Sequence record: SRR20825006_2113
Length of the DNA stretch: 64,000 nucleotides
Reading direction: 5' to 3' (one strand)
Shown here: positions 1 through 64,000 of the stretch, in pieces
Position numbering within the stretch: the stretch's first letter is position 1
Layout of the letters: each line of letters starts with the position of its first letter
Position numbers and translations under genes: made by a program
The notes under the pieces: generated by a model
What the model was told of the DNA's origin: nothing
The model's input: only the letters and a program-made list of their open reading frames with translations
The model's database searches: none

Positions 1-35
1 CACGCAACTACTCATAGCCGAGACCGTTGGGCATA
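1..35 (+). repeat. Right half of an attC-like site ending in a GTTRRRY core (GTTGGGC at 26-32); truncated by the window edge
   Basis: ...CTCATAGCCGAGACC-GTTGGGCATA, 15 bp upstream of the ATG at 51. 26-35 is the exact reverse complement of 1448-1457. Confidence 0.55.
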
Positions 36-50
36 ATACGAAGAAACTAA

Positions 51-1442
51 ATGAGTACAGAGAAAATAGCTTTAATATTAGACAAAATTGACAGAGGTAC
101 AATAACTACAACTCTGCAAACTAATGGATATTTTGGTAGGCTGAAAATTCTAAACTCAAGTGTAAAAAATTGGGAAAGTATTTGTGAAATATTAGAAGAT
201 GATGTAGAAAACGAGATAATCGTTTTAGGAAAATTTACAGAGCACACATTATTTAGAATGTGTATTCCTGAATTTAAAGATGTTGTAGAAAGATTGTTGT
301 TATTATTAAAACAAAAAAAGCATATCATTTTTATATACAAAGACAATCTCATAGGCAATTTTAGTTATTTCAAATCTGTAGAGATTAAAAAGACAGTTTT
401 TGAAGTTGATAATGAAGATGATTACATATACTACAGTCAAACAGGTTTACAAAACTTCCTAACGTTTCACGATATTGAAGAATCTGAATCCGAATATTTA
501 TCTCGAGTAATAGGTCTAATTAAAAGGGTAAATGTGGAATTAACTACTCTACCCTATGAAAAACTCATTGATGTTGAAATATCTGGCCAAAATTTTATTG
601 AAAATATTGCCGAAGGTCTTTTATTTAGAATATACATACCTAATGATAGAATTTGGAGTAATGAATTCGACAGATTTATAACACTTTTTAGAGATTATGC
701 TTCAAACATAGCAAACGAAGAACTTAAAATCACCCAAAACAGAACCGATTTAGGCGTAATTTGCTCGCTCTATTCAATTAATCAAGATATTTCCGAATCT
801 GAAATAAATGATTTATATAAACAATTTACTTCATTTATGGATTTATGTTCATCCAATCCCAAAGAAGCTGAAAAACTCATTGATGAACTCGATATTTCGG
901 AACCTAAAAAGCAAAATATCTTAAAAAAATATATCAAAGAATCTCAACGACTTTTACTTGATATTAAACAAGAAAGAGAATCAAAAATTTTGACAATTAA
1001 ACATAAACTTCAGAATGAACTACAAGAGTATGAGTTGTCTAAAGATGTGCTTGAATATATTGATAAAACCGTTCCAAGTTCAGAAACAACAAAACATTTA
1101 ACTTTCGGAAATCAAATAGTTCAAAACCAGACTATTTTAATGAATCCACAAATTATTAATAAAGTAGATGGCATTGTAACAAACGAACTAAATGGCAACA
1201 TTAATTTTAGTCCAGAAGAGAAGGAATTGAACAAGTTAATTGAAAAATTTAGCGAAACAATATCAGAAGCAACTGAACTTCAAACATCTCTTTACGAATT
1301 GAAAGATAAAGCAAGTTCAAAGGAAAAGAAAAGAGGTGCTTGGCAAAAATTATATGGCTTTTTAGGAAAAGTCGGCGACAAAGTTGGCGACGTTGGAATT
1401 AGTTTGTTGACAAAATACATAGAGCAACAAATGGGAATATAA
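51..1442 (+). CDS. Hypothetical protein, 463 aa, AT-rich, with a predicted coiled-coil C-terminal half; cassette-like context
   Basis: Long ORF with no recognisable catalytic motif. K/E/Q/L-rich helical stretches and an amphipathic C-terminal segment (WQKLYGFLGKVGDKVGDVGISLL). Confidence 0.8.
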   Translation: MSTEKIALILDKIDRGTITTTLQTNGYFGRLKILNSSVKNWESICEILEDDVENEIIVLGKFTEHTLFRMCIPEFKDVVERLLLLLKQKKHIIFIYKDNLIGNFSYFKSVEIKKTVFEVDNEDDYIYYSQTGLQNFLTFHDIEESESEYLSRVIGLIKRVNVELTTLPYEKLIDVEISGQNFIENIAEGLLFRIYIPNDRIWSNEFDRFITLFRDYASNIANEELKITQNRTDLGVICSLYSINQDISESEINDLYKQFTSFMDLCSSNPKEAEKLIDELDISEPKKQNILKKYIKESQRLLLDIKQERESKILTIKHKLQNELQEYELSKDVLEYIDKTVPSSETTKHLTFGNQIVQNQTILMNPQIINKVDGIVTNELNGNINFSPEEKELNKLIEKFSETISEATELQTSLYELKDKASSKEKKRGAWQKLYGFLGKVGDKVGDVGISLLTKYIEQQMGI

Positions 1443-1447
1443 AGTAC

Positions 1448-1475
1448 TATGCCCAACAACGTGTCCTATGAAAAG
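1448..1475 (+). repeat. Left half of an attC-like site (inverse core RYYYAAC = GCCCAAC), apparently truncated or degenerate
   Basis: TATGCCCAAC begins 5 bp after the TAA stop. It is followed by CTATGA, complementary to the TCATAG in the upstream site. Confidence 0.5.
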
Positions 1476-1504
1476 CCCTAGTCCAGTTCTTTGAAGTTAG
1501 TATT

Positions 1505-1975
1505 CTACATACCAAACAATTGTTTGAAATGTTTGCGATCAAATAGCACAGAATAAGCTTGTAATTCATGTTGCAAATTATATTGTGCCAGACGAACGGA
1601 GGTGATTGTACCGGACTCATTAAAAGCATATTCAATACGTATATTGCCTTTTGGCGTATTAAAAACTAAAGGTTGGGGGTTAGTTTCCTCAAAGCCTTTT
1701 AATATCCTCTGATAAAATTGGGTGGTTTTTCCATTCACATCTTCAAAAGAAAAACTCGCATAACCTCTTAATTCCGGCTGTTGCTGGTCAAGGTATTCAA
1801 TGGTAAAAATATTTCCCACCTTAAAGGATCTAGCCAAAACCGTTTGATCCTGTATGATTTTAGCTATACCTTGACGCGATAGCTCAGCAACCGGGGTATA
1901 CTGTGCTTGAGCCGTGATCACTATAGTAAAGATGATTACATTCTGAATTGATTGAAGTAGGGAGGATGTTTGCAT
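1505..1975 (-). CDS. Hypothetical, probably exported protein (156 aa)
   Basis: ORF track; hydrophobic N-terminal stretch (VIIFTIVITAQAQ) ending in an AxA-like signal peptidase site. Confidence 0.65.
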   Translation of the reverse strand: MQTSSLLQSIQNVIIFTIVITAQAQYTPVAELSRQGIAKIIQDQTVLARSFKVGNIFTIEYLDQQQPELRGYASFSFEDVNGKTTQFYQRILKGFEETNPQPLVFNTPKGNIRIEYAFNESGTITSVRLAQYNLQHELQAYSVLFDRKHFKQLFGM

Positions 1976-2160
1976 ATAAACTGTTTGAAGACAGTAAATT
2001 ACAAAAAATTTTTATTGAGGTTGATTGAGATAGCTAATAACGATGTAATAAGGGATTTAAATTATTTAAATCCTCTATAGTTAAAAGATATTTTCGAAAT
2101 TGAGATACGGTTACTAAACAAGACTTTTTAGATTTAGAAATTTTAATAGAAAACTTTTCT

Positions 2161-3285
2161 TTGAACAATCAGACCTTTTACAACATCAGCAAGATCATTG
2201 AGCGGGATAGTAAAAGTACCACTTATAAGTTCGCGCTTTTACGAGGCGTGATCGACCTCATACAGGAAAACTCACCCTACTTGTCGGTCATCGGTGACCG
2301 GGTGCAAATACCTACCGGCTTGCTTATCGAGAAATGGCTGCTCTATTATTACCCCATTTTAGAATCCCCAACGCTAATCCCGCAGATTAATGGTACGGCC
2401 AACTTAGCCTTTACGCTTCCGTTTAATGAATTGATTGAATACTATCGCACTCGAGGTGGATATTCTGCTTTTTACAATGATCTAAAGAATAAGGGCATTC
2501 CTGCAGCGATACAGGATACCTTTTTTCAACTGGTAAAAAAGATACGCGATACGATTACGCAGATGCCTATGAAGTACATTGGGCGTTCCTTAAGTGAAGC
2601 GTACTATGCGATCTTTAACTACCAAAATAAAAGACTGAAAAGGCCACAACATTTTGATCTCGAGTTTTTGATCAATGCATTTGGTTCCTTTACCATTCCT
2701 TTAGACTATTACGAGGCTTTTAAAATTCTGGGTAGTTTTATAGGGGGACAAGACGCACTATTGTTTAAATGGGCGGAGTTTTCGGTGAATGCCTCCGGTC
2801 AGGAACTTTCGATAAACCGTGTATTGAACGAAGTTTTAAAAAGTCCGATAACCGAACGTCATATCGCGGAGTCTAAAAAACTCTATCAGGATATCCTCCA
2901 AAATCAGGGACAAGTACATTGCGTATGGACTGGGAAAAAGATTACCAGTTATGCGATAGATCACGTAGTCCCATTTGCCGTATGGAAAAATAACGACCTC
3001 TGGAACTTGCTACCGGCTGCAGCGAATATCAACGCTCAGAAACGCGACAAAATTCCCGCTCCTGAGCTTATAGAACGCCAGCGCGACCATATACTGGAAT
3101 ACTGGGAGTTGCTGCACGAGAATCAGCAACAACGCTTTCAAAAAGAAATACAAGTAGCGCTTTTAGGAAACCACTCCTTTGACACTTGGAAAAAACAAGG
3201 CATTACCCAGTTGCAAAATTCTTGTAATTACCTGATAGAAACCCGAGGGTTTGAGGAGTGGGATGTGAGAATGGCTTCGAGATAA
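2161..3285 (+). CDS. HNH endonuclease domain protein (TTG start)
   Basis: C-terminal HNH motif CVWTGK...IDHVVPF...NDLWNLLPA...INAQKRDK. The N-terminal STTYKFALLR motif is typical of this HNH family. Confidence 0.8.
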   Translation: MNNQTFYNISKIIERDSKSTTYKFALLRGVIDLIQENSPYLSVIGDRVQIPTGLLIEKWLLYYYPILESPTLIPQINGTANLAFTLPFNELIEYYRTRGGYSAFYNDLKNKGIPAAIQDTFFQLVKKIRDTITQMPMKYIGRSLSEAYYAIFNYQNKRLKRPQHFDLEFLINAFGSFTIPLDYYEAFKILGSFIGGQDALLFKWAEFSVNASGQELSINRVLNEVLKSPITERHIAESKKLYQDILQNQGQVHCVWTGKKITSYAIDHVVPFAVWKNNDLWNLLPAAANINAQKRDKIPAPELIERQRDHILEYWELLHENQQQRFQKEIQVALLGNHSFDTWKKQGITQLQNSCNYLIETRGFEEWDVRMASR

Positions 3286-3396
3286 ATAAATAATTTTGTT
3301 GATAGGTTTGTTGGTAAGTTGTTGTTATATAGTGTTTTGAAGAGTTTTCTATTCTTAGCTTTATAGAAACAATGATTAACCATTAAAAACTTTATC

Positions 3397-3528
3397 ATGG
3401 GAATTAAACGAGGACCTAAACGTATAGCCAAATCGACAGGGCAGCCCGACCGTAGACAGCGCGACAATAAAAGTACGCCCGGAAATACGCCTTGCTTAAA
3501 ACCGCATAAGCATAAGAAGGGAGATTAG
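3397..3528 (+). CDS. Small basic protein, 43 aa (MGIKRGPKRIAKSTGQPDRRQRDNKSTPGNTPCLKPHKHKKGD)
   Basis: Translated by hand: ATG 3397, TAG 3526-3528, A-rich leader typical of Bacteroidota starts. Below the ORF-track size cut-off. Confidence 0.6.
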   Translation: MGIKRGPKRIAKSTGQPDRRQRDNKSTPGNTPCLKPHKHKKGD

Positions 3529-3600
3529 ATAGGCAATTAGTTCTGTTACTTTGTGCTTTCTTTAATATAGGAGTATGGATTAAAACCTTATTTTCAGATT

Positions 3601-3780
3601 ATGTCAAATAACCTGTATATGCTACTCAACCAATTACCACCGGGAACTCAAAATCCAGATGATAACTTTCCTGTAGATTTTAAGGATCCTTTTGAAGTCA
3701 TCGTTTTTGTAATACTTCCCATGCTGATTATTATTGGGTATATTCTCTGGAAAAGAAAGCGAAAAAAACCTAATGATTAA
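3601..3780 (+). CDS. Small single-pass membrane protein, 59 aa
   Basis: Hand translation MSNNLYMLLNQLPPGTQNPDDNFPVDFKDPFEVIVFVILPMLIIIGYILWKRKRKKPND: one hydrophobic helix followed by a positive-inside KRKRKK. Confidence 0.65.
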   Translation: MSNNLYMLLNQLPPGTQNPDDNFPVDFKDPFEVIVFVILPMLIIIGYILWKRKRKKPND

Positions 3781-4197
3781 GAAGCCTGTATTATGAGTTT
3801 ATTTAAGCCCGAGAAGGCAGTAGACTTTTGCTTACACGCGTGCTGTATAATAAAGAACAAGTGTAACTGTTGATAATAGGGCAGAGTGTAGAAATGATCT
3901 TATCCAAATACTGCAGCGCATATTACGCCATTATTATATTTTAATGATATGCATACTGCTATTTTTCACTCGATCGTCACCCATAGTTTATCTGAGGTTG
4001 AGTTCATTTTAGACGTGAGCACAGCAGTATAACATAAAACTAAGGATAAAAACAACCTATAGCTTGAATAAATAACGCTAGAAGGTACAGAATCTTAAAG
4101 TCTTTACTCTATAGGATACTACGTTCATTTCAGGTATTTTTATAGCCCAAATTACTGGTTTTAATTCCAACTGCCCATATGGGGATTAACATACGAG

Positions 4198-5040
4198 ATG
4201 AAAAAGAGCAACTTAATTCCAAAAATTACTATTATTTCATTTCTCACTATGTTGTTCTCTTGCCATGATATTTCTAATGAAAATGAAAAATCAATCACAG
4301 AGAAGCAACACTTGCCTAAAGTAGCAATATTGGGAATGTTACACTTCACCTCAAAAAATAATACAGTAAGTCAAAAATTTACAGAAGTAAAAACTAAGAA
4401 GAGGCAGGCCGAAATTAAAAATTTAATTGAATCACTTAAAGTATTTAATCCCAGTAAAATAGCCGTAGAACGACCTTATCGATCGGAAGAAGAACTCAAC
4501 ACTAAATATAGAAGTTATTTAGACGGCACATATGAACTGACCGAGGAAGAGACCGATCAAATTGCCTTTCGTTTAGCACGAGAGTTAAATCATCAACGGT
4601 TATATTTAGCATATTCCCCCGTCCAATATGCTTTTGATTCAACTGTTGCTTTTGCTAAACGAAATGGACAATCGAAGCTAATAGATTCAATTATTGAAAA
4701 TGCTACGGAGTTAGCAGAAGAATATGATAAAATTGCTCTAAATGGTACAATACAAGATGCAGTCTACTACCTTAATACTGAAGGTGCAATTGCTAAGAAT
4801 CATTTAGGCTATATTCTTTTAAGTCAAATAGGAGATAAGCAAAATAAAATTGGAGCAGAAACTGTAGGAGACTGGTATAAGTCAAACATTAAAATTTTTG
4901 AAAACATAAGACAGCTTGCTGATTCGAATACAGAAAGAGTCTTGGTGCTTTACGGCCAAGGGCACTTAAAAATATTGAATCAACTCATAGAAGATAGTCC
5001 AGAATTAGAACTTGTAGATATAAATGAATATTTGAAATGA
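4198..5040 (+). CDS. DUF5694-like lipoprotein
   Basis: Lipobox LFSC; motifs VAILGMLHF, FNPSKIAVE, ETDQIAFRLA, RVLVLYGQGH. Confidence 0.65.
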   Translation: MKKSNLIPKITIISFLTMLFSCHDISNENEKSITEKQHLPKVAILGMLHFTSKNNTVSQKFTEVKTKKRQAEIKNLIESLKVFNPSKIAVERPYRSEEELNTKYRSYLDGTYELTEEETDQIAFRLARELNHQRLYLAYSPVQYAFDSTVAFAKRNGQSKLIDSIIENATELAEEYDKIALNGTIQDAVYYLNTEGAIAKNHLGYILLSQIGDKQNKIGAETVGDWYKSNIKIFENIRQLADSNTERVLVLYGQGHLKILNQLIEDSPELELVDINEYLK

Positions 5041-5194
5041 AAACCGCGACATAAGTCATTCGTTTCATGTAAAGCTTGATAAAAATACTTTAGATCAGCT
5101 TTTTAGGTTTGAAGCGTTACTAATTAATAAAATGCAGGGTTATCATAAAAAACGACGCTACATAATTGACAGTTGTTTTATAGATTTTAGATAA

Positions 5195-6451
5195 TCAAAC
5201 TTTAACCTCGATCAATTCGTTGAGGCGCGTAGTATAGCGTTTGGACAAATGATTTTGTTGCATTTTCCAGACTTTGGATAAATCTTGAGCACCAAATTTT
5301 ACTTGATCAAAGCAGTTCTTGTTAAGTCGGTCTATGGTTTGCATTAATACCTTATGCCTTGGATCTTCGTTGTAAAACAAACCGAGTTGCTTTTGCGTAT
5401 CCGGGGTTAATCCCATAACAATGATACCCGCCTTTTTATACTGATAGCCCTCGCGATATATGCGTTTTAAACCGGTCATTGCTGCATTGGTGATCACCAT
5501 AGTAGAGTTGGTTTCAAAAGGCATCTTTATAGAAATTCCATTTACATACTGTGGAAGGTCTTCCCGATGTTTATTAGTATGCAAAAAGAGATAGGCGATC
5601 TGGCAACAACTGTTTTGCTTGCGAAGCTTTAAACTCACTTTACTAGCATAAGTCGCCACGCGTTCACGAATATCTTCGAAGTCGGTATACATTTTTTCAA
5701 AAGATCGAGTAACCGCAATATTTTTCTTGACAGCAACCTCTTCTAAATCTAAAGTAGGTATTCCGGAAAGATCCCGTTGTAAACGTAAGCCTACAATACT
5801 CATCTCTTTACGCACATATTCATTTGGCAATTGTGTAAACTGCCAGGCATTAGTTACCTGAATGCTTTGTAGTTTTTTTTGATATTGACGTCCAACACCC
5901 CATACGTCTCCAATTTTCGTCCATTTTAAGCCCTTTTCGATCTTGAGTGGAGTATCAATCACATAGGTTCCTTTAGTGCGCTCAGAGAACTTCTTTGCAA
6001 TCTTATTGGCCACTTTAGCTAGGGATTTGGTAGGAGCAATGCCTATACTGATTGGAATACCTGTCGAGCGCTTAACCAGATCAATCATATTCCAACCGTA
6101 TTGCGTCAAATCGTAAAGATTAAAACCTTCCAATTTCAAAAAGATCTCATCGATAGAATAGACTTCAAGTTCCGGTGAGAAATTAGATAGAATATTCATT
6201 ACTCGAGCGCTCATATCTCCGTACAATGCGTAGTTAGATGAGAATACATTTATTTGATGTTTGCGCAGCAGTTGCTTGATCTGAAAAGCCGGTGCTCCCA
6301 TTGGGATTCCTAATTCTTTAGCCTCATTAGATCTTGCAATCACGCAGCCATCATTATTAGAAAGAACAACCACCGGCTGGTTATTCAAACTTGGATTAAA
6401 AACGCGCTCACAAGATGCATAGAAATTATTGCAGTCAATTAAAGCAAACAT
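5195..6451 (-). CDS. umuC: Y-family error-prone DNA polymerase V subunit UmuC (likely start MFALIDCNN at 6451)
   Basis: [31 protein letters not shown] catalytic motif, QLGLF clamp-binding-like motif, C-terminal [14 protein letters not shown]. Confidence 0.93.
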
Positions 6452-6452
6452 A

Positions 6453-6872
6453 TTACACTTCTTTAATGACATTGGTAACCACCCCCCAAATAAGAAACTC
6501 GTTATCTTTCGTAACCTTTATAGGCTGGTATTTTCGGTTCTCCGCAACCAGCCAAATTATATCCTTTTCAATTCGAATTCGTTTAACAGTAAATTCTCCG
6601 TCAATAAAGCATACAGCTATTTTTCCATTACGCGGTTCTAGGCTTTTATCAATGATCAATAGATCACCGTCGGATAGCCCTGCACCTTCCATAGAATCCC
6701 CTTTAACCCGTCCAAAAAAGGTAGCGTCCTTATTTCGAATATAAGCTGAATTTAAGTCAATCCCTTCATCTAAATGATCATCTGCAGGTGATGGAAAGCC
6801 ACACGACAACCCAGAAATAAACGGAATCTTTATACGCAGACCAACAATAGAGTTTAAAATAGCAATAGTCAT
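6453..6872 (-). CDS. umuD: UmuD-like S24 autoprotease, polymerase V accessory subunit
   Basis: CG|FPSPA autocleavage site, GDSM catalytic Ser, FTVKR catalytic Lys; directly upstream of umuC. Confidence 0.92.
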
Positions 6873-6877
6873 AAATT

Positions 6878-6926
6878 GGATTAATTCCTTTAATTAGGAT
6901 AAAATCCAAAAATAGAGAATTATTCC
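6878..6926. promoter_or_regulatory. Three tandem GGA-N5-TCC operator boxes (Bacteroidota SOS-box type) at 19-bp period
   Basis: GGATTAATTCC 6878-6888, GGATAAAATCC 6897-6907, AGAATTATTCC 6916-6926 (one mismatch), immediately upstream of umuD. Confidence 0.75.
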
Positions 6927-6938
6927 GTTTGCTTCAAA
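6907..6938 (-). promoter_or_regulatory. Bacteroidota housekeeping-sigma promoter for umuDC (-33 TTTG / -7 TAnnTTTG)
   Basis: Minus strand: TTTG (6938-6935), 20-nt spacer, TATTTTTG (6914-6907). A full match to the TTTG-N19-21-TAnnTTTG consensus. Confidence 0.7.
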
Positions 6939-7183
6939 GAAGGTTCAATCATTTTTTTCCAACATAAGTTACGAGCGAATTTCTCAGATTGATTCCTAAA
7001 GTAGAAAACCTGATCATTGCCCGTGTAGTCGTAGCCCGGCTTGGCAATACATAAGTGATACGTTTGGTTTCTGTAGGTTACCTGATAAATTGAGAAGGAA
7101 GGATCACGCTGAAGAAGCTCAACAATTGCATTCACATAGTAATTGTTAGCCAAATCATAAAGTTCTTTAGGTGTACGACTCAT
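6920..7183 (-). CDS. Small hypothetical protein, 87 aa; paralog of 8042..8302
   Basis: About 38/75 identical (hand count, ungapped) to the 8042..8302 product, sharing FARNLCWKKxIEP. Confidence 0.75.
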   Translation of the reverse strand: MSRTPKELYDLANNYYVNAIVELLQRDPSFSIYQVTYRNQTYHLCIAKPGYDYTGNDQVFYFRNQSEKFARNLCWKKMIEPSLKQTE

Positions 7184-7224
7184 AGTACTTAAAATTAATA
7201 AATTAGTCTTTAAATCAGAATTCT

Positions 7225-7974
7225 ATGTGCAACGCGACCAGTTTGACCAAGTTAAAAGAAGAAATTGTCAAGGCTTCTAAACGAAAGTTTGTTTACCCAG
7301 AAGTATATGAGCCTTACTACCACATCAATGGGTTTGGAGATAAGCTTTTGCATATTATACCTCAAGATGATGCAAAACGCATATGGCCGGCCGACTGGAA
7401 ACTAATTCCTGATTTTCATAAGGGAGCACCTACAGATTTTAAATACAATACACTCAATGCGCGAAGCGAAGATATTTTTACAAGCAACACTTACAAGAAT
7501 AGTGCTGTTTCCGGGAGATGCTTAATCTTGGCTGATGGCTTCTTTGAGCCGCATACCTACGTCAAACCCGGTACGAAAACTGAAAAGAAGCAGCCCTATT
7601 ATATCACGCTGCCGGAGCAAAAGTTATTCTACTTTGCCGGTCTTTTTAATAAGCTTGATGAAGAGTTGTACACGGTTACGATATTGACGTTGGATGCGAA
7701 TGATACAATGGCCAAAATTCATAATGCTAAAAAGCGTATGCCGCTCATCCTGGATGAACAATTCACTGAGAACTGGATCGATCCTACCTTGAACGAAAAG
7801 CAGATCAAAAACCTGATCAATGTAAGCTTCACCAATGAAGACCTTAACTACCACCCGGTTAGCAACGATATCTACAAACGGGGAGTAGATACCAACACCC
7901 CGGATATTCTTAAAGCAGTACCCGCCATAGATCCAGAAATGGATGAATCGAGCCCTACCTTATTTAAAGAGTAG
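7225..7974 (+). CDS. SOS response-associated peptidase (SRAP; YedK/HMCES family, abasic-site crosslinking)
   Basis: N-terminal Met-Cys2, NARSE, RCLILADGFFE, IHNAKKRMPLIL; adjacent to umuDC. Confidence 0.9.
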   Translation: MCNATSLTKLKEEIVKASKRKFVYPEVYEPYYHINGFGDKLLHIIPQDDAKRIWPADWKLIPDFHKGAPTDFKYNTLNARSEDIFTSNTYKNSAVSGRCLILADGFFEPHTYVKPGTKTEKKQPYYITLPEQKLFYFAGLFNKLDEELYTVTILTLDANDTMAKIHNAKKRMPLILDEQFTENWIDPTLNEKQIKNLINVSFTNEDLNYHPVSNDIYKRGVDTNTPDILKAVPAIDPEMDESSPTLFKE

Positions 7975-8041
7975 TTAGAATATCAAGTGACTGATCCATA
8001 CTTTTAGACCTTTCAATTTAGTATTTTGATGCATTGAAATG

Positions 8042-8302
8042 CTAGAGGCCTATATTAGGCTCAATGATTTTTTTCCAACACAAATTACGGGCAAAAGTTT
8101 CTGAATGGTTATTGAAATAAAAAATAGGCGCCTTGCCTATATAGCTATGCTCGCGATTGGCGATGCAAAATGTATAGCGATTCGCTCTATAATACACTTC
8201 GTACAATACATAATCGTCAGTTTGGTCAAGCAACACAATCATTGAATTGATATAATAATCATTTGCTAAGCCTAGTAACTCTTGTTTTGAACTCTTATCC
8301 AT
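8042..8302 (-). CDS. Small hypothetical protein, 86 aa; paralog of 6920..7183
   Basis: Shared LANxYYxN, CIA, FYFxNxSExFARNLCWKKxIEP. Confidence 0.75.
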   Translation of the reverse strand: MDKSSKQELLGLANDYYINSMIVLLDQTDDYVLYEVYYRANRYTFCIANREHSYIGKAPIFYFNNHSETFARNLCWKKIIEPNIGL

Positions 8303-8618
8303 AAGCGGGTAAAGATATTGCTAAAAAGTATAAGATTAACATCCCGATATATAATTGTTGGTCGATTTTCCTTGGGTCGTTTAATTTATATTGATAATAC
8401 TTATGGATATTACAGCGCCTTTATATAGTGACTGACATTTTAAAATTTGGTAGTGTTCAAATTATGGAAGAGCTAAATTTAAAACGACCGTGAGCCTCAA
8501 GATAAATCACTCTGTTCTTTGTTTAAAATACCTTAGGGCTTCTCAATTGTATGATTCAATTAATTGAATTTAAGTCAATGACGAATGACTTTAAAACTAT
8601 AATAAGATTAAATCAGAT

Positions 8619-9524
8619 TTATTTATATTGATAATTTCCGGGACTTGTTCCTATTCTTTGGGAAAAGGTGGCTGAAAAATGTTGTACTGAAGAAAAACCG
8701 CAAGCGAAAGCAATGTCAGAGAGACTAAAATTGTCCGATTTAATCATTTCGATGGCTTTTTCGATCTTCAAATTAATAATAAAGCTATTTGGTGGGTAAC
8801 CTGTCAATTTTTTTACTTCATAAGTGAACTTAGTTTTACCCATTCCAAACTCAGTAGCCAAATCTTCTATGATCCATTTTTTGTTTAAATCTTGAGTGAC
8901 AACCTGAGTTAGTTTTTCAATAAAATTATCCTCAATAGATATTTGTTGTTCGCGTAAAGATAAATGTCTATGTAGTTCTATAAATAAGTTTTCAATGATG
9001 TTGCCTACCATTGTTTTAAAGCCTTTGTCTTGATTGCTTAACTCTTTTTCGAGTTCCACAAAATATTTTTTAAAAACCTTAGCCTTTTCAATTACAATCA
9101 CATTTTCTGAAGTCATCATTTTACCTAGGCTCTTTTGAAACTTTTTAGAAAGCTTTGTCCATTTTCCCAAGTTTAAAGGATGTGTAGTAGCAAATTCTTC
9201 AGGTTTGATAACAATCCAGTTTATGTGTCCAATATCCATTTTACCCTCTGGACTACCATTCAATTGCCAAGGGGTGGTGACTGATAAATTATCAGGTAGT
9301 AATTCTACTTCCGTATCGTCTACAACCCATTTATACTTACCGCTTTTTACAAAATGAATTTCTATTCCGTCGTTCAAATGAGGACGCATATTTTCATCCA
9401 TTCGAACTTTAGAAAATTTCATACTTCCAAATTGCCTAATATATGGAACACTTTTTAAAGGACCCATATCATCGGGATGCCACCATATTCCTTGATTTCC
9501 AACCTTATTATTTTTTGTCGACAT
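8619..9524 (-). CDS. AraC-family transcriptional regulator, divergent from the PUL
   Basis: N-terminal cupin-like ligand domain (PHLNDGIEIHFVKSG); C-terminal double HTH ending SLSDIAFACGFSSVQHFSATF...GTSP. Confidence 0.92.
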   Translation of the reverse strand: MSTKNNKVGNQGIWWHPDDMGPLKSVPYIRQFGSMKFSKVRMDENMRPHLNDGIEIHFVKSGKYKWVVDDTEVELLPDNLSVTTPWQLNGSPEGKMDIGHINWIVIKPEEFATTHPLNLGKWTKLSKKFQKSLGKMMTSENVIVIEKAKVFKKYFVELEKELSNQDKGFKTMVGNIIENLFIELHRHLSLREQQISIEDNFIEKLTQVVTQDLNKKWIIEDLATEFGMGKTKFTYEVKKLTGYPPNSFIINLKIEKAIEMIKSDNFSLSDIAFACGFSSVQHFSATFSQRIGTSPGNYQYK

Positions 9525-9580
9525 TAATAGTAAACTGAAAATTAAAAATTATTTGAAATTATAATAAAAACGAAAAACCT

Positions 9581-9609
9581 TTTATAAAATTGACCGTTGT
9601 TTAAAAATA
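9581..9609. promoter_or_regulatory. 29-bp element, copy 1, in the araC/PUL divergent intergenic region; putative regulator site
   Basis: TTTATAAAATTGACCGTTGTTTAAAAATA, 26/29 identical to 39000-39028. Confidence 0.65.
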
Positions 9610-9726
9610 TCATTAAATAATTTTCAAAATAATAATCTTGACAAGAATTTAAATGGTCCAGCAGAACTATCTATAAGAGACTAAGAAAACTTGTTAAGTT
9701 GAATTGAAAATTCAAACTTAGTAAAT

Positions 9727-12222
9727 ATGAGTATAACGAATCATCAACAAATTATTTCTATTCTGATTGTTTGTCTAACAATTTGGACTGCTGGTGCTGC
9801 TGAAATTTATGTAGCCCCCACAGGCAATGATAAAAATCGAGGTACAGAAAATGCACCTTTTGCTACAGTGAACAGGGCATTGCGTGAGGCTCGAGAATTA
9901 AGACGACTAAATCAAATTCAGAAAGATGAAGATATACGCATTCTATTAAAAGGGGGGACATACTATTTGAGTGAGCCTATTTTTGTACGTCCTGAAGATT
10001 CTGGTACTGAGACCAGCACTACATCGATTGAGTCGATGAATGAGGAAGCAGTGATTCTCTCCGGTGGAATGCAATTAAATAGTTGGAGACCCACTGAGTC
10101 AATTAGTACTGGCAATAATAATTTAATATGGGAGCTTGATGTGCCCCAAATTGCAGGAAACCTTTTAAAATTTAGACAGTTATGGGTCAATGCAAAAAAG
10201 GCTACACGGGCCAAAAGTACTTCTGGATCTCAGCTTGATCGTATTTTATCATGGGATAAGAATGATGGTACTTGTTGGATTTCGAACGAGGCAGCACCAT
10301 CAGAATTTGAGCCTGGTATGGAATTATTCATACAGCAATGGTGGGCTATAGCTAACCTGAGAATTTCAGGTATGGAAAGAAAACAAGATAGTACAAAATT
10401 AATTTTTGAAATGCCAGAACGGCGTATTCAAAACGAACATCCATGGCCGGCACCTTGGATATCAAAAAAGACCGGTAATTCTCCATTCTACATTACTAAT
10501 GCCAAACAATTTCTAGATGAACCTGGTGAGTGGTATTTCGATAAAAAGCTTTCAAAATTATTTTACCATCCTAGGCCAAGTGAAACACTAAGTGCAAATG
10601 CAGTAATTCCTATTCTTGATAATTTGGTCTTAATGAATGGAACAATAGATAGGCCCATTCATCATCTTCAATTTAAGAATATTTCTTTTCAGCACAGCAA
10701 TTGGACACGTCCTTCTGATTATGGACACGTTCCCCTGCAAGCAGGAATGTTTTTGTTAGATGCATATAAACTTCAAGTTCCAGGAACACCTGATAAGGCA
10801 GGATTGGAAAATCAAGCTTGGATTGGTAGACCTTCTGCTGCAATTGAAGCTAATTTTGTACACAATACATCGTTTATAGGATGTAGTTTTTTGCATCTTT
10901 CTTCAACTGGCCTTGATTACCATAGAGGGGTTAAGGATAACAGAATTCAAGGCAATCTCTTTAAGGATATAGGAGGTAGCGGAATTGTAATAGGTGAATT
11001 TTCAGAACCTGCCGTAGAGACTCACCTTCCTTTTAATCCAAGTGATCCTCGAGAATTATCAAGTGGGAATCTAATTTTAGATAATTTAATTACACAAGTA
11101 AGCACTGAGGACTGGGGAACAGTTGGTATTGCAGCAGGATTTGTGAATGATATTACCATAGCACACAATGAGATTTCAGAGGTTTCCTATACAGGTATCA
11201 GTTTAGGGTGGGGCTGGACTAAAACTAAAAACGCTATGCGAAATAATAAGATATTAGCTAATAAAATTCATCATTATGGTAAACACCTTTACGACGTAGC
11301 TGGTATTTATACCCTTTCCGCACAACCCAATAGTCGTATTGAAGGTAATATGGTTTATGATATCTATCAAAATAACTATGCACACGATCCCTATCATTGG
11401 TTTTATCTCTATACTGATGAAGGTTCTTCTTATATAACAGTAATTAACAATTGGGTACCTGCTCCTAAGTTTTTACAAAATGCCAATGGTCCTGGTAATA
11501 CATGGACTAATAACAATGCATCTTTAAATGAAAGCACCAAGCGAGGTGCCGGTGTAAGAGCACCCTATTCTAGTATGCTTGATCAGATTGTAACGGATAA
11601 AGAATGGCCTTTGAAAGAAGTGCCTAAATATTCGGCAATAGAGCTTATAGGTAAAGATTTAAATACTAAATCAATTAAAGACTTGGTAGCAACTAAAGGG
11701 TTTATTCATCCAGAAGTATACACGTGGAAAAATCGTGTAGTCGTTTATGGCTATCTCAATTATAAGGATGCGTTTATAAAAGAATTACATCAGCTATTTC
11801 CTAAGTCTAAAATTAAAAGCTACGATACTCCATTTTATGAGTATCAAAAGGCTGAGCAATGTATGGATTCAGCTATCGTCGATAGCTGGGATCATATAGT
11901 TTTGACTGCGAATTTGGTTGACGACCCTATAATGCAGCAAGAATATATGGATTATCACGCTACCCAATATCAAAAATGGCCAGAAGTCTCTGAGGGCTTT
12001 TGCAACGCAAACTTTCAACAATTACAAATTTTTAGAAATGGTAGACAACTGCTTCTTTTTATAAGTATTCCTAAAGGATCAGATTTTGAAAAACTCAACC
12101 CTTTAACTGTAAAAAATAATCCCAAAGTTGAGGAGTGGAACAGTTTAATGGCTCGATACCAAACTGGGATCAAGGGTACCAATAAAGGAGAAGTGTGGGT
12201 TGAATTTCAAAAAGTGGAATAA
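9727..12222 (+). CDS. GH141-like beta-helix glycosidase (alpha-L-fucosidase type) fused to a C-terminal L-rhamnose-mutarotase-like domain
   Basis: Signal peptide; IYVAPTGND...PFATV start; beta-helix repeats (YTGISLGWGW, DVAGIYTLS, YLYTDEGSS). The last ~110 aa (QEYMDYH...WPEV...QLQIFRNG...VEEWNSLM) resemble the RhaM/YiiL fold. Confidence 0.75.
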   Translation: MSITNHQQIISILIVCLTIWTAGAAEIYVAPTGNDKNRGTENAPFATVNRALREARELRRLNQIQKDEDIRILLKGGTYYLSEPIFVRPEDSGTETSTTSIESMNEEAVILSGGMQLNSWRPTESISTGNNNLIWELDVPQIAGNLLKFRQLWVNAKKATRAKSTSGSQLDRILSWDKNDGTCWISNEAAPSEFEPGMELFIQQWWAIANLRISGMERKQDSTKLIFEMPERRIQNEHPWPAPWISKKTGNSPFYITNAKQFLDEPGEWYFDKKLSKLFYHPRPSETLSANAVIPILDNLVLMNGTIDRPIHHLQFKNISFQHSNWTRPSDYGHVPLQAGMFLLDAYKLQVPGTPDKAGLENQAWIGRPSAAIEANFVHNTSFIGCSFLHLSSTGLDYHRGVKDNRIQGNLFKDIGGSGIVIGEFSEPAVETHLPFNPSDPRELSSGNLILDNLITQVSTEDWGTVGIAAGFVNDITIAHNEISEVSYTGISLGWGWTKTKNAMRNNKILANKIHHYGKHLYDVAGIYTLSAQPNSRIEGNMVYDIYQNNYAHDPYHWFYLYTDEGSSYITVINNWVPAPKFLQNANGPGNTWTNNNASLNESTKRGAGVRAPYSSMLDQIVTDKEWPLKEVPKYSAIELIGKDLNTKSIKDLVATKGFIHPEVYTWKNRVVVYGYLNYKDAFIKELHQLFPKSKIKSYDTPFYEYQKAEQCMDSAIVDSWDHIVLTANLVDDPIMQQEYMDYHATQYQKWPEVSEGFCNANFQQLQIFRNGRQLLLFISIPKGSDFEKLNPLTVKNNPKVEEWNSLMARYQTGIKGTNKGEVWVEFQKVE

Positions 12223-12250
12223 ATATTTTAACGCTTGAATTATTGTATTA

Positions 12251-14512
12251 ATGAAACAAACCAATCATCAGTTTTACGATTTCCTTGATTTTGATACGAA
12301 CGCAACCGAAAGTTGCGAAGAATCGAGAATATGGATAGCTGGTCAACCTATAGATATAAACTCCTATGGCTTAGGTGTGTCATTAACGATTCCATTTCAT
12401 TGTCAAAAAATGTCAAATGATTTTGAAGCTGATGACAGTATACCACCTAAAAACTATGAGATTTATTTACGCGCTTATGGTGAGCATGTTTTAAGAGTGT
12501 ATAGCAGTTTCGAAGGTATGGTGAATATGGATTCTCAAATGCTGCAATTTCACGAAGACATCGAAGAAATTGGTTTGTTTTATGAGATACAAGAGCATCA
12601 ATGGACCGTTGTAGATATTCACGGTGTAACAAGAGCAATTATAGATTTAGCAGATTGTGCAATCGATTACTGGAGTGATCTTTTGCCACCTCCGCAAAAG
12701 TCCTTTAAGGCTGTTTTTTACCCTGATGGAAAAAAAGGCATAACCTTAAGTAGTCACGATCATTTTTTTCCATCAAGAATAGACGCGATGCCACTTGCAT
12801 TTATATCTAAGAATGGTAATCCAAGTAGTGCTACTTTTTCTATAGAATCTGGGGCTGATGAGAAATTTGTAGGTACAGGAGAGCGCTTTGCTAAGCTTGA
12901 CCTTTCAGGACGCACCTTGCAATTGAAAAATCAGGATGGTCAAGGAGTAAATAATAAAAGGACCTATAAAAATGTGCCTTTCTATCTTTCCAGTAGGTTG
13001 TATGGCTTGTTTTTACATACATCAGCATATTGTAAATTTTCACTAGCCGATTTTTCTACGAGATCTGTTCAAATAATGGCCGAGAAACCAGAAATAGATA
13101 TGTTTCTGATTGGAGGAGATTCACCAGAACAAATCTTAAATGGTTATAAAAAAATTACAGGTTATCCTCAGAAACCACCGTTGTGGAGCTACGGTATTTG
13201 GATGAGTAAGATGACCTACTTTTCTGAACAAGAGGTTATGGAGGTTTGCGAAAAATTGCGGGATCAACAATTTCCATGTGATGTAATTCATTTAGATACT
13301 GGATGGTTTGAAACCGACTGGCTATGCGAATGGAAATTCAATGCTACACGATTTCCAAACCCCAAAAAATTTATTGACAATCTTAACAGACAGGGGTTTC
13401 GGCTAAGCTTATGGCAAATGCCCTATATCTCTGAAAAAGCTATTCAGTATCAAGAGGCTTCTGAAAATCAATTTATTGCAGAAGCTAAGCCAAAATCTGA
13501 CACGAGCAGTTCTAATTTTAGCAATTTAGATTATGCGGGTACAATCGACTTTACATTTCCCAAAGCAGTATTATGGTATAAAAATTTACTAAAAGAATTA
13601 TTTGATTTAGGTGTTAGTGCCATTAAAACAGATTTTGGAGAGGAAATACACTTAGATGCACAATATCATGGTATGCCGGCAAAACTTTTAAATAATATGT
13701 ATGCTTTACTCTATCAAAAGGCAGCATTTGAAATAACAAAGGATGCCACGGGGAATGGGATAATATGGGCACGTGCTGGCTGGGCAGGTTGTCAGCGTTA
13801 TCCTATACATTGGGGAGGTGATGCTGCGGCAAGTTGGGAGGGTATGGCCGGCTCTCTTAAAGGTGGATTACATATAGGACTATCGGGATTTGGATTTTGG
13901 AGCCATGATGTACCAGGGTTTCACGGGGTGCCTGATTTCATGAATTCTATAATACCTGATGATCTCTATGTACGCTGGACCCAATTCGGTGTATTCACAT
14001 CTCATATTCGCTATCACGGAACCTCTAAAAGAGAACCTTATGCATATCCCAATATTGCCCATATCATTAAAAAATGGTGGCGTCTTAGATATGCTTTAAT
14101 ACCCTATATAATTGAAGCTGGGGAGGCTTGTGAAAATTCAGGATTTCCCGTATTGCGGGCGTTATTGTTGCATCATCCTGAAGATCCAATGTGTTGGCAC
14201 ATTGACGATCAATATTATTTTGGTTCTTCATTTTTAGTCGCTCCAATAATGAGTGCGCATGACACTCGAGATATTTACTTCCCAGAAGGGCAATGGGTAA
14301 ATTTTTTCACGGGTGAAATGCTCCAAGGTGGAACTTGGATAAAGAAGTATAAAGCAGGATTGCAGGATATGCCAGTATGGATAAAAGAGGGAACTTCTAT
14401 TCCTTTGTATTTAGAAGAGGTTAGCTGCACTGATGATATGGACTTTATTAAGGTACAATCGTTTAAAATAGATCATAAATTTCAAGGGATTTGGAAACTT
14501 ATGGGGCTATAA
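12251..14512 (+). CDS. GH31 alpha-xylosidase (YicI-like), no signal peptide
   Basis: YKNVPFY, DVIHLDTGW, KTDFGE nucleophile motif, HWGGD acid/base, GFWSHDVPGF; hydrophilic N-terminus. Confidence 0.88.
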   Translation: MKQTNHQFYDFLDFDTNATESCEESRIWIAGQPIDINSYGLGVSLTIPFHCQKMSNDFEADDSIPPKNYEIYLRAYGEHVLRVYSSFEGMVNMDSQMLQFHEDIEEIGLFYEIQEHQWTVVDIHGVTRAIIDLADCAIDYWSDLLPPPQKSFKAVFYPDGKKGITLSSHDHFFPSRIDAMPLAFISKNGNPSSATFSIESGADEKFVGTGERFAKLDLSGRTLQLKNQDGQGVNNKRTYKNVPFYLSSRLYGLFLHTSAYCKFSLADFSTRSVQIMAEKPEIDMFLIGGDSPEQILNGYKKITGYPQKPPLWSYGIWMSKMTYFSEQEVMEVCEKLRDQQFPCDVIHLDTGWFETDWLCEWKFNATRFPNPKKFIDNLNRQGFRLSLWQMPYISEKAIQYQEASENQFIAEAKPKSDTSSSNFSNLDYAGTIDFTFPKAVLWYKNLLKELFDLGVSAIKTDFGEEIHLDAQYHGMPAKLLNNMYALLYQKAAFEITKDATGNGIIWARAGWAGCQRYPIHWGGDAAASWEGMAGSLKGGLHIGLSGFGFWSHDVPGFHGVPDFMNSIIPDDLYVRWTQFGVFTSHIRYHGTSKREPYAYPNIAHIIKKWWRLRYALIPYIIEAGEACENSGFPVLRALLLHHPEDPMCWHIDDQYYFGSSFLVAPIMSAHDTRDIYFPEGQWVNFFTGEMLQGGTWIKKYKAGLQDMPVWIKEGTSIPLYLEEVSCTDDMDFIKVQSFKIDHKFQGIWKLMGL

Positions 14513-14547
14513 ATAATAAAGAAGTGTATTACTAAAAATTAAAAATT

Positions 14548-15306
14548 ATGAAAACAGTTTTATCAGATAGTCAATTAGAACAGTATCAAGAAGAAGGATT
14601 TTGCATCCTCAAAAATGTAATTTCAAATGATTTACTAAATCGATTGCGGTCAGAATGTCAAAGATTCATCAAGGAAAAGGATGATGAGATGGACGCTAAA
14701 GGTGTGGAAGTTGACGAGATCAATCATAAGGGGAAACGCTATTTTATTGCGTTGCGTTACAAGGATAGTGAAACAATGCAGGATCTAATCTTCGGAAAAG
14801 AAATGGAAGAAATAGTACATAAAGTATTGGGAGATGAGGCTTATTTATTTTTAGAACAATTTGTAGTAAAAGCAGCAGATAAGGGTATGACTTTCTCGTG
14901 GCACCAAGACTCGGGTTATCTAGACTTTGATCATAAGCCGTATTTATCTGTATGGCTACCGCTAGATGATGTTTCAGAAGAAAATGGTACAGTTTATATG
15001 TTACCCTATAAAGAGGCCGGAACCCAAAAAAGGATTGACCATGTACTGCAAGAAGGCACCAACGATAAAATAGGATATTTTGGCGATAATCCTGGGGTGC
15101 CGGCTATTTTGAATGCTGGAGATGTTGCCATCTTTTCTAGTACGTGCTTTCATAGAAGTGGATCTAACAAAACCAATAAATCGCGCCGCGTATTATTAAT
15201 TCAATATTCAGCACAACCAATTGTTAAGGAAAATGGTGAGCCGCTTTACTGGGCAGAACCGTTTCTTAAAAATGGAGAAAACTTGAAAGCAGCAAAACTT
15301 TCTTAA
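14548..15306 (+). CDS. Phytanoyl-CoA dioxygenase (PhyH) family Fe(II)/2-oxoglutarate dioxygenase
   Basis: QLEQYQEEGF start, WHQD (HxD), WLPLDD...ENG, distal His in FHRSGSN, 2OG-binding Arg in SRRVL. Confidence 0.88.
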   Translation: MKTVLSDSQLEQYQEEGFCILKNVISNDLLNRLRSECQRFIKEKDDEMDAKGVEVDEINHKGKRYFIALRYKDSETMQDLIFGKEMEEIVHKVLGDEAYLFLEQFVVKAADKGMTFSWHQDSGYLDFDHKPYLSVWLPLDDVSEENGTVYMLPYKEAGTQKRIDHVLQEGTNDKIGYFGDNPGVPAILNAGDVAIFSSTCFHRSGSNKTNKSRRVLLIQYSAQPIVKENGEPLYWAEPFLKNGENLKAAKLS

Positions 15307-15347
15307 CCCATCTTATAGTCTACTTATTAAGATTTAAATAAATACCT

Positions 15348-16931
15348 ATGGAAATATACGAACAGTTATCATCACTTGATTTTGCTGTCGTAGGCTTATA
15401 TCTTATAATTCTTTTAGCCATTGGATTAGGAGTTAGCTTAAAGATCAAAAACACAAAAAATGACAATTTATTTTTAGCAAGCAACTCATTAAAGTGGCCA
15501 AGTATAGGTTTTACTATGTGGGGAACAAATGTTGGGCCATCAATGTTGATAGCCTCAGCAAGCATAGGTTATACTACTGGTATTGTAGCTGGCAATTTTG
15601 CTTGGTATGCGTTTTTATTTATTTTTCTCTTAGCTGTAGTTTTTGCCCCAAGATACCTTGGAGCTAAAGTACAAACCCTTCCCGAATTTATGGGAAAACG
15701 CTTTGGTGCTTCAACACAGAATATTCTGGCTTGGTATACCATTGTTACAATCTTAATAAGTTGGCTTTCCCTAACGCTTTTTGCAGGAGGAATTTTAATT
15801 CAACAAATATTGAATATTCCCATGTGGATCGCAATCGTTTTATTACTGGGTATTTCAGCATTTTTTGCAATGGCAGGAGGTCTTAAAGCAATTGCATTTA
15901 CCAATGTTTTTCAGATGATCCTTTTAATTGTGGTTTCCATAATTCTTACGGTTATTGCTTTTAAAGAGGTAGGTAGTCTGAGCCTTATTCAAGAGAGAAT
16001 CCCATCAGATTACTGGAACCTATTTAGGTCTAGTGATGATGCCGATTATCCTTGGGTGGCTATTGTACTTGGATATCCAGTAATGGGGGTGTGGTTCTGG
16101 TGCACCGATCAGTCTATGGTGCAATCCGTATTGGGAGCTAAAAATATTAAGCAAGGTCAATTAGGAGCTAATTTTACAGGTTGGTTAAAGATTTTAGATG
16201 TGCCTTTATTTATTATTCCAGGGATATTGTGTTTTATACTTTTTCCTGATCTGAATAATCCTGATGAGGCTTACATGACTATGGTTACCCAACTACTACC
16301 CTCTGGATTAAAAGGGCTCGTAATGGCAGTCCTAATCGCAGCACTTATAAGTACCATCGACTCTGCTCTTAATGCTTTAAGCACAGTATTTACAATGGAT
16401 ATTTATGTGAAAAAGTATAAACCAGAAGCCAATCATAAACAAGTAATAAGCATAGGTCGAGTTGTAACTGTATTAGGAGCACTTCTAGCTGTTTTTATTA
16501 CTCTGGCTATCAATAGTATTAAAGGACTTAATTTATTTGACGTATTTCAATCTGTACTTGGTTTTATAGCTCCACCAATGGCTGTTGTATTTCTTTTTGG
16601 AGTATTGTGGTCGGGCACAACAAGGAGGGCCGCAGATGCCATTTTAATTTTTGGTACGGCATTGAGCTTAGGGGTTGGGATTTTATTCTTATGGGTGTTT
16701 CCTAAAGAGGTCTATACCTTTTGGCCACACTTCCTCTTACTTTCATTCTATCTGTTTATAGTACTTGCGATAGGTATAATTGTCTTATCGCTTCTGGACT
16801 CCAGAAGATCTGATACGCTTAATACACTACTCCCAGTAGAAAAAGTGCCAATGCGTTCAAAGGCTAAAGTACTATGGGGAGCGCTCTTTGTAGTAATGAT
16901 CAGCCTGTATATAATTTTTAATGGACATTAG
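15348..16931 (+). CDS. Sodium:solute symporter (SSS/SLC5, sugar type)
   Basis: Many TM helices; TLPEFMGKRFG, GGLKAIAFT, WFWCTDQSMVQSVL, STIDSALN motifs. Confidence 0.92.
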   Translation: MEIYEQLSSLDFAVVGLYLIILLAIGLGVSLKIKNTKNDNLFLASNSLKWPSIGFTMWGTNVGPSMLIASASIGYTTGIVAGNFAWYAFLFIFLLAVVFAPRYLGAKVQTLPEFMGKRFGASTQNILAWYTIVTILISWLSLTLFAGGILIQQILNIPMWIAIVLLLGISAFFAMAGGLKAIAFTNVFQMILLIVVSIILTVIAFKEVGSLSLIQERIPSDYWNLFRSSDDADYPWVAIVLGYPVMGVWFWCTDQSMVQSVLGAKNIKQGQLGANFTGWLKILDVPLFIIPGILCFILFPDLNNPDEAYMTMVTQLLPSGLKGLVMAVLIAALISTIDSALNALSTVFTMDIYVKKYKPEANHKQVISIGRVVTVLGALLAVFITLAINSIKGLNLFDVFQSVLGFIAPPMAVVFLFGVLWSGTTRRAADAILIFGTALSLGVGILFLWVFPKEVYTFWPHFLLLSFYLFIVLAIGIIVLSLLDSRRSDTLNTLLPVEKVPMRSKAKVLWGALFVVMISLYIIFNGH

Positions 16932-17820
16932 GATGAAAAATAACTTCAATACAAATGATGGAACTTCTAATAAACCTTATCTACGTGTAGATATCAATTA
17001 CAATACGTGCTCAGACCTGCCTTCCTTTTCTAAAGGGCCAAAGGGAGATGATTTACTGAAACATAAGGCGATTGCACAAGCGGGGTTTGGAGGCATTCAA
17101 GATGGTATTCCGCAATTATGTCAAGATCTTAATCTTAATCTGACAGCCCACGCTAGGGTAAATCAAATAGGAGATTTGAAAGACCTCTTACCGGTATGGA
17201 AATCTAATAATTACAATTGTGCTACGGTACATTTAGGCTGGGGTATAGAGTCCGATTACCAATGTAACGCTTTGGTTGATTATATTTTAAATACTTCTGT
17301 CAATTATGACTTTCCTATTTACATAGAGACACACCGAGCTACTGTTACTCAAGATATGTTTAGAACGGTAGCACTAATAGAACGTTTTCCTGAAATCCGC
17401 TTCAATGCTGATTTCTCACACTGGTATACTGGTCAAGAAATGGTTTATGGAGGTATTGAAATGAAATGGAAATTTTTAGAACCACTCTTTGATCGCGTTC
17501 GATTTTTACACGGTCGGATTGGGAATCCTGGATGTATACAGGTTGCAATTAAAAATCGTGGTCAAGCAGAATTTATTGAACATTTCAAAGAAATGTGGAT
17601 ACGATCATTTTTAGGTTTTTTAAAATCAGCCAAGCCTGGGGATTACATTGTATTTACAGTAGAATTACTTAGTTCTCAAATTTATTATGCTCAAACCTTA
17701 ATGGATGCTAAAGGTAACCTGATCGAAGATGGAGACCGCTGGGAAGAGGCCTTGCATTACAAATCTATAGCGGAATCTTGCTGGGAAGAGGCACAAAATC
17801 GTTTTAATGTTTTACAGTAA
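16921..17820 (+). CDS. Xylose-isomerase-like TIM-barrel protein (sugar isomerase/epimerase family), cytoplasmic; alternative start 16933
   Basis: Metal-ligand pattern ETHR...NADFSHW...FLHGRIG...TVE; no signal peptide. Confidence 0.65.
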   Translation: MDIRMKNNFNTNDGTSNKPYLRVDINYNTCSDLPSFSKGPKGDDLLKHKAIAQAGFGGIQDGIPQLCQDLNLNLTAHARVNQIGDLKDLLPVWKSNNYNCATVHLGWGIESDYQCNALVDYILNTSVNYDFPIYIETHRATVTQDMFRTVALIERFPEIRFNADFSHWYTGQEMVYGGIEMKWKFLEPLFDRVRFLHGRIGNPGCIQVAIKNRGQAEFIEHFKEMWIRSFLGFLKSAKPGDYIVFTVELLSSQIYYAQTLMDAKGNLIEDGDRWEEALHYKSIAESCWEEAQNRFNVLQ

Positions 17821-20013
17821 TTGATCATGATTAGCTTTAAAAAATATAAACGTATTTTATTAGGTATTGGAGTTCTACTTCTTTATAGTCAATTAGGTAT
17901 TTCTCAGAGTACTCAAGCAACGTGGATCTGGTATCCTGGGGATTTTGAGATTGATTTAGCTAATAAAATGCAAAACCGCCGCACCGAACGTGGTGCTTTT
18001 TTCCCTGTTTTCTGGAAAACTGATAGTCACTATAATTTAGTTGATTTTCATAAGGTGTTTGATTTGTCTCAGCCTGAAGAAGTAACTATAGCTGTAGAGG
18101 GAACCTATAATATCAAAATAGATGGAAAAGCCATTGCTGGCTTTCCAAAGACAATTACTATACCTAAGGGACATCATAAATTGAGTCTTAAAGTATACAA
18201 TCAAGCACATGTACCTACGATCTACATTAATGGTCGAACTGTAAAAACTGATTCTAGTTGGCTAGTTACTTTTGAGGACAAAGAGTGGATCGACCAAAGC
18301 GGAAAAGTATCGGATCAGTCGGGAACCACTTGGTTGAATGCAGGTTCTGCAAATTTAAATGAAATTACAGATTTACCTTCACAATATGCGTTACCGGTAA
18401 AACTGTTGAAACCAATTCAATCTGAAGTCCAACAAGATGGAATACTCTATGATTTCGGAAAGGAAACTTTTGGTTTTTTAAAACTACTTGGAGTGCAGGG
18501 TCAAGGTCAAGTAGCTATCTATTATGGTGAATCTAAAGAGGAAGCCCTTTCTACTTCCCACTGTGAAACATTGGATCAGATAGAGATTCAGAACAGCATA
18601 CCGCGTGATCATACCTTGAATTTATCTAAAGCCTTTAGATATGTATATGTAGTTCCTTCAAATGGAGTACAACTGGATTCTATAGCCATGGATTTTGAAT
18701 ATGCACCACTTGAAGATAAAGGAAATTTCATCTGCTCTGATGCGCAAGTCAATGAGATCTATGAGGTAGCTAAGTATACCTTTCATCTTACTGCGCGTGA
18801 ATTTTTTATCGATGGAATTAAGCGTGATCGTTGGATCTGGAGTGGTGATGCCAATCAAAGTTATTTAATGAATTACTACCTAACCAATGACTCCCCAACG
18901 GTAGAGCGTACTATGATAGCCTTACGGGGAAAAGACCCAGTAACAGCACATATAAATACCATAATGGATTACTCGCTGTATTGGTTTTTGTCGATTTATG
19001 ATTATTACCTCTATAGTGGAGATCCTTCATTTATAAAACAATTTTATCCACGGATGAAATCGCTCATGACATACTGCTTATCACGTCGGGATCAAAATGG
19101 AATGCTTCAAGGACTTGCCGGGGATTGGGTATTTATAGATTGGGCAGAGGGTCTTAGTAAAGAAGGTGCAGTAAGTTTTGAGCAAGTTTTGTTTGCACGC
19201 AGCTTAGAAGCGATGGCATTATGTGCAGAGATAGCTAACTATCCAAATGAAGCGTTGGAATATCAAGAAATGGCAGAAACTCTTAAATCTAAAATCTTTG
19301 ATATGTATTGGAATTCAGAAAAAGGTGCTCTAGTACACAATGCTATCAGTGGTAAGCCTACAGATCACGTCACACGCTATGCCAATATGTTTGGAATTTT
19401 CTTCGATTACTTCAACGAAGACCAAAAGTTACAGGTTAAAAATAAAGTCCTCTTAAATGCTGATGTGCCCAAGATTGTAACTCCGTATATGCGATTTTAT
19501 GAGTTGGAAGCACTTTGTGCTATGAATGAACAAGCCTATGTTTTAGATCAAATAAAATCCTATTGGGGTGGTATGTTAGAATTGGGAGCAACTTCATTTT
19601 GGGAAGAATATAATCCAGATAAAAAGGGTATCGAACATTTAGAGATGTATGGTAGACCTTTTGGTAAAAGCTTATGTCACGCTTGGGGAGCGAGTCCAAT
19701 TTACTTGCTCGGAAAATACTTCCTAGGTGTAAAGCCTGTCAATCCAGGGTATACTACTTATCAAGTAAAACCGCAATTGGGTGGACTACAATGGATGGAG
19801 GGTACGGTTCCTACTCCAAATGGCCAAATCAATATCTATTGCTCTTCCAAAGAGATTAAAGTAAGAGCAGATGAGGGTATAGGGACATTATATATTAACA
19901 GTGTCAATAAGCCGAAGACCAATACGGGTCAAATAGTACACTTAGGGGGCGACAATTACACCCTTGAGCTTCGCCCGAACACCAACTATTTAATTAAATA
20001 TAAAGCGCTATAA
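17821..20013 (+). CDS. GH78 alpha-L-rhamnosidase (start may be ATG 17827)
   Basis: DFGKETFG, DGIKRDRWIWSGD, GATSFWE, SLCHAWGASP; signal peptide. Confidence 0.88.
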   Translation: MIMISFKKYKRILLGIGVLLLYSQLGISQSTQATWIWYPGDFEIDLANKMQNRRTERGAFFPVFWKTDSHYNLVDFHKVFDLSQPEEVTIAVEGTYNIKIDGKAIAGFPKTITIPKGHHKLSLKVYNQAHVPTIYINGRTVKTDSSWLVTFEDKEWIDQSGKVSDQSGTTWLNAGSANLNEITDLPSQYALPVKLLKPIQSEVQQDGILYDFGKETFGFLKLLGVQGQGQVAIYYGESKEEALSTSHCETLDQIEIQNSIPRDHTLNLSKAFRYVYVVPSNGVQLDSIAMDFEYAPLEDKGNFICSDAQVNEIYEVAKYTFHLTAREFFIDGIKRDRWIWSGDANQSYLMNYYLTNDSPTVERTMIALRGKDPVTAHINTIMDYSLYWFLSIYDYYLYSGDPSFIKQFYPRMKSLMTYCLSRRDQNGMLQGLAGDWVFIDWAEGLSKEGAVSFEQVLFARSLEAMALCAEIANYPNEALEYQEMAETLKSKIFDMYWNSEKGALVHNAISGKPTDHVTRYANMFGIFFDYFNEDQKLQVKNKVLLNADVPKIVTPYMRFYELEALCAMNEQAYVLDQIKSYWGGMLELGATSFWEEYNPDKKGIEHLEMYGRPFGKSLCHAWGASPIYLLGKYFLGVKPVNPGYTTYQVKPQLGGLQWMEGTVPTPNGQINIYCSSKEIKVRADEGIGTLYINSVNKPKTNTGQIVHLGGDNYTLELRPNTNYLIKYKAL

Positions 20014-20020
20014 ACCTACT

Positions 20021-22882
20021 ATGAAGCTAATTCAAAATTACCTAAGACTTTTATTCGTATTAATGTGCTTGTCAGTGGTACACGCTCAGGATACCCAAAT
20101 TCAGTTTTTATCAGGAACTGGGTATCAAGATACCAAAGATTGGGAATTTAAGATTTCTAAGGGACGTAATAGTGACAAGTGGTCAACTATAGGTGTACCT
20201 TCAGTATGGGAGCAGGAAGGTTTTGGAAAGTATCAATATGGAATAAAATTTTATGGTAAGCCTTTTCCTGATGGTATTGCAGACGAAGTAGGAATGTATA
20301 AATATGCTTTTGAAGTTCCCAAAAATTGGGAAAATAAAAGGGTGAATATTGTCTTTGATGGGGTCATGACCGATGCTGAAGTTCAAATTAATGGACGTTC
20401 CGCTGGAGCGGTTCATCAAGGTGGTTTCTACCGATTTAAATATGATATAACGGATCTATTAGAATTTGGTAAATCTAATTTACTTGAGGTTACTGTTAGT
20501 AAAGAATCTAAAAATGCGAGTGTAAACCTTGCAGAACGCAGAGCAGATTATTGGAATTTTGGAGGAATTTTTAGACCGGTTTTTTTAGAAGCATTACCAG
20601 CGACTCACATAGCGCGTAGTGCCTTACGAGCGGAAGCTGATGGTACTTTTGAGGCAGCTGTTTTTTTAGGAAATGGCACTCAGGGACTAGCAGCACAGGT
20701 TAGTATTTATGAGAAATCAGGTAAAAAGATTGGCAAAACACTATCCGGTCAACTTGCTGACGGGAGTGATAAAATTCTGCTGTCTGGAAGCTTTGAAAAT
20801 ATAAAAACGTGGACTTCTGAAACACCCAATTTATATGAAGTAAGAATTGAACTTTTAAAGGATGAGAAGGTTATTCACAAGATTAACGAGACAATAGGAT
20901 TCAGGACCATAGAAATAAAAAAAGGGGATGGGATCTATGTTAATGGCACACGTGTGTTGATGAAAGGTATCAATAGGCATAGTTTCTGGCCTGAATCTGG
21001 ACGTACCTTGAATAAGCAGCTTAATTATGATGACGCTCGCCTTATTAAAGAGATGAATATGAATGCTGTACGATTGTCACACTATCCTCCAGATCCTGAA
21101 TTTTTAGCAGCTTGCGATGAATTAGGCTTGTATGTGATGGACGAATTAGGGGGTTGGCACGGACATTATGATGATGCTGTCGGAAAAAAACTTGTCAGAG
21201 AAACAGTAATTCGAGACCTAAATCATCCTAGCATTATTTTTTGGTCAAATGGTAATGAAGGAGGATGGAATACAAATTTAGATGATCAATTTGCTATTTG
21301 GGATATTCAAAATAGACCAGTACTGCATCCACAGCAAGAATTAAATGGGGTTGAAACCATGCATTATCGCTCCTACGGAGAAACTTTAGAGTATTTAAGA
21401 GGGGATCATATTTTTATGCCTACTGAGTATTTGCATGGTCTGTATGATGGTGGGCATGGAGCCGGATTTGATGATTATTGGGAAGTATTGCGCAATCATC
21501 CTCGAAGCGGAGGAGGTTATTTGTGGGTTTTTGCTGATGAAGGCGTTGCTCGAACAGATCAAGATGGACGAATTGATAACCAAGGAAATTTTGGAGCGGA
21601 TGGTATAGTTGGACCTCACCACGAAAAAGAAGGTAGTTTTTTTACTGTAAAAGAAGTATGGTCCCCAGTAATGATCACGACACCACATAAGCTTACACAA
21701 GACTTTAATGGCGAATTTGATATTGAGAATAGATATTTTTTTACTGATTTATCAGAATGTAGAGTTGAGTGGGAATTAGCAAATTTTGCAAAGCCTGATG
21801 ATGCTCAAATTGGACATATATCAATCCAAAAAAATACGGTTGAGAATTTTCAGTTACCCCCCCAAACTACCGGAAAACTGAAAATAAATTTACCTAAAGA
21901 CTGGAAGAAGGCAGATGTACTTTATTTGAAAGTTATCGATTCTCAGGGAAAAGAGTTATGGACTTGGAGTTATACTTGGGATAAGGAATCTCAACTTCCT
22001 ACGAGCACCTTGTCGAGTACGCCTACTTTAGTAGAGACTGAAGCATTGTATCAAGTTACTGCTTCTCAAACGGTTTTAAAATTTACTAAGCATGATGGAA
22101 AATTAGCTAGTGTTACTCAGGCAGGAAAAACAATAGGTTTTAAAAACGGTCCTCAGATTATAATGGCGCGTCGTGGAGATCGAACATTAGATGGTACAAT
22201 TAATCCAGATTTTGAAAAAGGAGAGGACCGTATCTACAAAGAATTTGCTTGTATTGACGAAGAAGTAAACTGCTCGGAAAGTTTAATTAACCTAACGGCT
22301 AAAAAGGTTGAGAATTTGATAAAAATTGAAGCCTCTTATCACGGCATTCTACAAAAGGTACTATGGACAATACATCCCGACGGCCTATTGCAAATGGATT
22401 ATGAATATGAATATAATGGTGTGACAGAGTTAGCCGGTATTTACTTTGATTATCCTGAATCAATGATGCGCTCTAAAAAATGGCTAGGTGCAGGCCCTTA
22501 TCGTGTTTGGCAAAATAGATTAAAGGGAACAACACTAGATGTTTGGGAAAATGAATACAACGATCCTATACCAGGAGAGTCCTTCAATTATCCTGAATTT
22601 AAGGGGTATTTTAGAGACTGGCAATGGGCTCAATTTAAAACTACCGAAGGTACGATAGAGCTATTTAACAAATCTTCAGATACTTACTTAGGTGTTTATT
22701 CACCTCGTGATGGCAGAGATGCCTTATTGTATACACTTCCACAAACAGGTATTGCGGTATTTGACGTTATTCCTGCTGTGCGTAATAAAGTTAATGCTAC
22801 AGATTTAGTTGGACCTTCTTCGCAACCAAGATGGCTTCACGGAACACAGCGCCACACGCTTTATTTAAAATTCAAAAACTAA
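20021..22882 (+). CDS. GH2 glycosidase (beta-galactosidase/glucuronidase type)
   Basis: DYWNFGGIFRPV, KGINRH, NAVRLSHYP, NHPSIIFWSNGNE; signal peptide. Confidence 0.9.
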   Translation: MKLIQNYLRLLFVLMCLSVVHAQDTQIQFLSGTGYQDTKDWEFKISKGRNSDKWSTIGVPSVWEQEGFGKYQYGIKFYGKPFPDGIADEVGMYKYAFEVPKNWENKRVNIVFDGVMTDAEVQINGRSAGAVHQGGFYRFKYDITDLLEFGKSNLLEVTVSKESKNASVNLAERRADYWNFGGIFRPVFLEALPATHIARSALRAEADGTFEAAVFLGNGTQGLAAQVSIYEKSGKKIGKTLSGQLADGSDKILLSGSFENIKTWTSETPNLYEVRIELLKDEKVIHKINETIGFRTIEIKKGDGIYVNGTRVLMKGINRHSFWPESGRTLNKQLNYDDARLIKEMNMNAVRLSHYPPDPEFLAACDELGLYVMDELGGWHGHYDDAVGKKLVRETVIRDLNHPSIIFWSNGNEGGWNTNLDDQFAIWDIQNRPVLHPQQELNGVETMHYRSYGETLEYLRGDHIFMPTEYLHGLYDGGHGAGFDDYWEVLRNHPRSGGGYLWVFADEGVARTDQDGRIDNQGNFGADGIVGPHHEKEGSFFTVKEVWSPVMITTPHKLTQDFNGEFDIENRYFFTDLSECRVEWELANFAKPDDAQIGHISIQKNTVENFQLPPQTTGKLKINLPKDWKKADVLYLKVIDSQGKELWTWSYTWDKESQLPTSTLSSTPTLVETEALYQVTASQTVLKFTKHDGKLASVTQAGKTIGFKNGPQIIMARRGDRTLDGTINPDFEKGEDRIYKEFACIDEEVNCSESLINLTAKKVENLIKIEASYHGILQKVLWTIHPDGLLQMDYEYEYNGVTELAGIYFDYPESMMRSKKWLGAGPYRVWQNRLKGTTLDVWENEYNDPIPGESFNYPEFKGYFRDWQWAQFKTTEGTIELFNKSSDTYLGVYSPRDGRDALLYTLPQTGIAVFDVIPAVRNKVNATDLVGPSSQPRWLHGTQRHTLYLKFKN

Positions 22883-22886
22883 CAGA

Positions 22887-30692
<7,806 letters not shown>

Positions 30693-30696
<4 letters not shown>

Positions 30697-32135
30697 AAAT
30701 TAAAACGAATGTAACACTAATATTCCTTTCAGTTTTTAGTTTTTTTACAGCTAAAGCTGAATTGAAACTGTCTGCAGTTTTTTCAGATCATATGGTTTTA
30801 CAACAACAAATGGAGGCGCCAATATGGGGTTGGTCTTCTAGTAATGCAAGAATACAAATTAAACCTTCCTGGACAACCCAAACTTTTGATGCTAAGGTGA
30901 GTGATGGGGTTTGGAAAACAACCATTACAACGCCTGCGGCAGGAGGGGCCTATTCAATAACCATCCAGCAAGGTAGTGAAGTGTTAACTTTAATTGATGT
31001 CCTTATTGGAGAGGTCTGGCTATGTTCAGGACAATCTAATATGGAAATGCCACTCAAAGGATTTTCCGGTCAGCCGGTCGAGGGCGGAAATAATCAAATT
31101 GTTCGTGCTAACAATAATCAACTTAGACTTTTTACTGTGCCTCGCGCAACTACCCTGAAACCACAATCTGATCTTGTGGGAAATTGGCAAGAAGCAAAGC
31201 CAAGTACTGCAGCTAACTTTAGTGCAACAGCTTGGTATTTTGGAACCTTACTTCAGGATGTTTTAGATGTACCTGTAGGTTTGATCCATGTTGCCTATGG
31301 TGGTTCTAATGTTGAAGCTTGGATGAATGCAGAGATGCTTAAAGATTTTAGAGAAGTAGCACTACCTCTAACAGACCAAGATTTAGAGAAAGATCCCAAT
31401 CGAGTGCCTACGACACTTTACAATGGAATGTTATCGCCTATAATAGGCTATGGCATAAAAGGTTGTATTTGGTATCAAGGCGAATCTAATTATGAGCGTC
31501 CATTTACTTATCAAGCTTTGTTCGAAACGATGGTAAAGGGCTGGAGAGGACTATGGAATCAAGGTGATTTCCCATTTTATTTTGCACAAATAGCACCGTT
31601 TAATTATAAGCAATTTCATCCTGAAGATGCTTTAAATAAATATAACTCAGCTTACTTAAGAGAAGCACAAATAAAAGCTTCTAAGAGCATTTCAAATGCA
31701 GGTATTGCTATTTTGATGGATGTAGGTGAAAAAAATAATATACATCCCAAGCTTAAAAAGCAAGGTGGCGAACGTTTAGCATATTTAGCATTAGCTAAGA
31801 CTTATGATATTACCGGGTTTGAATTTGAAAGTCCTGAATTTAATGCTTTGGAAATTAATGATGATAAAGTCACGGTTTCTTTCAATAACGTACCTAACGG
31901 AATCACAGCCTATGATAAAGAAATAAAAGGATTTGAAATTGCTGGAGATGATAAAGTATTTTACCCAGCAGAAGTAATTCTTAGAAGAAAGTCGGTTATT
32001 CTATCTTCATCGAAAGTAAAGCGCCCAATAGCCGTACGATATCTTTTTAAAGATTTCGCTCAAGCTGAACTATTTAGCACGGGCGGGCTCCCTATATCTT
32101 CTTTTAGATCGGATTCTTGGAACCCTGATAATTAA
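30693..32135 (+). CDS. Sialate O-acetylesterase-like (SASA/SGNH) carbohydrate acetylesterase
   Basis: DHMVLQQ, GEVWLCSGQSNME, WYQGESN, NIHP. Confidence 0.9.
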
Positions 32136-32149
32136 AAACGAAGGTAGCT

Positions 32150-34471
32150 TTGAAGCAATTGATCATCTCTATATTACTAGGTGTTACTTGGATTATTCAA
32201 GCACAGGTTCCAGGGCTCGATGATTATAATCAGAAATGGTATACTCAAAGTAAAAACTCATCAGAATCAATGCCTTTAGGAGGAGGTGATATTGGTCTAA
32301 ATGTCTGGGTAGAAAATAATGATATTTTCTTCTATCTTTCAAAAAGCGGCACTTTTGATGAACACAACACGTTGCTAAAGTTGGGACGCGTAAAAGTACA
32401 TCTTGATCCCAATCCATTCAAAAACAAAGGGGGTTTTAAGCAAGAGCTGTTTTTACGCGATGGTTACATTAGCATTAGTCAAGGAGAAACGCTAGTAAAT
32501 TTATGGGTAGATGTTTATCAACCTATTATTCATGTAGATGTCAAAAGTGATACACCTATTGCTACGTCCATTTCGTATGAATCTTGGCGTTACACAAACC
32601 GAAGAACTGTTGGTAAGGAGAACAATGCCAACTCTTATAAATGGGCTCCTCAAGGTCCTATCCAAACCTACGCAGATTCCATATCATTCAGAGATAATCG
32701 CATAGAATTTTTTCATCATAATCAGGAACGTACTGTTTTCGATGTAGCTGTTAAACAGCAAAAGCTAGAAGGCGTAAAGGACTCCCTCTTTAATCCTTTA
32801 AAATATTTAATCTTTGGAGGAACTATAAGTGGTGATGGTTTTAGGCCAGTGGGTACCTATATAGGAAAATATAGCAATACAGATTTTAAAGGATATACAC
32901 TTAAAAGTATTAAAGCTTCTAGAGCACATCACGTTCAAATAAGCTTACACACCCAGCAGACTAATGATATCAAAACCTGGCGCGCTGTTTTAAATCAACT
33001 AGAGGCACAAAGTAATCGCAATCATAAAACCAGTATTACCTGGTGGAATCAATTTTGGGATCGAAGCTTTATAAATACCGGGAATTTAAAACAAAACAAT
33101 CAAGACACTTTATATCAATTAGGTCAAAATTATCAGTTGTTTCGTTTTATGCTTGGAGCTAATGCATATGGAAAATATCCCACTAAGTTTAATGGTGGAC
33201 TTTTTACATTCGACCCTGTATTGACAGACACCCTAGCTACATATACACCAGATTTTAGAAATTGGGGAGGTGGTACAATGACCGCACAAAATCAACGATT
33301 AGTCTATTGGCCGATGCTTAAGAGTGGTGATTTTGACATGTTAGATGCACAACTGGATTATTATTTGAGCTTACAAAAAAATGCAGAACTAAGGAGCAAA
33401 GTTTATTGGGCACATAGTGGTGCAGCATTTACTGAACAACTTGAGAATTTCGGGTTACCAAACCCTGCGGAATATGGATGGGAACGGCCAAAAGATTTTG
33501 ATCCGGGAATGCAATATAATGCTTGGTTAGAATACGAATGGGATACCGTATTTGAATTTTGTGATATGATGTTGTCTTTAAAAGCGTATAATCATCAAGA
33601 GATTAAAAAGTATACACAATTTATACTTAGTTGTATTCAATTTTTTGATGAACATTATCAGTACATCGCTAGAAAGCGTGGGCGAAAAGCTTTGAACGAC
33701 AAGGGACATTTAATACTGTATCCAGGATCGGCCGCAGAGACCTATAAAATGACGTATAATGCTAATAGCACAATAGCAGCATTAAAAACAATTGTAAATA
33801 AACTAAAGGTTTATGGGAATACTATTCTAGATGCTAAAACACTAGAGTATTTAATGGAAGTTGAATCTAGGATCCCTCCACTCAATTATAGAATACAACA
33901 AGGTTATAAGACTCTTGCACCCGCACAATCGTGGGAACGAATAAATAATACTGAAGCTCCTCAACTTTATCCGGTATATCCCTGGAAGATTTTTAAAATA
34001 GGTAGTTCTGATTTAAACATAGCTCAGAATACTTTTTTCTATGATGAAGATGTTGTACGATTTCGAGATTATAAGGGTTGGAAACAGGATCTAATTTTTG
34101 CTGCACGGCTTGGACTAACTCAGGAAGCTGCTGCGCTAACCTCAAAGAAATTGGCTAATTCAGGGCGGCGTTTCCCTGCGTTTTGGGGACCAGGTTTTGA
34201 CTGGGTTCCTGATCACAATTGGGGAGGGAGCGGAATGATTGGTCTTCAAGAAATGCTCTTACAAACTAATGAAAACAAGATTTTTCTATTTCCAGCTTGG
34301 CCAAAGCATTGGGATGTACACTTTAAACTTCATTGCGATAATGCAACGACTGTGGAAGCCAAATTGGTTAATGGTGAAATGGAATTTTTAAAAGTTACGC
34401 CTTCAGAGCGAGCAAAAGATGTTATCAGCCTTCTAAAGTATTCAAATACAGATAAACTAAATATCCACTAA
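32150..34471 (+). CDS. GH139-like (DUF5703) alpha-2-O-methyl-L-fucosidase (TTG start)
   Basis: SESMPLGGGDIGLNVW, PTKFNGGLFT, FWGPGFDWVPDHNWGG; resembles BT0984 (recalled); RG-II context. Confidence 0.72.
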   Translation: MKQLIISILLGVTWIIQAQVPGLDDYNQKWYTQSKNSSESMPLGGGDIGLNVWVENNDIFFYLSKSGTFDEHNTLLKLGRVKVHLDPNPFKNKGGFKQELFLRDGYISISQGETLVNLWVDVYQPIIHVDVKSDTPIATSISYESWRYTNRRTVGKENNANSYKWAPQGPIQTYADSISFRDNRIEFFHHNQERTVFDVAVKQQKLEGVKDSLFNPLKYLIFGGTISGDGFRPVGTYIGKYSNTDFKGYTLKSIKASRAHHVQISLHTQQTNDIKTWRAVLNQLEAQSNRNHKTSITWWNQFWDRSFINTGNLKQNNQDTLYQLGQNYQLFRFMLGANAYGKYPTKFNGGLFTFDPVLTDTLATYTPDFRNWGGGTMTAQNQRLVYWPMLKSGDFDMLDAQLDYYLSLQKNAELRSKVYWAHSGAAFTEQLENFGLPNPAEYGWERPKDFDPGMQYNAWLEYEWDTVFEFCDMMLSLKAYNHQEIKKYTQFILSCIQFFDEHYQYIARKRGRKALNDKGHLILYPGSAAETYKMTYNANSTIAALKTIVNKLKVYGNTILDAKTLEYLMEVESRIPPLNYRIQQGYKTLAPAQSWERINNTEAPQLYPVYPWKIFKIGSSDLNIAQNTFFYDEDVVRFRDYKGWKQDLIFAARLGLTQEAAALTSKKLANSGRRFPAFWGPGFDWVPDHNWGGSGMIGLQEMLLQTNENKIFLFPAWPKHWDVHFKLHCDNATTVEAKLVNGEMEFLKVTPSERAKDVISLLKYSNTDKLNIH

Positions 34472-34478
34472 AATATTA

Positions 34479-36944
34479 ATGATGAACTTGAACTCAATTT
34501 ATTTTAAAAAAATTACTGTATTTATTTTGGTGCTCATTACCATGAGTTGTCAAAGGGAGCATAAGCAATCTGTGAAGCAGCCAATTAAAATTGATCTAGA
34601 TTTTGGCGGAAGAAAAATTCAAGAGGTAAACGATCCCAATTATGTATCTTGGATGGTTACCGATGAGTCTAGCTATACCTTTATGTCTGATTCATTGACT
34701 TTTACTATCCAAGGCAATGTGAATTCTTCATGGTATAAAACAGGTATTCAAGCACCTTTCTATGCACGTTTAATAAGTGATGGCATACGCTCTCAACATA
34801 GTATATTTTTAACAATAGAGGGACTCAAAGATGGTACGCATAGTTTTTTAGGTTTTCACAATATACTAGATAATTTAGAAGGAGCTCATCCTACGTCGAT
34901 TGCAATCGTTGCAAACGGAAAGCCTGTTGCGCAGGTGACACCATCGGTTAGAGCAGAGAAAACAAACGAGTCAGGTATTTCTTATTTTAAATTTGAAGCT
35001 AAAGAAGGTAAACCAAGTGTATTGGAATTTAAGAGTATTCAGGCAAAAGACAAATTAGCAAGACTTATACTAAATGGTTTTGAACTCGATACTCCAGACA
35101 TTACAAAGCAAGCTGCAAATCCCTATCCAAAACATAATGACGAACATGTATACAATGATGATGTTTTTAACCTGACTTGGGAATCTCCTGCAAAAACAAA
35201 AAAGAGTTTAGTGTATTTTGGAACGGATCTTAAAGAGATTTCTACGGCTGACACTAATTCAAAATGCTATAAAGGAAGTTTTAAAAAGAATCAATATGAA
35301 GTTGGTAATTTATATAGTAGAAATAGTTACTTCTGGCGTGTAGATACAGTTGATGAAGATGGAGAAGTGACTACCGGAGAAGTATGGTATTTCAAACCAG
35401 CTCAATTAGCATTTAAAGGTGCAGAAGGCTATGGCAGATTTGCTTTAGGAGGCCGTGGAGGTATTGTGGTTCAAGTAACCAATCTTGAAGATAGTGGTCC
35501 CGGCAGTTTACGGCATGCTGTAGAGCAAGTTGAAGGACCACGTACAATTGTCTTCAATACCTCTGGTATCATAAAATTAAAATCTAGATTAGTTGTCAAT
35601 GATCCTTATGTAACAATTGCAGGTCAAACTGCACCAGGTAAAGGTATTATGATTGCCAATGCTCCTATTGGGCTTACGGGTAATGATGGTGTTATTCGAT
35701 TTTTAAATGTCGCTATTGGAGCTGGCCGAACCTATGATGGTATGGGATTAACAGGAGCTAATCATAGTATCATAGATCATAGTTCTATAAGGTGGACCAT
35801 TGATGAATCATTCAGTTCTCGGGGAGCTCACAATATAACGTTACAAAATACTTTAATAGCAGAAGCGCTTAACGTGGCTAATCATGGAAAATACGAAAAA
35901 GGCAAAATGCATGGTTATGCAGCAACAATAGGAGGAGATATTGGAAGTTTTCATCATAATCTATTAGCGCACAATTACGGCAGAAATTGGAGTATGGGAG
36001 GAGGACTTAATGGTGAAGGGTTTTATTCAGGAAGATTGGACATACGCAATAACGTTGTTTATAATTGGGGGCACCGTACCACTGACGGAGGTGCTCACGA
36101 AGTTAACTTTGTAAATAATTACTATAAGCCCGGTGCAGCTTCGGATATTTATTACGCTCTTACCGCTGATCATGAAGGTGTAGGTAAGGGCAGTCAGCGC
36201 TATTATTTTGACGGAAATATAATGCCCGGCTATTTTGGCCTAGATAATCAAGAAGCCGGTCGAAGATCTCGAATTTCAAATAATGAAATTGTAAAATATG
36301 AGACCTTCGTTAATAAGCCTTTTTTTCCTCCTTATATAGAAACGCAAACTGCTGAAGTTGCTTATAAACGCGTTTTGTCTGATGTAGGAGCAAATCAACC
36401 ACAACTTGATAATCACGATAAAAGAATCATTCAAGAAACGCTTAAAGGAACTTTCACCTATAGAGGAAGTAAAAGTGGTATAGCAGGACATATTGACACG
36501 GAAAATGATACTGAAGGCTGGGAGCAGTACCCGGTAATCGAAAGGCCTTTAAACTGGGATTCAGATCAGGATGGTTTACCTGATTGGTGGGAAAAAATAA
36601 ACAACCTAAACATACAAACTCCTGCTAACAATTTCACAGATACGAACATGGATGAAGATGGTGACGGCTTTACGCAGTTAGATGACTATTTAGATTGGAT
36701 GGCGCAGCCACATTTTACAATAGAAGAACAGGAAACTTTACGATTGGAAATCAAACCTTTCTTTGAAGGCTTTACTGACAATCCGCAATATACGACTGAA
36801 GAAGTAGCTCACGGTAAAATTGAAATTAAAGCTGGTTATTTAGAATATACACCAGCTAAGAAAGGCTTAACCTCATTTTACTTGATCGTTAAAGATCAAT
36901 CTGGAGACACTATGAGTAGAAAGATGAACATAAGAGTAAGATAA
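34479..36944 (+). CDS. PL1 pectate lyase, lipoprotein with N- and C-terminal accessory domains
   Basis: AFKGAEGYGRFALGGRGG, DSGPGSLR, TIAGQTAPG, IIDHSS, NNVVYNWG, DSDQDGLPDWWE. Confidence 0.85.
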   Translation: MMNLNSIYFKKITVFILVLITMSCQREHKQSVKQPIKIDLDFGGRKIQEVNDPNYVSWMVTDESSYTFMSDSLTFTIQGNVNSSWYKTGIQAPFYARLISDGIRSQHSIFLTIEGLKDGTHSFLGFHNILDNLEGAHPTSIAIVANGKPVAQVTPSVRAEKTNESGISYFKFEAKEGKPSVLEFKSIQAKDKLARLILNGFELDTPDITKQAANPYPKHNDEHVYNDDVFNLTWESPAKTKKSLVYFGTDLKEISTADTNSKCYKGSFKKNQYEVGNLYSRNSYFWRVDTVDEDGEVTTGEVWYFKPAQLAFKGAEGYGRFALGGRGGIVVQVTNLEDSGPGSLRHAVEQVEGPRTIVFNTSGIIKLKSRLVVNDPYVTIAGQTAPGKGIMIANAPIGLTGNDGVIRFLNVAIGAGRTYDGMGLTGANHSIIDHSSIRWTIDESFSSRGAHNITLQNTLIAEALNVANHGKYEKGKMHGYAATIGGDIGSFHHNLLAHNYGRNWSMGGGLNGEGFYSGRLDIRNNVVYNWGHRTTDGGAHEVNFVNNYYKPGAASDIYYALTADHEGVGKGSQRYYFDGNIMPGYFGLDNQEAGRRSRISNNEIVKYETFVNKPFFPPYIETQTAEVAYKRVLSDVGANQPQLDNHDKRIIQETLKGTFTYRGSKSGIAGHIDTENDTEGWEQYPVIERPLNWDSDQDGLPDWWEKINNLNIQTPANNFTDTNMDEDGDGFTQLDDYLDWMAQPHFTIEEQETLRLEIKPFFEGFTDNPQYTTEEVAHGKIEIKAGYLEYTPAKKGLTSFYLIVKDQSGDTMSRKMNIRVR

Positions 36945-36957
36945 AAGGAATTATATA

Positions 36958-38970
36958 ATGAATAAACACGTAATTTTTACAATTTTGCTGGGAGGTACAT
37001 TCAACTTGTGGAGTCAAAATGCAGGTGTTACAGATACTTCAAATAGTCCATTTATTGAGCTAAAAAGTGTAGACTTAGGAGCTGTACAATGGACAGATGG
37101 ATTTTGGAAAGAACAAATAAATATTGAAAATCATTCCACTATACCGTATATGTGGGATTTATATCATCAAGATAAAACGCATGCTTATCTCAATTTTGAA
37201 ATCGCGGCTGGATTACTAAAAGGTAAACACGAGGGGCCATCTTTTCATGATGGTGATTTTTATAAAATTTTAGAAGGTATGGCGGCCAGTTATGCTGCTT
37301 CAAAGGATGCTGATTTAAATAAAAAAATGGATCAAGCTATTGCACTTATAGCAAAGGTTCAACGTGAAGATGGGTACTTGCACACCCCTGTACTTATAGA
37401 AGAACGCTGGGGTACTTTGGGGCCTGACGAATTGCAGAAGCAATTAGGCTTTGAGAAATATAATATGGGGCATTTGATGACTGCTGCTTGTATTCATCAC
37501 CGTTCTACGGGAAAGACTAATTTTTTAAACATAGCAATTGGTGTCGCTGATTATTTATATGATTTTTATAAAAAAGCTTCACCTGAACTCGCAAGAAATG
37601 CTATTTGCCCTTCTCACTATATGGGGGTCATTGAAATGTATCGTACCACCCAAGATCCACGTTATCTAGAACTTGCCAAAAATCTAATAGATATTCGAGG
37701 AACTACCGCAGATGGTACGGATGACAACCAAGATAGAATACCTTTTAGAGAGCAGACTACAGCTATGGGACACGCAGTACGTGCTAATTATCTTTATGCC
37801 GGAGTAGCAGATTTGTATGCAGAAACAGGAGAAGCCTTACTTTTAAAAAGACTGAATACTATTTGGGAAGACATTACTCAAAGGAAAATGTATATAACTG
37901 GGGCTTGTGGAGCACTTTATGATGGTGTCTCTCCCGATGGAACTTCTTATAATCCTACCGAGGTTCAAAAAATTCATCAGGCTTATGGTCGACCCTATCA
38001 GTTACCCAATGCTACAGCACATACAGAAACTTGTGCCAATATTGGAAACTTACTTTTTAATTGGAGAATGTTCCAAGTAACGGGGGACGCAAAATATATG
38101 GATATATTGGAACTTACCTTATATAATAGCATACTGTCTGGTATTAGTCTTGATGGTAAAAATTTCAACTATAATAATCCATTGGCGGTTAACCGTGCAT
38201 TGCCTTTTGAACAGCGTTGGGGAAATCAAAGAGAAGGTTATATTGCACTTTCAAACTGTTGTGCGCCTAATGTTACAAGAACGCTCGCCGAGTCATCTAA
38301 TTATGCATATAGCCTATCAAAGAATGGATTGTTTGTAAATCTATATGGGACCAATCACCTTAAAACAAAAACTGCGAATAATGAGATTATTGAGATTGAG
38401 CAGCAGACTGATTATCCGTGGAATGGCACTATACAAGTTAAAATACTGAATGCCCCAAAAGATTCCTACAGTCTTAATTTTAGAATTCCTGAGTGGTGTA
38501 CTCAAGCAACTCTTAAAATCAATGGGGATAAGGTTGAGGGCAATCTTAACCCAAGTAGTTTTAAAAATATCTCTCAAATTTGGAAAAGAGGCGATTTAAT
38601 TGAGTTAGAATTACCGATGAAACCTGTTTATATGGAGGCTAATCCCCTTGTTGAAGAAGTGTCTAATAAAGTGGCTCTGAAGAGAGGGCCACTAGTATAT
38701 TGCCTGGAATCTCAGGATCTTCCAAAGCATATAGATTTAAATGCTATAACTATAAACTTAGATGAAGCTATTGAGACTGAAAAAATAAAGTTACAGAATA
38801 GAACTATTGTGACTTTAAAAACTTCAGGTTTTTACATTCCTGCTCAATGGAAAAATAAATTATATCAACCATTGAATCAAAAATCAGAGGCGCTGAATTT
38901 CACATTAAATCCTTATTACACGTGGGGTAATCGAGGAGTAGGTGATATGACGGTTTGGTTATCTCGTTAG
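36958..38970 (+). CDS. GH127 glycosidase, likely aceric acid hydrolase type
   Basis: GHAVRANYLY, ETCA, CCAPN Zn/Cys motifs; HQAYG where canonical GH127 has GEAF/GESF. Confidence 0.82.
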   Translation: MNKHVIFTILLGGTFNLWSQNAGVTDTSNSPFIELKSVDLGAVQWTDGFWKEQINIENHSTIPYMWDLYHQDKTHAYLNFEIAAGLLKGKHEGPSFHDGDFYKILEGMAASYAASKDADLNKKMDQAIALIAKVQREDGYLHTPVLIEERWGTLGPDELQKQLGFEKYNMGHLMTAACIHHRSTGKTNFLNIAIGVADYLYDFYKKASPELARNAICPSHYMGVIEMYRTTQDPRYLELAKNLIDIRGTTADGTDDNQDRIPFREQTTAMGHAVRANYLYAGVADLYAETGEALLLKRLNTIWEDITQRKMYITGACGALYDGVSPDGTSYNPTEVQKIHQAYGRPYQLPNATAHTETCANIGNLLFNWRMFQVTGDAKYMDILELTLYNSILSGISLDGKNFNYNNPLAVNRALPFEQRWGNQREGYIALSNCCAPNVTRTLAESSNYAYSLSKNGLFVNLYGTNHLKTKTANNEIIEIEQQTDYPWNGTIQVKILNAPKDSYSLNFRIPEWCTQATLKINGDKVEGNLNPSSFKNISQIWKRGDLIELELPMKPVYMEANPLVEEVSNKVALKRGPLVYCLESQDLPKHIDLNAITINLDEAIETEKIKLQNRTIVTLKTSGFYIPAQWKNKLYQPLNQKSEALNFTLNPYYTWGNRGVGDMTVWLSR

Positions 38971-38999
38971 TAAAGCAGCGTGAAATTCGTAAAAATCAG

Positions 39000-39028
39000 T
39001 TTATAAAATCGACCGCTGTTCAAAAATA
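39000..39028. promoter_or_regulatory. 29-bp element, copy 2, upstream of susC
   Basis: TTTATAAAATCGACCGCTGTTCAAAAATA, 26/29 identical to 9581-9609, same orientation. Confidence 0.65.
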
Positions 39029-39099
39029 ACAGTTCTTTATTAATAATATCACAAAATTAGCAGTGTAATAATTGAAATTATTCAGTTATACCAATAGCG

Positions 39100-39109
39100 C
39101 AATCGATTG
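39100..39109. promoter_or_regulatory. Palindrome CAATCGATTG, LacI-type operator candidate
   Basis: Perfect 10-bp CG-centred palindrome 41 bp before the susC ATG. Confidence 0.4.
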
Positions 39110-39150
39110 AGAATACTTGAAACAAACTTTATTTATCAAATCATTCACCA

Positions 39151-42100
39151 ATGAAAAACACATTTACTAAAATTTGCTTGCTGCTTATTTTGGTCTTTAG
39201 TTTTACTATAGCTAATGCTCAGGAGAACACTGGAGATCAAAAAACAGTAACAGGTGTAATAACCGATCCTTCGGGAAATGCTATTCCCGGAGTTAATGTA
39301 TTAATCAAAGATTCAGGCAACGGGGTTGTAACAGACTTTGAAGGTAAGTATTCCATTAGAGCATTTGAAGGTAATACGTTAGTTTTCTCTTATGTAGGTT
39401 TAAAGACTGTAGAACAACTCGTCGGAACTAGAAATACAATCGATATCATTTTAGAAGAAGACAGTTCTACCTTAGACGATGTAGTAGTTGTAGGTTACGG
39501 TAGTCAAAAGCGTGGAGATATAACAGGGGCTATTGAAACAATAAAGCCAACAGATGTTCAAGACCTTCCAGTATCAAATCTATCTGAGGCTTTACGAGGT
39601 CAAGTACCGGGATTATCTGTTTCTGGCGGTTCACAAAGGCCAGGAGATCCAGCTACATTACAAATACGACAAGGATTTGGATTTTCAAAAGATGGAAATT
39701 CACTATTACCTCTAGTAGTAATAGATGATATGATTCAAGTAGACCCAACAACAGGGTTACCAACATTAGAAACTTTTAATAGACTAGATCCCTCAGAGAT
39801 CGAGAGTATCACGGTCCTTAAAGATGCGTCAGCAGCAATTTATGGTGCACGAGCGTCTCAAGGAGCTATAGTGGTAAAAACTAAGCGGGGAAAAGCAGGG
39901 AAAACAGCAATAACTTATTATAGTCAGTTTTCAATTAATGATGCCGTAAGTCATAGTAAAACGATGAGTGCTTATGACTATGGGATATGGCACAATAGCT
40001 ACCTAAGAGCCGACAATCGCGATAGTGAGGGACGTAATTTGTTTTCCGAAGCTGAATTAGAACGTATGAAATCGCTAAACTATGATTGGCTGGATCAAGC
40101 GTGGAATACTGCAGTTCAACAACGTCATTCTTTAACATTAAGTGGAGGAAATGAAAAAGCTACGTATTTTGCAGGTGTTACTTATTTTAATCAAGGTGCA
40201 AACTTAGGTGATCAAGATTTTGATAAATGGAATTTCAGAACAGGGATTAATGCAAAAATTTCTGATGATTTCGACTTATCAGCATCCGTATCAGGTAATT
40301 CAGGAAATATTGAGAAATCCTTCACTAAAGCTACAGCAAATATCAATGATAGTAGTTATGGATCAAAAGCTGGAGGTGGTGAACAGGGCGATTACGGTTA
40401 TCTTTTGCATATGCCCAAATATATACCTATCACTACTATGATTGATGGAGAAGAGTACTATATGTCACCTTTTCCACGTACTGATCGTAATTTACAAAGT
40501 GCTAATACCAATAGAACCATTGCAGGATGGAATTATTTTGCGACTTTAAACAATGGTTCTAAACAAACCACTGAAGATTTTACATATAATGTCAACGTGT
40601 CCTTAGCTTATAAGGTGCCATTTATAGAAGGACTTTCTGTTAAAGGAACTTTTTCTAGAAATCAAACTTCAGAATACACTGAGCAAATTCAATTACCTTA
40701 CACGCTAGCAAGGATTACAAATTATAATTCTGAGGGTAATCATCTTGAAAATGAAAATTCTGATTATAAAATAGAAGAAAATAGAAGAAATTCTAGAGTG
40801 TATTACAATAGTTTCAATAGCAAAAGTACCCAAGCTAACGTATTTTTAAATTATGCTAAATCTTTTGGGGATCACGACATCGATGCTATGGTATCCATGG
40901 AACGTTCGGAGTCTAGCTATAAGAGTACCCGTCTTGCTTATGAAAATACTTCTTCGGACTACTTGGGCACCAATGAGACCGCAGGGGAACTATCAGATAA
41001 CTCTACTGCTTTTAAAGGTGAATCAGGAACATTATCCTATTTAGGCCGTGTTAATTATAGTTACAAGGATAAATATTTACTGCAATTTTTATTTAGAAGT
41101 GATGCTTCTACCAAATTTGCACCAGAGAACTATTGGGGGTTTTTTCCATCAGTTCAAGCAGGTTGGGTATTATCACAAGAAAGCTGGTTTGAAGAAGGAT
41201 TACCTTGGGTAGACTATTTCAAACTGCGCTATAGCGTTGGTAAGACTGGAAAAGACAATATAAAACCTTGGCAGTGGGTTCAATATTATGATATCTATGT
41301 TGACAAGGGATTACAATTTGGTAGTGATGGAGGGCAGCTTGGAGGAGCGCTTTCCCCTAAACTTAATCCAAATCGAGATGTACATTGGGATCAGACCGTA
41401 AAACATAATTTAGGATTTGACCTAAACTTATTACAAAATAGATTCCAATTAGGCACTAACTTTTATTACGACAAAACAACAGACCTGCTCGTAAATACCT
41501 CTAGTACAGTCGGAGTGCCGATTTCTGTAGGTGGTGGCTTTGCAGAAGAAAATTTTGCAGCCGTAGATGCGTGGGGAGCAGAATTTAACGTGAACTGGAG
41601 AGATAACATAGGCAAAGATTTTAATTACAACGTAGGAGTGAACTTCGGATTCTCAAATAATAAGGTTGTAAAGTATCCTGAACAACCTTTGCAGCACCCA
41701 TCTAACAATTACGTTAGAGAAGGTGAATCTTTATTCTATCCTGCTTGGGGATTTCAAACGTGGTCAGGTTCTTCAACGGGTGATGGGATCTTACGTACAG
41801 ATGAAGATGTACAAAATTACTGGAGCTATTTATCTGATAGAGCTGCGGCTGCAGGTACCGAGCCTAGCTACTTAGGTATCAATAGTGTTGATGGATTAAG
41901 AAAAGGTATGTTAGCATATGAAGATGTTGGAGGAGCTTTCAATGCCGAAGATGGAACTCAAGCAGGACCTGATGGTCGAGTTGATAATCAACTGGATTAT
42001 GTGAAACTAGATGATAAGAATAGAACTTATGGTTTTACAACTAATTTGCGTGTTCAATATAAAGGAGTCTATTTACGAACACAAATTGCAACTTCTTGGG

Positions 42101-42504
42101 GAGGTTACAGCGAAATCGATAGAGTTAAGCAGGGAACTTCTTCATCGCATAATTTCTGGGCGCACGAGAGTTATTGGACAGATATGTATGATGAAGAATT
42201 TAATGTAGACGGTAAGTGGCCTAACTTAGCATTCTACGATGCCAGTTCTTTAGGAGCAAATTCAAATTTCTGGAAGATAAATACATTTAATGCGGTGGTT
42301 AGAAATTTAACCGTTGGATATGAAATACCAGAGAAATTGCTTTCAAGTCTTAACATACAAAGAGCCTCGTTAGGAATAACTGGTAATAATCTGTGGTACT
42401 TCAATAACCCTTATCCTGATCATTATAGAAATGTCTATGATAATTCATTTGTAGGTTATCCAACCTTGAGAACATGGTCCGTTAATTTAAATGTATCCTT
42501 CTAA
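39151..42504 (+). CDS. susC: SusC/RagA TonB-dependent transporter
   Basis: N-terminal VTGVITD...IPGVNV domain, VVVVGYG, plug ESITVLKDASAAIYGARA, C-terminal Phe. Confidence 0.96.
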   Translation: MKNTFTKICLLLILVFSFTIANAQENTGDQKTVTGVITDPSGNAIPGVNVLIKDSGNGVVTDFEGKYSIRAFEGNTLVFSYVGLKTVEQLVGTRNTIDIILEEDSSTLDDVVVVGYGSQKRGDITGAIETIKPTDVQDLPVSNLSEALRGQVPGLSVSGGSQRPGDPATLQIRQGFGFSKDGNSLLPLVVIDDMIQVDPTTGLPTLETFNRLDPSEIESITVLKDASAAIYGARASQGAIVVKTKRGKAGKTAITYYSQFSINDAVSHSKTMSAYDYGIWHNSYLRADNRDSEGRNLFSEAELERMKSLNYDWLDQAWNTAVQQRHSLTLSGGNEKATYFAGVTYFNQGANLGDQDFDKWNFRTGINAKISDDFDLSASVSGNSGNIEKSFTKATANINDSSYGSKAGGGEQGDYGYLLHMPKYIPITTMIDGEEYYMSPFPRTDRNLQSANTNRTIAGWNYFATLNNGSKQTTEDFTYNVNVSLAYKVPFIEGLSVKGTFSRNQTSEYTEQIQLPYTLARITNYNSEGNHLENENSDYKIEENRRNSRVYYNSFNSKSTQANVFLNYAKSFGDHDIDAMVSMERSESSYKSTRLAYENTSSDYLGTNETAGELSDNSTAFKGESGTLSYLGRVNYSYKDKYLLQFLFRSDASTKFAPENYWGFFPSVQAGWVLSQESWFEEGLPWVDYFKLRYSVGKTGKDNIKPWQWVQYYDIYVDKGLQFGSDGGQLGGALSPKLNPNRDVHWDQTVKHNLGFDLNLLQNRFQLGTNFYYDKTTDLLVNTSSTVGVPISVGGGFAEENFAAVDAWGAEFNVNWRDNIGKDFNYNVGVNFGFSNNKVVKYPEQPLQHPSNNYVREGESLFYPAWGFQTWSGSSTGDGILRTDEDVQNYWSYLSDRAAAAGTEPSYLGINSVDGLRKGMLAYEDVGGAFNAEDGTQAGPDGRVDNQLDYVKLDDKNRTYGFTTNLRVQYKGVYLRTQIATSWGGYSEIDRVKQGTSSSHNFWAHESYWTDMYDEEFNVDGKWPNLAFYDASSLGANSNFWKINTFNAVVRNLTVGYEIPEKLLSSLNIQRASLGITGNNLWYFNNPYPDHYRNVYDNSFVGYPTLRTWSVNLNVSF

Positions 42505-42523
42505 TTTTAAAAGCACAATTATT

Positions 42524-44491
42524 ATGAAAACAACAATTAATGTATATATAGGTTTGCTGCTTTTAATGCTAAACAGCAGCGCCTGCACTGACGATTTTTT
42601 AGAAGAAAAAAGAAATTTTGGAGAGTATGATGATACTTTTTATCAAAGTCAGGAACGGGTAGATTTTTATATCAATAATATTTATTACGATTTCTTTCAG
42701 AGTTTAAGTTCTCCTACTGCAACATTAGTCGGGCTTTATGAAACAGAATATTCCGGTCTTACAGAGGAAATAGGAGGGATTAGAACTTTAATCGATCCCA
42801 CGCAGACCCTAATAACCTCAGATGACGGATTTGGGTATTATGGAACAAAATTGGAAAATAAATTAAAAAATGAGCCATATCATCGTATTCGTGACTGTAA
42901 TGCGTTACTTGAAGATATTGATGTCAAAGGAGCTAATTTAGATGAAGACTATAGAGACCGTGCTAAAGGTCAGATGTATTACTTTAGAGCTTTACAATAT
43001 TTTGATTTAATGCGTAGTTATGGGGGAGTACCAATAGTAACTACTGTTGAAAATGCTTCTGTTACAGATGAAAGTCTGCAAATACCACGAGCATCAGTCA
43101 CAGAATTGGTCGCCCAGATTGTTTCAGATTTTGACATGGCAGCAACACTATTACCGGGAACTTGGGAGCCAGGCCAATATGGAAGGTTTACTAAAGGAGC
43201 TGCACTAGCGCAGAAAGCAAAAGTATTACTTACTTATGCAAGTCCGTTATACAATTCCGATTGGGATAATAATGCGAATGAAAGATGGCAGGCAGCTCTT
43301 CAAGCTGGTTTAGAAGCAGAATCTCAGTTAGCGAGTGATGGCTATGGCCTTTACGGTAATACCGCAAAGGATTGGGAAGATTTATTTTTAATCGATAATA
43401 CCTTTAGTCCTGAAGCGATTACGGTGCATTTGTTAGGTAATGGGAATGCTTCCAACATACTTAATAATTCCTGGGAACGAACTATACGATTAAGCAGTCA
43501 AGATGGAAATGGGGGTCAAGCAGCTCCAAAAGAAATGATTGATTTATTTCCTATGGCTGATGGATCGCGACCTACCGCTGAAAATGGTTATGATGATTTC
43601 TTATTTTTTGTTGATCGGGATCCAAGGTTCTATAGAACATTTGCATTTTCAGGAAGGAAATGGGCCTATGATGAGGACCCTGACGATACAGTTTGGGCCT
43701 ATAGATATACTGATAGTGAGGATAATGAATTTTTCAGCGATAACAATCAAGTTTCGAGTCCGGCATTTGTAAGAAAAATGTCAAATCCCTTAGCTAGTAA
43801 TGCCAGTAGCTTTGAGTATTCTGGAACGGATATTTTTGAATATCGCTACGCAGAATTATTGCTGAATATTGCAGAATGCTATGCTGCAACTGGTGATATC
43901 TCAAATACCATTTCTTATTTAGGTAGAATTAGGGAACGCGTGGGAATCAATTCATCTAACAATTATGGAATAGGAAATTTAGCAAGTAAATATGAAGCAC
44001 TAGAAGCTTGTTTATATGAGCGTCGCATCGAGCTTGCCTATGAAGGAAAACGTTTCTGGGATGTTCAACGATGGATGTTATATGATGATGATGGCTCAAT
44101 TAACAGTAATAATACGTGCGCTATGTTAGGGCTTGAACCTCTAAACGGTACACAGAGAACTGGTAATTTTTTACAATATACTGGAGTTTCAAACGGTAGT
44201 GAAGATCCATTGGCTGCAGAGCGTGCTGCATTATCAGTAGATCCTGATGCGGCTGACTTTCAAGCCCAAATACAAGCTCTAGCAGCATTCTATACTGCAA
44301 ATTTTGAATTTGCAGAGTTACCAATTCCTTTAGATAATGTAAATGGCGAGCAAGCTCAAATAGACTTTAAACCATATTATTACATTATGGGCCTTAAAAC
44401 TGATGTATTAACGCAAAATCCTTATTTAAGACAAACTGTGGGTTGGCAAGATGCCTCTGGAGCTCCTGGAACGTTTATCTATCAAGAATAA
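42524..44491 (+). CDS. susD: SusD/RagB glycan-binding lipoprotein (start at MKTTIN, 42524)
   Basis: Lipobox SSAC-TDDFL, YFDLMRSYGGVP, RDPRFY, YRYAELLLNIAE, ERRIELAYEGKRFWD. Confidence 0.94.
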   Translation: MKTTINVYIGLLLLMLNSSACTDDFLEEKRNFGEYDDTFYQSQERVDFYINNIYYDFFQSLSSPTATLVGLYETEYSGLTEEIGGIRTLIDPTQTLITSDDGFGYYGTKLENKLKNEPYHRIRDCNALLEDIDVKGANLDEDYRDRAKGQMYYFRALQYFDLMRSYGGVPIVTTVENASVTDESLQIPRASVTELVAQIVSDFDMAATLLPGTWEPGQYGRFTKGAALAQKAKVLLTYASPLYNSDWDNNANERWQAALQAGLEAESQLASDGYGLYGNTAKDWEDLFLIDNTFSPEAITVHLLGNGNASNILNNSWERTIRLSSQDGNGGQAAPKEMIDLFPMADGSRPTAENGYDDFLFFVDRDPRFYRTFAFSGRKWAYDEDPDDTVWAYRYTDSEDNEFFSDNNQVSSPAFVRKMSNPLASNASSFEYSGTDIFEYRYAELLLNIAECYAATGDISNTISYLGRIRERVGINSSNNYGIGNLASKYEALEACLYERRIELAYEGKRFWDVQRWMLYDDDGSINSNNTCAMLGLEPLNGTQRTGNFLQYTGVSNGSEDPLAAERAALSVDPDAADFQAQIQALAAFYTANFEFAELPIPLDNVNGEQAQIDFKPYYYIMGLKTDVLTQNPYLRQTVGWQDASGAPGTFIYQE

Positions 44492-44530
44492 TTGATTTGA
44501 ATAGATCACCCTTATAAAACTATATTTCTT

Positions 44531-46258
44531 ATGATTAAAAAAAATGTTTTAACCTTTATTTTTGCTCTTGGCTCTTACACTCTGATGTTTGCTCAGTACC
44601 CTACATTGACTGAAGAAGATAAACGGAAAGAAGAGGAGATAAAAGCTGCAGCCTACGCACATTCTGATGAAGCTTGGGAAAAAGCTCGAGTTATAGTACA
44701 GAAAGAAGCTAGAGCGGGTAAACCTTACATACCATGGGCTGCCCGTCCTACTGATTTACCACAAGCAGAAATTCCTGCATTTCCAGGAGCAAAAGGGGGG
44801 GGTATGTATTCCTTTGGCGGTAGAGGCGGTAAGATTATAACCGTTACTAGTACAGCAGATAGCGGTCCAGGAACTTTGCGCGAAGCTTGTGAAACTGGAG
44901 GAGCTCGAACAATTGTATTCAACGTTGCAGGAATAATTAAATTGGAGACTCCTTTGATAATTCGAGCTCCTTACATAACTATAGCTGGACAAACAGCACC
45001 TGGAGATGGGGTTTGTATTGCAGGTGAAACCGTATGGATTGATACCCACGATGTGGTTATTAGGCATATGCGTTTTAGAAGAGGAGAAACGTTTGTAGGT
45101 CGTAGAGATGATGCCATTGGAGGTAATCCTGTGGGCAATATTATGATCGATCACGTATCTGCAAGTTGGGGGCTTGATGAAAACATGTCTATTTATAGAC
45201 ATATGTATGAGCCGGGTGCTGATTATAAACCTGAGAAGCTCCCGACTGTGAATATTACTATTCAAAACAGCATTTTTTCAGAAGATTTAGATACCTATAA
45301 TCATGCTTTTGGAAGTACTTTGGGAGGAGAGAATTGTTCTTTTATGCAAAATCTTTGGGCCAGTAATGCGGGAAGAAATCCCTCTATTGGCTGGAATGGC
45401 ATATTCAATTTTGTTAATAATGTAGTATATAATTGGAAACATCGTTCAATAGATGGAGGAGATTACACCGCCAAATATAATATTATCAATAACTACTTTA
45501 AACCAGGGCCTATTACTGGCAAAGATGAGCGAGTTGGACATCGTATTTTAAAACCAGAATCTGGACGAAGTAAACTCGATACGGTGGTCTTTGGAATGGC
45601 CCATGTAGAGGGTAATATAATGGAAGGTTATCCTCAAATCACAAGAGATAACTGGAATGATGGTGTTCAAATGGAGGGTAAAGATGGTAATGAAATGCCA
45701 TTGGCTGAAGCTAAAAAATACTTCCCATATATAAGAGCCAAAAAACCAATGCCAATGCCTTGGATAGGAGAAATTATGCCTGCACAAAAAGCCTATGATT
45801 TTGTATTGGAAAATGCCGGAGCCACTTTACCTGTTCGTGATGACGTAGATAAACGTGTTATACGAACAGTAAGAACGGGAAAAGCGGAATACGTAAAGGG
45901 GTTAGATCCAGATTCCTTCTATCAGTTTAAATATAGACGCCTACCTAAAGATTCGTATAAAGATGGTATCATAACAGACATCGCTCAAGTAGGAGGATAT
46001 CCTGAATATAAAGGAGAGCCTTATACCGATTCAGATAAAGATGGCATACCCGATAGTTGGGAAAAGAAATATGGGTTAAACCCTAATGATTCTAGTGATG
46101 CTTCAAAATCAAATGGAGAAAATACGTACACCAATATTGAATTATACATCAATGGAATCAAACCTAAAATGAATGTAAAAAAGGACTGGACAAATCTAGA
46201 GAACAATATAGATACACTTGCTGATCAATCTGAAGAATTAGCGAGTTATAAAAATTAA
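44531..46258 (+). CDS. PL1 pectate lyase, RG-II backbone lyase type
   Basis: AFPGAKGGG...GGRGG, DSGPGTLR, TIAGQTAPGDG, MIDHVSASWGLDE, DSDKDGIPDSWE. Confidence 0.87.
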   Translation: MIKKNVLTFIFALGSYTLMFAQYPTLTEEDKRKEEEIKAAAYAHSDEAWEKARVIVQKEARAGKPYIPWAARPTDLPQAEIPAFPGAKGGGMYSFGGRGGKIITVTSTADSGPGTLREACETGGARTIVFNVAGIIKLETPLIIRAPYITIAGQTAPGDGVCIAGETVWIDTHDVVIRHMRFRRGETFVGRRDDAIGGNPVGNIMIDHVSASWGLDENMSIYRHMYEPGADYKPEKLPTVNITIQNSIFSEDLDTYNHAFGSTLGGENCSFMQNLWASNAGRNPSIGWNGIFNFVNNVVYNWKHRSIDGGDYTAKYNIINNYFKPGPITGKDERVGHRILKPESGRSKLDTVVFGMAHVEGNIMEGYPQITRDNWNDGVQMEGKDGNEMPLAEAKKYFPYIRAKKPMPMPWIGEIMPAQKAYDFVLENAGATLPVRDDVDKRVIRTVRTGKAEYVKGLDPDSFYQFKYRRLPKDSYKDGIITDIAQVGGYPEYKGEPYTDSDKDGIPDSWEKKYGLNPNDSSDASKSNGENTYTNIELYINGIKPKMNVKKDWTNLENNIDTLADQSEELASYKN

Positions 46259-46276
46259 TTTGTGTGTGTATTATGG

Positions 46277-46310
46277 TAGTTGGTCGGTAGAAATACCGGC
46301 CAGCTATTTT
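46277..46310 (+). terminator. Stem-loop with GAAA tetraloop and short U tract; intrinsic terminator or mRNA stabiliser
   Basis: TAGTTGGTCGGTA-GAAA-TACCGGCCAGCTA-TTTT: 13-bp stem including two G-U pairs. Confidence 0.7.
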
Positions 46311-46325
46311 AATTATTTAAAAACT

Positions 46326-47000
46326 ATGAAAAAAAATAAAATTTTAAGTCTTGTCTCAATTCTATTAATTCTGGTTTCTGTCTCTAATGCTCAAGAGACA
46401 AACTTTGATCCTGAATACATCAAAGTTACCAATGAGCGCGCTCAAAAAATTGTTGATGAATTGGAAATACCTAATCAACAAAAAGCTTTGCAGGTCAGAA
46501 ACTTAATAGCTGAGCAATATCGTGCATTAAGTAAAATACAAGAAAAAGAAGAGCAGCAAGTAGCTGTTTTAAAAGCCAGTAATTTAAGCGATCAACTTAA
46601 AGAATCTAAAAAAGAAAAAATTGAATCCGATATTGATGCGGCTACTAAAAAGTTACATAAAAAGTACCTTAAAAACTTAAACAACGAACTCAATACTGAA
46701 CAAGTAACTAAAGTTAAAGACGGTATGACTTACGGAGTGGTGGATATTACTTATGCCGGATATCAAGATATGCTGCCTCAACTCACCAAAGAGGAGAAAA
46801 AATACATTTACAAAAATTTGGTAGAAGCCCGAGAACTTGCCATGGATGCCGGATCATCAAAAGAAAAGCACGAATGGTTTGGTAAGTATAAAGGTCGAAT
46901 CAATAATTATTTATCTAAGAGAGGTTATGACTTAAATGCTGAAAGTGCAGCTTGGCATAAACGCATAGAGGCCAAAAAGGAGGCTGAAGGCCATCAATAG
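46326..47000 (+). CDS. DUF3826-like exported helical protein (start MKKNKIL)
   Basis: Signal peptide; VKDGMTYG, EARELAMDAGSS, WFGKYKGRINNYL. Confidence 0.7.
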   Translation: MKKNKILSLVSILLILVSVSNAQETNFDPEYIKVTNERAQKIVDELEIPNQQKALQVRNLIAEQYRALSKIQEKEEQQVAVLKASNLSDQLKESKKEKIESDIDAATKKLHKKYLKNLNNELNTEQVTKVKDGMTYGVVDITYAGYQDMLPQLTKEEKKYIYKNLVEARELAMDAGSSKEKHEWFGKYKGRINNYLSKRGYDLNAESAAWHKRIEAKKEAEGHQ

Positions 47001-47031
47001 TTTCTTGAAAATAAATATTGAAAATTATACA

Positions 47032-50000
47032 ATGCGACTACCCCTAAGGATATTTAATTTGTTTGTACCAGCGGTGTTCTATAACCTTCTGTTAGTTGTT
47101 ACTATATATTTTAGTACACCAACATTACGAGCTCAAAAATCAAATCCTCAAATAGTAAAAAATACAGAGGGGACTATTGTTTTCACTAAAGATTCATTAG
47201 GAAATCAAATTCCAGATTATTCTTACTGCGGTTATCAAAATAGTAACCAGTCTATTCCTACCATACCTATTAAAGCTGTTGTTGCAACGATAGAAGGAGA
47301 TGCAACAGCAACGATTCAAGAAGCTCTGGATTATGTAGGATCTTTAAAGGCAGATCAGAATGGTTATCGAGGAAGCGTACTTCTAAACAGTGGTGTATAT
47401 CATATTGAAGGAAATCTTATCATAGCGAAGTCTGGAGTTGTGTTAAGAGGAAGCGGAACCGGAGATAACGGAACAGTACTATTAAGTACTGGTTCGGAAC
47501 GCATGGCATTGATTCAGTTACTAGGAGGTAAGAATCAAACGAGTGAAAAGATTATCAATATAGAAGATAACTATGTGCCATTAGGTACAAGAACTTTAAA
47601 ACTATCCAAATCAACAGCTTTAACAAGTAATTCGTCTATCCGTATTGTATCTCAATTTAAGCAGCATTGGATCGACTTACTCCAGATGAATAATTTTGGA
47701 GGGGAGACTGATTGGTTGGGGTGGAAAACTTCAGATTTTAAGATAGTTGCAGATCGTGAAATTATTGATGTGGATGGTCATAAAATAACTTTAGATGCAC
47801 CGTTAACCCAACCTTTAAACAATGATTTATCAGTTAATTACCTTGAAATTTATAATACTGAGAATCGAATAGTAAATAGTGGAGTTGAAAATTTAATTAT
47901 CGATTCAGAATATAGAAGGCTCAATCCAAAAGATGAACAACACCGTTGGGATGGAATTTCGATAGACAATGCTATTGATGTTTGGGTAAGACAGGTCAAC
48001 TTTTACCATCTTGCAGGTAGTGCAGTTATTGTTCAACAAAATGCTAAGCGTGTTACTGTTGAAGATTGTATTGCAAAAAATCCAATATCTGAAGTTGCAT
48101 CTTACAGGAGAAATACATTTTACACCGAAGGTCAGCAAACGCTTTTTCAACGTTGCTATGCCGCATCTGGATTTCATGATTTTGCAGTTGGGGGTTATGG
48201 GACCAGTGGTCCTAATGTATTTGTACAATGCAAATCCTATTTGCCATTTAGCTACAGCGGTTCTATTGGCAGTTGGAATACCGGATTGTTATTTGATAAT
48301 GTAACCATTGATGGAGATGCCATAAGTTTTGCTAATAAGGGACAGGACACAAGAGGATTAGGATGGAATGCAGCTTATAGCATGATTTGGGAATCTAGTG
48401 CTTCTAAAATAGAAAACTATGCGCCTCCACTGGCTACCAATTGGGCTTACGGAGTTTGGGGTCAGTTTGCCGGCAATGGTGAATGGCAGGAGGTAAACAG
48501 CCACATAAAACCGCAAAGTCTATACTATGCGTTGCGAGCACAACGCGGTATTAAAGATACACTTGGATTTGAATTATATCCTTTAGATTCAGAACCTTCT
48601 TCAAGTCCTACTCAAGAACAAGCTGCGGCATTAACTGAACTAGCATCTGCGCCCAGCTTGGATCTTGAGTATTTTATAGATAAAGCTAACCTCAGAAACA
48701 CTATATCAACATTTCACGAGAATACAAGAATATTTAAAAAGACAAAAGACAACGCTTCTGTTGCCAAATTAGAGCAAAAGACTAATGTAATTTTGATTAA
48801 AAATGGCAAACTACAAGGTAATTATGGTCTAATTACAGGAAAGACTAATTCAGTCCCTTGGTGGAGGGGTAGTTTGAGACCTAGAGATGTTAAAAACGCA
48901 CAACCACATATCACAAGGTTTGTACCAGGGCATCAGGGATTAGGTTATACTGACCATTTACCACAAACAGTTGCTTCTATGAAATCTAATAATATTGCAG
49001 CGATAGATCATAACTATGGTTTGTGGTACGAGCGTAGAATGGATGATCACGAACGCGTTCGTCGCTATGATGCTGATACTTGGGCACCATTCTATGAACA
49101 GCCATTTGATAGGAGTGGTCAATTTGAAGCTTGGGATGCCTTAAGCAAATACGATTTAACCTCCTTTAATACTTGGTATTGGTACCGCCTACAGCGATTC
49201 GCTAAACTTGCTGAAAGAGAAAATAAAATTCTCCTTAATGAACAATATTTTCAGCATAATATCTTAGAAGCCGGAGCTCATTGGGCAAGTTCACCGTGGC
49301 GAAGTGCAAATAATATCAATAATACACCATTCCCTGAACCGCCCCCGTACGCAGGAGATAAACGTATTTTTATGTCCAAGCAGTTTTATGATGTTACAAA
49401 TGAAGGGCTTGCGAAACTTCATAGAGGGTTTATGATTAAGAATTTAGAGAATTTCAGTAATAGTAGCAATGTTTTACAGCTTCTAAGTCAAGAATATACA
49501 GGTCCCTTACATTTTATGGAATTTTGGCTAGATGTAATCCAAGATTTTGAAAAAACGAATGTGAACCAATCGAAAATTACGCTTAGTGCTACTAAAGATG
49601 TACAGGATGCAATTCTAAAAAAGTCGGAGTATGCTTCTTTAATTGATGTTATTGATATCAAGTACTGGTATTATAAACAAGATGGGACTTTATATGCTCC
49701 AGAGGGTGGGAAATATTTAGCTCCTCGTCAACATGCTCGTAAAATGGATACCGGCAAGGAAACTACATCACAAACCTTTCGTGCTATTCAAGAATATAGA
49801 AACAAGTATCCAGATAAAGCGGTTCTATATAATACGAATGCTGCTCCAAGAATGGGATGGGCAGTACTTTTGGCAGGTGGATCTCTTCCAGCAATACCCC
49901 AAGTCGAAATATCAGGTTTTCAACAAGCTATTGGAACTATGAGCGTGCAGTCTTCTTATAACGATGCCGTATGGGAAATGAGTACCCCAGGAAAAAACTA

Positions 50001-50190
50001 TTTATTCTATTTTAATGAAGCTACAACATCAGAACTTGATTTAACCAAATTTTCAGGGAACTATAAAGGCTTTTGGGTTGATGAAAACTCAGGAAAATGT
50101 TTAACTGAGCACAATTTTAAGGGAGGAGAAATACACATCATTTCAAGTGATTCTAAAGCCTCAAAAGTTCTCTATATCTATAAAGTATAA
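47032..50190 (+). CDS. Pectate-lyase-like beta-helix protein with C-terminal DUF6298-like domain
   Basis: IPDYSYCGY, GVVLRGSG, SGPNVF beta-helix region; C-terminal YGLWYERRMDDHER, YFQHNILEAGAHW. Confidence 0.6.
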   Translation: MRLPLRIFNLFVPAVFYNLLLVVTIYFSTPTLRAQKSNPQIVKNTEGTIVFTKDSLGNQIPDYSYCGYQNSNQSIPTIPIKAVVATIEGDATATIQEALDYVGSLKADQNGYRGSVLLNSGVYHIEGNLIIAKSGVVLRGSGTGDNGTVLLSTGSERMALIQLLGGKNQTSEKIINIEDNYVPLGTRTLKLSKSTALTSNSSIRIVSQFKQHWIDLLQMNNFGGETDWLGWKTSDFKIVADREIIDVDGHKITLDAPLTQPLNNDLSVNYLEIYNTENRIVNSGVENLIIDSEYRRLNPKDEQHRWDGISIDNAIDVWVRQVNFYHLAGSAVIVQQNAKRVTVEDCIAKNPISEVASYRRNTFYTEGQQTLFQRCYAASGFHDFAVGGYGTSGPNVFVQCKSYLPFSYSGSIGSWNTGLLFDNVTIDGDAISFANKGQDTRGLGWNAAYSMIWESSASKIENYAPPLATNWAYGVWGQFAGNGEWQEVNSHIKPQSLYYALRAQRGIKDTLGFELYPLDSEPSSSPTQEQAAALTELASAPSLDLEYFIDKANLRNTISTFHENTRIFKKTKDNASVAKLEQKTNVILIKNGKLQGNYGLITGKTNSVPWWRGSLRPRDVKNAQPHITRFVPGHQGLGYTDHLPQTVASMKSNNIAAIDHNYGLWYERRMDDHERVRRYDADTWAPFYEQPFDRSGQFEAWDALSKYDLTSFNTWYWYRLQRFAKLAERENKILLNEQYFQHNILEAGAHWASSPWRSANNINNTPFPEPPPYAGDKRIFMSKQFYDVTNEGLAKLHRGFMIKNLENFSNSSNVLQLLSQEYTGPLHFMEFWLDVIQDFEKTNVNQSKITLSATKDVQDAILKKSEYASLIDVIDIKYWYYKQDGTLYAPEGGKYLAPRQHARKMDTGKETTSQTFRAIQEYRNKYPDKAVLYNTNAAPRMGWAVLLAGGSLPAIPQVEISGFQQAIGTMSVQSSYNDAVWEMSTPGKNYLFYFNEATTSELDLTKFSGNYKGFWVDENSGKCLTEHNFKGGEIHIISSDSKASKVLYIYKV

Positions 50191-50195
50191 CAAAA

Positions 50196-51596
50196 ATGAA
50201 AGTCTTTTACCCAGTAATAGCCGCCCTATTAATTTTCTTGAGTTCTTGTAAAAATGATAAAAAAGAGCTCGATGAACCTCAAGAAGTAGTTAGTGAAGAA
50301 TCACATCTAAAACCCATTCAAATTGCTGATAACCCCCATTATTTACAAAAAGAAAATGGTGATCCATTTTTTTGGTTAGGAGATACCGCTTGGTTGATGT
50401 TTAGCAAATTAAATCGCAGTGAAATAGCAACCTACCTTGATGATCGGAAAAGTAAAGGTTTTAATGTTATTCAAGTGATGGTTTTACACGCGCTTGATGC
50501 CAGTTCTCCCAATGGAACAAAAGCCTTGATTGATGAACAACTTGATCAGCCCAATAGTAGTACCAATAACAGCAGCTATAATTACTGGGATCACATGCAA
50601 TATGCTATTGATATGGCGGAAGAAAGGGGACTGTATATGGCCTTAGTACCTGTATGGGGTAATAATGTAAAGTCTGGCAAAGTTTCAGAATCGCAAGCAC
50701 GTAAATATGGCCAATTTTTGACAGAGCGTTTTAAAAATGAAAATATCATTTGGCTTAATGGTGGGGATACCTTTGGTAATGAATATACTGAGGTTTGGAA
50801 TACTTTAGGACTTTCAATTAAGAAAGGTAGCCCCAATCTCTTACAGACATTTCATCCACGAGGTAGACATCAATCCTCAGATTGGTTTCACAACGAAAGT
50901 TGGTTGGATTTTAATATGATTCAATCGGGTCATAGAAGATATGATCAGGATGATTCAGAGAAAGCTTATGGAGAAGATAATTATAAATATGTAGATGTAG
51001 ATTTTAATCTAAATCCAGTAAAACCAACCATAGATGGTGAGCCATCATATGAAGGAATACCTCAAGGTTTACACGATACCCTCCAGCCTCTATGGAATGA
51101 TAATGATATACGTAGGTACGGATATTGGTCTGTATTTGCAGGAGCCGCTGGATATACGTATGGCCATAGTGCAATTATGCAATTTTATAGTAAAAAAGAT
51201 GGTGCTGGGGCATATGGTAATAAAACAGAATGGTCAGAAGCACTTAAGGCACCTGGTGCGAAGCAAATGAAATACTTGAAAGAGCTTATGTTGCTATTTC
51301 CATATTTCCAAAGAGAACCTGATAAGGATATGGTAGTCGATCAGGGTCAAAAGTATGATTACGTAGCAGCGACAAAAGGGGTTGATTATGCCATGATATA
51401 TACCTATACAGGGCGCACTTTTGAGCTTCAACTGGGAAGAATAGATGGGGAGCGTTTAAACGCCTATTGGTATAATCCAAGAAATGGGAAGGATTTAGCA
51501 ATAGGCTCAATTGATAACTCAGGAGTACAAATGTTTAATCCTCCAGGTGATGCTCAAGATGGAAATGATTGGGTACTAGTATTAACATCAAAATAG
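50196..51596 (+). CDS. GH140-like apiosidase (DUF4038 plus putative collagen-binding domain), lipoprotein
   Basis: PFFWLGDTAW, KGFNVIQ, WLNGGD, DFNMIQSGH, DGEPSYE, GYTYG, WYNPRNG, DWVLVL. Confidence 0.85.
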   Translation: MKVFYPVIAALLIFLSSCKNDKKELDEPQEVVSEESHLKPIQIADNPHYLQKENGDPFFWLGDTAWLMFSKLNRSEIATYLDDRKSKGFNVIQVMVLHALDASSPNGTKALIDEQLDQPNSSTNNSSYNYWDHMQYAIDMAEERGLYMALVPVWGNNVKSGKVSESQARKYGQFLTERFKNENIIWLNGGDTFGNEYTEVWNTLGLSIKKGSPNLLQTFHPRGRHQSSDWFHNESWLDFNMIQSGHRRYDQDDSEKAYGEDNYKYVDVDFNLNPVKPTIDGEPSYEGIPQGLHDTLQPLWNDNDIRRYGYWSVFAGAAGYTYGHSAIMQFYSKKDGAGAYGNKTEWSEALKAPGAKQMKYLKELMLLFPYFQREPDKDMVVDQGQKYDYVAATKGVDYAMIYTYTGRTFELQLGRIDGERLNAYWYNPRNGKDLAIGSIDNSGVQMFNPPGDAQDGNDWVLVLTSK

Positions 51597-51597
51597 A

Positions 51598-53175
51598 TTG
51601 AAGTTGAAAAAAAACCATATCATTTTCTTTGTAGCTTACATCTTAAGTTCAACTGCATTATTTGCCTCTTTTAGACATTATAATGTTGTGGAGGAGGGCG
51701 CTAATAATAATGGGATTAAGTGCACTCAAACTCTTCAAAAATTAATAAATACAGCCTCTGAACAAGGTGGAGGTACTTTGTTTTTTCCTGCAGGGAATTA
51801 TTTAACAGGAGCTTTAGAATTAAAAAGCAATATAACGCTTGACTTAGAAGCCGGAGCCGTATTAAAATTTTCTGAGGACTTTGATGATTACCTTCCTTTT
51901 GTACAATTGCGTTGGGAAGGAACTGTACTTAATAGTTTTTCTCCTTTACTTTATGCAAAAAATGCCGAAAATATAACGATTACCGGGCGTGGTGTTATAG
52001 ACGGTAGCGGGAAAGCGTGGTGGACGGAAATGTACCGAATAGAATCTACTGAAAATTTACCGCTAACTAAATATCAGAAAATGACTCAGGAGCAAAACAA
52101 AGACCTCGTCACAGCTCCCTATTATCAGCGTACCCGCAATTTTTTGTTTCACAGACCACCACTATTTCAGGCATTTAAGTGTAAGAATATTTTGATAGAA
52201 GGTGTTACTTTTCAGAACGCTCCTTTTTGGACTATAAATCCGGCGTTTTGTGATAATGTCTCAATAGATAAGGTTACAATATTCAACCCACCTTCTCCCA
52301 ATACAGACGGGATTAACCCTACTTCCTGCAAAAACGTTCATATTTCTAATTGCCATATTAGTGTGGGAGATGATTGTATTACCATAAAATCAGGGAGAGA
52401 CGCAGACGGCCGTAAATGGGCAACTCCTACCGAAAATGTAACCATAACTAACTCAACAATGCTTAGCGGTCACGGGGGAGTGGTAATTGGGAGTGAAATG
52501 TCTGGCGGAATAAAAAAAATCACAATTTCAAACTGTGTTTTTGACGGTACAGACCGTGGAATACGTATAAAATCTGCAAGAGGACGCGGCGGGGTGGTTG
52601 AAGACATCCAAATTTCTAATATTGTGATGAATAATATCAAGCAAGAAGCTTTTATGCTTAACATGTTTTACGATAAAAATACAACTGAAGAAGAAGTGTC
52701 AGAACGGACTCCTGTCTTTAGAAATATTCATTTTAGCAATATCACCGGAACAGCTGTTAATACTGCCGGACGAATATTAGGGATTTCAGAAATGCCTGTG
52801 CAAAATGTAAGCTTTTCTAACATATATCTAGAAGCTGAAACGGGGTTTGAAATCCACACAGCTAAAGATTTTAAGTTTAATAATGTGCAGGTAAATACAA
52901 CAATAGGGCCATCATTTGAAATCGAAAATACACAGGGGTTTGTGCTGACAAGCATTTCTTCAAAAGAACCCTTGGAAGATACTCCGGTTGTGAAGCTTAT
53001 AAATGTATCTAATGTTTTACTAACCTCTAATTTCCCCATTACAAATACTCCGCTTTTTTTAGAAGTAAGTGGAGCTGAGACTCGAAATGTTTTTCTGAAG
53101 AATAATGTATTTGATAATGTTTCGGTCCCTTTAAAATCAAGCAAGGATGTAAAATTTAAAATCAATCTCAATTGA
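51598..53175 (+). CDS. GH28 galacturonidase (TTG start)
   Basis: NTDG, GDD, GHG, RIK catalytic motifs. Confidence 0.93.
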   Translation: MKLKKNHIIFFVAYILSSTALFASFRHYNVVEEGANNNGIKCTQTLQKLINTASEQGGGTLFFPAGNYLTGALELKSNITLDLEAGAVLKFSEDFDDYLPFVQLRWEGTVLNSFSPLLYAKNAENITITGRGVIDGSGKAWWTEMYRIESTENLPLTKYQKMTQEQNKDLVTAPYYQRTRNFLFHRPPLFQAFKCKNILIEGVTFQNAPFWTINPAFCDNVSIDKVTIFNPPSPNTDGINPTSCKNVHISNCHISVGDDCITIKSGRDADGRKWATPTENVTITNSTMLSGHGGVVIGSEMSGGIKKITISNCVFDGTDRGIRIKSARGRGGVVEDIQISNIVMNNIKQEAFMLNMFYDKNTTEEEVSERTPVFRNIHFSNITGTAVNTAGRILGISEMPVQNVSFSNIYLEAETGFEIHTAKDFKFNNVQVNTTIGPSFEIENTQGFVLTSISSKEPLEDTPVVKLINVSNVLLTSNFPITNTPLFLEVSGAETRNVFLKNNVFDNVSVPLKSSKDVKFKINLN

Positions 53176-54113
53176 GAATTAAGTCGCGACATACACGTAC
53201 CTTTTTACTTCTTCTCATAGCAGTTTTAGTAATGAGCTGTAGCACTGAGAAAGATATTTACCTTTTCACATCTTTTAGGGAGCCGGCAACAGAGGGTTTA
53301 TATCTGGCTTATAGTGAAGATGGTTACCATTGGGAGGATTTAGAAGGCCCCTATTTAAAACCGCAAATAGGAAAAAGTGGGATTATGAGAGATCCTTCAA
53401 TCATAAAAGGAAAGGATAATATGTATCATATGGTTTGGACGACAGAATGGCGTGGAGGAACAGGTTTTGGTTATGCCACTTCTAAAGATTTAATCAATTG
53501 GTCAGAACAGCAGTATATACCTGTAATGGCAGAGGAACCAGATGTTGTAAACGTTTGGGCTCCAGAAATTTTTTATGATGATGTAAAGGATAGATATATT
53601 ATTATCTGGGCTTCAACGGTTCCATTTAAATTTGAGAAAGGCATAGAGGAAGAAGATAACAATCATAGAATGTACTATACCACAACTAAAGATTTTAAGT
53701 CGTTTACAGATACCAAATTATTTTTTAATCCAGGACATAGTGTAATCGATTGCGTTTTAGTAAAAATGGCAATGGGGGAATATGTTCTTGTTTTAAAAGA
53801 CAACACTAGACCAATGCGCAATCTAAAAATAGCATTTAGTAAATCACCTTTGGGACCTTTTTCAACTAGTTCAGAACCATTTTCAGATTTTCTTTCTGAA
53901 GGGCCAACTGTGCTTCAACAAAATGGAAAGTGGATTATTTATTTTGACAATTATGGAGCCAAAGATTATCAGGCAGTTCGTACTTCAGATTTCCAAGAGT
54001 TTGAGAATATATCCGATCTAATTAAGTTGCCGGATGGGCATAAACATGGAACTATAACAACAATTTCAAGAAGTATCTTAAAAGGTCTTCTTAACAAAAA
54101 AGATCAATTCTAA
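53172..54113 (+). CDS. GH43 (probably GH43_18) alpha-L-arabinofuranosidase, lipoprotein (TTG start)
   Basis: MRDPSI, VWAPE, SVID, SEGP, KHGT; lipobox VMSC. Confidence 0.82.
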   Translation: MRIKSRHTRTFLLLLIAVLVMSCSTEKDIYLFTSFREPATEGLYLAYSEDGYHWEDLEGPYLKPQIGKSGIMRDPSIIKGKDNMYHMVWTTEWRGGTGFGYATSKDLINWSEQQYIPVMAEEPDVVNVWAPEIFYDDVKDRYIIIWASTVPFKFEKGIEEEDNNHRMYYTTTKDFKSFTDTKLFFNPGHSVIDCVLVKMAMGEYVLVLKDNTRPMRNLKIAFSKSPLGPFSTSSEPFSDFLSEGPTVLQQNGKWIIYFDNYGAKDYQAVRTSDFQEFENISDLIKLPDGHKHGTITTISRSILKGLLNKKDQF

Positions 54114-55985
54114 ATGGTAAGATCTGTTCATCTAAATAAAAGTTTAGTTAGCGTTATAATGCTGGTCATATTACTGAGTACGATTTCTGGTGTTGCTCAG
54201 CAAGACACCATTCAATATGTTGGTACAACCTTATCTAATATAGACTATCATCACGGCCAGCTTCGCCCGGCAGTGGGGGTTCATGCCACCCAGATTATGC
54301 GTGCAAGTAGAGAACATCCTGAGAAAGCAGATGGTTTTGGCTGGACCTATAATCACGCACCAAATATGGCTTATTGGAATAATATGTTTTTTGTGCAGTA
54401 TTTAAGTGATCCCGTGGGTGAGCATATTCCACCTAGTCAAACCCTTTTAATGCATTCTAACGATGGTAAAGAATGGTCAATGCCAGAAGTAATATTTCCT
54501 GTTTATCGCATTCCTGATGGTATTAAAAAAGAAGGAGTAGATGGTTTATCTAAAAATCTGGATGCCACGATGCATCAACGTATGGGCTTTTATACTTCTT
54601 CAGATAACAGACTTTTTACCTTAGCTTTTTATGGCATATCATTAAATGAAAAAGACAGTCCAAATGACGGTAAGGGAATAGGTAGAGTTATTAGAGAGGT
54701 GAAGAGAGATGGTACACTAGGTCCGATCTATTTTATCAGATACAATAAATCTTGGAATGAATCAAATACCAATTTTCCGTTTTACAAATCAAGCAAGGAT
54801 AAAGGATTTAAAATGGCGTGTGAAGAGATTTTAGCTCAGCCTTTATTGATGCAACAATGGGTTGAGGAAGCAGATAGGGATGATCCTTTAATTCCGCTAC
54901 AAAAGCAGTTTAAGGCTTTTAGTTATTACCATTTGCCAGACGGTGATGTTATAGGTTTGTGGAAACACGCCTTGACATCAATAAGCAAAGATGAGGGTAA
55001 AACTTGGGAGTATAAACCCACACGGGCACCTGGTTTTGTAAACAGCAATGCAAAAATATGGGGACAGAAGACCTCAGATAATCGGTACGCTACGGTTTAT
55101 AATCCTTCAGAATACCGCTGGCCACTGGCGATCTCTACAAGTGATAATGGACTGAGTTATTCAGATTTGTTATTGGTTCACGGTGAATTAACACCAATGC
55201 GTTACGGGGGAAATTATAAATCCTACGGCCCGCAATATGTAAGAGGAATTACCGAAAAGAATGGTATTCCACCTGATGGTAAGCTTTGGGTGAGTTATAG
55301 TGTAAATAAGGAGGATATTTGGGTTGCTTCGATTCCGGTTCCGGTAAAAGGCTTTGTGAATGAAGATGTGAATGCAGTTTTTAATGATTTCTCTAATGGT
55401 CACGAATTGGATTTATGGAATGTCTATAATCTATCTTGGGCTTCCGCTAAAATTGAAGAAAAAGATAGTGGTATTAAATGGCTTACACTTCGTGATCACG
55501 ACCCCTTTGATTATGCAAAAGTGGAACGGGTACTACCTTCCGCAGAGAAAATGGAAGCTATTTTTACAATTATGCCTGAGCAAAATAATCACGGTTTATT
55601 GCATATCGAATTTCAGAATGCAGAAGGTTTGCCTTCAATTCGTATCATCTTTGATAAGGATGGAAAAATTAAAACGAAATCGGGCTCACGCTTTAGCGGT
55701 GTAGCCGACTATGAAGCCGGTAGAGAATACAAATTAAAAGTAGTTCTTGATGTTACCACACGCTCGTATACAATTCAGGTTAATGACGGGAAAGAATCGC
55801 ATAAGATATTTTATGCGCCAGCATTAGCTATAGAGCGCATTATGTTGAGAACAGGCGAAACTCGGCATTTTCCTACACCCGATACTCCGGCTGATAAGGA
55901 GGATTATGATGATTTGCCCAATACCGGTGCATCAATTCCGGAGGCTGTTTTTAATTTGAAATCAGTGATTACAAAAAAGCTTTAG
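54114..55985 (+). CDS. GH143-like 2-keto-3-deoxy-D-lyxo-heptulosaric acid (Dha) hydrolase
   Basis: YHHGQLRPAVGVH...RASREHP, WTYNHAP, MHQRMGFY, GPQYVRGI, SVNKEDIW; resembles the BT1020 N-terminal domain (recalled). Confidence 0.72.
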   Translation: MVRSVHLNKSLVSVIMLVILLSTISGVAQQDTIQYVGTTLSNIDYHHGQLRPAVGVHATQIMRASREHPEKADGFGWTYNHAPNMAYWNNMFFVQYLSDPVGEHIPPSQTLLMHSNDGKEWSMPEVIFPVYRIPDGIKKEGVDGLSKNLDATMHQRMGFYTSSDNRLFTLAFYGISLNEKDSPNDGKGIGRVIREVKRDGTLGPIYFIRYNKSWNESNTNFPFYKSSKDKGFKMACEEILAQPLLMQQWVEEADRDDPLIPLQKQFKAFSYYHLPDGDVIGLWKHALTSISKDEGKTWEYKPTRAPGFVNSNAKIWGQKTSDNRYATVYNPSEYRWPLAISTSDNGLSYSDLLLVHGELTPMRYGGNYKSYGPQYVRGITEKNGIPPDGKLWVSYSVNKEDIWVASIPVPVKGFVNEDVNAVFNDFSNGHELDLWNVYNLSWASAKIEEKDSGIKWLTLRDHDPFDYAKVERVLPSAEKMEAIFTIMPEQNNHGLLHIEFQNAEGLPSIRIIFDKDGKIKTKSGSRFSGVADYEAGREYKLKVVLDVTTRSYTIQVNDGKESHKIFYAPALAIERIMLRTGETRHFPTPDTPADKEDYDDLPNTGASIPEAVFNLKSVITKKL

Positions 55986-55986
55986 A

Positions 55987-58770
55987 TTGACAACATTGAC
56001 AAAAATACTAATCACGTTCCTGTTCAGCTTTGGATTTAGTTCTTATGGGCAGACAACTGTAATAGGTTTGACCTGCGAATTTAAAACAAACCCACTTGTG
56101 GTAAATGCCAACCCAAGACTTGGATGGCAATTAATGTCCAAAGAGAATAATACTTCTCAAAATGCCTATCAGATTCTCGTTGCCAGTACTCCTGAAAAAT
56201 TGAATACTGAAGATGCAGATCTCTGGAATAGTGCAAAAATAACCTCAGATCAAAGTCAGCTTGTTAACTATGCGGGCCATTACTTAAGCCCTGGAAATAA
56301 ATATTATTGGAAAGTTAAAATCTGGGATCAGGACAAAATTGCTTCAGATTGGAGTGCTGTAAATTCTTTCAGAATAGCGTTTGATGCAAATCAACTGCAG
56401 CCGGTTTGGATAGGAGCAATTACTAAAGAAAAAAGTAATCTGCCAGTAGGAAGAAAATATCACACTGCGACTTACAAAAAAGAAAAAAAAGAAGCAATGA
56501 TAAATGCTACCGATGCATTAGCTCGGCGCAGTATAATGCTTAGAAAATCATTTAAGGTTTCTAAAACTATTGAAGAAGCCGTTGTTGCAATATCTGGTTT
56601 GGGGCATTATGAGCTTAGCGTAAATGGTAGCAAAATAGGGACTAGTGAATTCGCTCCGCTTTGGACAGATTATGACAAATCTATTAATTATAATATTTAT
56701 GAGTTAGATAAAGGTACGCTGCAAAAAGGAAAAAATGCTATAGGAGTCTTACTAGGAAATGGAATGTACAATATGATAGCAGAACGCTATTCTAAATTCT
56801 TTGTGAGCTTTGGGCCTCCTACCTTGTTTTTTTATATGAAAATCACCTATAGTGATGGCACCAGTGAGATTATAAAATCAGATGAAACTTGGAAATATGA
56901 TAAAAGTCCCATAACCTTTAATAGCATTTTTGGTGGGGAGGATTACGATGCCACACTAGAGCAACCAGGATGGGACCAAGCTGATTTTAATACCGAGAAT
57001 TGGAAGCAAGTCGTAATACAGCAAGCTCCAACTGGAAAGTTACAGCCACAAACAACACCACCGATTACAATTCAAGAAGAATTTCAAGTTAAGGAAGTAA
57101 ATGAGGTGGAACCTAATACGTTTGTCTTTGATATGGGACAAAATCTCTCAGGTTTTCCCAAGATTAAAGTTAAGGGACAAAAGGGACAGCATATACGACT
57201 TTGGGTAGGAGAAGGCTTAAATGAAGAAGGTCGTATAAGTCAGGGACGCAGTGGTAAACCTTATTACTTTGACTATATATTGAAAGGTAATGGATTTGAA
57301 GAGTGGCAGCCAAAATTCAGTTATTATGGGTATCAATATATAATGGTTGAACAGATCAACTTCAAAGAAACTAAGAATTCTGAATTACCTACGCTTTTAG
57401 ACATCACATCTAATTTTATCTATAACGATTCAGGAGAAGCGGGAACTTTTGAATGTTCGAACCCTATTTTTAATAAAGCGCACGAACTGATCAATAATGC
57501 AATCAAGAGTAATTTTCAAGCAGTACTAACTGATTGTCCGCATCGTGAAAAATTAGGGTGGTTAGAAGAAGCTCACCTCAATGCCCCAGGTTTAATCTTT
57601 AATTATAATATGCAAAAATATATTCCCGGAATTATGCAAAATATCAAAGATGCACAACGGGAAAATGGCTTGATTCCTAATATTGCTCCTGAATATGTGA
57701 TTTTTGGCGGTGATTTTACAGATTCTCCAGAATGGGGTGTTACAGGAATTGTTTTGCCTTGGATGTACTATCAGTATTATGGAGATTCTTCCCTTCTAAA
57801 AAAGTACTATCCGGTAATGAAGAAGTATGTAGATTACCTCACTTCCAGAGCTGAAAATAATATCTTGTCTTATGGTCTAGGAGACTGGTATGATTACGGT
57901 GATCACGCGGCTGGGTATTCTAAAAACAGTCCTATAGCTCTTTCTGCTACAAGCCACTACTATTTTGGAGTAGAACTATTAGCAAAAACCGCAAAACTCT
58001 TAAATAAAGAAAAAGATGCACAAGCTTATCAAAAGCTGAGCAGCGTAATTAAAGAAGATTTCAATAAAGAATTTTTTAATTCGGAAACAAAACAATACGG
58101 TACTTCAAGCCAATTTAGTAATGCAGTACCAGTATTTATGGGTATTGTTGAGCCAGAGTATAAAGCTGATGTTATGCAAAATCTGGTTGAAGATATAAAG
58201 AACAAAGGCTATCGATTAACGACAGGAGACGTAGGTAATAGGTATTTGTTTCAGGCTTTAGCTCGTAATGGAGAGAATGAAACGATGTACAAAATGAATA
58301 ATCACTACGATACGCCCGGTTATGGGTTTCAGATACAATTTGGGTTGACTACATTAACAGAACAATGGGATCCTAGAAAAGGAAACAGCTGGAATCATTT
58401 CATGATGGGACAAATTGAAGAGTGGTTTTATCAAAGTCTTGCGGGTATCACACCAGATCCTGAGCATCCCGGCTTCAAACATTTTTTTATTCAGCCGGAA
58501 TTGGTGGGAGATATGAAATATGTGAAGTCTAGTTATGAATCTGTTTATGGAACAATAGTTTCAGAATGGGAAAAGAATGATAATCTGACAACCTATAAAC
58601 TAGAAATACCAGCAAATACAAGAGCTACGGTTAGAATTCCCGTGAATTCTACATCTAAAATTTTAATTGATGGAATACCGTATAAAAGACAGAGCAGGAT
58701 GCAAAATAATTCTAAAAGTTTCAATTTTCAGTTAGGATCAGGGAAGCACCTCATTACCACAGCTAATTAA
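55987..58770 (+). CDS. GH78 alpha-L-rhamnosidase (TTG start)
   Basis: N-terminal FN3-like domain, DMGQNLSG, TDCPHREKLGWL, TTLTEQW, SWNHFMMG. Confidence 0.9.
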   Translation: MTTLTKILITFLFSFGFSSYGQTTVIGLTCEFKTNPLVVNANPRLGWQLMSKENNTSQNAYQILVASTPEKLNTEDADLWNSAKITSDQSQLVNYAGHYLSPGNKYYWKVKIWDQDKIASDWSAVNSFRIAFDANQLQPVWIGAITKEKSNLPVGRKYHTATYKKEKKEAMINATDALARRSIMLRKSFKVSKTIEEAVVAISGLGHYELSVNGSKIGTSEFAPLWTDYDKSINYNIYELDKGTLQKGKNAIGVLLGNGMYNMIAERYSKFFVSFGPPTLFFYMKITYSDGTSEIIKSDETWKYDKSPITFNSIFGGEDYDATLEQPGWDQADFNTENWKQVVIQQAPTGKLQPQTTPPITIQEEFQVKEVNEVEPNTFVFDMGQNLSGFPKIKVKGQKGQHIRLWVGEGLNEEGRISQGRSGKPYYFDYILKGNGFEEWQPKFSYYGYQYIMVEQINFKETKNSELPTLLDITSNFIYNDSGEAGTFECSNPIFNKAHELINNAIKSNFQAVLTDCPHREKLGWLEEAHLNAPGLIFNYNMQKYIPGIMQNIKDAQRENGLIPNIAPEYVIFGGDFTDSPEWGVTGIVLPWMYYQYYGDSSLLKKYYPVMKKYVDYLTSRAENNILSYGLGDWYDYGDHAAGYSKNSPIALSATSHYYFGVELLAKTAKLLNKEKDAQAYQKLSSVIKEDFNKEFFNSETKQYGTSSQFSNAVPVFMGIVEPEYKADVMQNLVEDIKNKGYRLTTGDVGNRYLFQALARNGENETMYKMNNHYDTPGYGFQIQFGLTTLTEQWDPRKGNSWNHFMMGQIEEWFYQSLAGITPDPEHPGFKHFFIQPELVGDMKYVKSSYESVYGTIVSEWEKNDNLTTYKLEIPANTRATVRIPVNSTSKILIDGIPYKRQSRMQNNSKSFNFQLGSGKHLITTAN

Positions 58771-58774
58771 ATTT

Positions 58775-60214
58775 ATGATTTATTCAAGATACATTATACA
58801 AAGAATCCTATTTACTTTATCGATTTCGTTAGGATTTTTATTTTTTGCATACCCACAGCAAACATCTGATACCAACTTTAGGAAATCGGTTAGTGAAACA
58901 ATTCAAATTATTGAAAGTTTGTTTGATGTAGAGGTAGTTGATGACCGGAATTTGTTAGGAAATAAAGAACTTGAGTATGCAGATTGGCGTATTCAACAGG
59001 GAAATCTGGAAGTTTCTTTGACTAATGTATTACTTCCATTTAACCTCACCTATTTTAAACAAGCAGATGGTACTTATCTAATCCGCAAATTTGAACACCA
59101 TAAAATATCAATTGACAAGGCTGTAAACAAACTTGCTTTTTTATCAAAAAACTTTTCTACACTTAAAGAGTGGGAAACTCGAAAAGCTTCACTTAAAGCT
59201 TGTATGCGTGAAACGTTTGGTTTAAATAATGCTCCAAGAATAGCCCATTTAAAACCTATTCTAACTAAGAAAAGAACCTATAAGGGGTATAGTGTAGAAA
59301 ATATAGCAATCGAAGTTTTACCCGGTGTTTACGCAACAGGATCAATCTATAAGCCTTATCCATTAAAAGAGAAAGCAGCGGTAATTATTACACCAAACGG
59401 TCATTTTATGGATGGTCGTTATCGTGAAGATGAACAAATACGCTGTGCTATGTTAGCTAAAATGGGAGCTGTGGTCATCAATTATGACTTATTTGCTTGG
59501 GGAGAATCTGAATTACAATTTCCTGTAGAAAACCATCAAAATAGTATTGCATCAACAGTTCAAGTTATAACTGGGATTCGCCTTTTAGATTACGTATTAA
59601 GCTTAAAAAATATTGATAAAGCACGTATTGGTGTAACGGGCGGTTCTGGGGGTGGATCGCATACGATGTTTCTGGCTGCACTTGATGAGCGGGTGAAGGT
59701 TTCTGTTCCAGTTGTTATGGTTTCTTCACATTTTTCAGGCGGCTGCCCCTGTGAGAGTGGAAGGGGCATTCATTTATGTGGTGGAGGTACAAATAATGCT
59801 GAGATTGCTGCTCTAGCAGCACCTAAACCTCAACTTATCATTTCTGATGGTGCGGATTGGACTTATACTGTCCCCGAGCTTGAATTTCCTTTTATTAAAA
59901 CTATTTATGGGTTTTATGGTAAATCAGAAGTGGTAGAAAATGCGCATTTCCCAAAAGAAGGTCATGACTATGGACATTCAAAGAGAATGGCGATGTATCC
60001 CTTTATGGCCAAATATTTAGATCTCGATCTGGATAAAGTAAAAGATATTAATGGAATGATTGATGAATCATCTTGCGTGATTGAAGATAAAGAAGCGCTT
60101 TTGGTCTTTGGTAAATCCGGAGAAGAATTACCAAAGAATGCACTTAGAGATATCGACCACTTGTACAAGCTATTTGGAGAAGAAAATAAAAAAAATACAG
60201 ATGTTAAAAAATAA
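58775..60214 (+). CDS. Alpha/beta-hydrolase carbohydrate esterase, CE19/BT1017-like pectin methylesterase candidate
   Basis: GVTGGSGGG nucleophile elbow, GGCPCES, DGADWT, GHDYG. Confidence 0.72.
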   Translation: MIYSRYIIQRILFTLSISLGFLFFAYPQQTSDTNFRKSVSETIQIIESLFDVEVVDDRNLLGNKELEYADWRIQQGNLEVSLTNVLLPFNLTYFKQADGTYLIRKFEHHKISIDKAVNKLAFLSKNFSTLKEWETRKASLKACMRETFGLNNAPRIAHLKPILTKKRTYKGYSVENIAIEVLPGVYATGSIYKPYPLKEKAAVIITPNGHFMDGRYREDEQIRCAMLAKMGAVVINYDLFAWGESELQFPVENHQNSIASTVQVITGIRLLDYVLSLKNIDKARIGVTGGSGGGSHTMFLAALDERVKVSVPVVMVSSHFSGGCPCESGRGIHLCGGGTNNAEIAALAAPKPQLIISDGADWTYTVPELEFPFIKTIYGFYGKSEVVENAHFPKEGHDYGHSKRMAMYPFMAKYLDLDLDKVKDINGMIDESSCVIEDKEALLVFGKSGEELPKNALRDIDHLYKLFGEENKKNTDVKK

Positions 60215-62675
60215 TGTAACCTATAGGATTCTGATCGCTCTTTGTATTTGTGCCTTTCAACAAATAAGTGCACAAAAAAAATCAGATCTCAAATTATGGT
60301 ATGACGAGCCCGCCCAGATTTGGAACGAGGCCTTGCCATTGGGAAATGGAAGGCTAGGAGCGATGGTCTTTGGTGATCCTGCTGTAGAACGTTTACAGCT
60401 TAATGAAGAGACTATTTGGGCTGGTTCTCCTAACAGCAATGCTCACGAAGAAGCATTACCTGTACTTTCAAAAGTCCGTCAGCTCATTTTTGATGGAAAA
60501 TATGCAGATGCACAGCAGCTGGCAACTGATAAAATAATGTCTCAAACGAATAACGGTATGCCTTATCAAACCTTTGGGAGTGTTTATATTTCTTTTCCAG
60601 GGCATCAGGATTACAGTAATTATTACCGTGATTTAGATATTAATAATGCGGTAGCTAAAGTTCAATATGATGTAAATGGAGTTACATATACGCGAGAAAT
60701 TCTTACAGCTTTTAAGGATCAGGTTGTTGTTGTGAAACTTTCAGCAAATCAGCCGGGCGCCATAACCTGCAATTTGTTTATGAATAGTCCATTCGACAAA
60801 ACCTTAACAACTACTGAGAATAAGGCAGTCTCCCTTTCAGGAACTACAAGTACTTGGGAAGATCAGAAAGGTCGTGTAAAATTTCATGGCATCATGGAAG
60901 CAACGAATGAAGGCGGAAAACTTGCAGTAAAGAATGGTATTATAAGTATAGAAAACGCTAATTCAGCTACCGTTTATATTTCAATAGCAACCAATTTTAA
61001 AAACTACAAAGACCTAACTGAAGATCAGGACGTAAAAAGCAAGTCGTATCTAAACAAAGCAACTTCAAGAGATTTTAAAAGTATAAAAGCAGATCACATT
61101 ACTTACTACAAAAGCTTTTTTGATCGAGTATCCTTAGACCTAGGGATTACAGAAGCTATAAAGGAAACTACAGATCAACGTATTCTGAAGTTTTCGGAAC
61201 GATATGATCCACAATTGGCGGCGCTTTATTTTCAGTTTGGGCGCTATTTATTGATTTCCAGTTCTCAACCCGGTGGGCAACCTGCTAACCTTCAGGGGAT
61301 TTGGAATGATATGCTTTTTCCGCCGTGGGAAAGTAAATACACGATGAATATTAATGCAGAAATGAATTACTGGCCGGCAGAGCTTACTAATCTTTCTGAA
61401 ATGCACGAACCCTTCATTCAAATGGCTAAAGAACTAAGTGTAACTGGCCACGAAACTGCTAGGCAAATGTATGATGCAGATGGCTGGGTTTTGCATCATA
61501 ATACAGACATCTGGAGAATTACGGGTCCTATAGATTATGCAGCTTCAGGAATGTGGCCAACAGGTAGTGCTTGGGTTTCTCAGGATTTATGGGAACGTTA
61601 TTTGTATACCGGTGATCAGGATTATTTAAAGGAAATCTATCCGATTATTAAAGGCGCTGCGACCTTCTTTTTAGATTTTATGATAATTGATCCCGAAACA
61701 GGTTATTTAGTTGTTACACCTTCCAGTTCCCCTGAAAATACACACGCCGCTGAAGAGGGTAAATCTACAATCGCTGCAGGTACAACAATGGATAATCAGT
61801 TAGTATTTGATTTATTTACTAATACAATTCGTGCGACCAAAATTTTAGATGAAGATAAAGGACTTGCAAAAAAGCTTCAAAATGCACTAATTAGAATGTC
61901 ACCTATGCGCATAGGAAAGCACAGTCAACTGCAAGAATGGATGCACGATTGGGATGATCCTGAAGACCATCACAGACACGTGTCTCATTTATACGGCTTG
62001 TTTCCAAGCAATCAGATTTCTCCATTTAAAACTCCAGAATTATTTGAAGCTGCTAAAAACTCATTGAAGTACAGAGGAGACGAATCTACAGGTTGGTCTA
62101 TGGGGTGGAAGGTTAACTTGTGGGCGCGGTTACAAGATGGCAATCACGCTTATAAATTATTACAAGATCAGTTGAGTCTGGTTTTACCAGAACAGCGAAA
62201 AGGTGGTGGTACTTATCCTAATATGTTAGATGCCCATCAACCCTTTCAGATTGATGGAAACTTCGGTTGTACTGCGGGTATTGCAGAAATGTTGATGCAA
62301 AGTCATGAAGGAGCGATTCATCTTTTACCATCATTGCCAGATGTCTGGAGTGAAGGTGAGATTACAGGTTTAATTGCCAGAGGGGGATATGAGATAGACT
62401 TAAGCTGGAAAAATAATAAGATTTCAAAAATATCACTAAAGGCTAAGTACGATGGCAATTGTAGAATACGATCAAAAACGGCTTTGAAAGGGAACAACGG
62501 TAAAAGTCTAAAACGAGCTAATGGATCAAATCCTAATGCGTTCTTGTATGAAGTAATAGTTAAAGAACCCATTATTTCAGCAGAAGCAGATTTGGATAAA
62601 GTAAAGCTTCCGCGGTATTATGAATACGATGTACCGGTAAAAGCTGGAGAAACTTACACCTTTTATGGCAATTAA
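60201..62675 (+). CDS. GH95 alpha-L-fucosidase/alpha-L-galactosidase (start MLKNN, 60201)
   Basis: EALPLGNGRLGAM, FGRYLLISSS, NLQGIWN, KYTMNINAEMNYW, HRHVSHL, FQIDGNFG. Confidence 0.92.
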   Translation: MLKNNVTYRILIALCICAFQQISAQKKSDLKLWYDEPAQIWNEALPLGNGRLGAMVFGDPAVERLQLNEETIWAGSPNSNAHEEALPVLSKVRQLIFDGKYADAQQLATDKIMSQTNNGMPYQTFGSVYISFPGHQDYSNYYRDLDINNAVAKVQYDVNGVTYTREILTAFKDQVVVVKLSANQPGAITCNLFMNSPFDKTLTTTENKAVSLSGTTSTWEDQKGRVKFHGIMEATNEGGKLAVKNGIISIENANSATVYISIATNFKNYKDLTEDQDVKSKSYLNKATSRDFKSIKADHITYYKSFFDRVSLDLGITEAIKETTDQRILKFSERYDPQLAALYFQFGRYLLISSSQPGGQPANLQGIWNDMLFPPWESKYTMNINAEMNYWPAELTNLSEMHEPFIQMAKELSVTGHETARQMYDADGWVLHHNTDIWRITGPIDYAASGMWPTGSAWVSQDLWERYLYTGDQDYLKEIYPIIKGAATFFLDFMIIDPETGYLVVTPSSSPENTHAAEEGKSTIAAGTTMDNQLVFDLFTNTIRATKILDEDKGLAKKLQNALIRMSPMRIGKHSQLQEWMHDWDDPEDHHRHVSHLYGLFPSNQISPFKTPELFEAAKNSLKYRGDESTGWSMGWKVNLWARLQDGNHAYKLLQDQLSLVLPEQRKGGGTYPNMLDAHQPFQIDGNFGCTAGIAEMLMQSHEGAIHLLPSLPDVWSEGEITGLIARGGYEIDLSWKNNKISKISLKAKYDGNCRIRSKTALKGNNGKSLKRANGSNPNAFLYEVIVKEPIISAEADLDKVKLPRYYEYDVPVKAGETYTFYGN

Positions 62676-62685
62676 AAGATTAAAA

Positions 62686-64000
62686 ATGAAATTCAGAATT
62701 CAGTCAATTTTTTTAATTGCAATACTTTGCTTCAGTGCATTTTTAAGTAGTTGTAAAACATCAGCCACTGCTCAGAGCCAAAATTTTTCAACAGTATTAA
62801 ACGCAAATGATTTCGAGCATTATGCAGTGTATTTCAATACGATGGAAGATGAAAATATTGCGAAAGCGATCCCCAATGAAAAATCTTGGGAATGGATGAA
62901 ACAAAATATTCCATTATTTGAGTGTCCTCAACAAAATTTTGAAGAAATCTATTACTACAGATGGTGGACAGCCCGTAAACATATTACAGAGACTCCTCAG
63001 GGGTTTGCTATAACCGAATTTCTGGTAGAACGCTCCTATGCTGATAAATACAATTTGATCAGCTGTGCGTTGGGGCATCATATAAATGAGTTTCGCTGGT
63101 TGCACAATCCTGAATATATTGAACAAGACGTGCATTTATGGTATCGAGGAAATGAAGGTGGTCGGATGAAAAAACTGAGAACATTTAGTAGCTGGACCGC
63201 AAATGCATTATACAGCAGGTATCTGGTTAATAAAGATGAAGAATTTCTATTAGATATGTATCCTGATCTGGTTGATGAATATGCAGCTTGGGAAGGTGAC
63301 AGAAAACGTACTGATGGATTATTCTGGCAACACGATGTAAAAGATGGAATGGAAGAATCACTCAGCGGTGGTCGTCATGTGCGTAACGCACGCCCTACAA
63401 TAAATAGTTATATGTATGGTAACGCCAGAGCTTTGGCTAAAATGGCAAATTTAAAGGGAGATAATGCTGATGCAACATATTTTGAAGCTAAAGCAGATAC
63501 CCTGCAAAAACTTGTAGAAAGTAAATTGTGGAATGCAAAAGATGAATTTTTTGAAACTTTTACAGAAAAGGATACTTCTGCACACGTGCGTGAGGCAATA
63601 GGGTTTATCCCTTGGTATTTTAATTTACCTGAGGCCAATAAAGGTTTTGAAAAAGCCTGGGAGCAATTTAATGATAAAGATGGGTTTTGTGCCCCTTTTG
63701 GTACGACAACGGCCGAAATGAGAAGTCCGCGATTTAGAAGTCACGGTACTGGAACCTGCGAATGGGACGGTGCAGTATGGCCTTTTGCCACTTCACAAAC
63801 CTTAACAGCTCTTAGTAATGTGTTGAACAATTATGATCAGAATGTGGTTAATACTACTGATTATTTTAGAGAGCTTAATAAATATGTAGAATCTCAATAT
63901 TATAGAGGTAGACCGTATATAGGAGAGTACCTTGATGAATCTACAGGATACTGGTTAATGGGAGACCGGGAGCGCAGTAGATATTATAATCATTCGACAT
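62686..64000 (+). CDS. GH142-like beta-L-arabinofuranosidase, lipoprotein; partial, runs off the window
   Basis: Hand translation MKFRIQSIFLIAILCFSAFLSSC...FNTMEDENI...NIPLFECP...YYYRWW...DGMEES...CEWDGAVWPFATSQTL. Absent from the ORF track because it has no stop in the window. Resembles the BT1020 C-terminal domain (recalled). Confidence 0.75.
   Translation, partial: MKFRIQSIFLIAILCFSAFLSSCKTSATAQSQNFSTVLNANDFEHYAVYFNTMEDENIAKAIPNEKSWEWMKQNIPLFECPQQNFEEIYYYRWWTARKHITETPQGFAITEFLVERSYADKYNLISCALGHHINEFRWLHNPEYIEQDVHLWYRGNEGGRMKKLRTFSSWTANALYSRYLVNKDEEFLLDMYPDLVDEYAAWEGDRKRTDGLFWQHDVKDGMEESLSGGRHVRNARPTINSYMYGNARALAKMANLKGDNADATYFEAKADTLQKLVESKLWNAKDEFFETFTEKDTSAHVREAIGFIPWYFNLPEANKGFEKAWEQFNDKDGFCAPFGTTTAEMRSPRFRSHGTGTCEWDGAVWPFATSQTLTALSNVLNNYDQNVVNTTDYFRELNKYVESQYYRGRPYIGEYLDESTGYWLMGDRERSRYYNHST

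Follow-up and report, generated by a model that had tools for sequence, protein, structure and literature searches.

A conserved gene module opening an RG-II utilisation locus as a candidate route for the salvage of methyl-ether sugars

No plant polysaccharide known is more complex than the pectin rhamnogalacturonan-II (RG-II), and in published descriptions of its breakdown by bacteria the fate of one linkage and of the methyl-ether sugars is left unexplained. The question raised by the locus described here is whether the genes that open it are candidates for this last step. In the 64-kb stretch of DNA analysed (termed the window), ORFs for five co-oriented genes were found at positions 9727-17820 of the + strand, encoding in order a GH141 enzyme, a GH31 enzyme, a PhyH-family dioxygenase, a sodium:solute symporter (SSS) and a protein of 299 residues designated U299. 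These genes are tightly spaced, with gaps of 28, 35 and 41 bp followed by an 11-bp overlap. A sequence-only reading of this DNA had described them as five adjacent genes opening a polysaccharide utilisation locus, with which the ORF coordinates and Pfam matches agree, and had proposed that they salvage methyl sugars, an idea that is supported in outline, its interpretation as a whole being partly supported. Judging from sequence comparison, a probability of roughly 0.55 is given to the five genes being a conserved salvage module for methyl-ether-bearing RG-II end products, in which PhyH would act as the demethylase and GH31 would perform cleavage.

The region following the module (17821..63999, + strand) was identified with Pfam and NCBIfam as the remainder of an RG-II polysaccharide utilisation locus, since SusC/D genes are co-located with those for GH78 (the first gene after the module, start 17821), GH28, GH95, GH106, GH127, GH137-like, GH139-type (DUF5703; 32150-34471, + strand), GH140 apiosidase, BT_1020-like and DUF3826 proteins, where the equating of Pfam names with CAZy GH139 and GH137 is in part our assumption. 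Further RG-II-type genes in the window encode GH2, GH43 and DUF6298 proteins. Divergent from the module is a gene for an AraC-family regulator (8619..9524, - strand; Pfam HTH_18, 2.2e-17). A scan of positions 8500-20100 for sigma-70 promoters and terminators, whose coverage does not extend to Bacteroidota promoters, gave nothing above shuffled sequences, and it found no intergenic terminator inside the module. When the N-terminal 55 residues of each of the 28 proteins of the window were scanned for hydrophobicity, only GH31, PhyH, U299 and the AraC regulator proved to be without a hydrophobic segment (that of GH95 appears after an internal Met), in agreement with the earlier observation that the first three, unlike the other enzymes of the locus, have no signal peptide.

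The gene for GH141 (9727..12222, + strand) encodes a close relative of BT_1002 (PDB 5mqp, E 1.1e-187), bearing out the likeness to BT1002 that had been claimed for it. The BT1002-like part covers residues 23-616 and is followed by a C-terminal rhaM-like domain (about 637-831; 4.7e-11), which in loci L095, L097, L098 and L099 is instead encoded next to GH31 by an ORF of its own, about 230 aa long. Membership of the BT1002-type alpha-L-fucosidases is indicated by the insertion domain (GH141_M, PF21231, 1.4e-56), the beta-helix and both catalytic-Asp motifs, YDVAG and YTDEG, which are kept relative to 5mqp and whose aspartates correspond to D523 and D564 if the numbering of the PDB chain is taken to be shifted by 5 residues. 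An N-terminal hydrophobic segment places the enzyme in the periplasm, where by orthology it would release 2-O-Me-D-Xyl-alpha-1,3-L-Fuc, the product shown for BT1002. Sections of PMC10154630 and PMC7939467 describe the release of this disaccharide by BT1002 and present it as the one RG-II linkage that B. thetaiotaomicron leaves intact. The RG-II system of that species (BT0960-BT1030, with BT1002 as its GH141 and BT0984 as its GH139, the latter characterised as a 2-O-methyl-L-fucosidase in a section of PMC10154630) shares with the window its CAZyme families, GH141 and the SusC/D-based type of locus. However, according to the same section of PMC7939467 it stops at the disaccharide, whereas the window locus adds a cytoplasmic GH31, PhyH, SSS and U299 directly after GH141.

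GH31 (12251..14512, + strand; Pfam GH31, 8.8e-84) was assigned to its family by profile PF01055 (282 bits) and by its nucleophile and acid/base motifs, and is predicted to be a cytoplasmic alpha-glycosidase that would cleave the alpha-xyloside. It belongs to the same clade as the E. coli alpha-xylosidase YicI (E 1e-107), with which its KTDFGE and HWGGD motifs align, but it falls in a separate subgroup with its own structure, 5f7c (E=0 and 1083 bits in a full-length match), the nearest solved structure, which was deposited as an alpha-glucosidase. The claim that KTDFGE denotes a YicI-type alpha-xylosidase was therefore too strong: the motif is present, but the protein scored 468 bits against the cut-off of 606 of the NCBIfam alpha-xylosidase equivalog NF007940, and it carries T-G in place of the C307-F308 pair of YicI, presumably the determinants of xylose specificity. 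These points appear to count against the salvage explanation, as would the source of 5f7c, which we take to be B. thetaiotaomicron, a species that does not cleave the disaccharide. The only alpha-D-xylo- or gluco-configured residue of RG-II is, to our knowledge, the 2-O-methyl-xylose released by GH141.

The SSS gene (15348..16931, + strand; SSF, 7.9e-54) encodes a clear member of its family (TIGR00813, 259.5 bits against a cut-off of 184; PF00474, 183.5 bits) that resembles generic sugar symporters in NCBIfam. It is proposed to import a methylated sugar or disaccharide, and would thus carry into the cytoplasm the product of GH141 and perhaps also free 2-O-Me-Fuc released by the GH139 of the locus. 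SSS carriers mostly transport monosaccharides, and this habit counts against import of the disaccharide. The generic character of the carrier, together with the alpha-glucosidase label of 5f7c, would suit another explanation, in which a common type of cassette for the uptake of alpha-glucosides or alpha-xylosides happens to adjoin an RG-II locus, with PhyH as an unrelated housekeeping enzyme. Comparative data make this very improbable. Among the 42 loci of Bacteroidota that contain a PhyH ortholog and extend over at least 12 kb, SSS was found in 42, GH31 in 41, at least one RG-II-type gene in 40, U299 in 34 and an adjacent BT1002-like GH141 in 29, with an ortholog of the AraC regulator upstream in 14. 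The cassette lies among RG-II genes in five families (Flavobacteriaceae, Cyclobacteriaceae, Sphingobacteriaceae, Prolixibacteraceae and Saprospiraceae), the flavobacterium Leeuwenhoekiella marinoflava (L001) being one carrier of the locus, and the single PhyH-family gene of G001, the genome nearest the window, is the one in the module. A failure of the module to co-occur with RG-II genes had been named beforehand as grounds for rejecting the salvage idea; with 40 of the 42 long loci holding both, that ground falls away.

PhyH (14548..15306, + strand; Pfam PhyH, 1.1e-28) matched PF05721 over all of its 213 profile positions (1-213), scoring 101.4 bits where the cut-off is 22. Residues H119-x-D121, H202 and R213/R214 were invariant across 21 orthologs and have as their counterparts in PHYH (2a1x) the HQD, H and R, which we take to be the ligands in that enzyme, giving an iron triad and a 2-oxoglutarate-binding Arg. 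The protein is thus placed among the Fe(II)/2-oxoglutarate dioxygenases, and it is proposed to act as an O2-dependent sugar O-demethylase that would take the 2-O-methyl group off in the cytoplasm. That demethylation precedes hydrolysis by GH31 seems no less likely than the opposite sequence, since a 2-O-methyl group removes the 2-OH needed by retaining alpha-glycosidases; this would also explain why periplasmic glycosidases spare the linkage.

Orthologs of PhyH share 55-89% identity across Bacteroidota. In a phylum-wide sample of 401 genomes around G001, orthologs of PhyH and of GH31 were each found in G001 only, with six further PhyH matches at 45-51% identity, and no PhyH-family match occurred in 14 control genomes. 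In other phyla, 33 loci were found to hold PhyH orthologs at 49-56% identity, GH31 (at least 40% identity) being present in one of them; the neighbours there are FGGY kinases, enolase-superfamily dehydratases and SDRs, and AraC-type regulators flank 8 of the 21 such loci examined. Since orthologs outside Bacteroidota almost never occur in the present context, the family may act more broadly or on another substrate. This, and the functional diversity of the family, with hydroxylases, halogenase-like enzymes and sugar-tailoring oxygenases among the PDB neighbours, leaves room for the module to serve another RG-II compound. PhyH would then hydroxylate aceric acid, apiose, Dha/Kdo, L-galactose or a deoxy position, and the corrinoid proteins of relatives (see below) would draw on a different methyl donor for methionine, such as methanol from pectin methyl esters, which part of PMC7939467 describes as also being released by esterases of RG-II loci. 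Such an assignment is considered unlikely, as the near-constant pairing of PhyH with GH31, and the single RG-II residue of matching configuration noted above, point back to 2-O-methyl-xylose.

A precedent for the proposed chemistry is the cytochrome P450 of the CYP236A type, described in parts of PMC6292453 and PMC9400963 as demethylating 6-O-methyl-D-galactose with O2, and producing formaldehyde, in marine porphyran utilisation. Both systems would place O2-dependent removal of a sugar methyl ether within a polysaccharide utilisation locus. They differ in that one is a haem P450 with redox partners and the other an Fe(II)/2-oxoglutarate PhyH protein, as well as in sugar, position and polysaccharide; no P450 was found in the window. 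If the proposal holds, Fe/2-oxoglutarate enzymes would be a third class for sugar O-demethylation. In the open-access literature, searched in part by terms that may pass over hyphenated spellings of the polysaccharide name, neither a dioxygenase nor a corrinoid system was found to be described for RG-II loci.

The last gene of the module encodes U299 (16921..17820, + strand), a cytoplasmic protein with no sequence match in Pfam, NCBIfam or the PDB even at E<=10, and hence none to PF01261 (AP_endonuc_2). Its AlphaFold (AF2) model (pLDDT 87) nevertheless matched xylose-isomerase-like TIM barrels in Foldseek (E about 5e-8, TM 0.5-0.59) and in VIA, where matches had Z scores of 14-17 at 9-16% identity. 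The top VIA match was IolE (9zmu; Z 17.0, rmsd 3.2, 232 residues), and the Z scores were tied, with no subfamily standing out among IolE, ketose 3-epimerases, 3-keto-glycoside lyases and C-glycoside deglycosidases. Residues E136, D164, H197 and E248 were invariant in 22 orthologs and are spaced as in the metal-dependent members of this group, with which U299 also shares its modelled fold, differing from them in its low identity and lack of any PF01261 match. Of the TIM isomerase that had been proposed, the barrel is supported by the model and by both structure searches, and the isomerase part continues as a supposition. From its modelled neighbours, U299 may act on a keto-sugar or ketose, somewhere downstream of PhyH. 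A secreted AP_endonuc_2 protein found at the position of U299 in loci L032 and L035 was discarded as an ortholog (16% identity).

The association of U299 with PhyH bears on how the methyl group would leave. If hydroxylation of the methyl group spontaneously gave the free sugar, there would be nothing to explain why U299 tracks PhyH, and this counts against the salvage reading in its main form. PhyH could alternatively hydroxylate C2, the ring carbon carrying the methoxy group, to give a hemiketal that would decompose to methanol and a 2-keto sugar, which U299 and, where present, a GFO/IDH/MocA oxidoreductase would restore to a normal sugar. Such a route would fit the presence of U299 in 34 of the 42 PhyH loci but in none of 11 loci of relatives in which GH31 is instead followed by a protein designated U354, and the finding of U299 and/or the GFO/IDH/MocA oxidoreductase in 40 of the 42, the oxidoreductase occurring for example in L003. 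It would also fit the fold neighbours (IolE, 3-keto-glycoside lyase or hydratase, ketose epimerases), whose chemistry in every case takes place adjacent to a carbonyl, and the failure to find a gene for formaldehyde handling or detoxification within the 64-kb window, a failure that likewise counts against the main form of the salvage reading. We regard it as improbable nonetheless: the known Fe/2-oxoglutarate and P450 O-demethylases attack the methyl group (the P450 case being described in part of PMC6292453), and the GFO oxidoreductase is absent from the window and is also present in L098, which has no PhyH.

Returning to removal of the methyl group as such, independent support came from another order, that of G402, in which 12 of 401 genomes proved to contain a GH31 ortholog. 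All 11 contexts examined had the arrangement GH31-U354-SSS, thus keeping the same GH31-SSS core (SSS at 56-68% identity in 11/11), with PhyH in one of the 11; in none of the genomes behind the 10 PhyH-less loci was PhyH found elsewhere. A BT1002-like GH141 was found in 7 of these loci, which argues further against a cassette of general sugar uptake. U354 models as a methyltransferase of the MtaA/URO-D fold, which we take to be that of O-demethylase methyltransferases and not that of methanol methyltransferase; this, and the constant pairing of U354 with GH31, speak against the supply of methyl groups from another RG-II compound. A B12-binding protein or domain was found within 7 of the 11 loci, and three of the four remaining genomes carry a B12-binding ortholog elsewhere. 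Neither G001 nor the window was found to contain U354.

In this order the GH141-GH31-SSS core is joined by a cobalamin-dependent methyl-transfer set in place of PhyH, which would be an oxygen-free way of doing the same job. Methyl-ether removal predicts just such a pattern, with the same locus position occupied by an oxygenase in one lineage and by a set of corrinoid methyltransferase parts in the other, and the pattern lends support to that part of the sequence-only reading; its formaldehyde product and its order of GH31 before PhyH are retained as suppositions. The split between the two follows phylogeny and could be a coincidence. The relatives encode a protein of the URO-D/MtaA fold together with one that binds B12, a URO-D methyltransferase and an activation domain of the MetH type, a set that matches the parts list of the corrinoid O-demethylase systems of anaerobes, and these methyl-transfer parts are absent from the window. 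In L096, L100 and L105, U354 is the N-terminal part of a fusion protein that also has an S-methyl_trans and a B12-binding domain, and L101 has the same ORF layout as judged by tblastn only. Compared with MetH, these four loci would fuse a donor-side domain to the homocysteine S-methyltransferase and B12 domain, with the pterin-binding module replaced, and no description of such a MetH-like fusion was found in the literature searched.

It is tentatively suggested, at somewhat less than even odds, that Bacteroidota possess two interchangeable and undescribed systems for methyl-ether removal at one position of RG-II loci, an O2-dependent PhyH and a cobalamin-dependent, MetH-like system passing the methyl group via B12 to homocysteine or another thiol, with facultative anaerobes keeping both. 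Were this so, the two systems together would supply the step still missing from RG-II catabolism, and methyl ethers of the plant wall would feed methionine synthesis in anaerobic bacteria of gut and sediment; the cobalamin-dependent counterpart could thereby connect pectin in the diet with the use of B12 and the supply of methionine. Both systems were found side by side in loci of Saccharicrinis and Sunxiuqinia, and L032 and L038 are loci from species that have the two. Beside the loci in L096 and L100, genes for an L-fucose isomerase, a rhaM-like mutarotase and an MFS carrier were identified.

The window has a G+C content of approximately 37% and its host group is the Bacteroidota; its closest relative among the 80 fetched loci was that of Leeuwenhoekiella marinoflava (PhyH identity 89%). 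A single co-oriented array was found to run from position 9727 to the window end, taking in every plus-strand ORF of at least 100 aa, and Pfam and NCBIfam identify it, from its predicted products, as an RG-II-type polysaccharide utilisation locus (PUL). These products comprise GH141, GH78, two GH2, a GH137-like protein, GH106, a SASA esterase, DUF5703 (GH139-type), GH127, SusC/SusD, DUF3826, DUF6298, a GH140 apiosidase, GH28, GH43, a BT_1020-like protein, a second GH78, an esterase, GH95 and an MGH1-like hydrolase, with an AraC regulator (8619-9524) upstream and divergent. Genes unrelated to the locus were located just 5' of it, namely those of a UmuD-like S24 peptidase, a UmuC-like polymerase and an SRAP protein (5195-7974), with an HNH gene also among them.

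ORF calls agreed with the sequence-only reading that five adjacent co-oriented genes open the PUL (9727-17820). Successive genes lie 28, 35 and 41 bp apart, the last two overlap by 11 bp, and the following gene starts without any gap. On sequence evidence, the best explanation of their function is the scheme of that reading, in which GH141 would free 2-O-methyl-xylose-alpha-1,3-fucose, an SSS symporter would import it, GH31 would split it, PhyH would demethylate and a TIM barrel would isomerise, provided that it is amended in three points. Demethylation of the GH141-released disaccharide may precede GH31 hydrolysis; the fifth protein (U299) is retained as a modelled TIM barrel, with an isomerase role as a candidate only; and GH31, judged by its profile score, is no YicI equivalog.

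The 831-aa product of the first gene (9727-12222) aligns over residues 23-616 with BT_1002 (PDB 5mqp, E 1.1e-187) and retains the Asp of the YDVAG and YTDEG motifs, confirming it as a GH141 relative of BT1002. Its C-terminal extra domain (residues ~637-831, window 11635-12222) is rhaM-like (mutarotase-type) and may act before uptake to fix the anomeric form of the fucose at the reducing end; in four related loci (L095, L097, L098, L099) it stands alone as an ORF of ~230 aa beside GH31. The second gene (12251-14512) encodes a 753-aa GH31 with KTDFGE and HWGGD, aligning over its full length with PDB 5f7c (E=0, 1083 bits) and with YicI at 1e-107. It had been proposed as a YicI-type alpha-xylosidase, which goes too far, since it scored 468 bits against the NCBIfam alpha-xylosidase equivalog, under the cut-off of 606. 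A point against the methyl-salvage scheme is that 5f7c, the closest solved GH31, was deposited as 'Alpha-glucosidase'. The RG-II disaccharide may be what this solved enzyme naturally acts on.

The third gene (14548-15306; 252 aa) belongs to the PhyH family in Pfam, and all 21 orthologs compared share its HxD...H triad and Arg, in line with the dioxygenase originally proposed. The fourth (15348-16931) encodes an SSS symporter (Pfam, NCBIfam). For U299 (16921-17820) the sequence-family search returned zero matches, while a confident model (pLDDT 87, pTM 0.88) and its structural matches upheld the fold first suggested, the model being a xylose-isomerase-like TIM barrel. Its best matches (IolE, ketose 3-epimerases, C-glycoside deglycosidases, and 3-keto-glucoside lyase and hydratase) all fall within Z 14-17, too close together for a subfamily to be named. 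In a heuristic hydrophobicity scan, as distinct from a signal-peptide predictor, a hydrophobic N-terminal segment was present in GH141 and absent only from GH31, PhyH, U299 and the regulator among 28 window proteins, as expected if the three enzymes, unlike others of the locus, lack signal peptides.

PhyH forms a tight orthologous group (55-89% identity among the 120 matches listed). A scan of one genome per species gave 281 relatives, from which 80 loci were retained, 47 from Bacteroidota (Flavobacteriaceae, Cyclobacteriaceae, Sphingobacteriaceae, Chitinophagaceae, Saprospiraceae, Prolixibacteraceae and Saccharicrinis) and 33 from other phyla (49-56% PhyH identity). Synteny was counted by tblastn with all window proteins in those Bacteroidota loci that span 12 kb or more (n = 42), five short ones being excluded. 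SSS was found in 42/42, GH31 in 41, U299 in 34, GH141 in 29 and the AraC regulator in 14. At least one RG-II-type gene was present in 40/42 and at least two in 36/42; the module thus co-occurs with RG-II genes, and this comparison does not refute the module idea. Two genes absent from the window recurred, an MFS sugar carrier (11/42) and a GFO/IDH/MocA oxidoreductase (24/42; for example L003:3727-4794 and L015:8799-9920, with 22 further loci, and also L098, which is without PhyH). The oxidoreductase and/or U299 occurred in 40/42.

The PhyH orthologs of other phyla count against the methyl-salvage scheme, as GH31 (at least 40% identity) was found in only 1/33 of their loci and the context differs, although it is often still sugar-related. 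AraC regulators were present in 8 of the 21 loci scanned with Pfam, other neighbours being FGGY kinases, enolase-superfamily dehydratases, SDRs and ABC permeases. Loci L047-L080 (Chloroflexota, Planctomycetota, Verrucomicrobiota, Armatimonadota and others; 49-56% identity) often have PhyH adjoining an AraC regulator, an FGGY sugar kinase, or an enolase-superfamily dehydratase and SDR, with two or three PhyH paralogs in L056, L068, L070, L073 and L077.

Three loci of Saccharicrinis and Sunxiuqinia (L032, L035, L038) carry a B12-binding protein, a URO-D-family methyltransferase, CobW and a MetH-type activation domain beside the module, and GH31 orthologs were therefore searched for in the Saccharicrinis order. 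They were identified in 12 of 401 genomes (56-61% identity), and 11 contexts were fetched, excluding that of G402, itself a genome of this order, and scored by tblastn. In all 11, GH31 was followed by a 354-aa protein (U354) and an SSS ortholog 56-68% identical to that of the window, with a BT1002-like GH141 (at least 39% identity) nearby in seven. PhyH was found in one context (L095) and U299 in none, while a B12-binding protein or domain lay within the fetched stretch in seven. The 10 genomes from which the PhyH-less loci come gave no match to the PhyH query, which does match G001, the genome nearest to the window. Of the four genomes with no B12 protein in the locus, three have a B12-binding ortholog (58-63% identity) elsewhere. 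In G786 and G001 the B12-binding query gave only a weak match, inside a frame of >900 aa taken to be MetH.

U354, which has no Pfam family, was absent from G001 and the window when both were searched. Its confident model (pLDDT 92) best matched the MtaA methyltransferase of Methanosarcina mazei, uroporphyrinogen decarboxylases and MetE, and a protein-atlas lead agreed. In L096 (11110-14859), L100 (5793-8807) and L105 (11174-14227) it is the N-terminal domain of a 1000-1250-aa fusion directly 3' of GH31, followed by homocysteine S-methyltransferase (PF02574), B12-binding_2 and B12-binding domains; L101 (5813-8821) has a matching ORF layout by tblastn. The architecture is MetH-like except for the pterin-binding module, which has been replaced. 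Adjoining the fusion genes in L096 and L100 are those of L-fucose isomerase, a rhaM-like mutarotase and an MFS carrier, and these fucose-catabolic genes fit the fucose half of the disaccharide. Elsewhere a stand-alone set (B12-binding protein, URO-D methyltransferase, MetH-type activation domain, sometimes CobW) lies beside the GH31-SSS core (L032:14746-18338, L035, L038, L097:13938-16309, L099:987-3567). Corrinoid genes occur together with PhyH in L032, L035, L038 and L095. The enzyme of 5f7c is presumably from B. thetaiotaomicron, an origin that would call for an explanation were U354 present there as well.

The GH141-GH31-SSS core is thus paired with an O2-dependent oxygenase in one set of lineages; in the Saccharicrinis order its partner is a corrinoid methyl-transfer set, and some lineages have both. 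Oxygenases and corrinoid methyl transfer are the two general biochemical solutions for methyl ether removal, and this pairing is the pattern expected if that is the missing step. The PhyH-paired lineages are taken to be aerobes and those with both systems facultative anaerobes. The split tracks phylogeny, which weighs against the methyl-salvage scheme. U299 is tightly linked to PhyH but does not accompany the corrinoid variant, for which there is no explanation unless what PhyH makes has to be processed further. To our knowledge, 2-O-methyl-xylose is the only alpha-D-xylo-configured residue of RG-II. According to PMC10154630, BT1002-type GH141 releases it as a disaccharide with fucose, which B. 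thetaiotaomicron leaves uncleaved (PMC7939467). Oxidative sugar demethylation within a PUL is already known, by a P450, in the route for 6-O-methyl-galactose described in PMC6292453 and PMC9400963. A PhyH-type enzyme, an RG-II disaccharide substrate and a cobalamin counterpart appear to be new, a literature search of limited coverage having linked RG-II loci to no 2OG dioxygenase, demethylase or corrinoid protein. With this module, the unfinished end of RG-II catabolism becomes accessible to direct tests.

Two further PUL proteins (34479-36944, 821 aa; 44531-46258, 575 aa) have signal-like N-termini and no Pfam family at E<=0.001, with orthologs in related RG-II loci such as L036, L043, L045 and L031. 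The GH95 ORF (60081-62675) as listed starts at a TTG within the esterase gene before it, the two sharing 134 bp; its true start is probably downstream, since a signal-like segment comes after an internal Met ~40 residues in.

Follow-up and report, generated by a model that had tools for sequence, protein, structure and literature searches.

Organisation of the locus

The gene under study lies at positions 14548..15306 of the window (the whole analysed stretch of DNA, 64,000 nucleotides, from sequence record SRR20825006_2113) and encodes, on the plus strand, a 252-aa Fe(II)/2-oxoglutarate (2OG) oxygenase of the PhyH family (PF05721). Judged by the families encoded around it, its context is a rhamnogalacturonan-II (RG-II) utilisation locus of a marine flavobacterium. 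GH141, GH139 (DUF5703), GH140 (Apiosidase), GH143/142 (BT_1020-like), GH127, GH106, GH95, GH78, GH28, DUF3826 and SusC/D are all present, part of the mapping from the Pfam names in the window to GH numbers being our own assumption. RG-II has been called the most complex of plant glycans.

Two glycosidase genes precede the oxygenase gene on the same strand. The first (9727..12222, plus strand) encodes a GH141 enzyme, a BT1002-like alpha-L-fucosidase with a C-terminal rhaM mutarotase-like domain (GH141_M, E 1.4e-56; rhaM, E 4.7e-11); it matches PDB 5mqp (BT_1002) at E 1.1e-187 and has a hydrophobic N-terminus that we read as a signal peptide. The second (12251..14512, plus strand) encodes a 753-aa alpha-xylosidase-like GH31 glycosidase (PF01055, E 8.8e-84), which aligns over its full length with PDB 5f7c (E 0, 1083 bits), matches YicI at about 1e-107 and scores 468 bits against the PRK10658 alpha-xylosidase model, under the cut-off of 606. 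A protein entry carrying the name Leeuwenhoekiella palythoae has the same sequence (100% identity), and proteins of Bacteroides sp. share 60% identity with it. No signal peptide is seen by eye at the GH31 N-terminus, and we therefore assume that the enzyme is cytoplasmic. Downstream of the oxygenase gene is a gene for a 527-aa sodium:solute symporter (SSF; 15348..16931, plus strand; PF00474, E 7.9e-54) that exceeds the cut-off of TIGR00813 (259.5 bits; cut-off 184). Thus the placement of the oxygenase gene between a glycosidase (GH31, 12251-14512) and a symporter (15348-16931), as given in the first-pass annotation, is correct.

The symporter gene is followed by one for a conserved, cytoplasmic 299-aa protein (16921..17820, plus strand) with a predicted xylose-isomerase-like TIM-barrel fold, for which no Pfam family was found even at E 5. 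Its neighbours in the Atlas are named xylose isomerase-like (TM 0.89-0.95), and the best PDB folds for its structure model (pLDDT 81.4) are UlaE, ketose 3-epimerases, IolE and xylose isomerase (TM 0.5-0.57). A candidate metal set, E136, D164, H197 and E248, is invariant in 13/13 cases. The protein may possibly be an isomerase, epimerase or lyase acting on the sugar product.

From GH141 to the TIM-barrel gene all genes are on one strand; the first four are 28, 35 and 41 bp apart and the last two overlap by 11 bp. The spacing of GH141-GH31-PhyH-SSF-TIM-barrel is operon-like. In the region 8400-20200 there are 34 promoter-like sites (41.7 expected) and 12 terminator-like sites (7.3 expected), none of either kind in the short operon gaps. 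Divergent from the operon is an AraC-family regulator gene (8619..9524, minus strand; HTH_18, E 2.2e-17), which probably controls the locus and has orthologs upstream in many PhyH loci. According to a preprint, Flavobacterium RG-II loci are headed by an AraC-like regulator (bioRxiv 10.64898/2026.03.13.711244). A homolog of GH139 2-O-methyl-alpha-L-fucosidase is encoded at 32150..34471 on the plus strand (DUF5703_N, E 1.5e-113), and the earlier notice of a GH139-like gene in the same locus is confirmed by its match to PDB 9hyq (E 2e-272), an entry that PMC12282258 gives, along with 9HMB, as a GH139 deposition. By homology, this enzyme would be a second source of 2-O-methyl sugar.

The PhyH-family oxygenase

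The oxygenase reading frame is intact, starts with ATG and lacks a signal peptide. Its match to PF05721 exceeds the cut-off over the whole profile (1-213/213; E 1.1e-28, 101.4 bits, cut-off 22). The other Pfam matches are HalD, at 26.9 with a cut-off of 26, and one sub-cut-off family; no P450 family was found in the Pfam scan. None of the NCBIfam equivalogs for ectoine hydroxylase, methylphosphonate hydroxylase, chlorinating enzymes or the "sporadic carbohydrate cluster" oxygenase is reached, the four scores and cut-offs being 50.6/500, 43.3/336.5, 24.3/226.3 and 27.8/150. There are 2848 database relatives at E <= 0.001, and the best 120 of these are 55-99% identical and of equal length. Judged from such scores, the PhyH match is far beyond chance.

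The predicted metal ligands are H119 (14902-14904), D121 (14908-14910) and H202 (15151-15153), and the 2OG-binding arginine is R213 (15184-15186), all on the plus strand. H119, D121, H202 and R213/R214 are invariant in 27/27 aligned relatives of 40-83% identity. The HxD...H motif and the arginine align with those of human phytanoyl-CoA hydroxylase (2a1x), where the arginine that binds the 2OG C5 carboxylate is likewise 11 residues past the distal histidine. The triad and arginine noted at first pass are thus borne out: what a 2OG oxygenase needs for catalysis is intact and strongly conserved. The structure model (pLDDT 93.8, pTM 0.90) has a predicted double-stranded beta-helix fold. In a Foldseek comparison with the PDB all listed matches have a probability of 1.00; they are PhyH-type 2OG oxygenases at TM 0.59-0.71, with two exceptions, both of them chains of a trypanosomal RNA-editing complex.

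Human phytanoyl-CoA 2-hydroxylase (2a1x), EctD and proline hydroxylase H11 belong to the same Pfam family, and their triad and arginine align with those of the PhyH protein. However, the sequence match to 2a1x is weak (E 1.7e-10), the listed fold alignments have 14-25% identity and these enzymes act on unrelated compounds (an acyl-CoA, an osmolyte and an amino acid). EvdO2 of the orthosomycins and SnoK/SnoN of nogalamycin show that carbohydrate binding and attack on C-H bonds beside sugar oxygens are within reach of a PhyH-type fold. EvdO2 is the third-best (3.2e-08) of 19 PDB sequence matches at E <= 0.01, and SnoK and SnoN top the fold list. These enzymes, though, carry out biosynthetic tailoring of large glycosides, are 17-19% identical and include no catabolic demethylase.

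Conservation of the gene order

Wherever 2.5 kb or more of upstream DNA is available, Bacteroidota PhyH loci have GH31 upstream (31/31); with 1.8 kb or more on the other side, they have SSF downstream (32/32). The arrangement recurs in Flavobacteriaceae, Cyclobacteriaceae, Sphingobacteriaceae, Saprospiraceae and others. Among 401 evenly sampled Flavobacteriaceae genomes, 8 contain a PhyH ortholog and 9 a GH31 ortholog, and all 8 PhyH orthologs are at most 60 bp from the GH31 ortholog; in one Flavobacteriaceae genome (G716) the order is GH31-oxidoreductase-SSF, and both PhyH and corrinoid genes are missing. In a class-wide sample of 401 genomes the GH31 ortholog was found in G001 only, the closest genome compared (PhyH 89% identical), and eight generic GH31 genes of about 40% identity from this sample served as outgroup.

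Two further genes accompany the aerobic module. Of 29 PhyH loci for which about 8 kb of downstream DNA is available, 22 contain the TIM-barrel gene; none of the 68 loci of the corrinoid type described below does. A Gfo/Idh/MocA oxidoreductase gene, often between GH31 and PhyH, occurs in 19/36 PhyH loci and in 2/68 corrinoid-type loci; the module in the window has none. The frequent presence of these extra genes in the aerobic version hints that the product of the oxygenase may be something other than the plain demethylated sugar.

PhyH relatives from other phyla, at about 50% identity, are found among sugar genes, which supports a role on sugars. Eight of their loci contain a gene of the ManD/galactonate-dehydratase family, five of these with an SDR gene and seven with ABC-transporter parts. 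One relative (L048) adjoins a sugar ABC transporter and GH43, and another (L054) GH63-like, GH36/31-like and GH78 genes. Against such a role, two relatives have neighbours unrelated to sugars: in L042 a creatininase-like gene, a TRAP transporter and gentisate dioxygenase, and in L055 a dimethylformamidase-like gene.

Exchange with a corrinoid methyltransferase set

In anaerobes a non-homologous corrinoid O-demethylase set replaces the PhyH gene. The corrinoid-type loci are metagenomic, many from the human gut, and were anchored on a Bacteroides GH31 sharing 60% identity with that of the window; 68 loci with at least 1.2 kb downstream were counted. A gene or domain for an MT-I-like protein (353 aa, URO-D-like methyltransferase) directly follows GH31 in 68/68. 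A corrinoid-binding domain is found in 57/66 of these loci, its corrinoid part matching methyltransferase corrinoid proteins (1y80, 2.7e-58), and 40 loci have a URO-D/MtaA-like gene, the same number having a RamA-like gene. The SSF ortholog is retained in 65/66. The true methanol methyltransferase MtaB (PF12176, E 6.5e-158) is present in 6/68. A corrinoid set of this kind (MT-I, corrinoid protein, MtaA-like and RamA-like proteins) is typical of anaerobic ether-cleaving O-demethylases.

It had been predicted that PhyH and corrinoid methyltransferases would exclude each other after orthologous GH31 genes, and this is what we see, with one exception. PhyH occurs in 0/68 GH31-anchored metagenome loci; among 36 PhyH-anchored loci none has a corrinoid domain and one has an MT-I-like gene. 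In the latter, from a Sunxiuqinia genome (L027), the MT-I-like gene and PhyH are adjacent in the slot after GH31. In 14 control genomes, B. thetaiotaomicron included, there were no PhyH-family matches. It is important to note that the two sets of loci were anchored on different queries, and that the exchange tracks large taxonomic groups with about two changes on the GH31 tree, so the complementary pattern amounts to few independent events.

The B. thetaiotaomicron GH31-corrinoid cluster named at first pass is backed by two papers: BT0339 is tabulated as an alpha-xylosidase (PMC10434189), and BT_0340/0342/0343 are termed corrinoid proteins (PMC8941943). These "Mta corrinoid proteins" near BT0339 occupy the same GH31/SSF slot as PhyH and presumably share its net reaction, from methyl ether to free hydroxyl. 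They differ in being non-homologous and O2-independent and in passing the methyl group to Co(I) and then to a carrier instead of oxidising it, and their reaction takes more than one protein (MT-I, corrinoid protein, MT-II, activator). Since relatives from the oxygen-free gut carry a B12 demethylase in its slot, PhyH probably demethylates a rare plant-wall sugar.

Proposed substrate and route

Methyl ethers block sugar catabolism, and aldose-ketose isomerisation needs a free 2-OH. We think it reasonably probable that PhyH is a cytoplasmic Fe(II)/2OG ether-cleaving demethylase for 2-O-methyl-D-xylose, free or in 2-O-Me-Xyl-alpha1,3-L-Fuc, rather than mainly for 2-O-methyl-fucose. The choice of substrate is based on the order GH141-GH31-PhyH-SSF, on the signal-less GH31 and on the end product of BT1002: after digestion with BT1002, 2-O-Me-Xyl-alpha1,3-Fuc is reported to remain as a disaccharide that is not cut further (PMC7939467). 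For the same reasons 2-O-methyl-fucose, the sugar that GH139 was first thought to supply to the oxygenase, is unlikely to be the primary substrate. In the proposed route periplasmic GH141 would release 2-O-Me-Xyl-alpha1,3-Fuc from RG-II chain A and the SSF symporter would carry the methylated disaccharide (or sugar) across the inner membrane. The signal-less GH31 would then split 2-O-Me-Xyl-alpha1,3-L-Fuc or its demethylated form, and the oxygenase would hydroxylate the methyl group to a hemiacetal, giving the free 2-OH sugar and formaldehyde, with 2OG as co-substrate being converted to succinate and CO2. Xylose and fucose could enter ordinary catabolism. Substrate, order of GH31 and oxygenase, and released C1 product are what we infer here.

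In its oxidative, O2-dependent chemistry and its setting in polysaccharide utilisation by marine Flavobacteriia, this proposal resembles the cytochrome P450s with which marine Bacteroidota demethylate 6-O-methyl-D-galactose (Robb et al. 2018, PMC6292453), and as with those enzymes formaldehyde would be released via a hydroxylated methyl intermediate. The P450s, the only carbohydrate O-demethylases that we know to have been described, are heme-thiolate proteins with redox partners and act on 6-O-Me-Gal of porphyran, whereas the PhyH protein has no cytochrome P450 fold, is a stand-alone Fe(II)/2OG double-stranded beta-helix enzyme and would act on a 2-O-methyl pentose or deoxyhexose of RG-II. 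Plant T6ODM/CODM belong to the DOXC class, a different superfamily branch; their substrates are alkaloid aryl/enol methyl ethers and not sugars, and the PhyH protein has no such Pfam family. In mechanism they are similar to the PhyH proposal, since they O-demethylate with 2OG/Fe(II) through methyl hydroxylation (cited in PMC6292453).

Alternative explanations

It is unlikely that PhyH instead removes the 2-O-methyl group by hydroxylating the methoxy-bearing ring carbon C2. The resulting hemiketal would release methanol, and xylosone, the 2-keto sugar left behind, would go on to the Gfo/Idh/MocA oxidoreductase and the xylose-isomerase-like protein for conversion, e.g. to xylulose. KanJ, a member of the PhyH family, hydroxylates the amine-bearing C2' of kanamycin. 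This reading would account for the TIM-barrel (22/29) and Gfo/Idh/MocA (19/36) genes of the aerobic module, found in 0 and 2/68 loci of the corrinoid version, and agrees with the nearest solved folds, since SnoK/SnoN and EvdO2 attack sugar ring carbons. But the module of the window is without an oxidoreductase, KanJ is not one of the PDB sequences matched at E <= 0.01 (19 in all), and methyl hydroxylation is the usual route of 2OG demethylases (AlkB, JmjC and plant T6ODM/CODM demethylate in this way). The fate of the C1 unit gives arguments for both sides. No formaldehyde-handling family was found among the 33 ORFs of at least 120 aa in the window scanned with Pfam, in agreement with the first-pass annotation, and this favours C2 hydroxylation. 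The genomes behind loci L001, L012 and L027 (G001-G003) were used as stand-ins for the genome of the window. G001 encodes 3-hexulose-6-phosphate synthase, a known formaldehyde sink (252 bits, cut-off 200), which argues for methyl hydroxylation. Glutathione-dependent formaldehyde dehydrogenase and S-formylglutathione hydrolase are under cut-off in all three, and so, in G002 and G003, is the synthase, the third formaldehyde family searched.

We see little likelihood that PhyH hydroxylates or oxidises in another way a non-methylated sugar or sugar derivative imported by SSF, for example in the catabolism of fucose, xylose or a different RG-II sugar such as apiose or aceric acid, while the corrinoid genes of anaerobes serve an unrelated purpose, e.g. 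methanol from pectin methyl esters. MtaB in 6/68 corrinoid-type loci and the sugar-acid dehydratases and dehydrogenases beside other-phyla relatives would fit. So would B. thetaiotaomicron, which has the corrinoid module but is reported to break all RG-II linkages except one (PMC12282258); we take the exception to be the methyl-xylosyl-fucose linkage. This also speaks against our preferred reading: the module may be silent in this organism or serve another substrate. On the other hand, an MT-I-like gene holds the exact PhyH position between GH31 and SSF in 68/68 loci whereas MtaB is rare, and esterases free pectin methanol outside the cytoplasm, where no GH31/SSF partner is required. Moreover, the signal-less GH31 implies an imported alpha-D-xyloside or glucoside, and we know of no such linkage in RG-II other than the methylated xyloside.

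Finally, it is highly improbable that PhyH is a passenger without a carbohydrate role (acting on osmolytes, lipids or phosphonates in the manner of ectoine hydroxylase or PhnY): the top NCBIfam names (methylphosphonate hydroxylase, ectoine hydroxylase), source names such as "ectoine hydroxylase-related" and the non-sugar contexts of L042 and L055 would agree with it, but those NCBIfam scores are far under cut-off (50.6 vs 500; 43.3 vs 336.5), GH31 and SSF adjoin the gene in every locus with enough DNA across several families, and its spacing is operon-like.

Conclusions

Demethylation by PhyH of the 2-O-methyl-xylose unit remains the reading we prefer. With somewhat less conviction, short of an even chance, we suggest that the GH141-GH31-symporter module completes RG-II breakdown via 2-O-Me-Xyl-alpha1,3-L-Fuc and that its methyl-ether step was invented twice, as PhyH in aerobic Bacteroidota and, in anaerobes such as gut Bacteroides (BT0339-BT0343), as a new URO-D-like methyltransferase that adjoins a corrinoid protein or is fused to it.

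In the openly accessible literature that we searched, for a 2OG- or corrinoid-dependent sugar demethylase, for PhyH in polysaccharide loci and for BT0339-0341, no paper dealt with such a system. The only carbohydrate demethylases in it were the P450s acting on 6-O-methyl-galactose, and no substrate was assigned there to corrinoid proteins of the BT_0340/0342/0343 type. Since B. thetaiotaomicron is reported to break all linkages but one, the fate of 2-O-methyl-xylosyl-fucose and of free 2-O-methyl sugars is left unexplained. The locus supplies candidates for these missing RG-II steps: GH31, the transporter and two alternative demethylases.

If our proposal is true, it would fill a step of pectin breakdown, the demethylation of a rare plant-wall sugar, for which no enzyme was known. 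With PhyH and the corrinoid set, carbohydrate O-demethylases dependent on 2OG and on B12 would be described for the first time, as a clean aerobic/anaerobic enzyme pair for one reaction. A methyl-xylosidase or xylosyl-fucose specificity would be added to family GH31. Regioselective sugar demethylation by a single, cofactor-simple protein would be useful for glycan analysis and biocatalysis, and the B12-dependent "Mta" proteins of gut Bacteroides would have a role.

Results

On every feature that could be tested, the 252-aa ORF at 14548-15306 (+), which has an ATG start, belongs to the PhyH family. The match to Pfam PF05721 spans the whole profile (E 1.1e-28; 101.4 bits, cut-off 22), and none of H119, D121, H202 and R213/R214 varies across 27 aligned relatives of 40-83% identity. 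Alignment with human phytanoyl-CoA hydroxylase (2a1x) makes H119/D121 the HxD motif, H202 the distal His and R213 the Arg 11 residues on; the triad and 2OG-binding Arg that the first-pass annotation had described are indeed intact. The AlphaFold model has pLDDT 93.8 and pTM 0.90, and its closest solved folds are nearly all PhyH-type 2OG oxygenases (SnoK/SnoN, proline hydroxylase H11, MysH, EvdO2 and EctD; TM 0.59-0.71, identity 14-25%). The protein reaches none of the NCBIfam equivalogs, scoring 50.6 for methylphosphonate hydroxylase (cut-off 500) and 43.3 for ectoine hydroxylase (cut-off 336.5). Database relatives number 2848 at E <= 0.001, and the best 120 of these (55-99% identical, 204-256 aa) have generic names only. 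Because the catalytic residues are invariant, the model and its fold matches are confident and no equivalog is reached, the product is predicted to be an intact 2OG oxygenase without a characterised close relative.

The window carries a rhamnogalacturonan-II (RG-II) utilisation locus whose GH31 shares 100% identity with a protein that bears the name Leeuwenhoekiella palythoae. An AraC regulator (8619-9524, −) is divergent from the glycosidase operon strand, on which a GH141-rhaM fusion, GH31 (12251-14512), PhyH, an SSF symporter (15348-16931) and a 299-aa protein without Pfam family (16921-17820) follow one another, with gaps of 28, 35 and 41 bp and then an 11-bp overlap. The same strand continues with GH78-like, GH2, GH137-like (so labelled from a match to a glucuronidase/arabinofuranosidase model), GH2, GH106 and SASA esterase genes, GH139 (DUF5703, 32150-34471; 9hyq match at E 2e-272), GH127, SusC/D, DUF3826, DUF6298, GH140, GH28 and GH43, and ends with a BT_1020-like gene, GH78, an esterase and GH95. 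Thus PhyH does lie between a glycosidase and a sugar symporter, in a PUL with a GH139-like enzyme, as had been claimed. By eye, hydrophobic signal-like N-termini are present on GH141 and most glycosidases, and no such segment is seen on GH31, PhyH or the 299-aa protein; peptide patterns show the N-terminus of GH31 to be conserved in its Bacteroides ortholog.

Several further features of the locus deserve mention. The rhaM mutarotase-like domain is the C-terminus (residues about 630-830) of the signal-bearing GH141 (9727-12222). This fusion recurs in most Flavobacteriaceae loci. In others rhaM is a gene of its own just upstream of GH31 (L084:9275-9967), and Cyclobacteriaceae and gut loci have a GH141 without the domain. 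Two large secreted proteins without Pfam family (34479-36944 and 44531-46258, both +; 821 and 575 aa, about 31-34% alike) also turn up in other genomes' RG-II loci (L027, L029-L031, L081, L111) and may represent RG-II enzymes not yet described. To the left of the sugar locus, a DNA-damage cluster (2161-7974) contains an HNH_4 endonuclease-like ORF, DUF5694, a Y-family polymerase (IMS) with a 139-aa minus-strand ORF upstream, and an SRAP protein. The segment 12251-17820 is present at at least half of sampled words in 19 public runs from 8 studies: 16 carry a metagenome label, in most cases marine, seawater or algae, and three are single coded organisms. Such a habitat is odd for a locus targeting land-plant pectin, and the true substrate may be seagrass or algal pectin-like glycans.

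The 299-aa protein is, according to its model (pLDDT 81.4), a xylose-isomerase-like TIM barrel. Among PDB folds, UlaE, ketose 3-epimerases, IolE and xylose isomerase match best; Atlas structural neighbours have TM 0.89-0.95, and E136, D164, H197 and E248 are invariant.

With the PhyH protein as query, 55 loci were found in reference genomes, 36 of them from Bacteroidota at 65-89% identity. Among the Bacteroidota loci GH31 is upstream in 31/31 with at least 2.5 kb of upstream sequence and SSF downstream in 32/32 with at least 1.8 kb downstream; GH141 occurs in 24/36, a Gfo/Idh/MocA oxidoreductase in 19/36 PhyH loci, often between GH31 and PhyH, and the TIM-barrel gene in 22/29 whose downstream sequence extends about 8 kb. 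Of 401 evenly sampled Flavobacteriaceae genomes, 8 have a PhyH ortholog and 9 a GH31 ortholog, with PhyH at most 60 bp from GH31 in all eight. The ninth genome, G716 (GH31 56% identical), has the order GH95-GH31-Gfo/Idh/MocA oxidoreductase-SSF-GH3 (L144, G716:C1:1228000-1246000) with neither PhyH nor corrinoid genes, a third variant of the module. PhyH relatives of about 50% identity in other phyla have mostly sugar genes as neighbours. Eight such loci (L034, L035, L036, L039, L040, L044, L045, L047; Gemmatimonadota, Latescibacterota, one Zixibacteria genome and unclassified MAGs) have a ManD/galactonate-dehydratase-family gene, with SDR in five, ABC-transporter parts in seven and a second weak PhyH-like gene in at least four. 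The neighbours are a sugar ABC transporter, a sulfatase and GH43 at L048, and GH63-like, GH36/31-like and GH78 genes at L054. A mostly non-carbohydrate setting, which the first-pass annotation had named as the outcome against a sugar role, is not what was found; non-sugar surroundings are seen at L042 and L055.

The window GH31 matches PDB 5f7c, which we take to be BT_0339, over its full length (E 0, 1083 bits), and orthologs named Bacteroides sp. are 60% identical to it. Scanning metagenome contigs with the Bacteroides GH31 P0209 gave 79 loci, many labelled human gut. A gene or domain of 353 aa resembling a substrate-specific methyltransferase component (MT-I) is directly 3' of GH31 in all 68 loci that extend 1.2 kb or more downstream, and a corrinoid-binding domain is found in 57/66 with at least 2.2 kb downstream (PF02310 plus PF02607 in two Pfam-scanned loci, elsewhere by tblastn likeness to those two). 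The two parts are often fused into a 606-aa protein, whose corrinoid part is labelled methyltransferase corrinoid protein by NCBIfam and matches PDB 1y80 at 2.7e-58. SSF comes next in 65/66 corrinoid-type loci; a URO-D/MtaA-like gene occurs in 40 and a RamA-like gene likewise in 40. True methanol:corrinoid methyltransferase MtaB (PF12176, E 6.5e-158) lies beside the module's corrinoid protein in 6/68 (L084, 15060-18928; L085, L088, L091, L094, L099), with MtaA-like genes in 4/6 and RamA-like genes in 3/6.

The mutual exclusion that had been predicted after orthologous GH31 genes is borne out in all loci but one: PhyH and the TIM-barrel gene are each found in 0/68 GH31-anchored metagenome loci, and the corrinoid domain in 0/36 PhyH loci. 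The MT-I-like gene occurs in 1/36 PhyH loci, that of a Sunxiuqinia genome (L027: GH31, MT-I-like, oxidoreductase, PhyH, SSF). An MT-I-like query found no such protein in G001 and G002, the genomes behind two PhyH loci, and PhyH is present in 0/14 control genomes, including B. thetaiotaomicron. The cluster that the first-pass annotation described in that species agrees with two papers, one listing BT0339 as alpha-xylosidase (PMC10434189), the other naming BT_0340, BT_0342 and BT_0343 methyltransferase corrinoid proteins without assigning them a sugar role in that discussion (PMC8941943). In a FastTree of 72 sequences, 41/113 rows having been dropped as at least 95% identical, a long branch separates the GH31 orthologs, a single clade with support 100, from generic GH31 genes. 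The partner label switches about twice on this tree, following taxonomic lines; the 'B12' labels of L071 and L103 are unverified because these loci have no DNA after GH31. The complementary pattern is clean but reflects few independent events, since label changes are so few and taxonomic and since each of the two locus sets had its own anchor protein, the metagenome scan retaining loci most like the Bacteroides query.

The 353-aa region has no Pfam or NCBIfam family, with weak URO-D hints, and the N-terminal 390 residues of the fusion in L074 (12235-14055, +) have no PDB sequence match. Judged by sequence, it looks like a new MT-I family, corrinoid-fused or stand-alone (further examples: L084:12224-13285; L027:2220-3284). 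A second 353-aa paralog (L074:6825-7886, +), which some gut loci carry 5' of GH141, is 25% identical to the MT-I-like protein, has a weak URO-D match (E 0.0017) and may be a second methyl-sugar methyltransferase, e.g. for 2-O-methyl-fucose.

Discussion

The single uncleaved RG-II linkage was reportedly described by Ndeh et al. in 2017 as 2-O-Me-Xyl-alpha1,3-Fuc. A signal-less alpha-xylosidase-like GH31 and an adjoining symporter fit import and cytoplasmic cleavage of this disaccharide. A 2-O-methyl group prevents aldose-ketose isomerisation, which makes a demethylase the missing step. In anaerobes the slot between GH31 and SSF is taken up by typical components of a corrinoid O-demethylase that cleaves ethers, and because of this PhyH can be read as their O2-dependent counterpart. 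The symporter would import the disaccharide and GH31 would split it in the cytoplasm; PhyH would hydroxylate the 2-O-methyl group, and the resulting hemiacetal would collapse to formaldehyde and free sugar. That PhyH is such a demethylase we consider probable.

The window GH141 matches BT_1002 (5mqp, E 1.1e-187), and BT1002-containing digests convert RG-II chain-A oligosaccharide to monosaccharides plus 2-O-Me-Xyl-alpha1,3-Fuc (PMC7939467). B. thetaiotaomicron breaks all RG-II linkages except one (PMC12282258). The main fact against the scheme is that this species has the corrinoid module, yet the linkage is reported as uncleaved, which the scheme does not account for. It does not refute the scheme, because BT0339 is absent from the enzymes named for the published mix in the available part of PMC7939467. 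The genome search proposed for formaldehyde genes gave a divided answer: 3-hexulose-6-phosphate synthase is over cut-off in G001, the closest of the genomes searched, and none of three formaldehyde families is over cut-off in G002 or in G003, the Sunxiuqinia genome.

Alternatively, PhyH might hydroxylate ring carbon C2, giving methanol and a 2-keto sugar. KanJ acts in this way at C2' of kanamycin, and such chemistry would explain the oxidoreductase and TIM-barrel protein of the aerobic module (2/68 and 0/68 in the corrinoid version); we nevertheless regard it as unlikely. Slightly less likely still is that PhyH oxidises a non-methylated sugar and the corrinoid genes serve methanol metabolism, a reading weakened by the exact slot that PhyH and the MT-I-like gene share and by the rarity of MtaB. 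That PhyH is a passenger gene is very improbable.

An O2-dependent PhyH demethylase would work like the P450 6-O-methyl-galactose demethylases (PMC6292453) and the plant 2OG O-demethylases but is a member of neither group. Our literature search of open full texts returned no paper tying a 2OG oxygenase or corrinoid system to sugar demethylation, nor one placing PhyH in polysaccharide loci; the words dioxygenase, phytanoyl, GH31 and demethyl are all absent from the main text of the 2026 RG-II-tools preprint on Flavobacterium RG-II loci (bioRxiv 10.64898/2026.03.13.711244). The results name testable candidates for the remaining unassigned steps in RG-II catabolism, and offer a candidate role also for the 'Mta' proteins of gut Bacteroides, which depend on B12.
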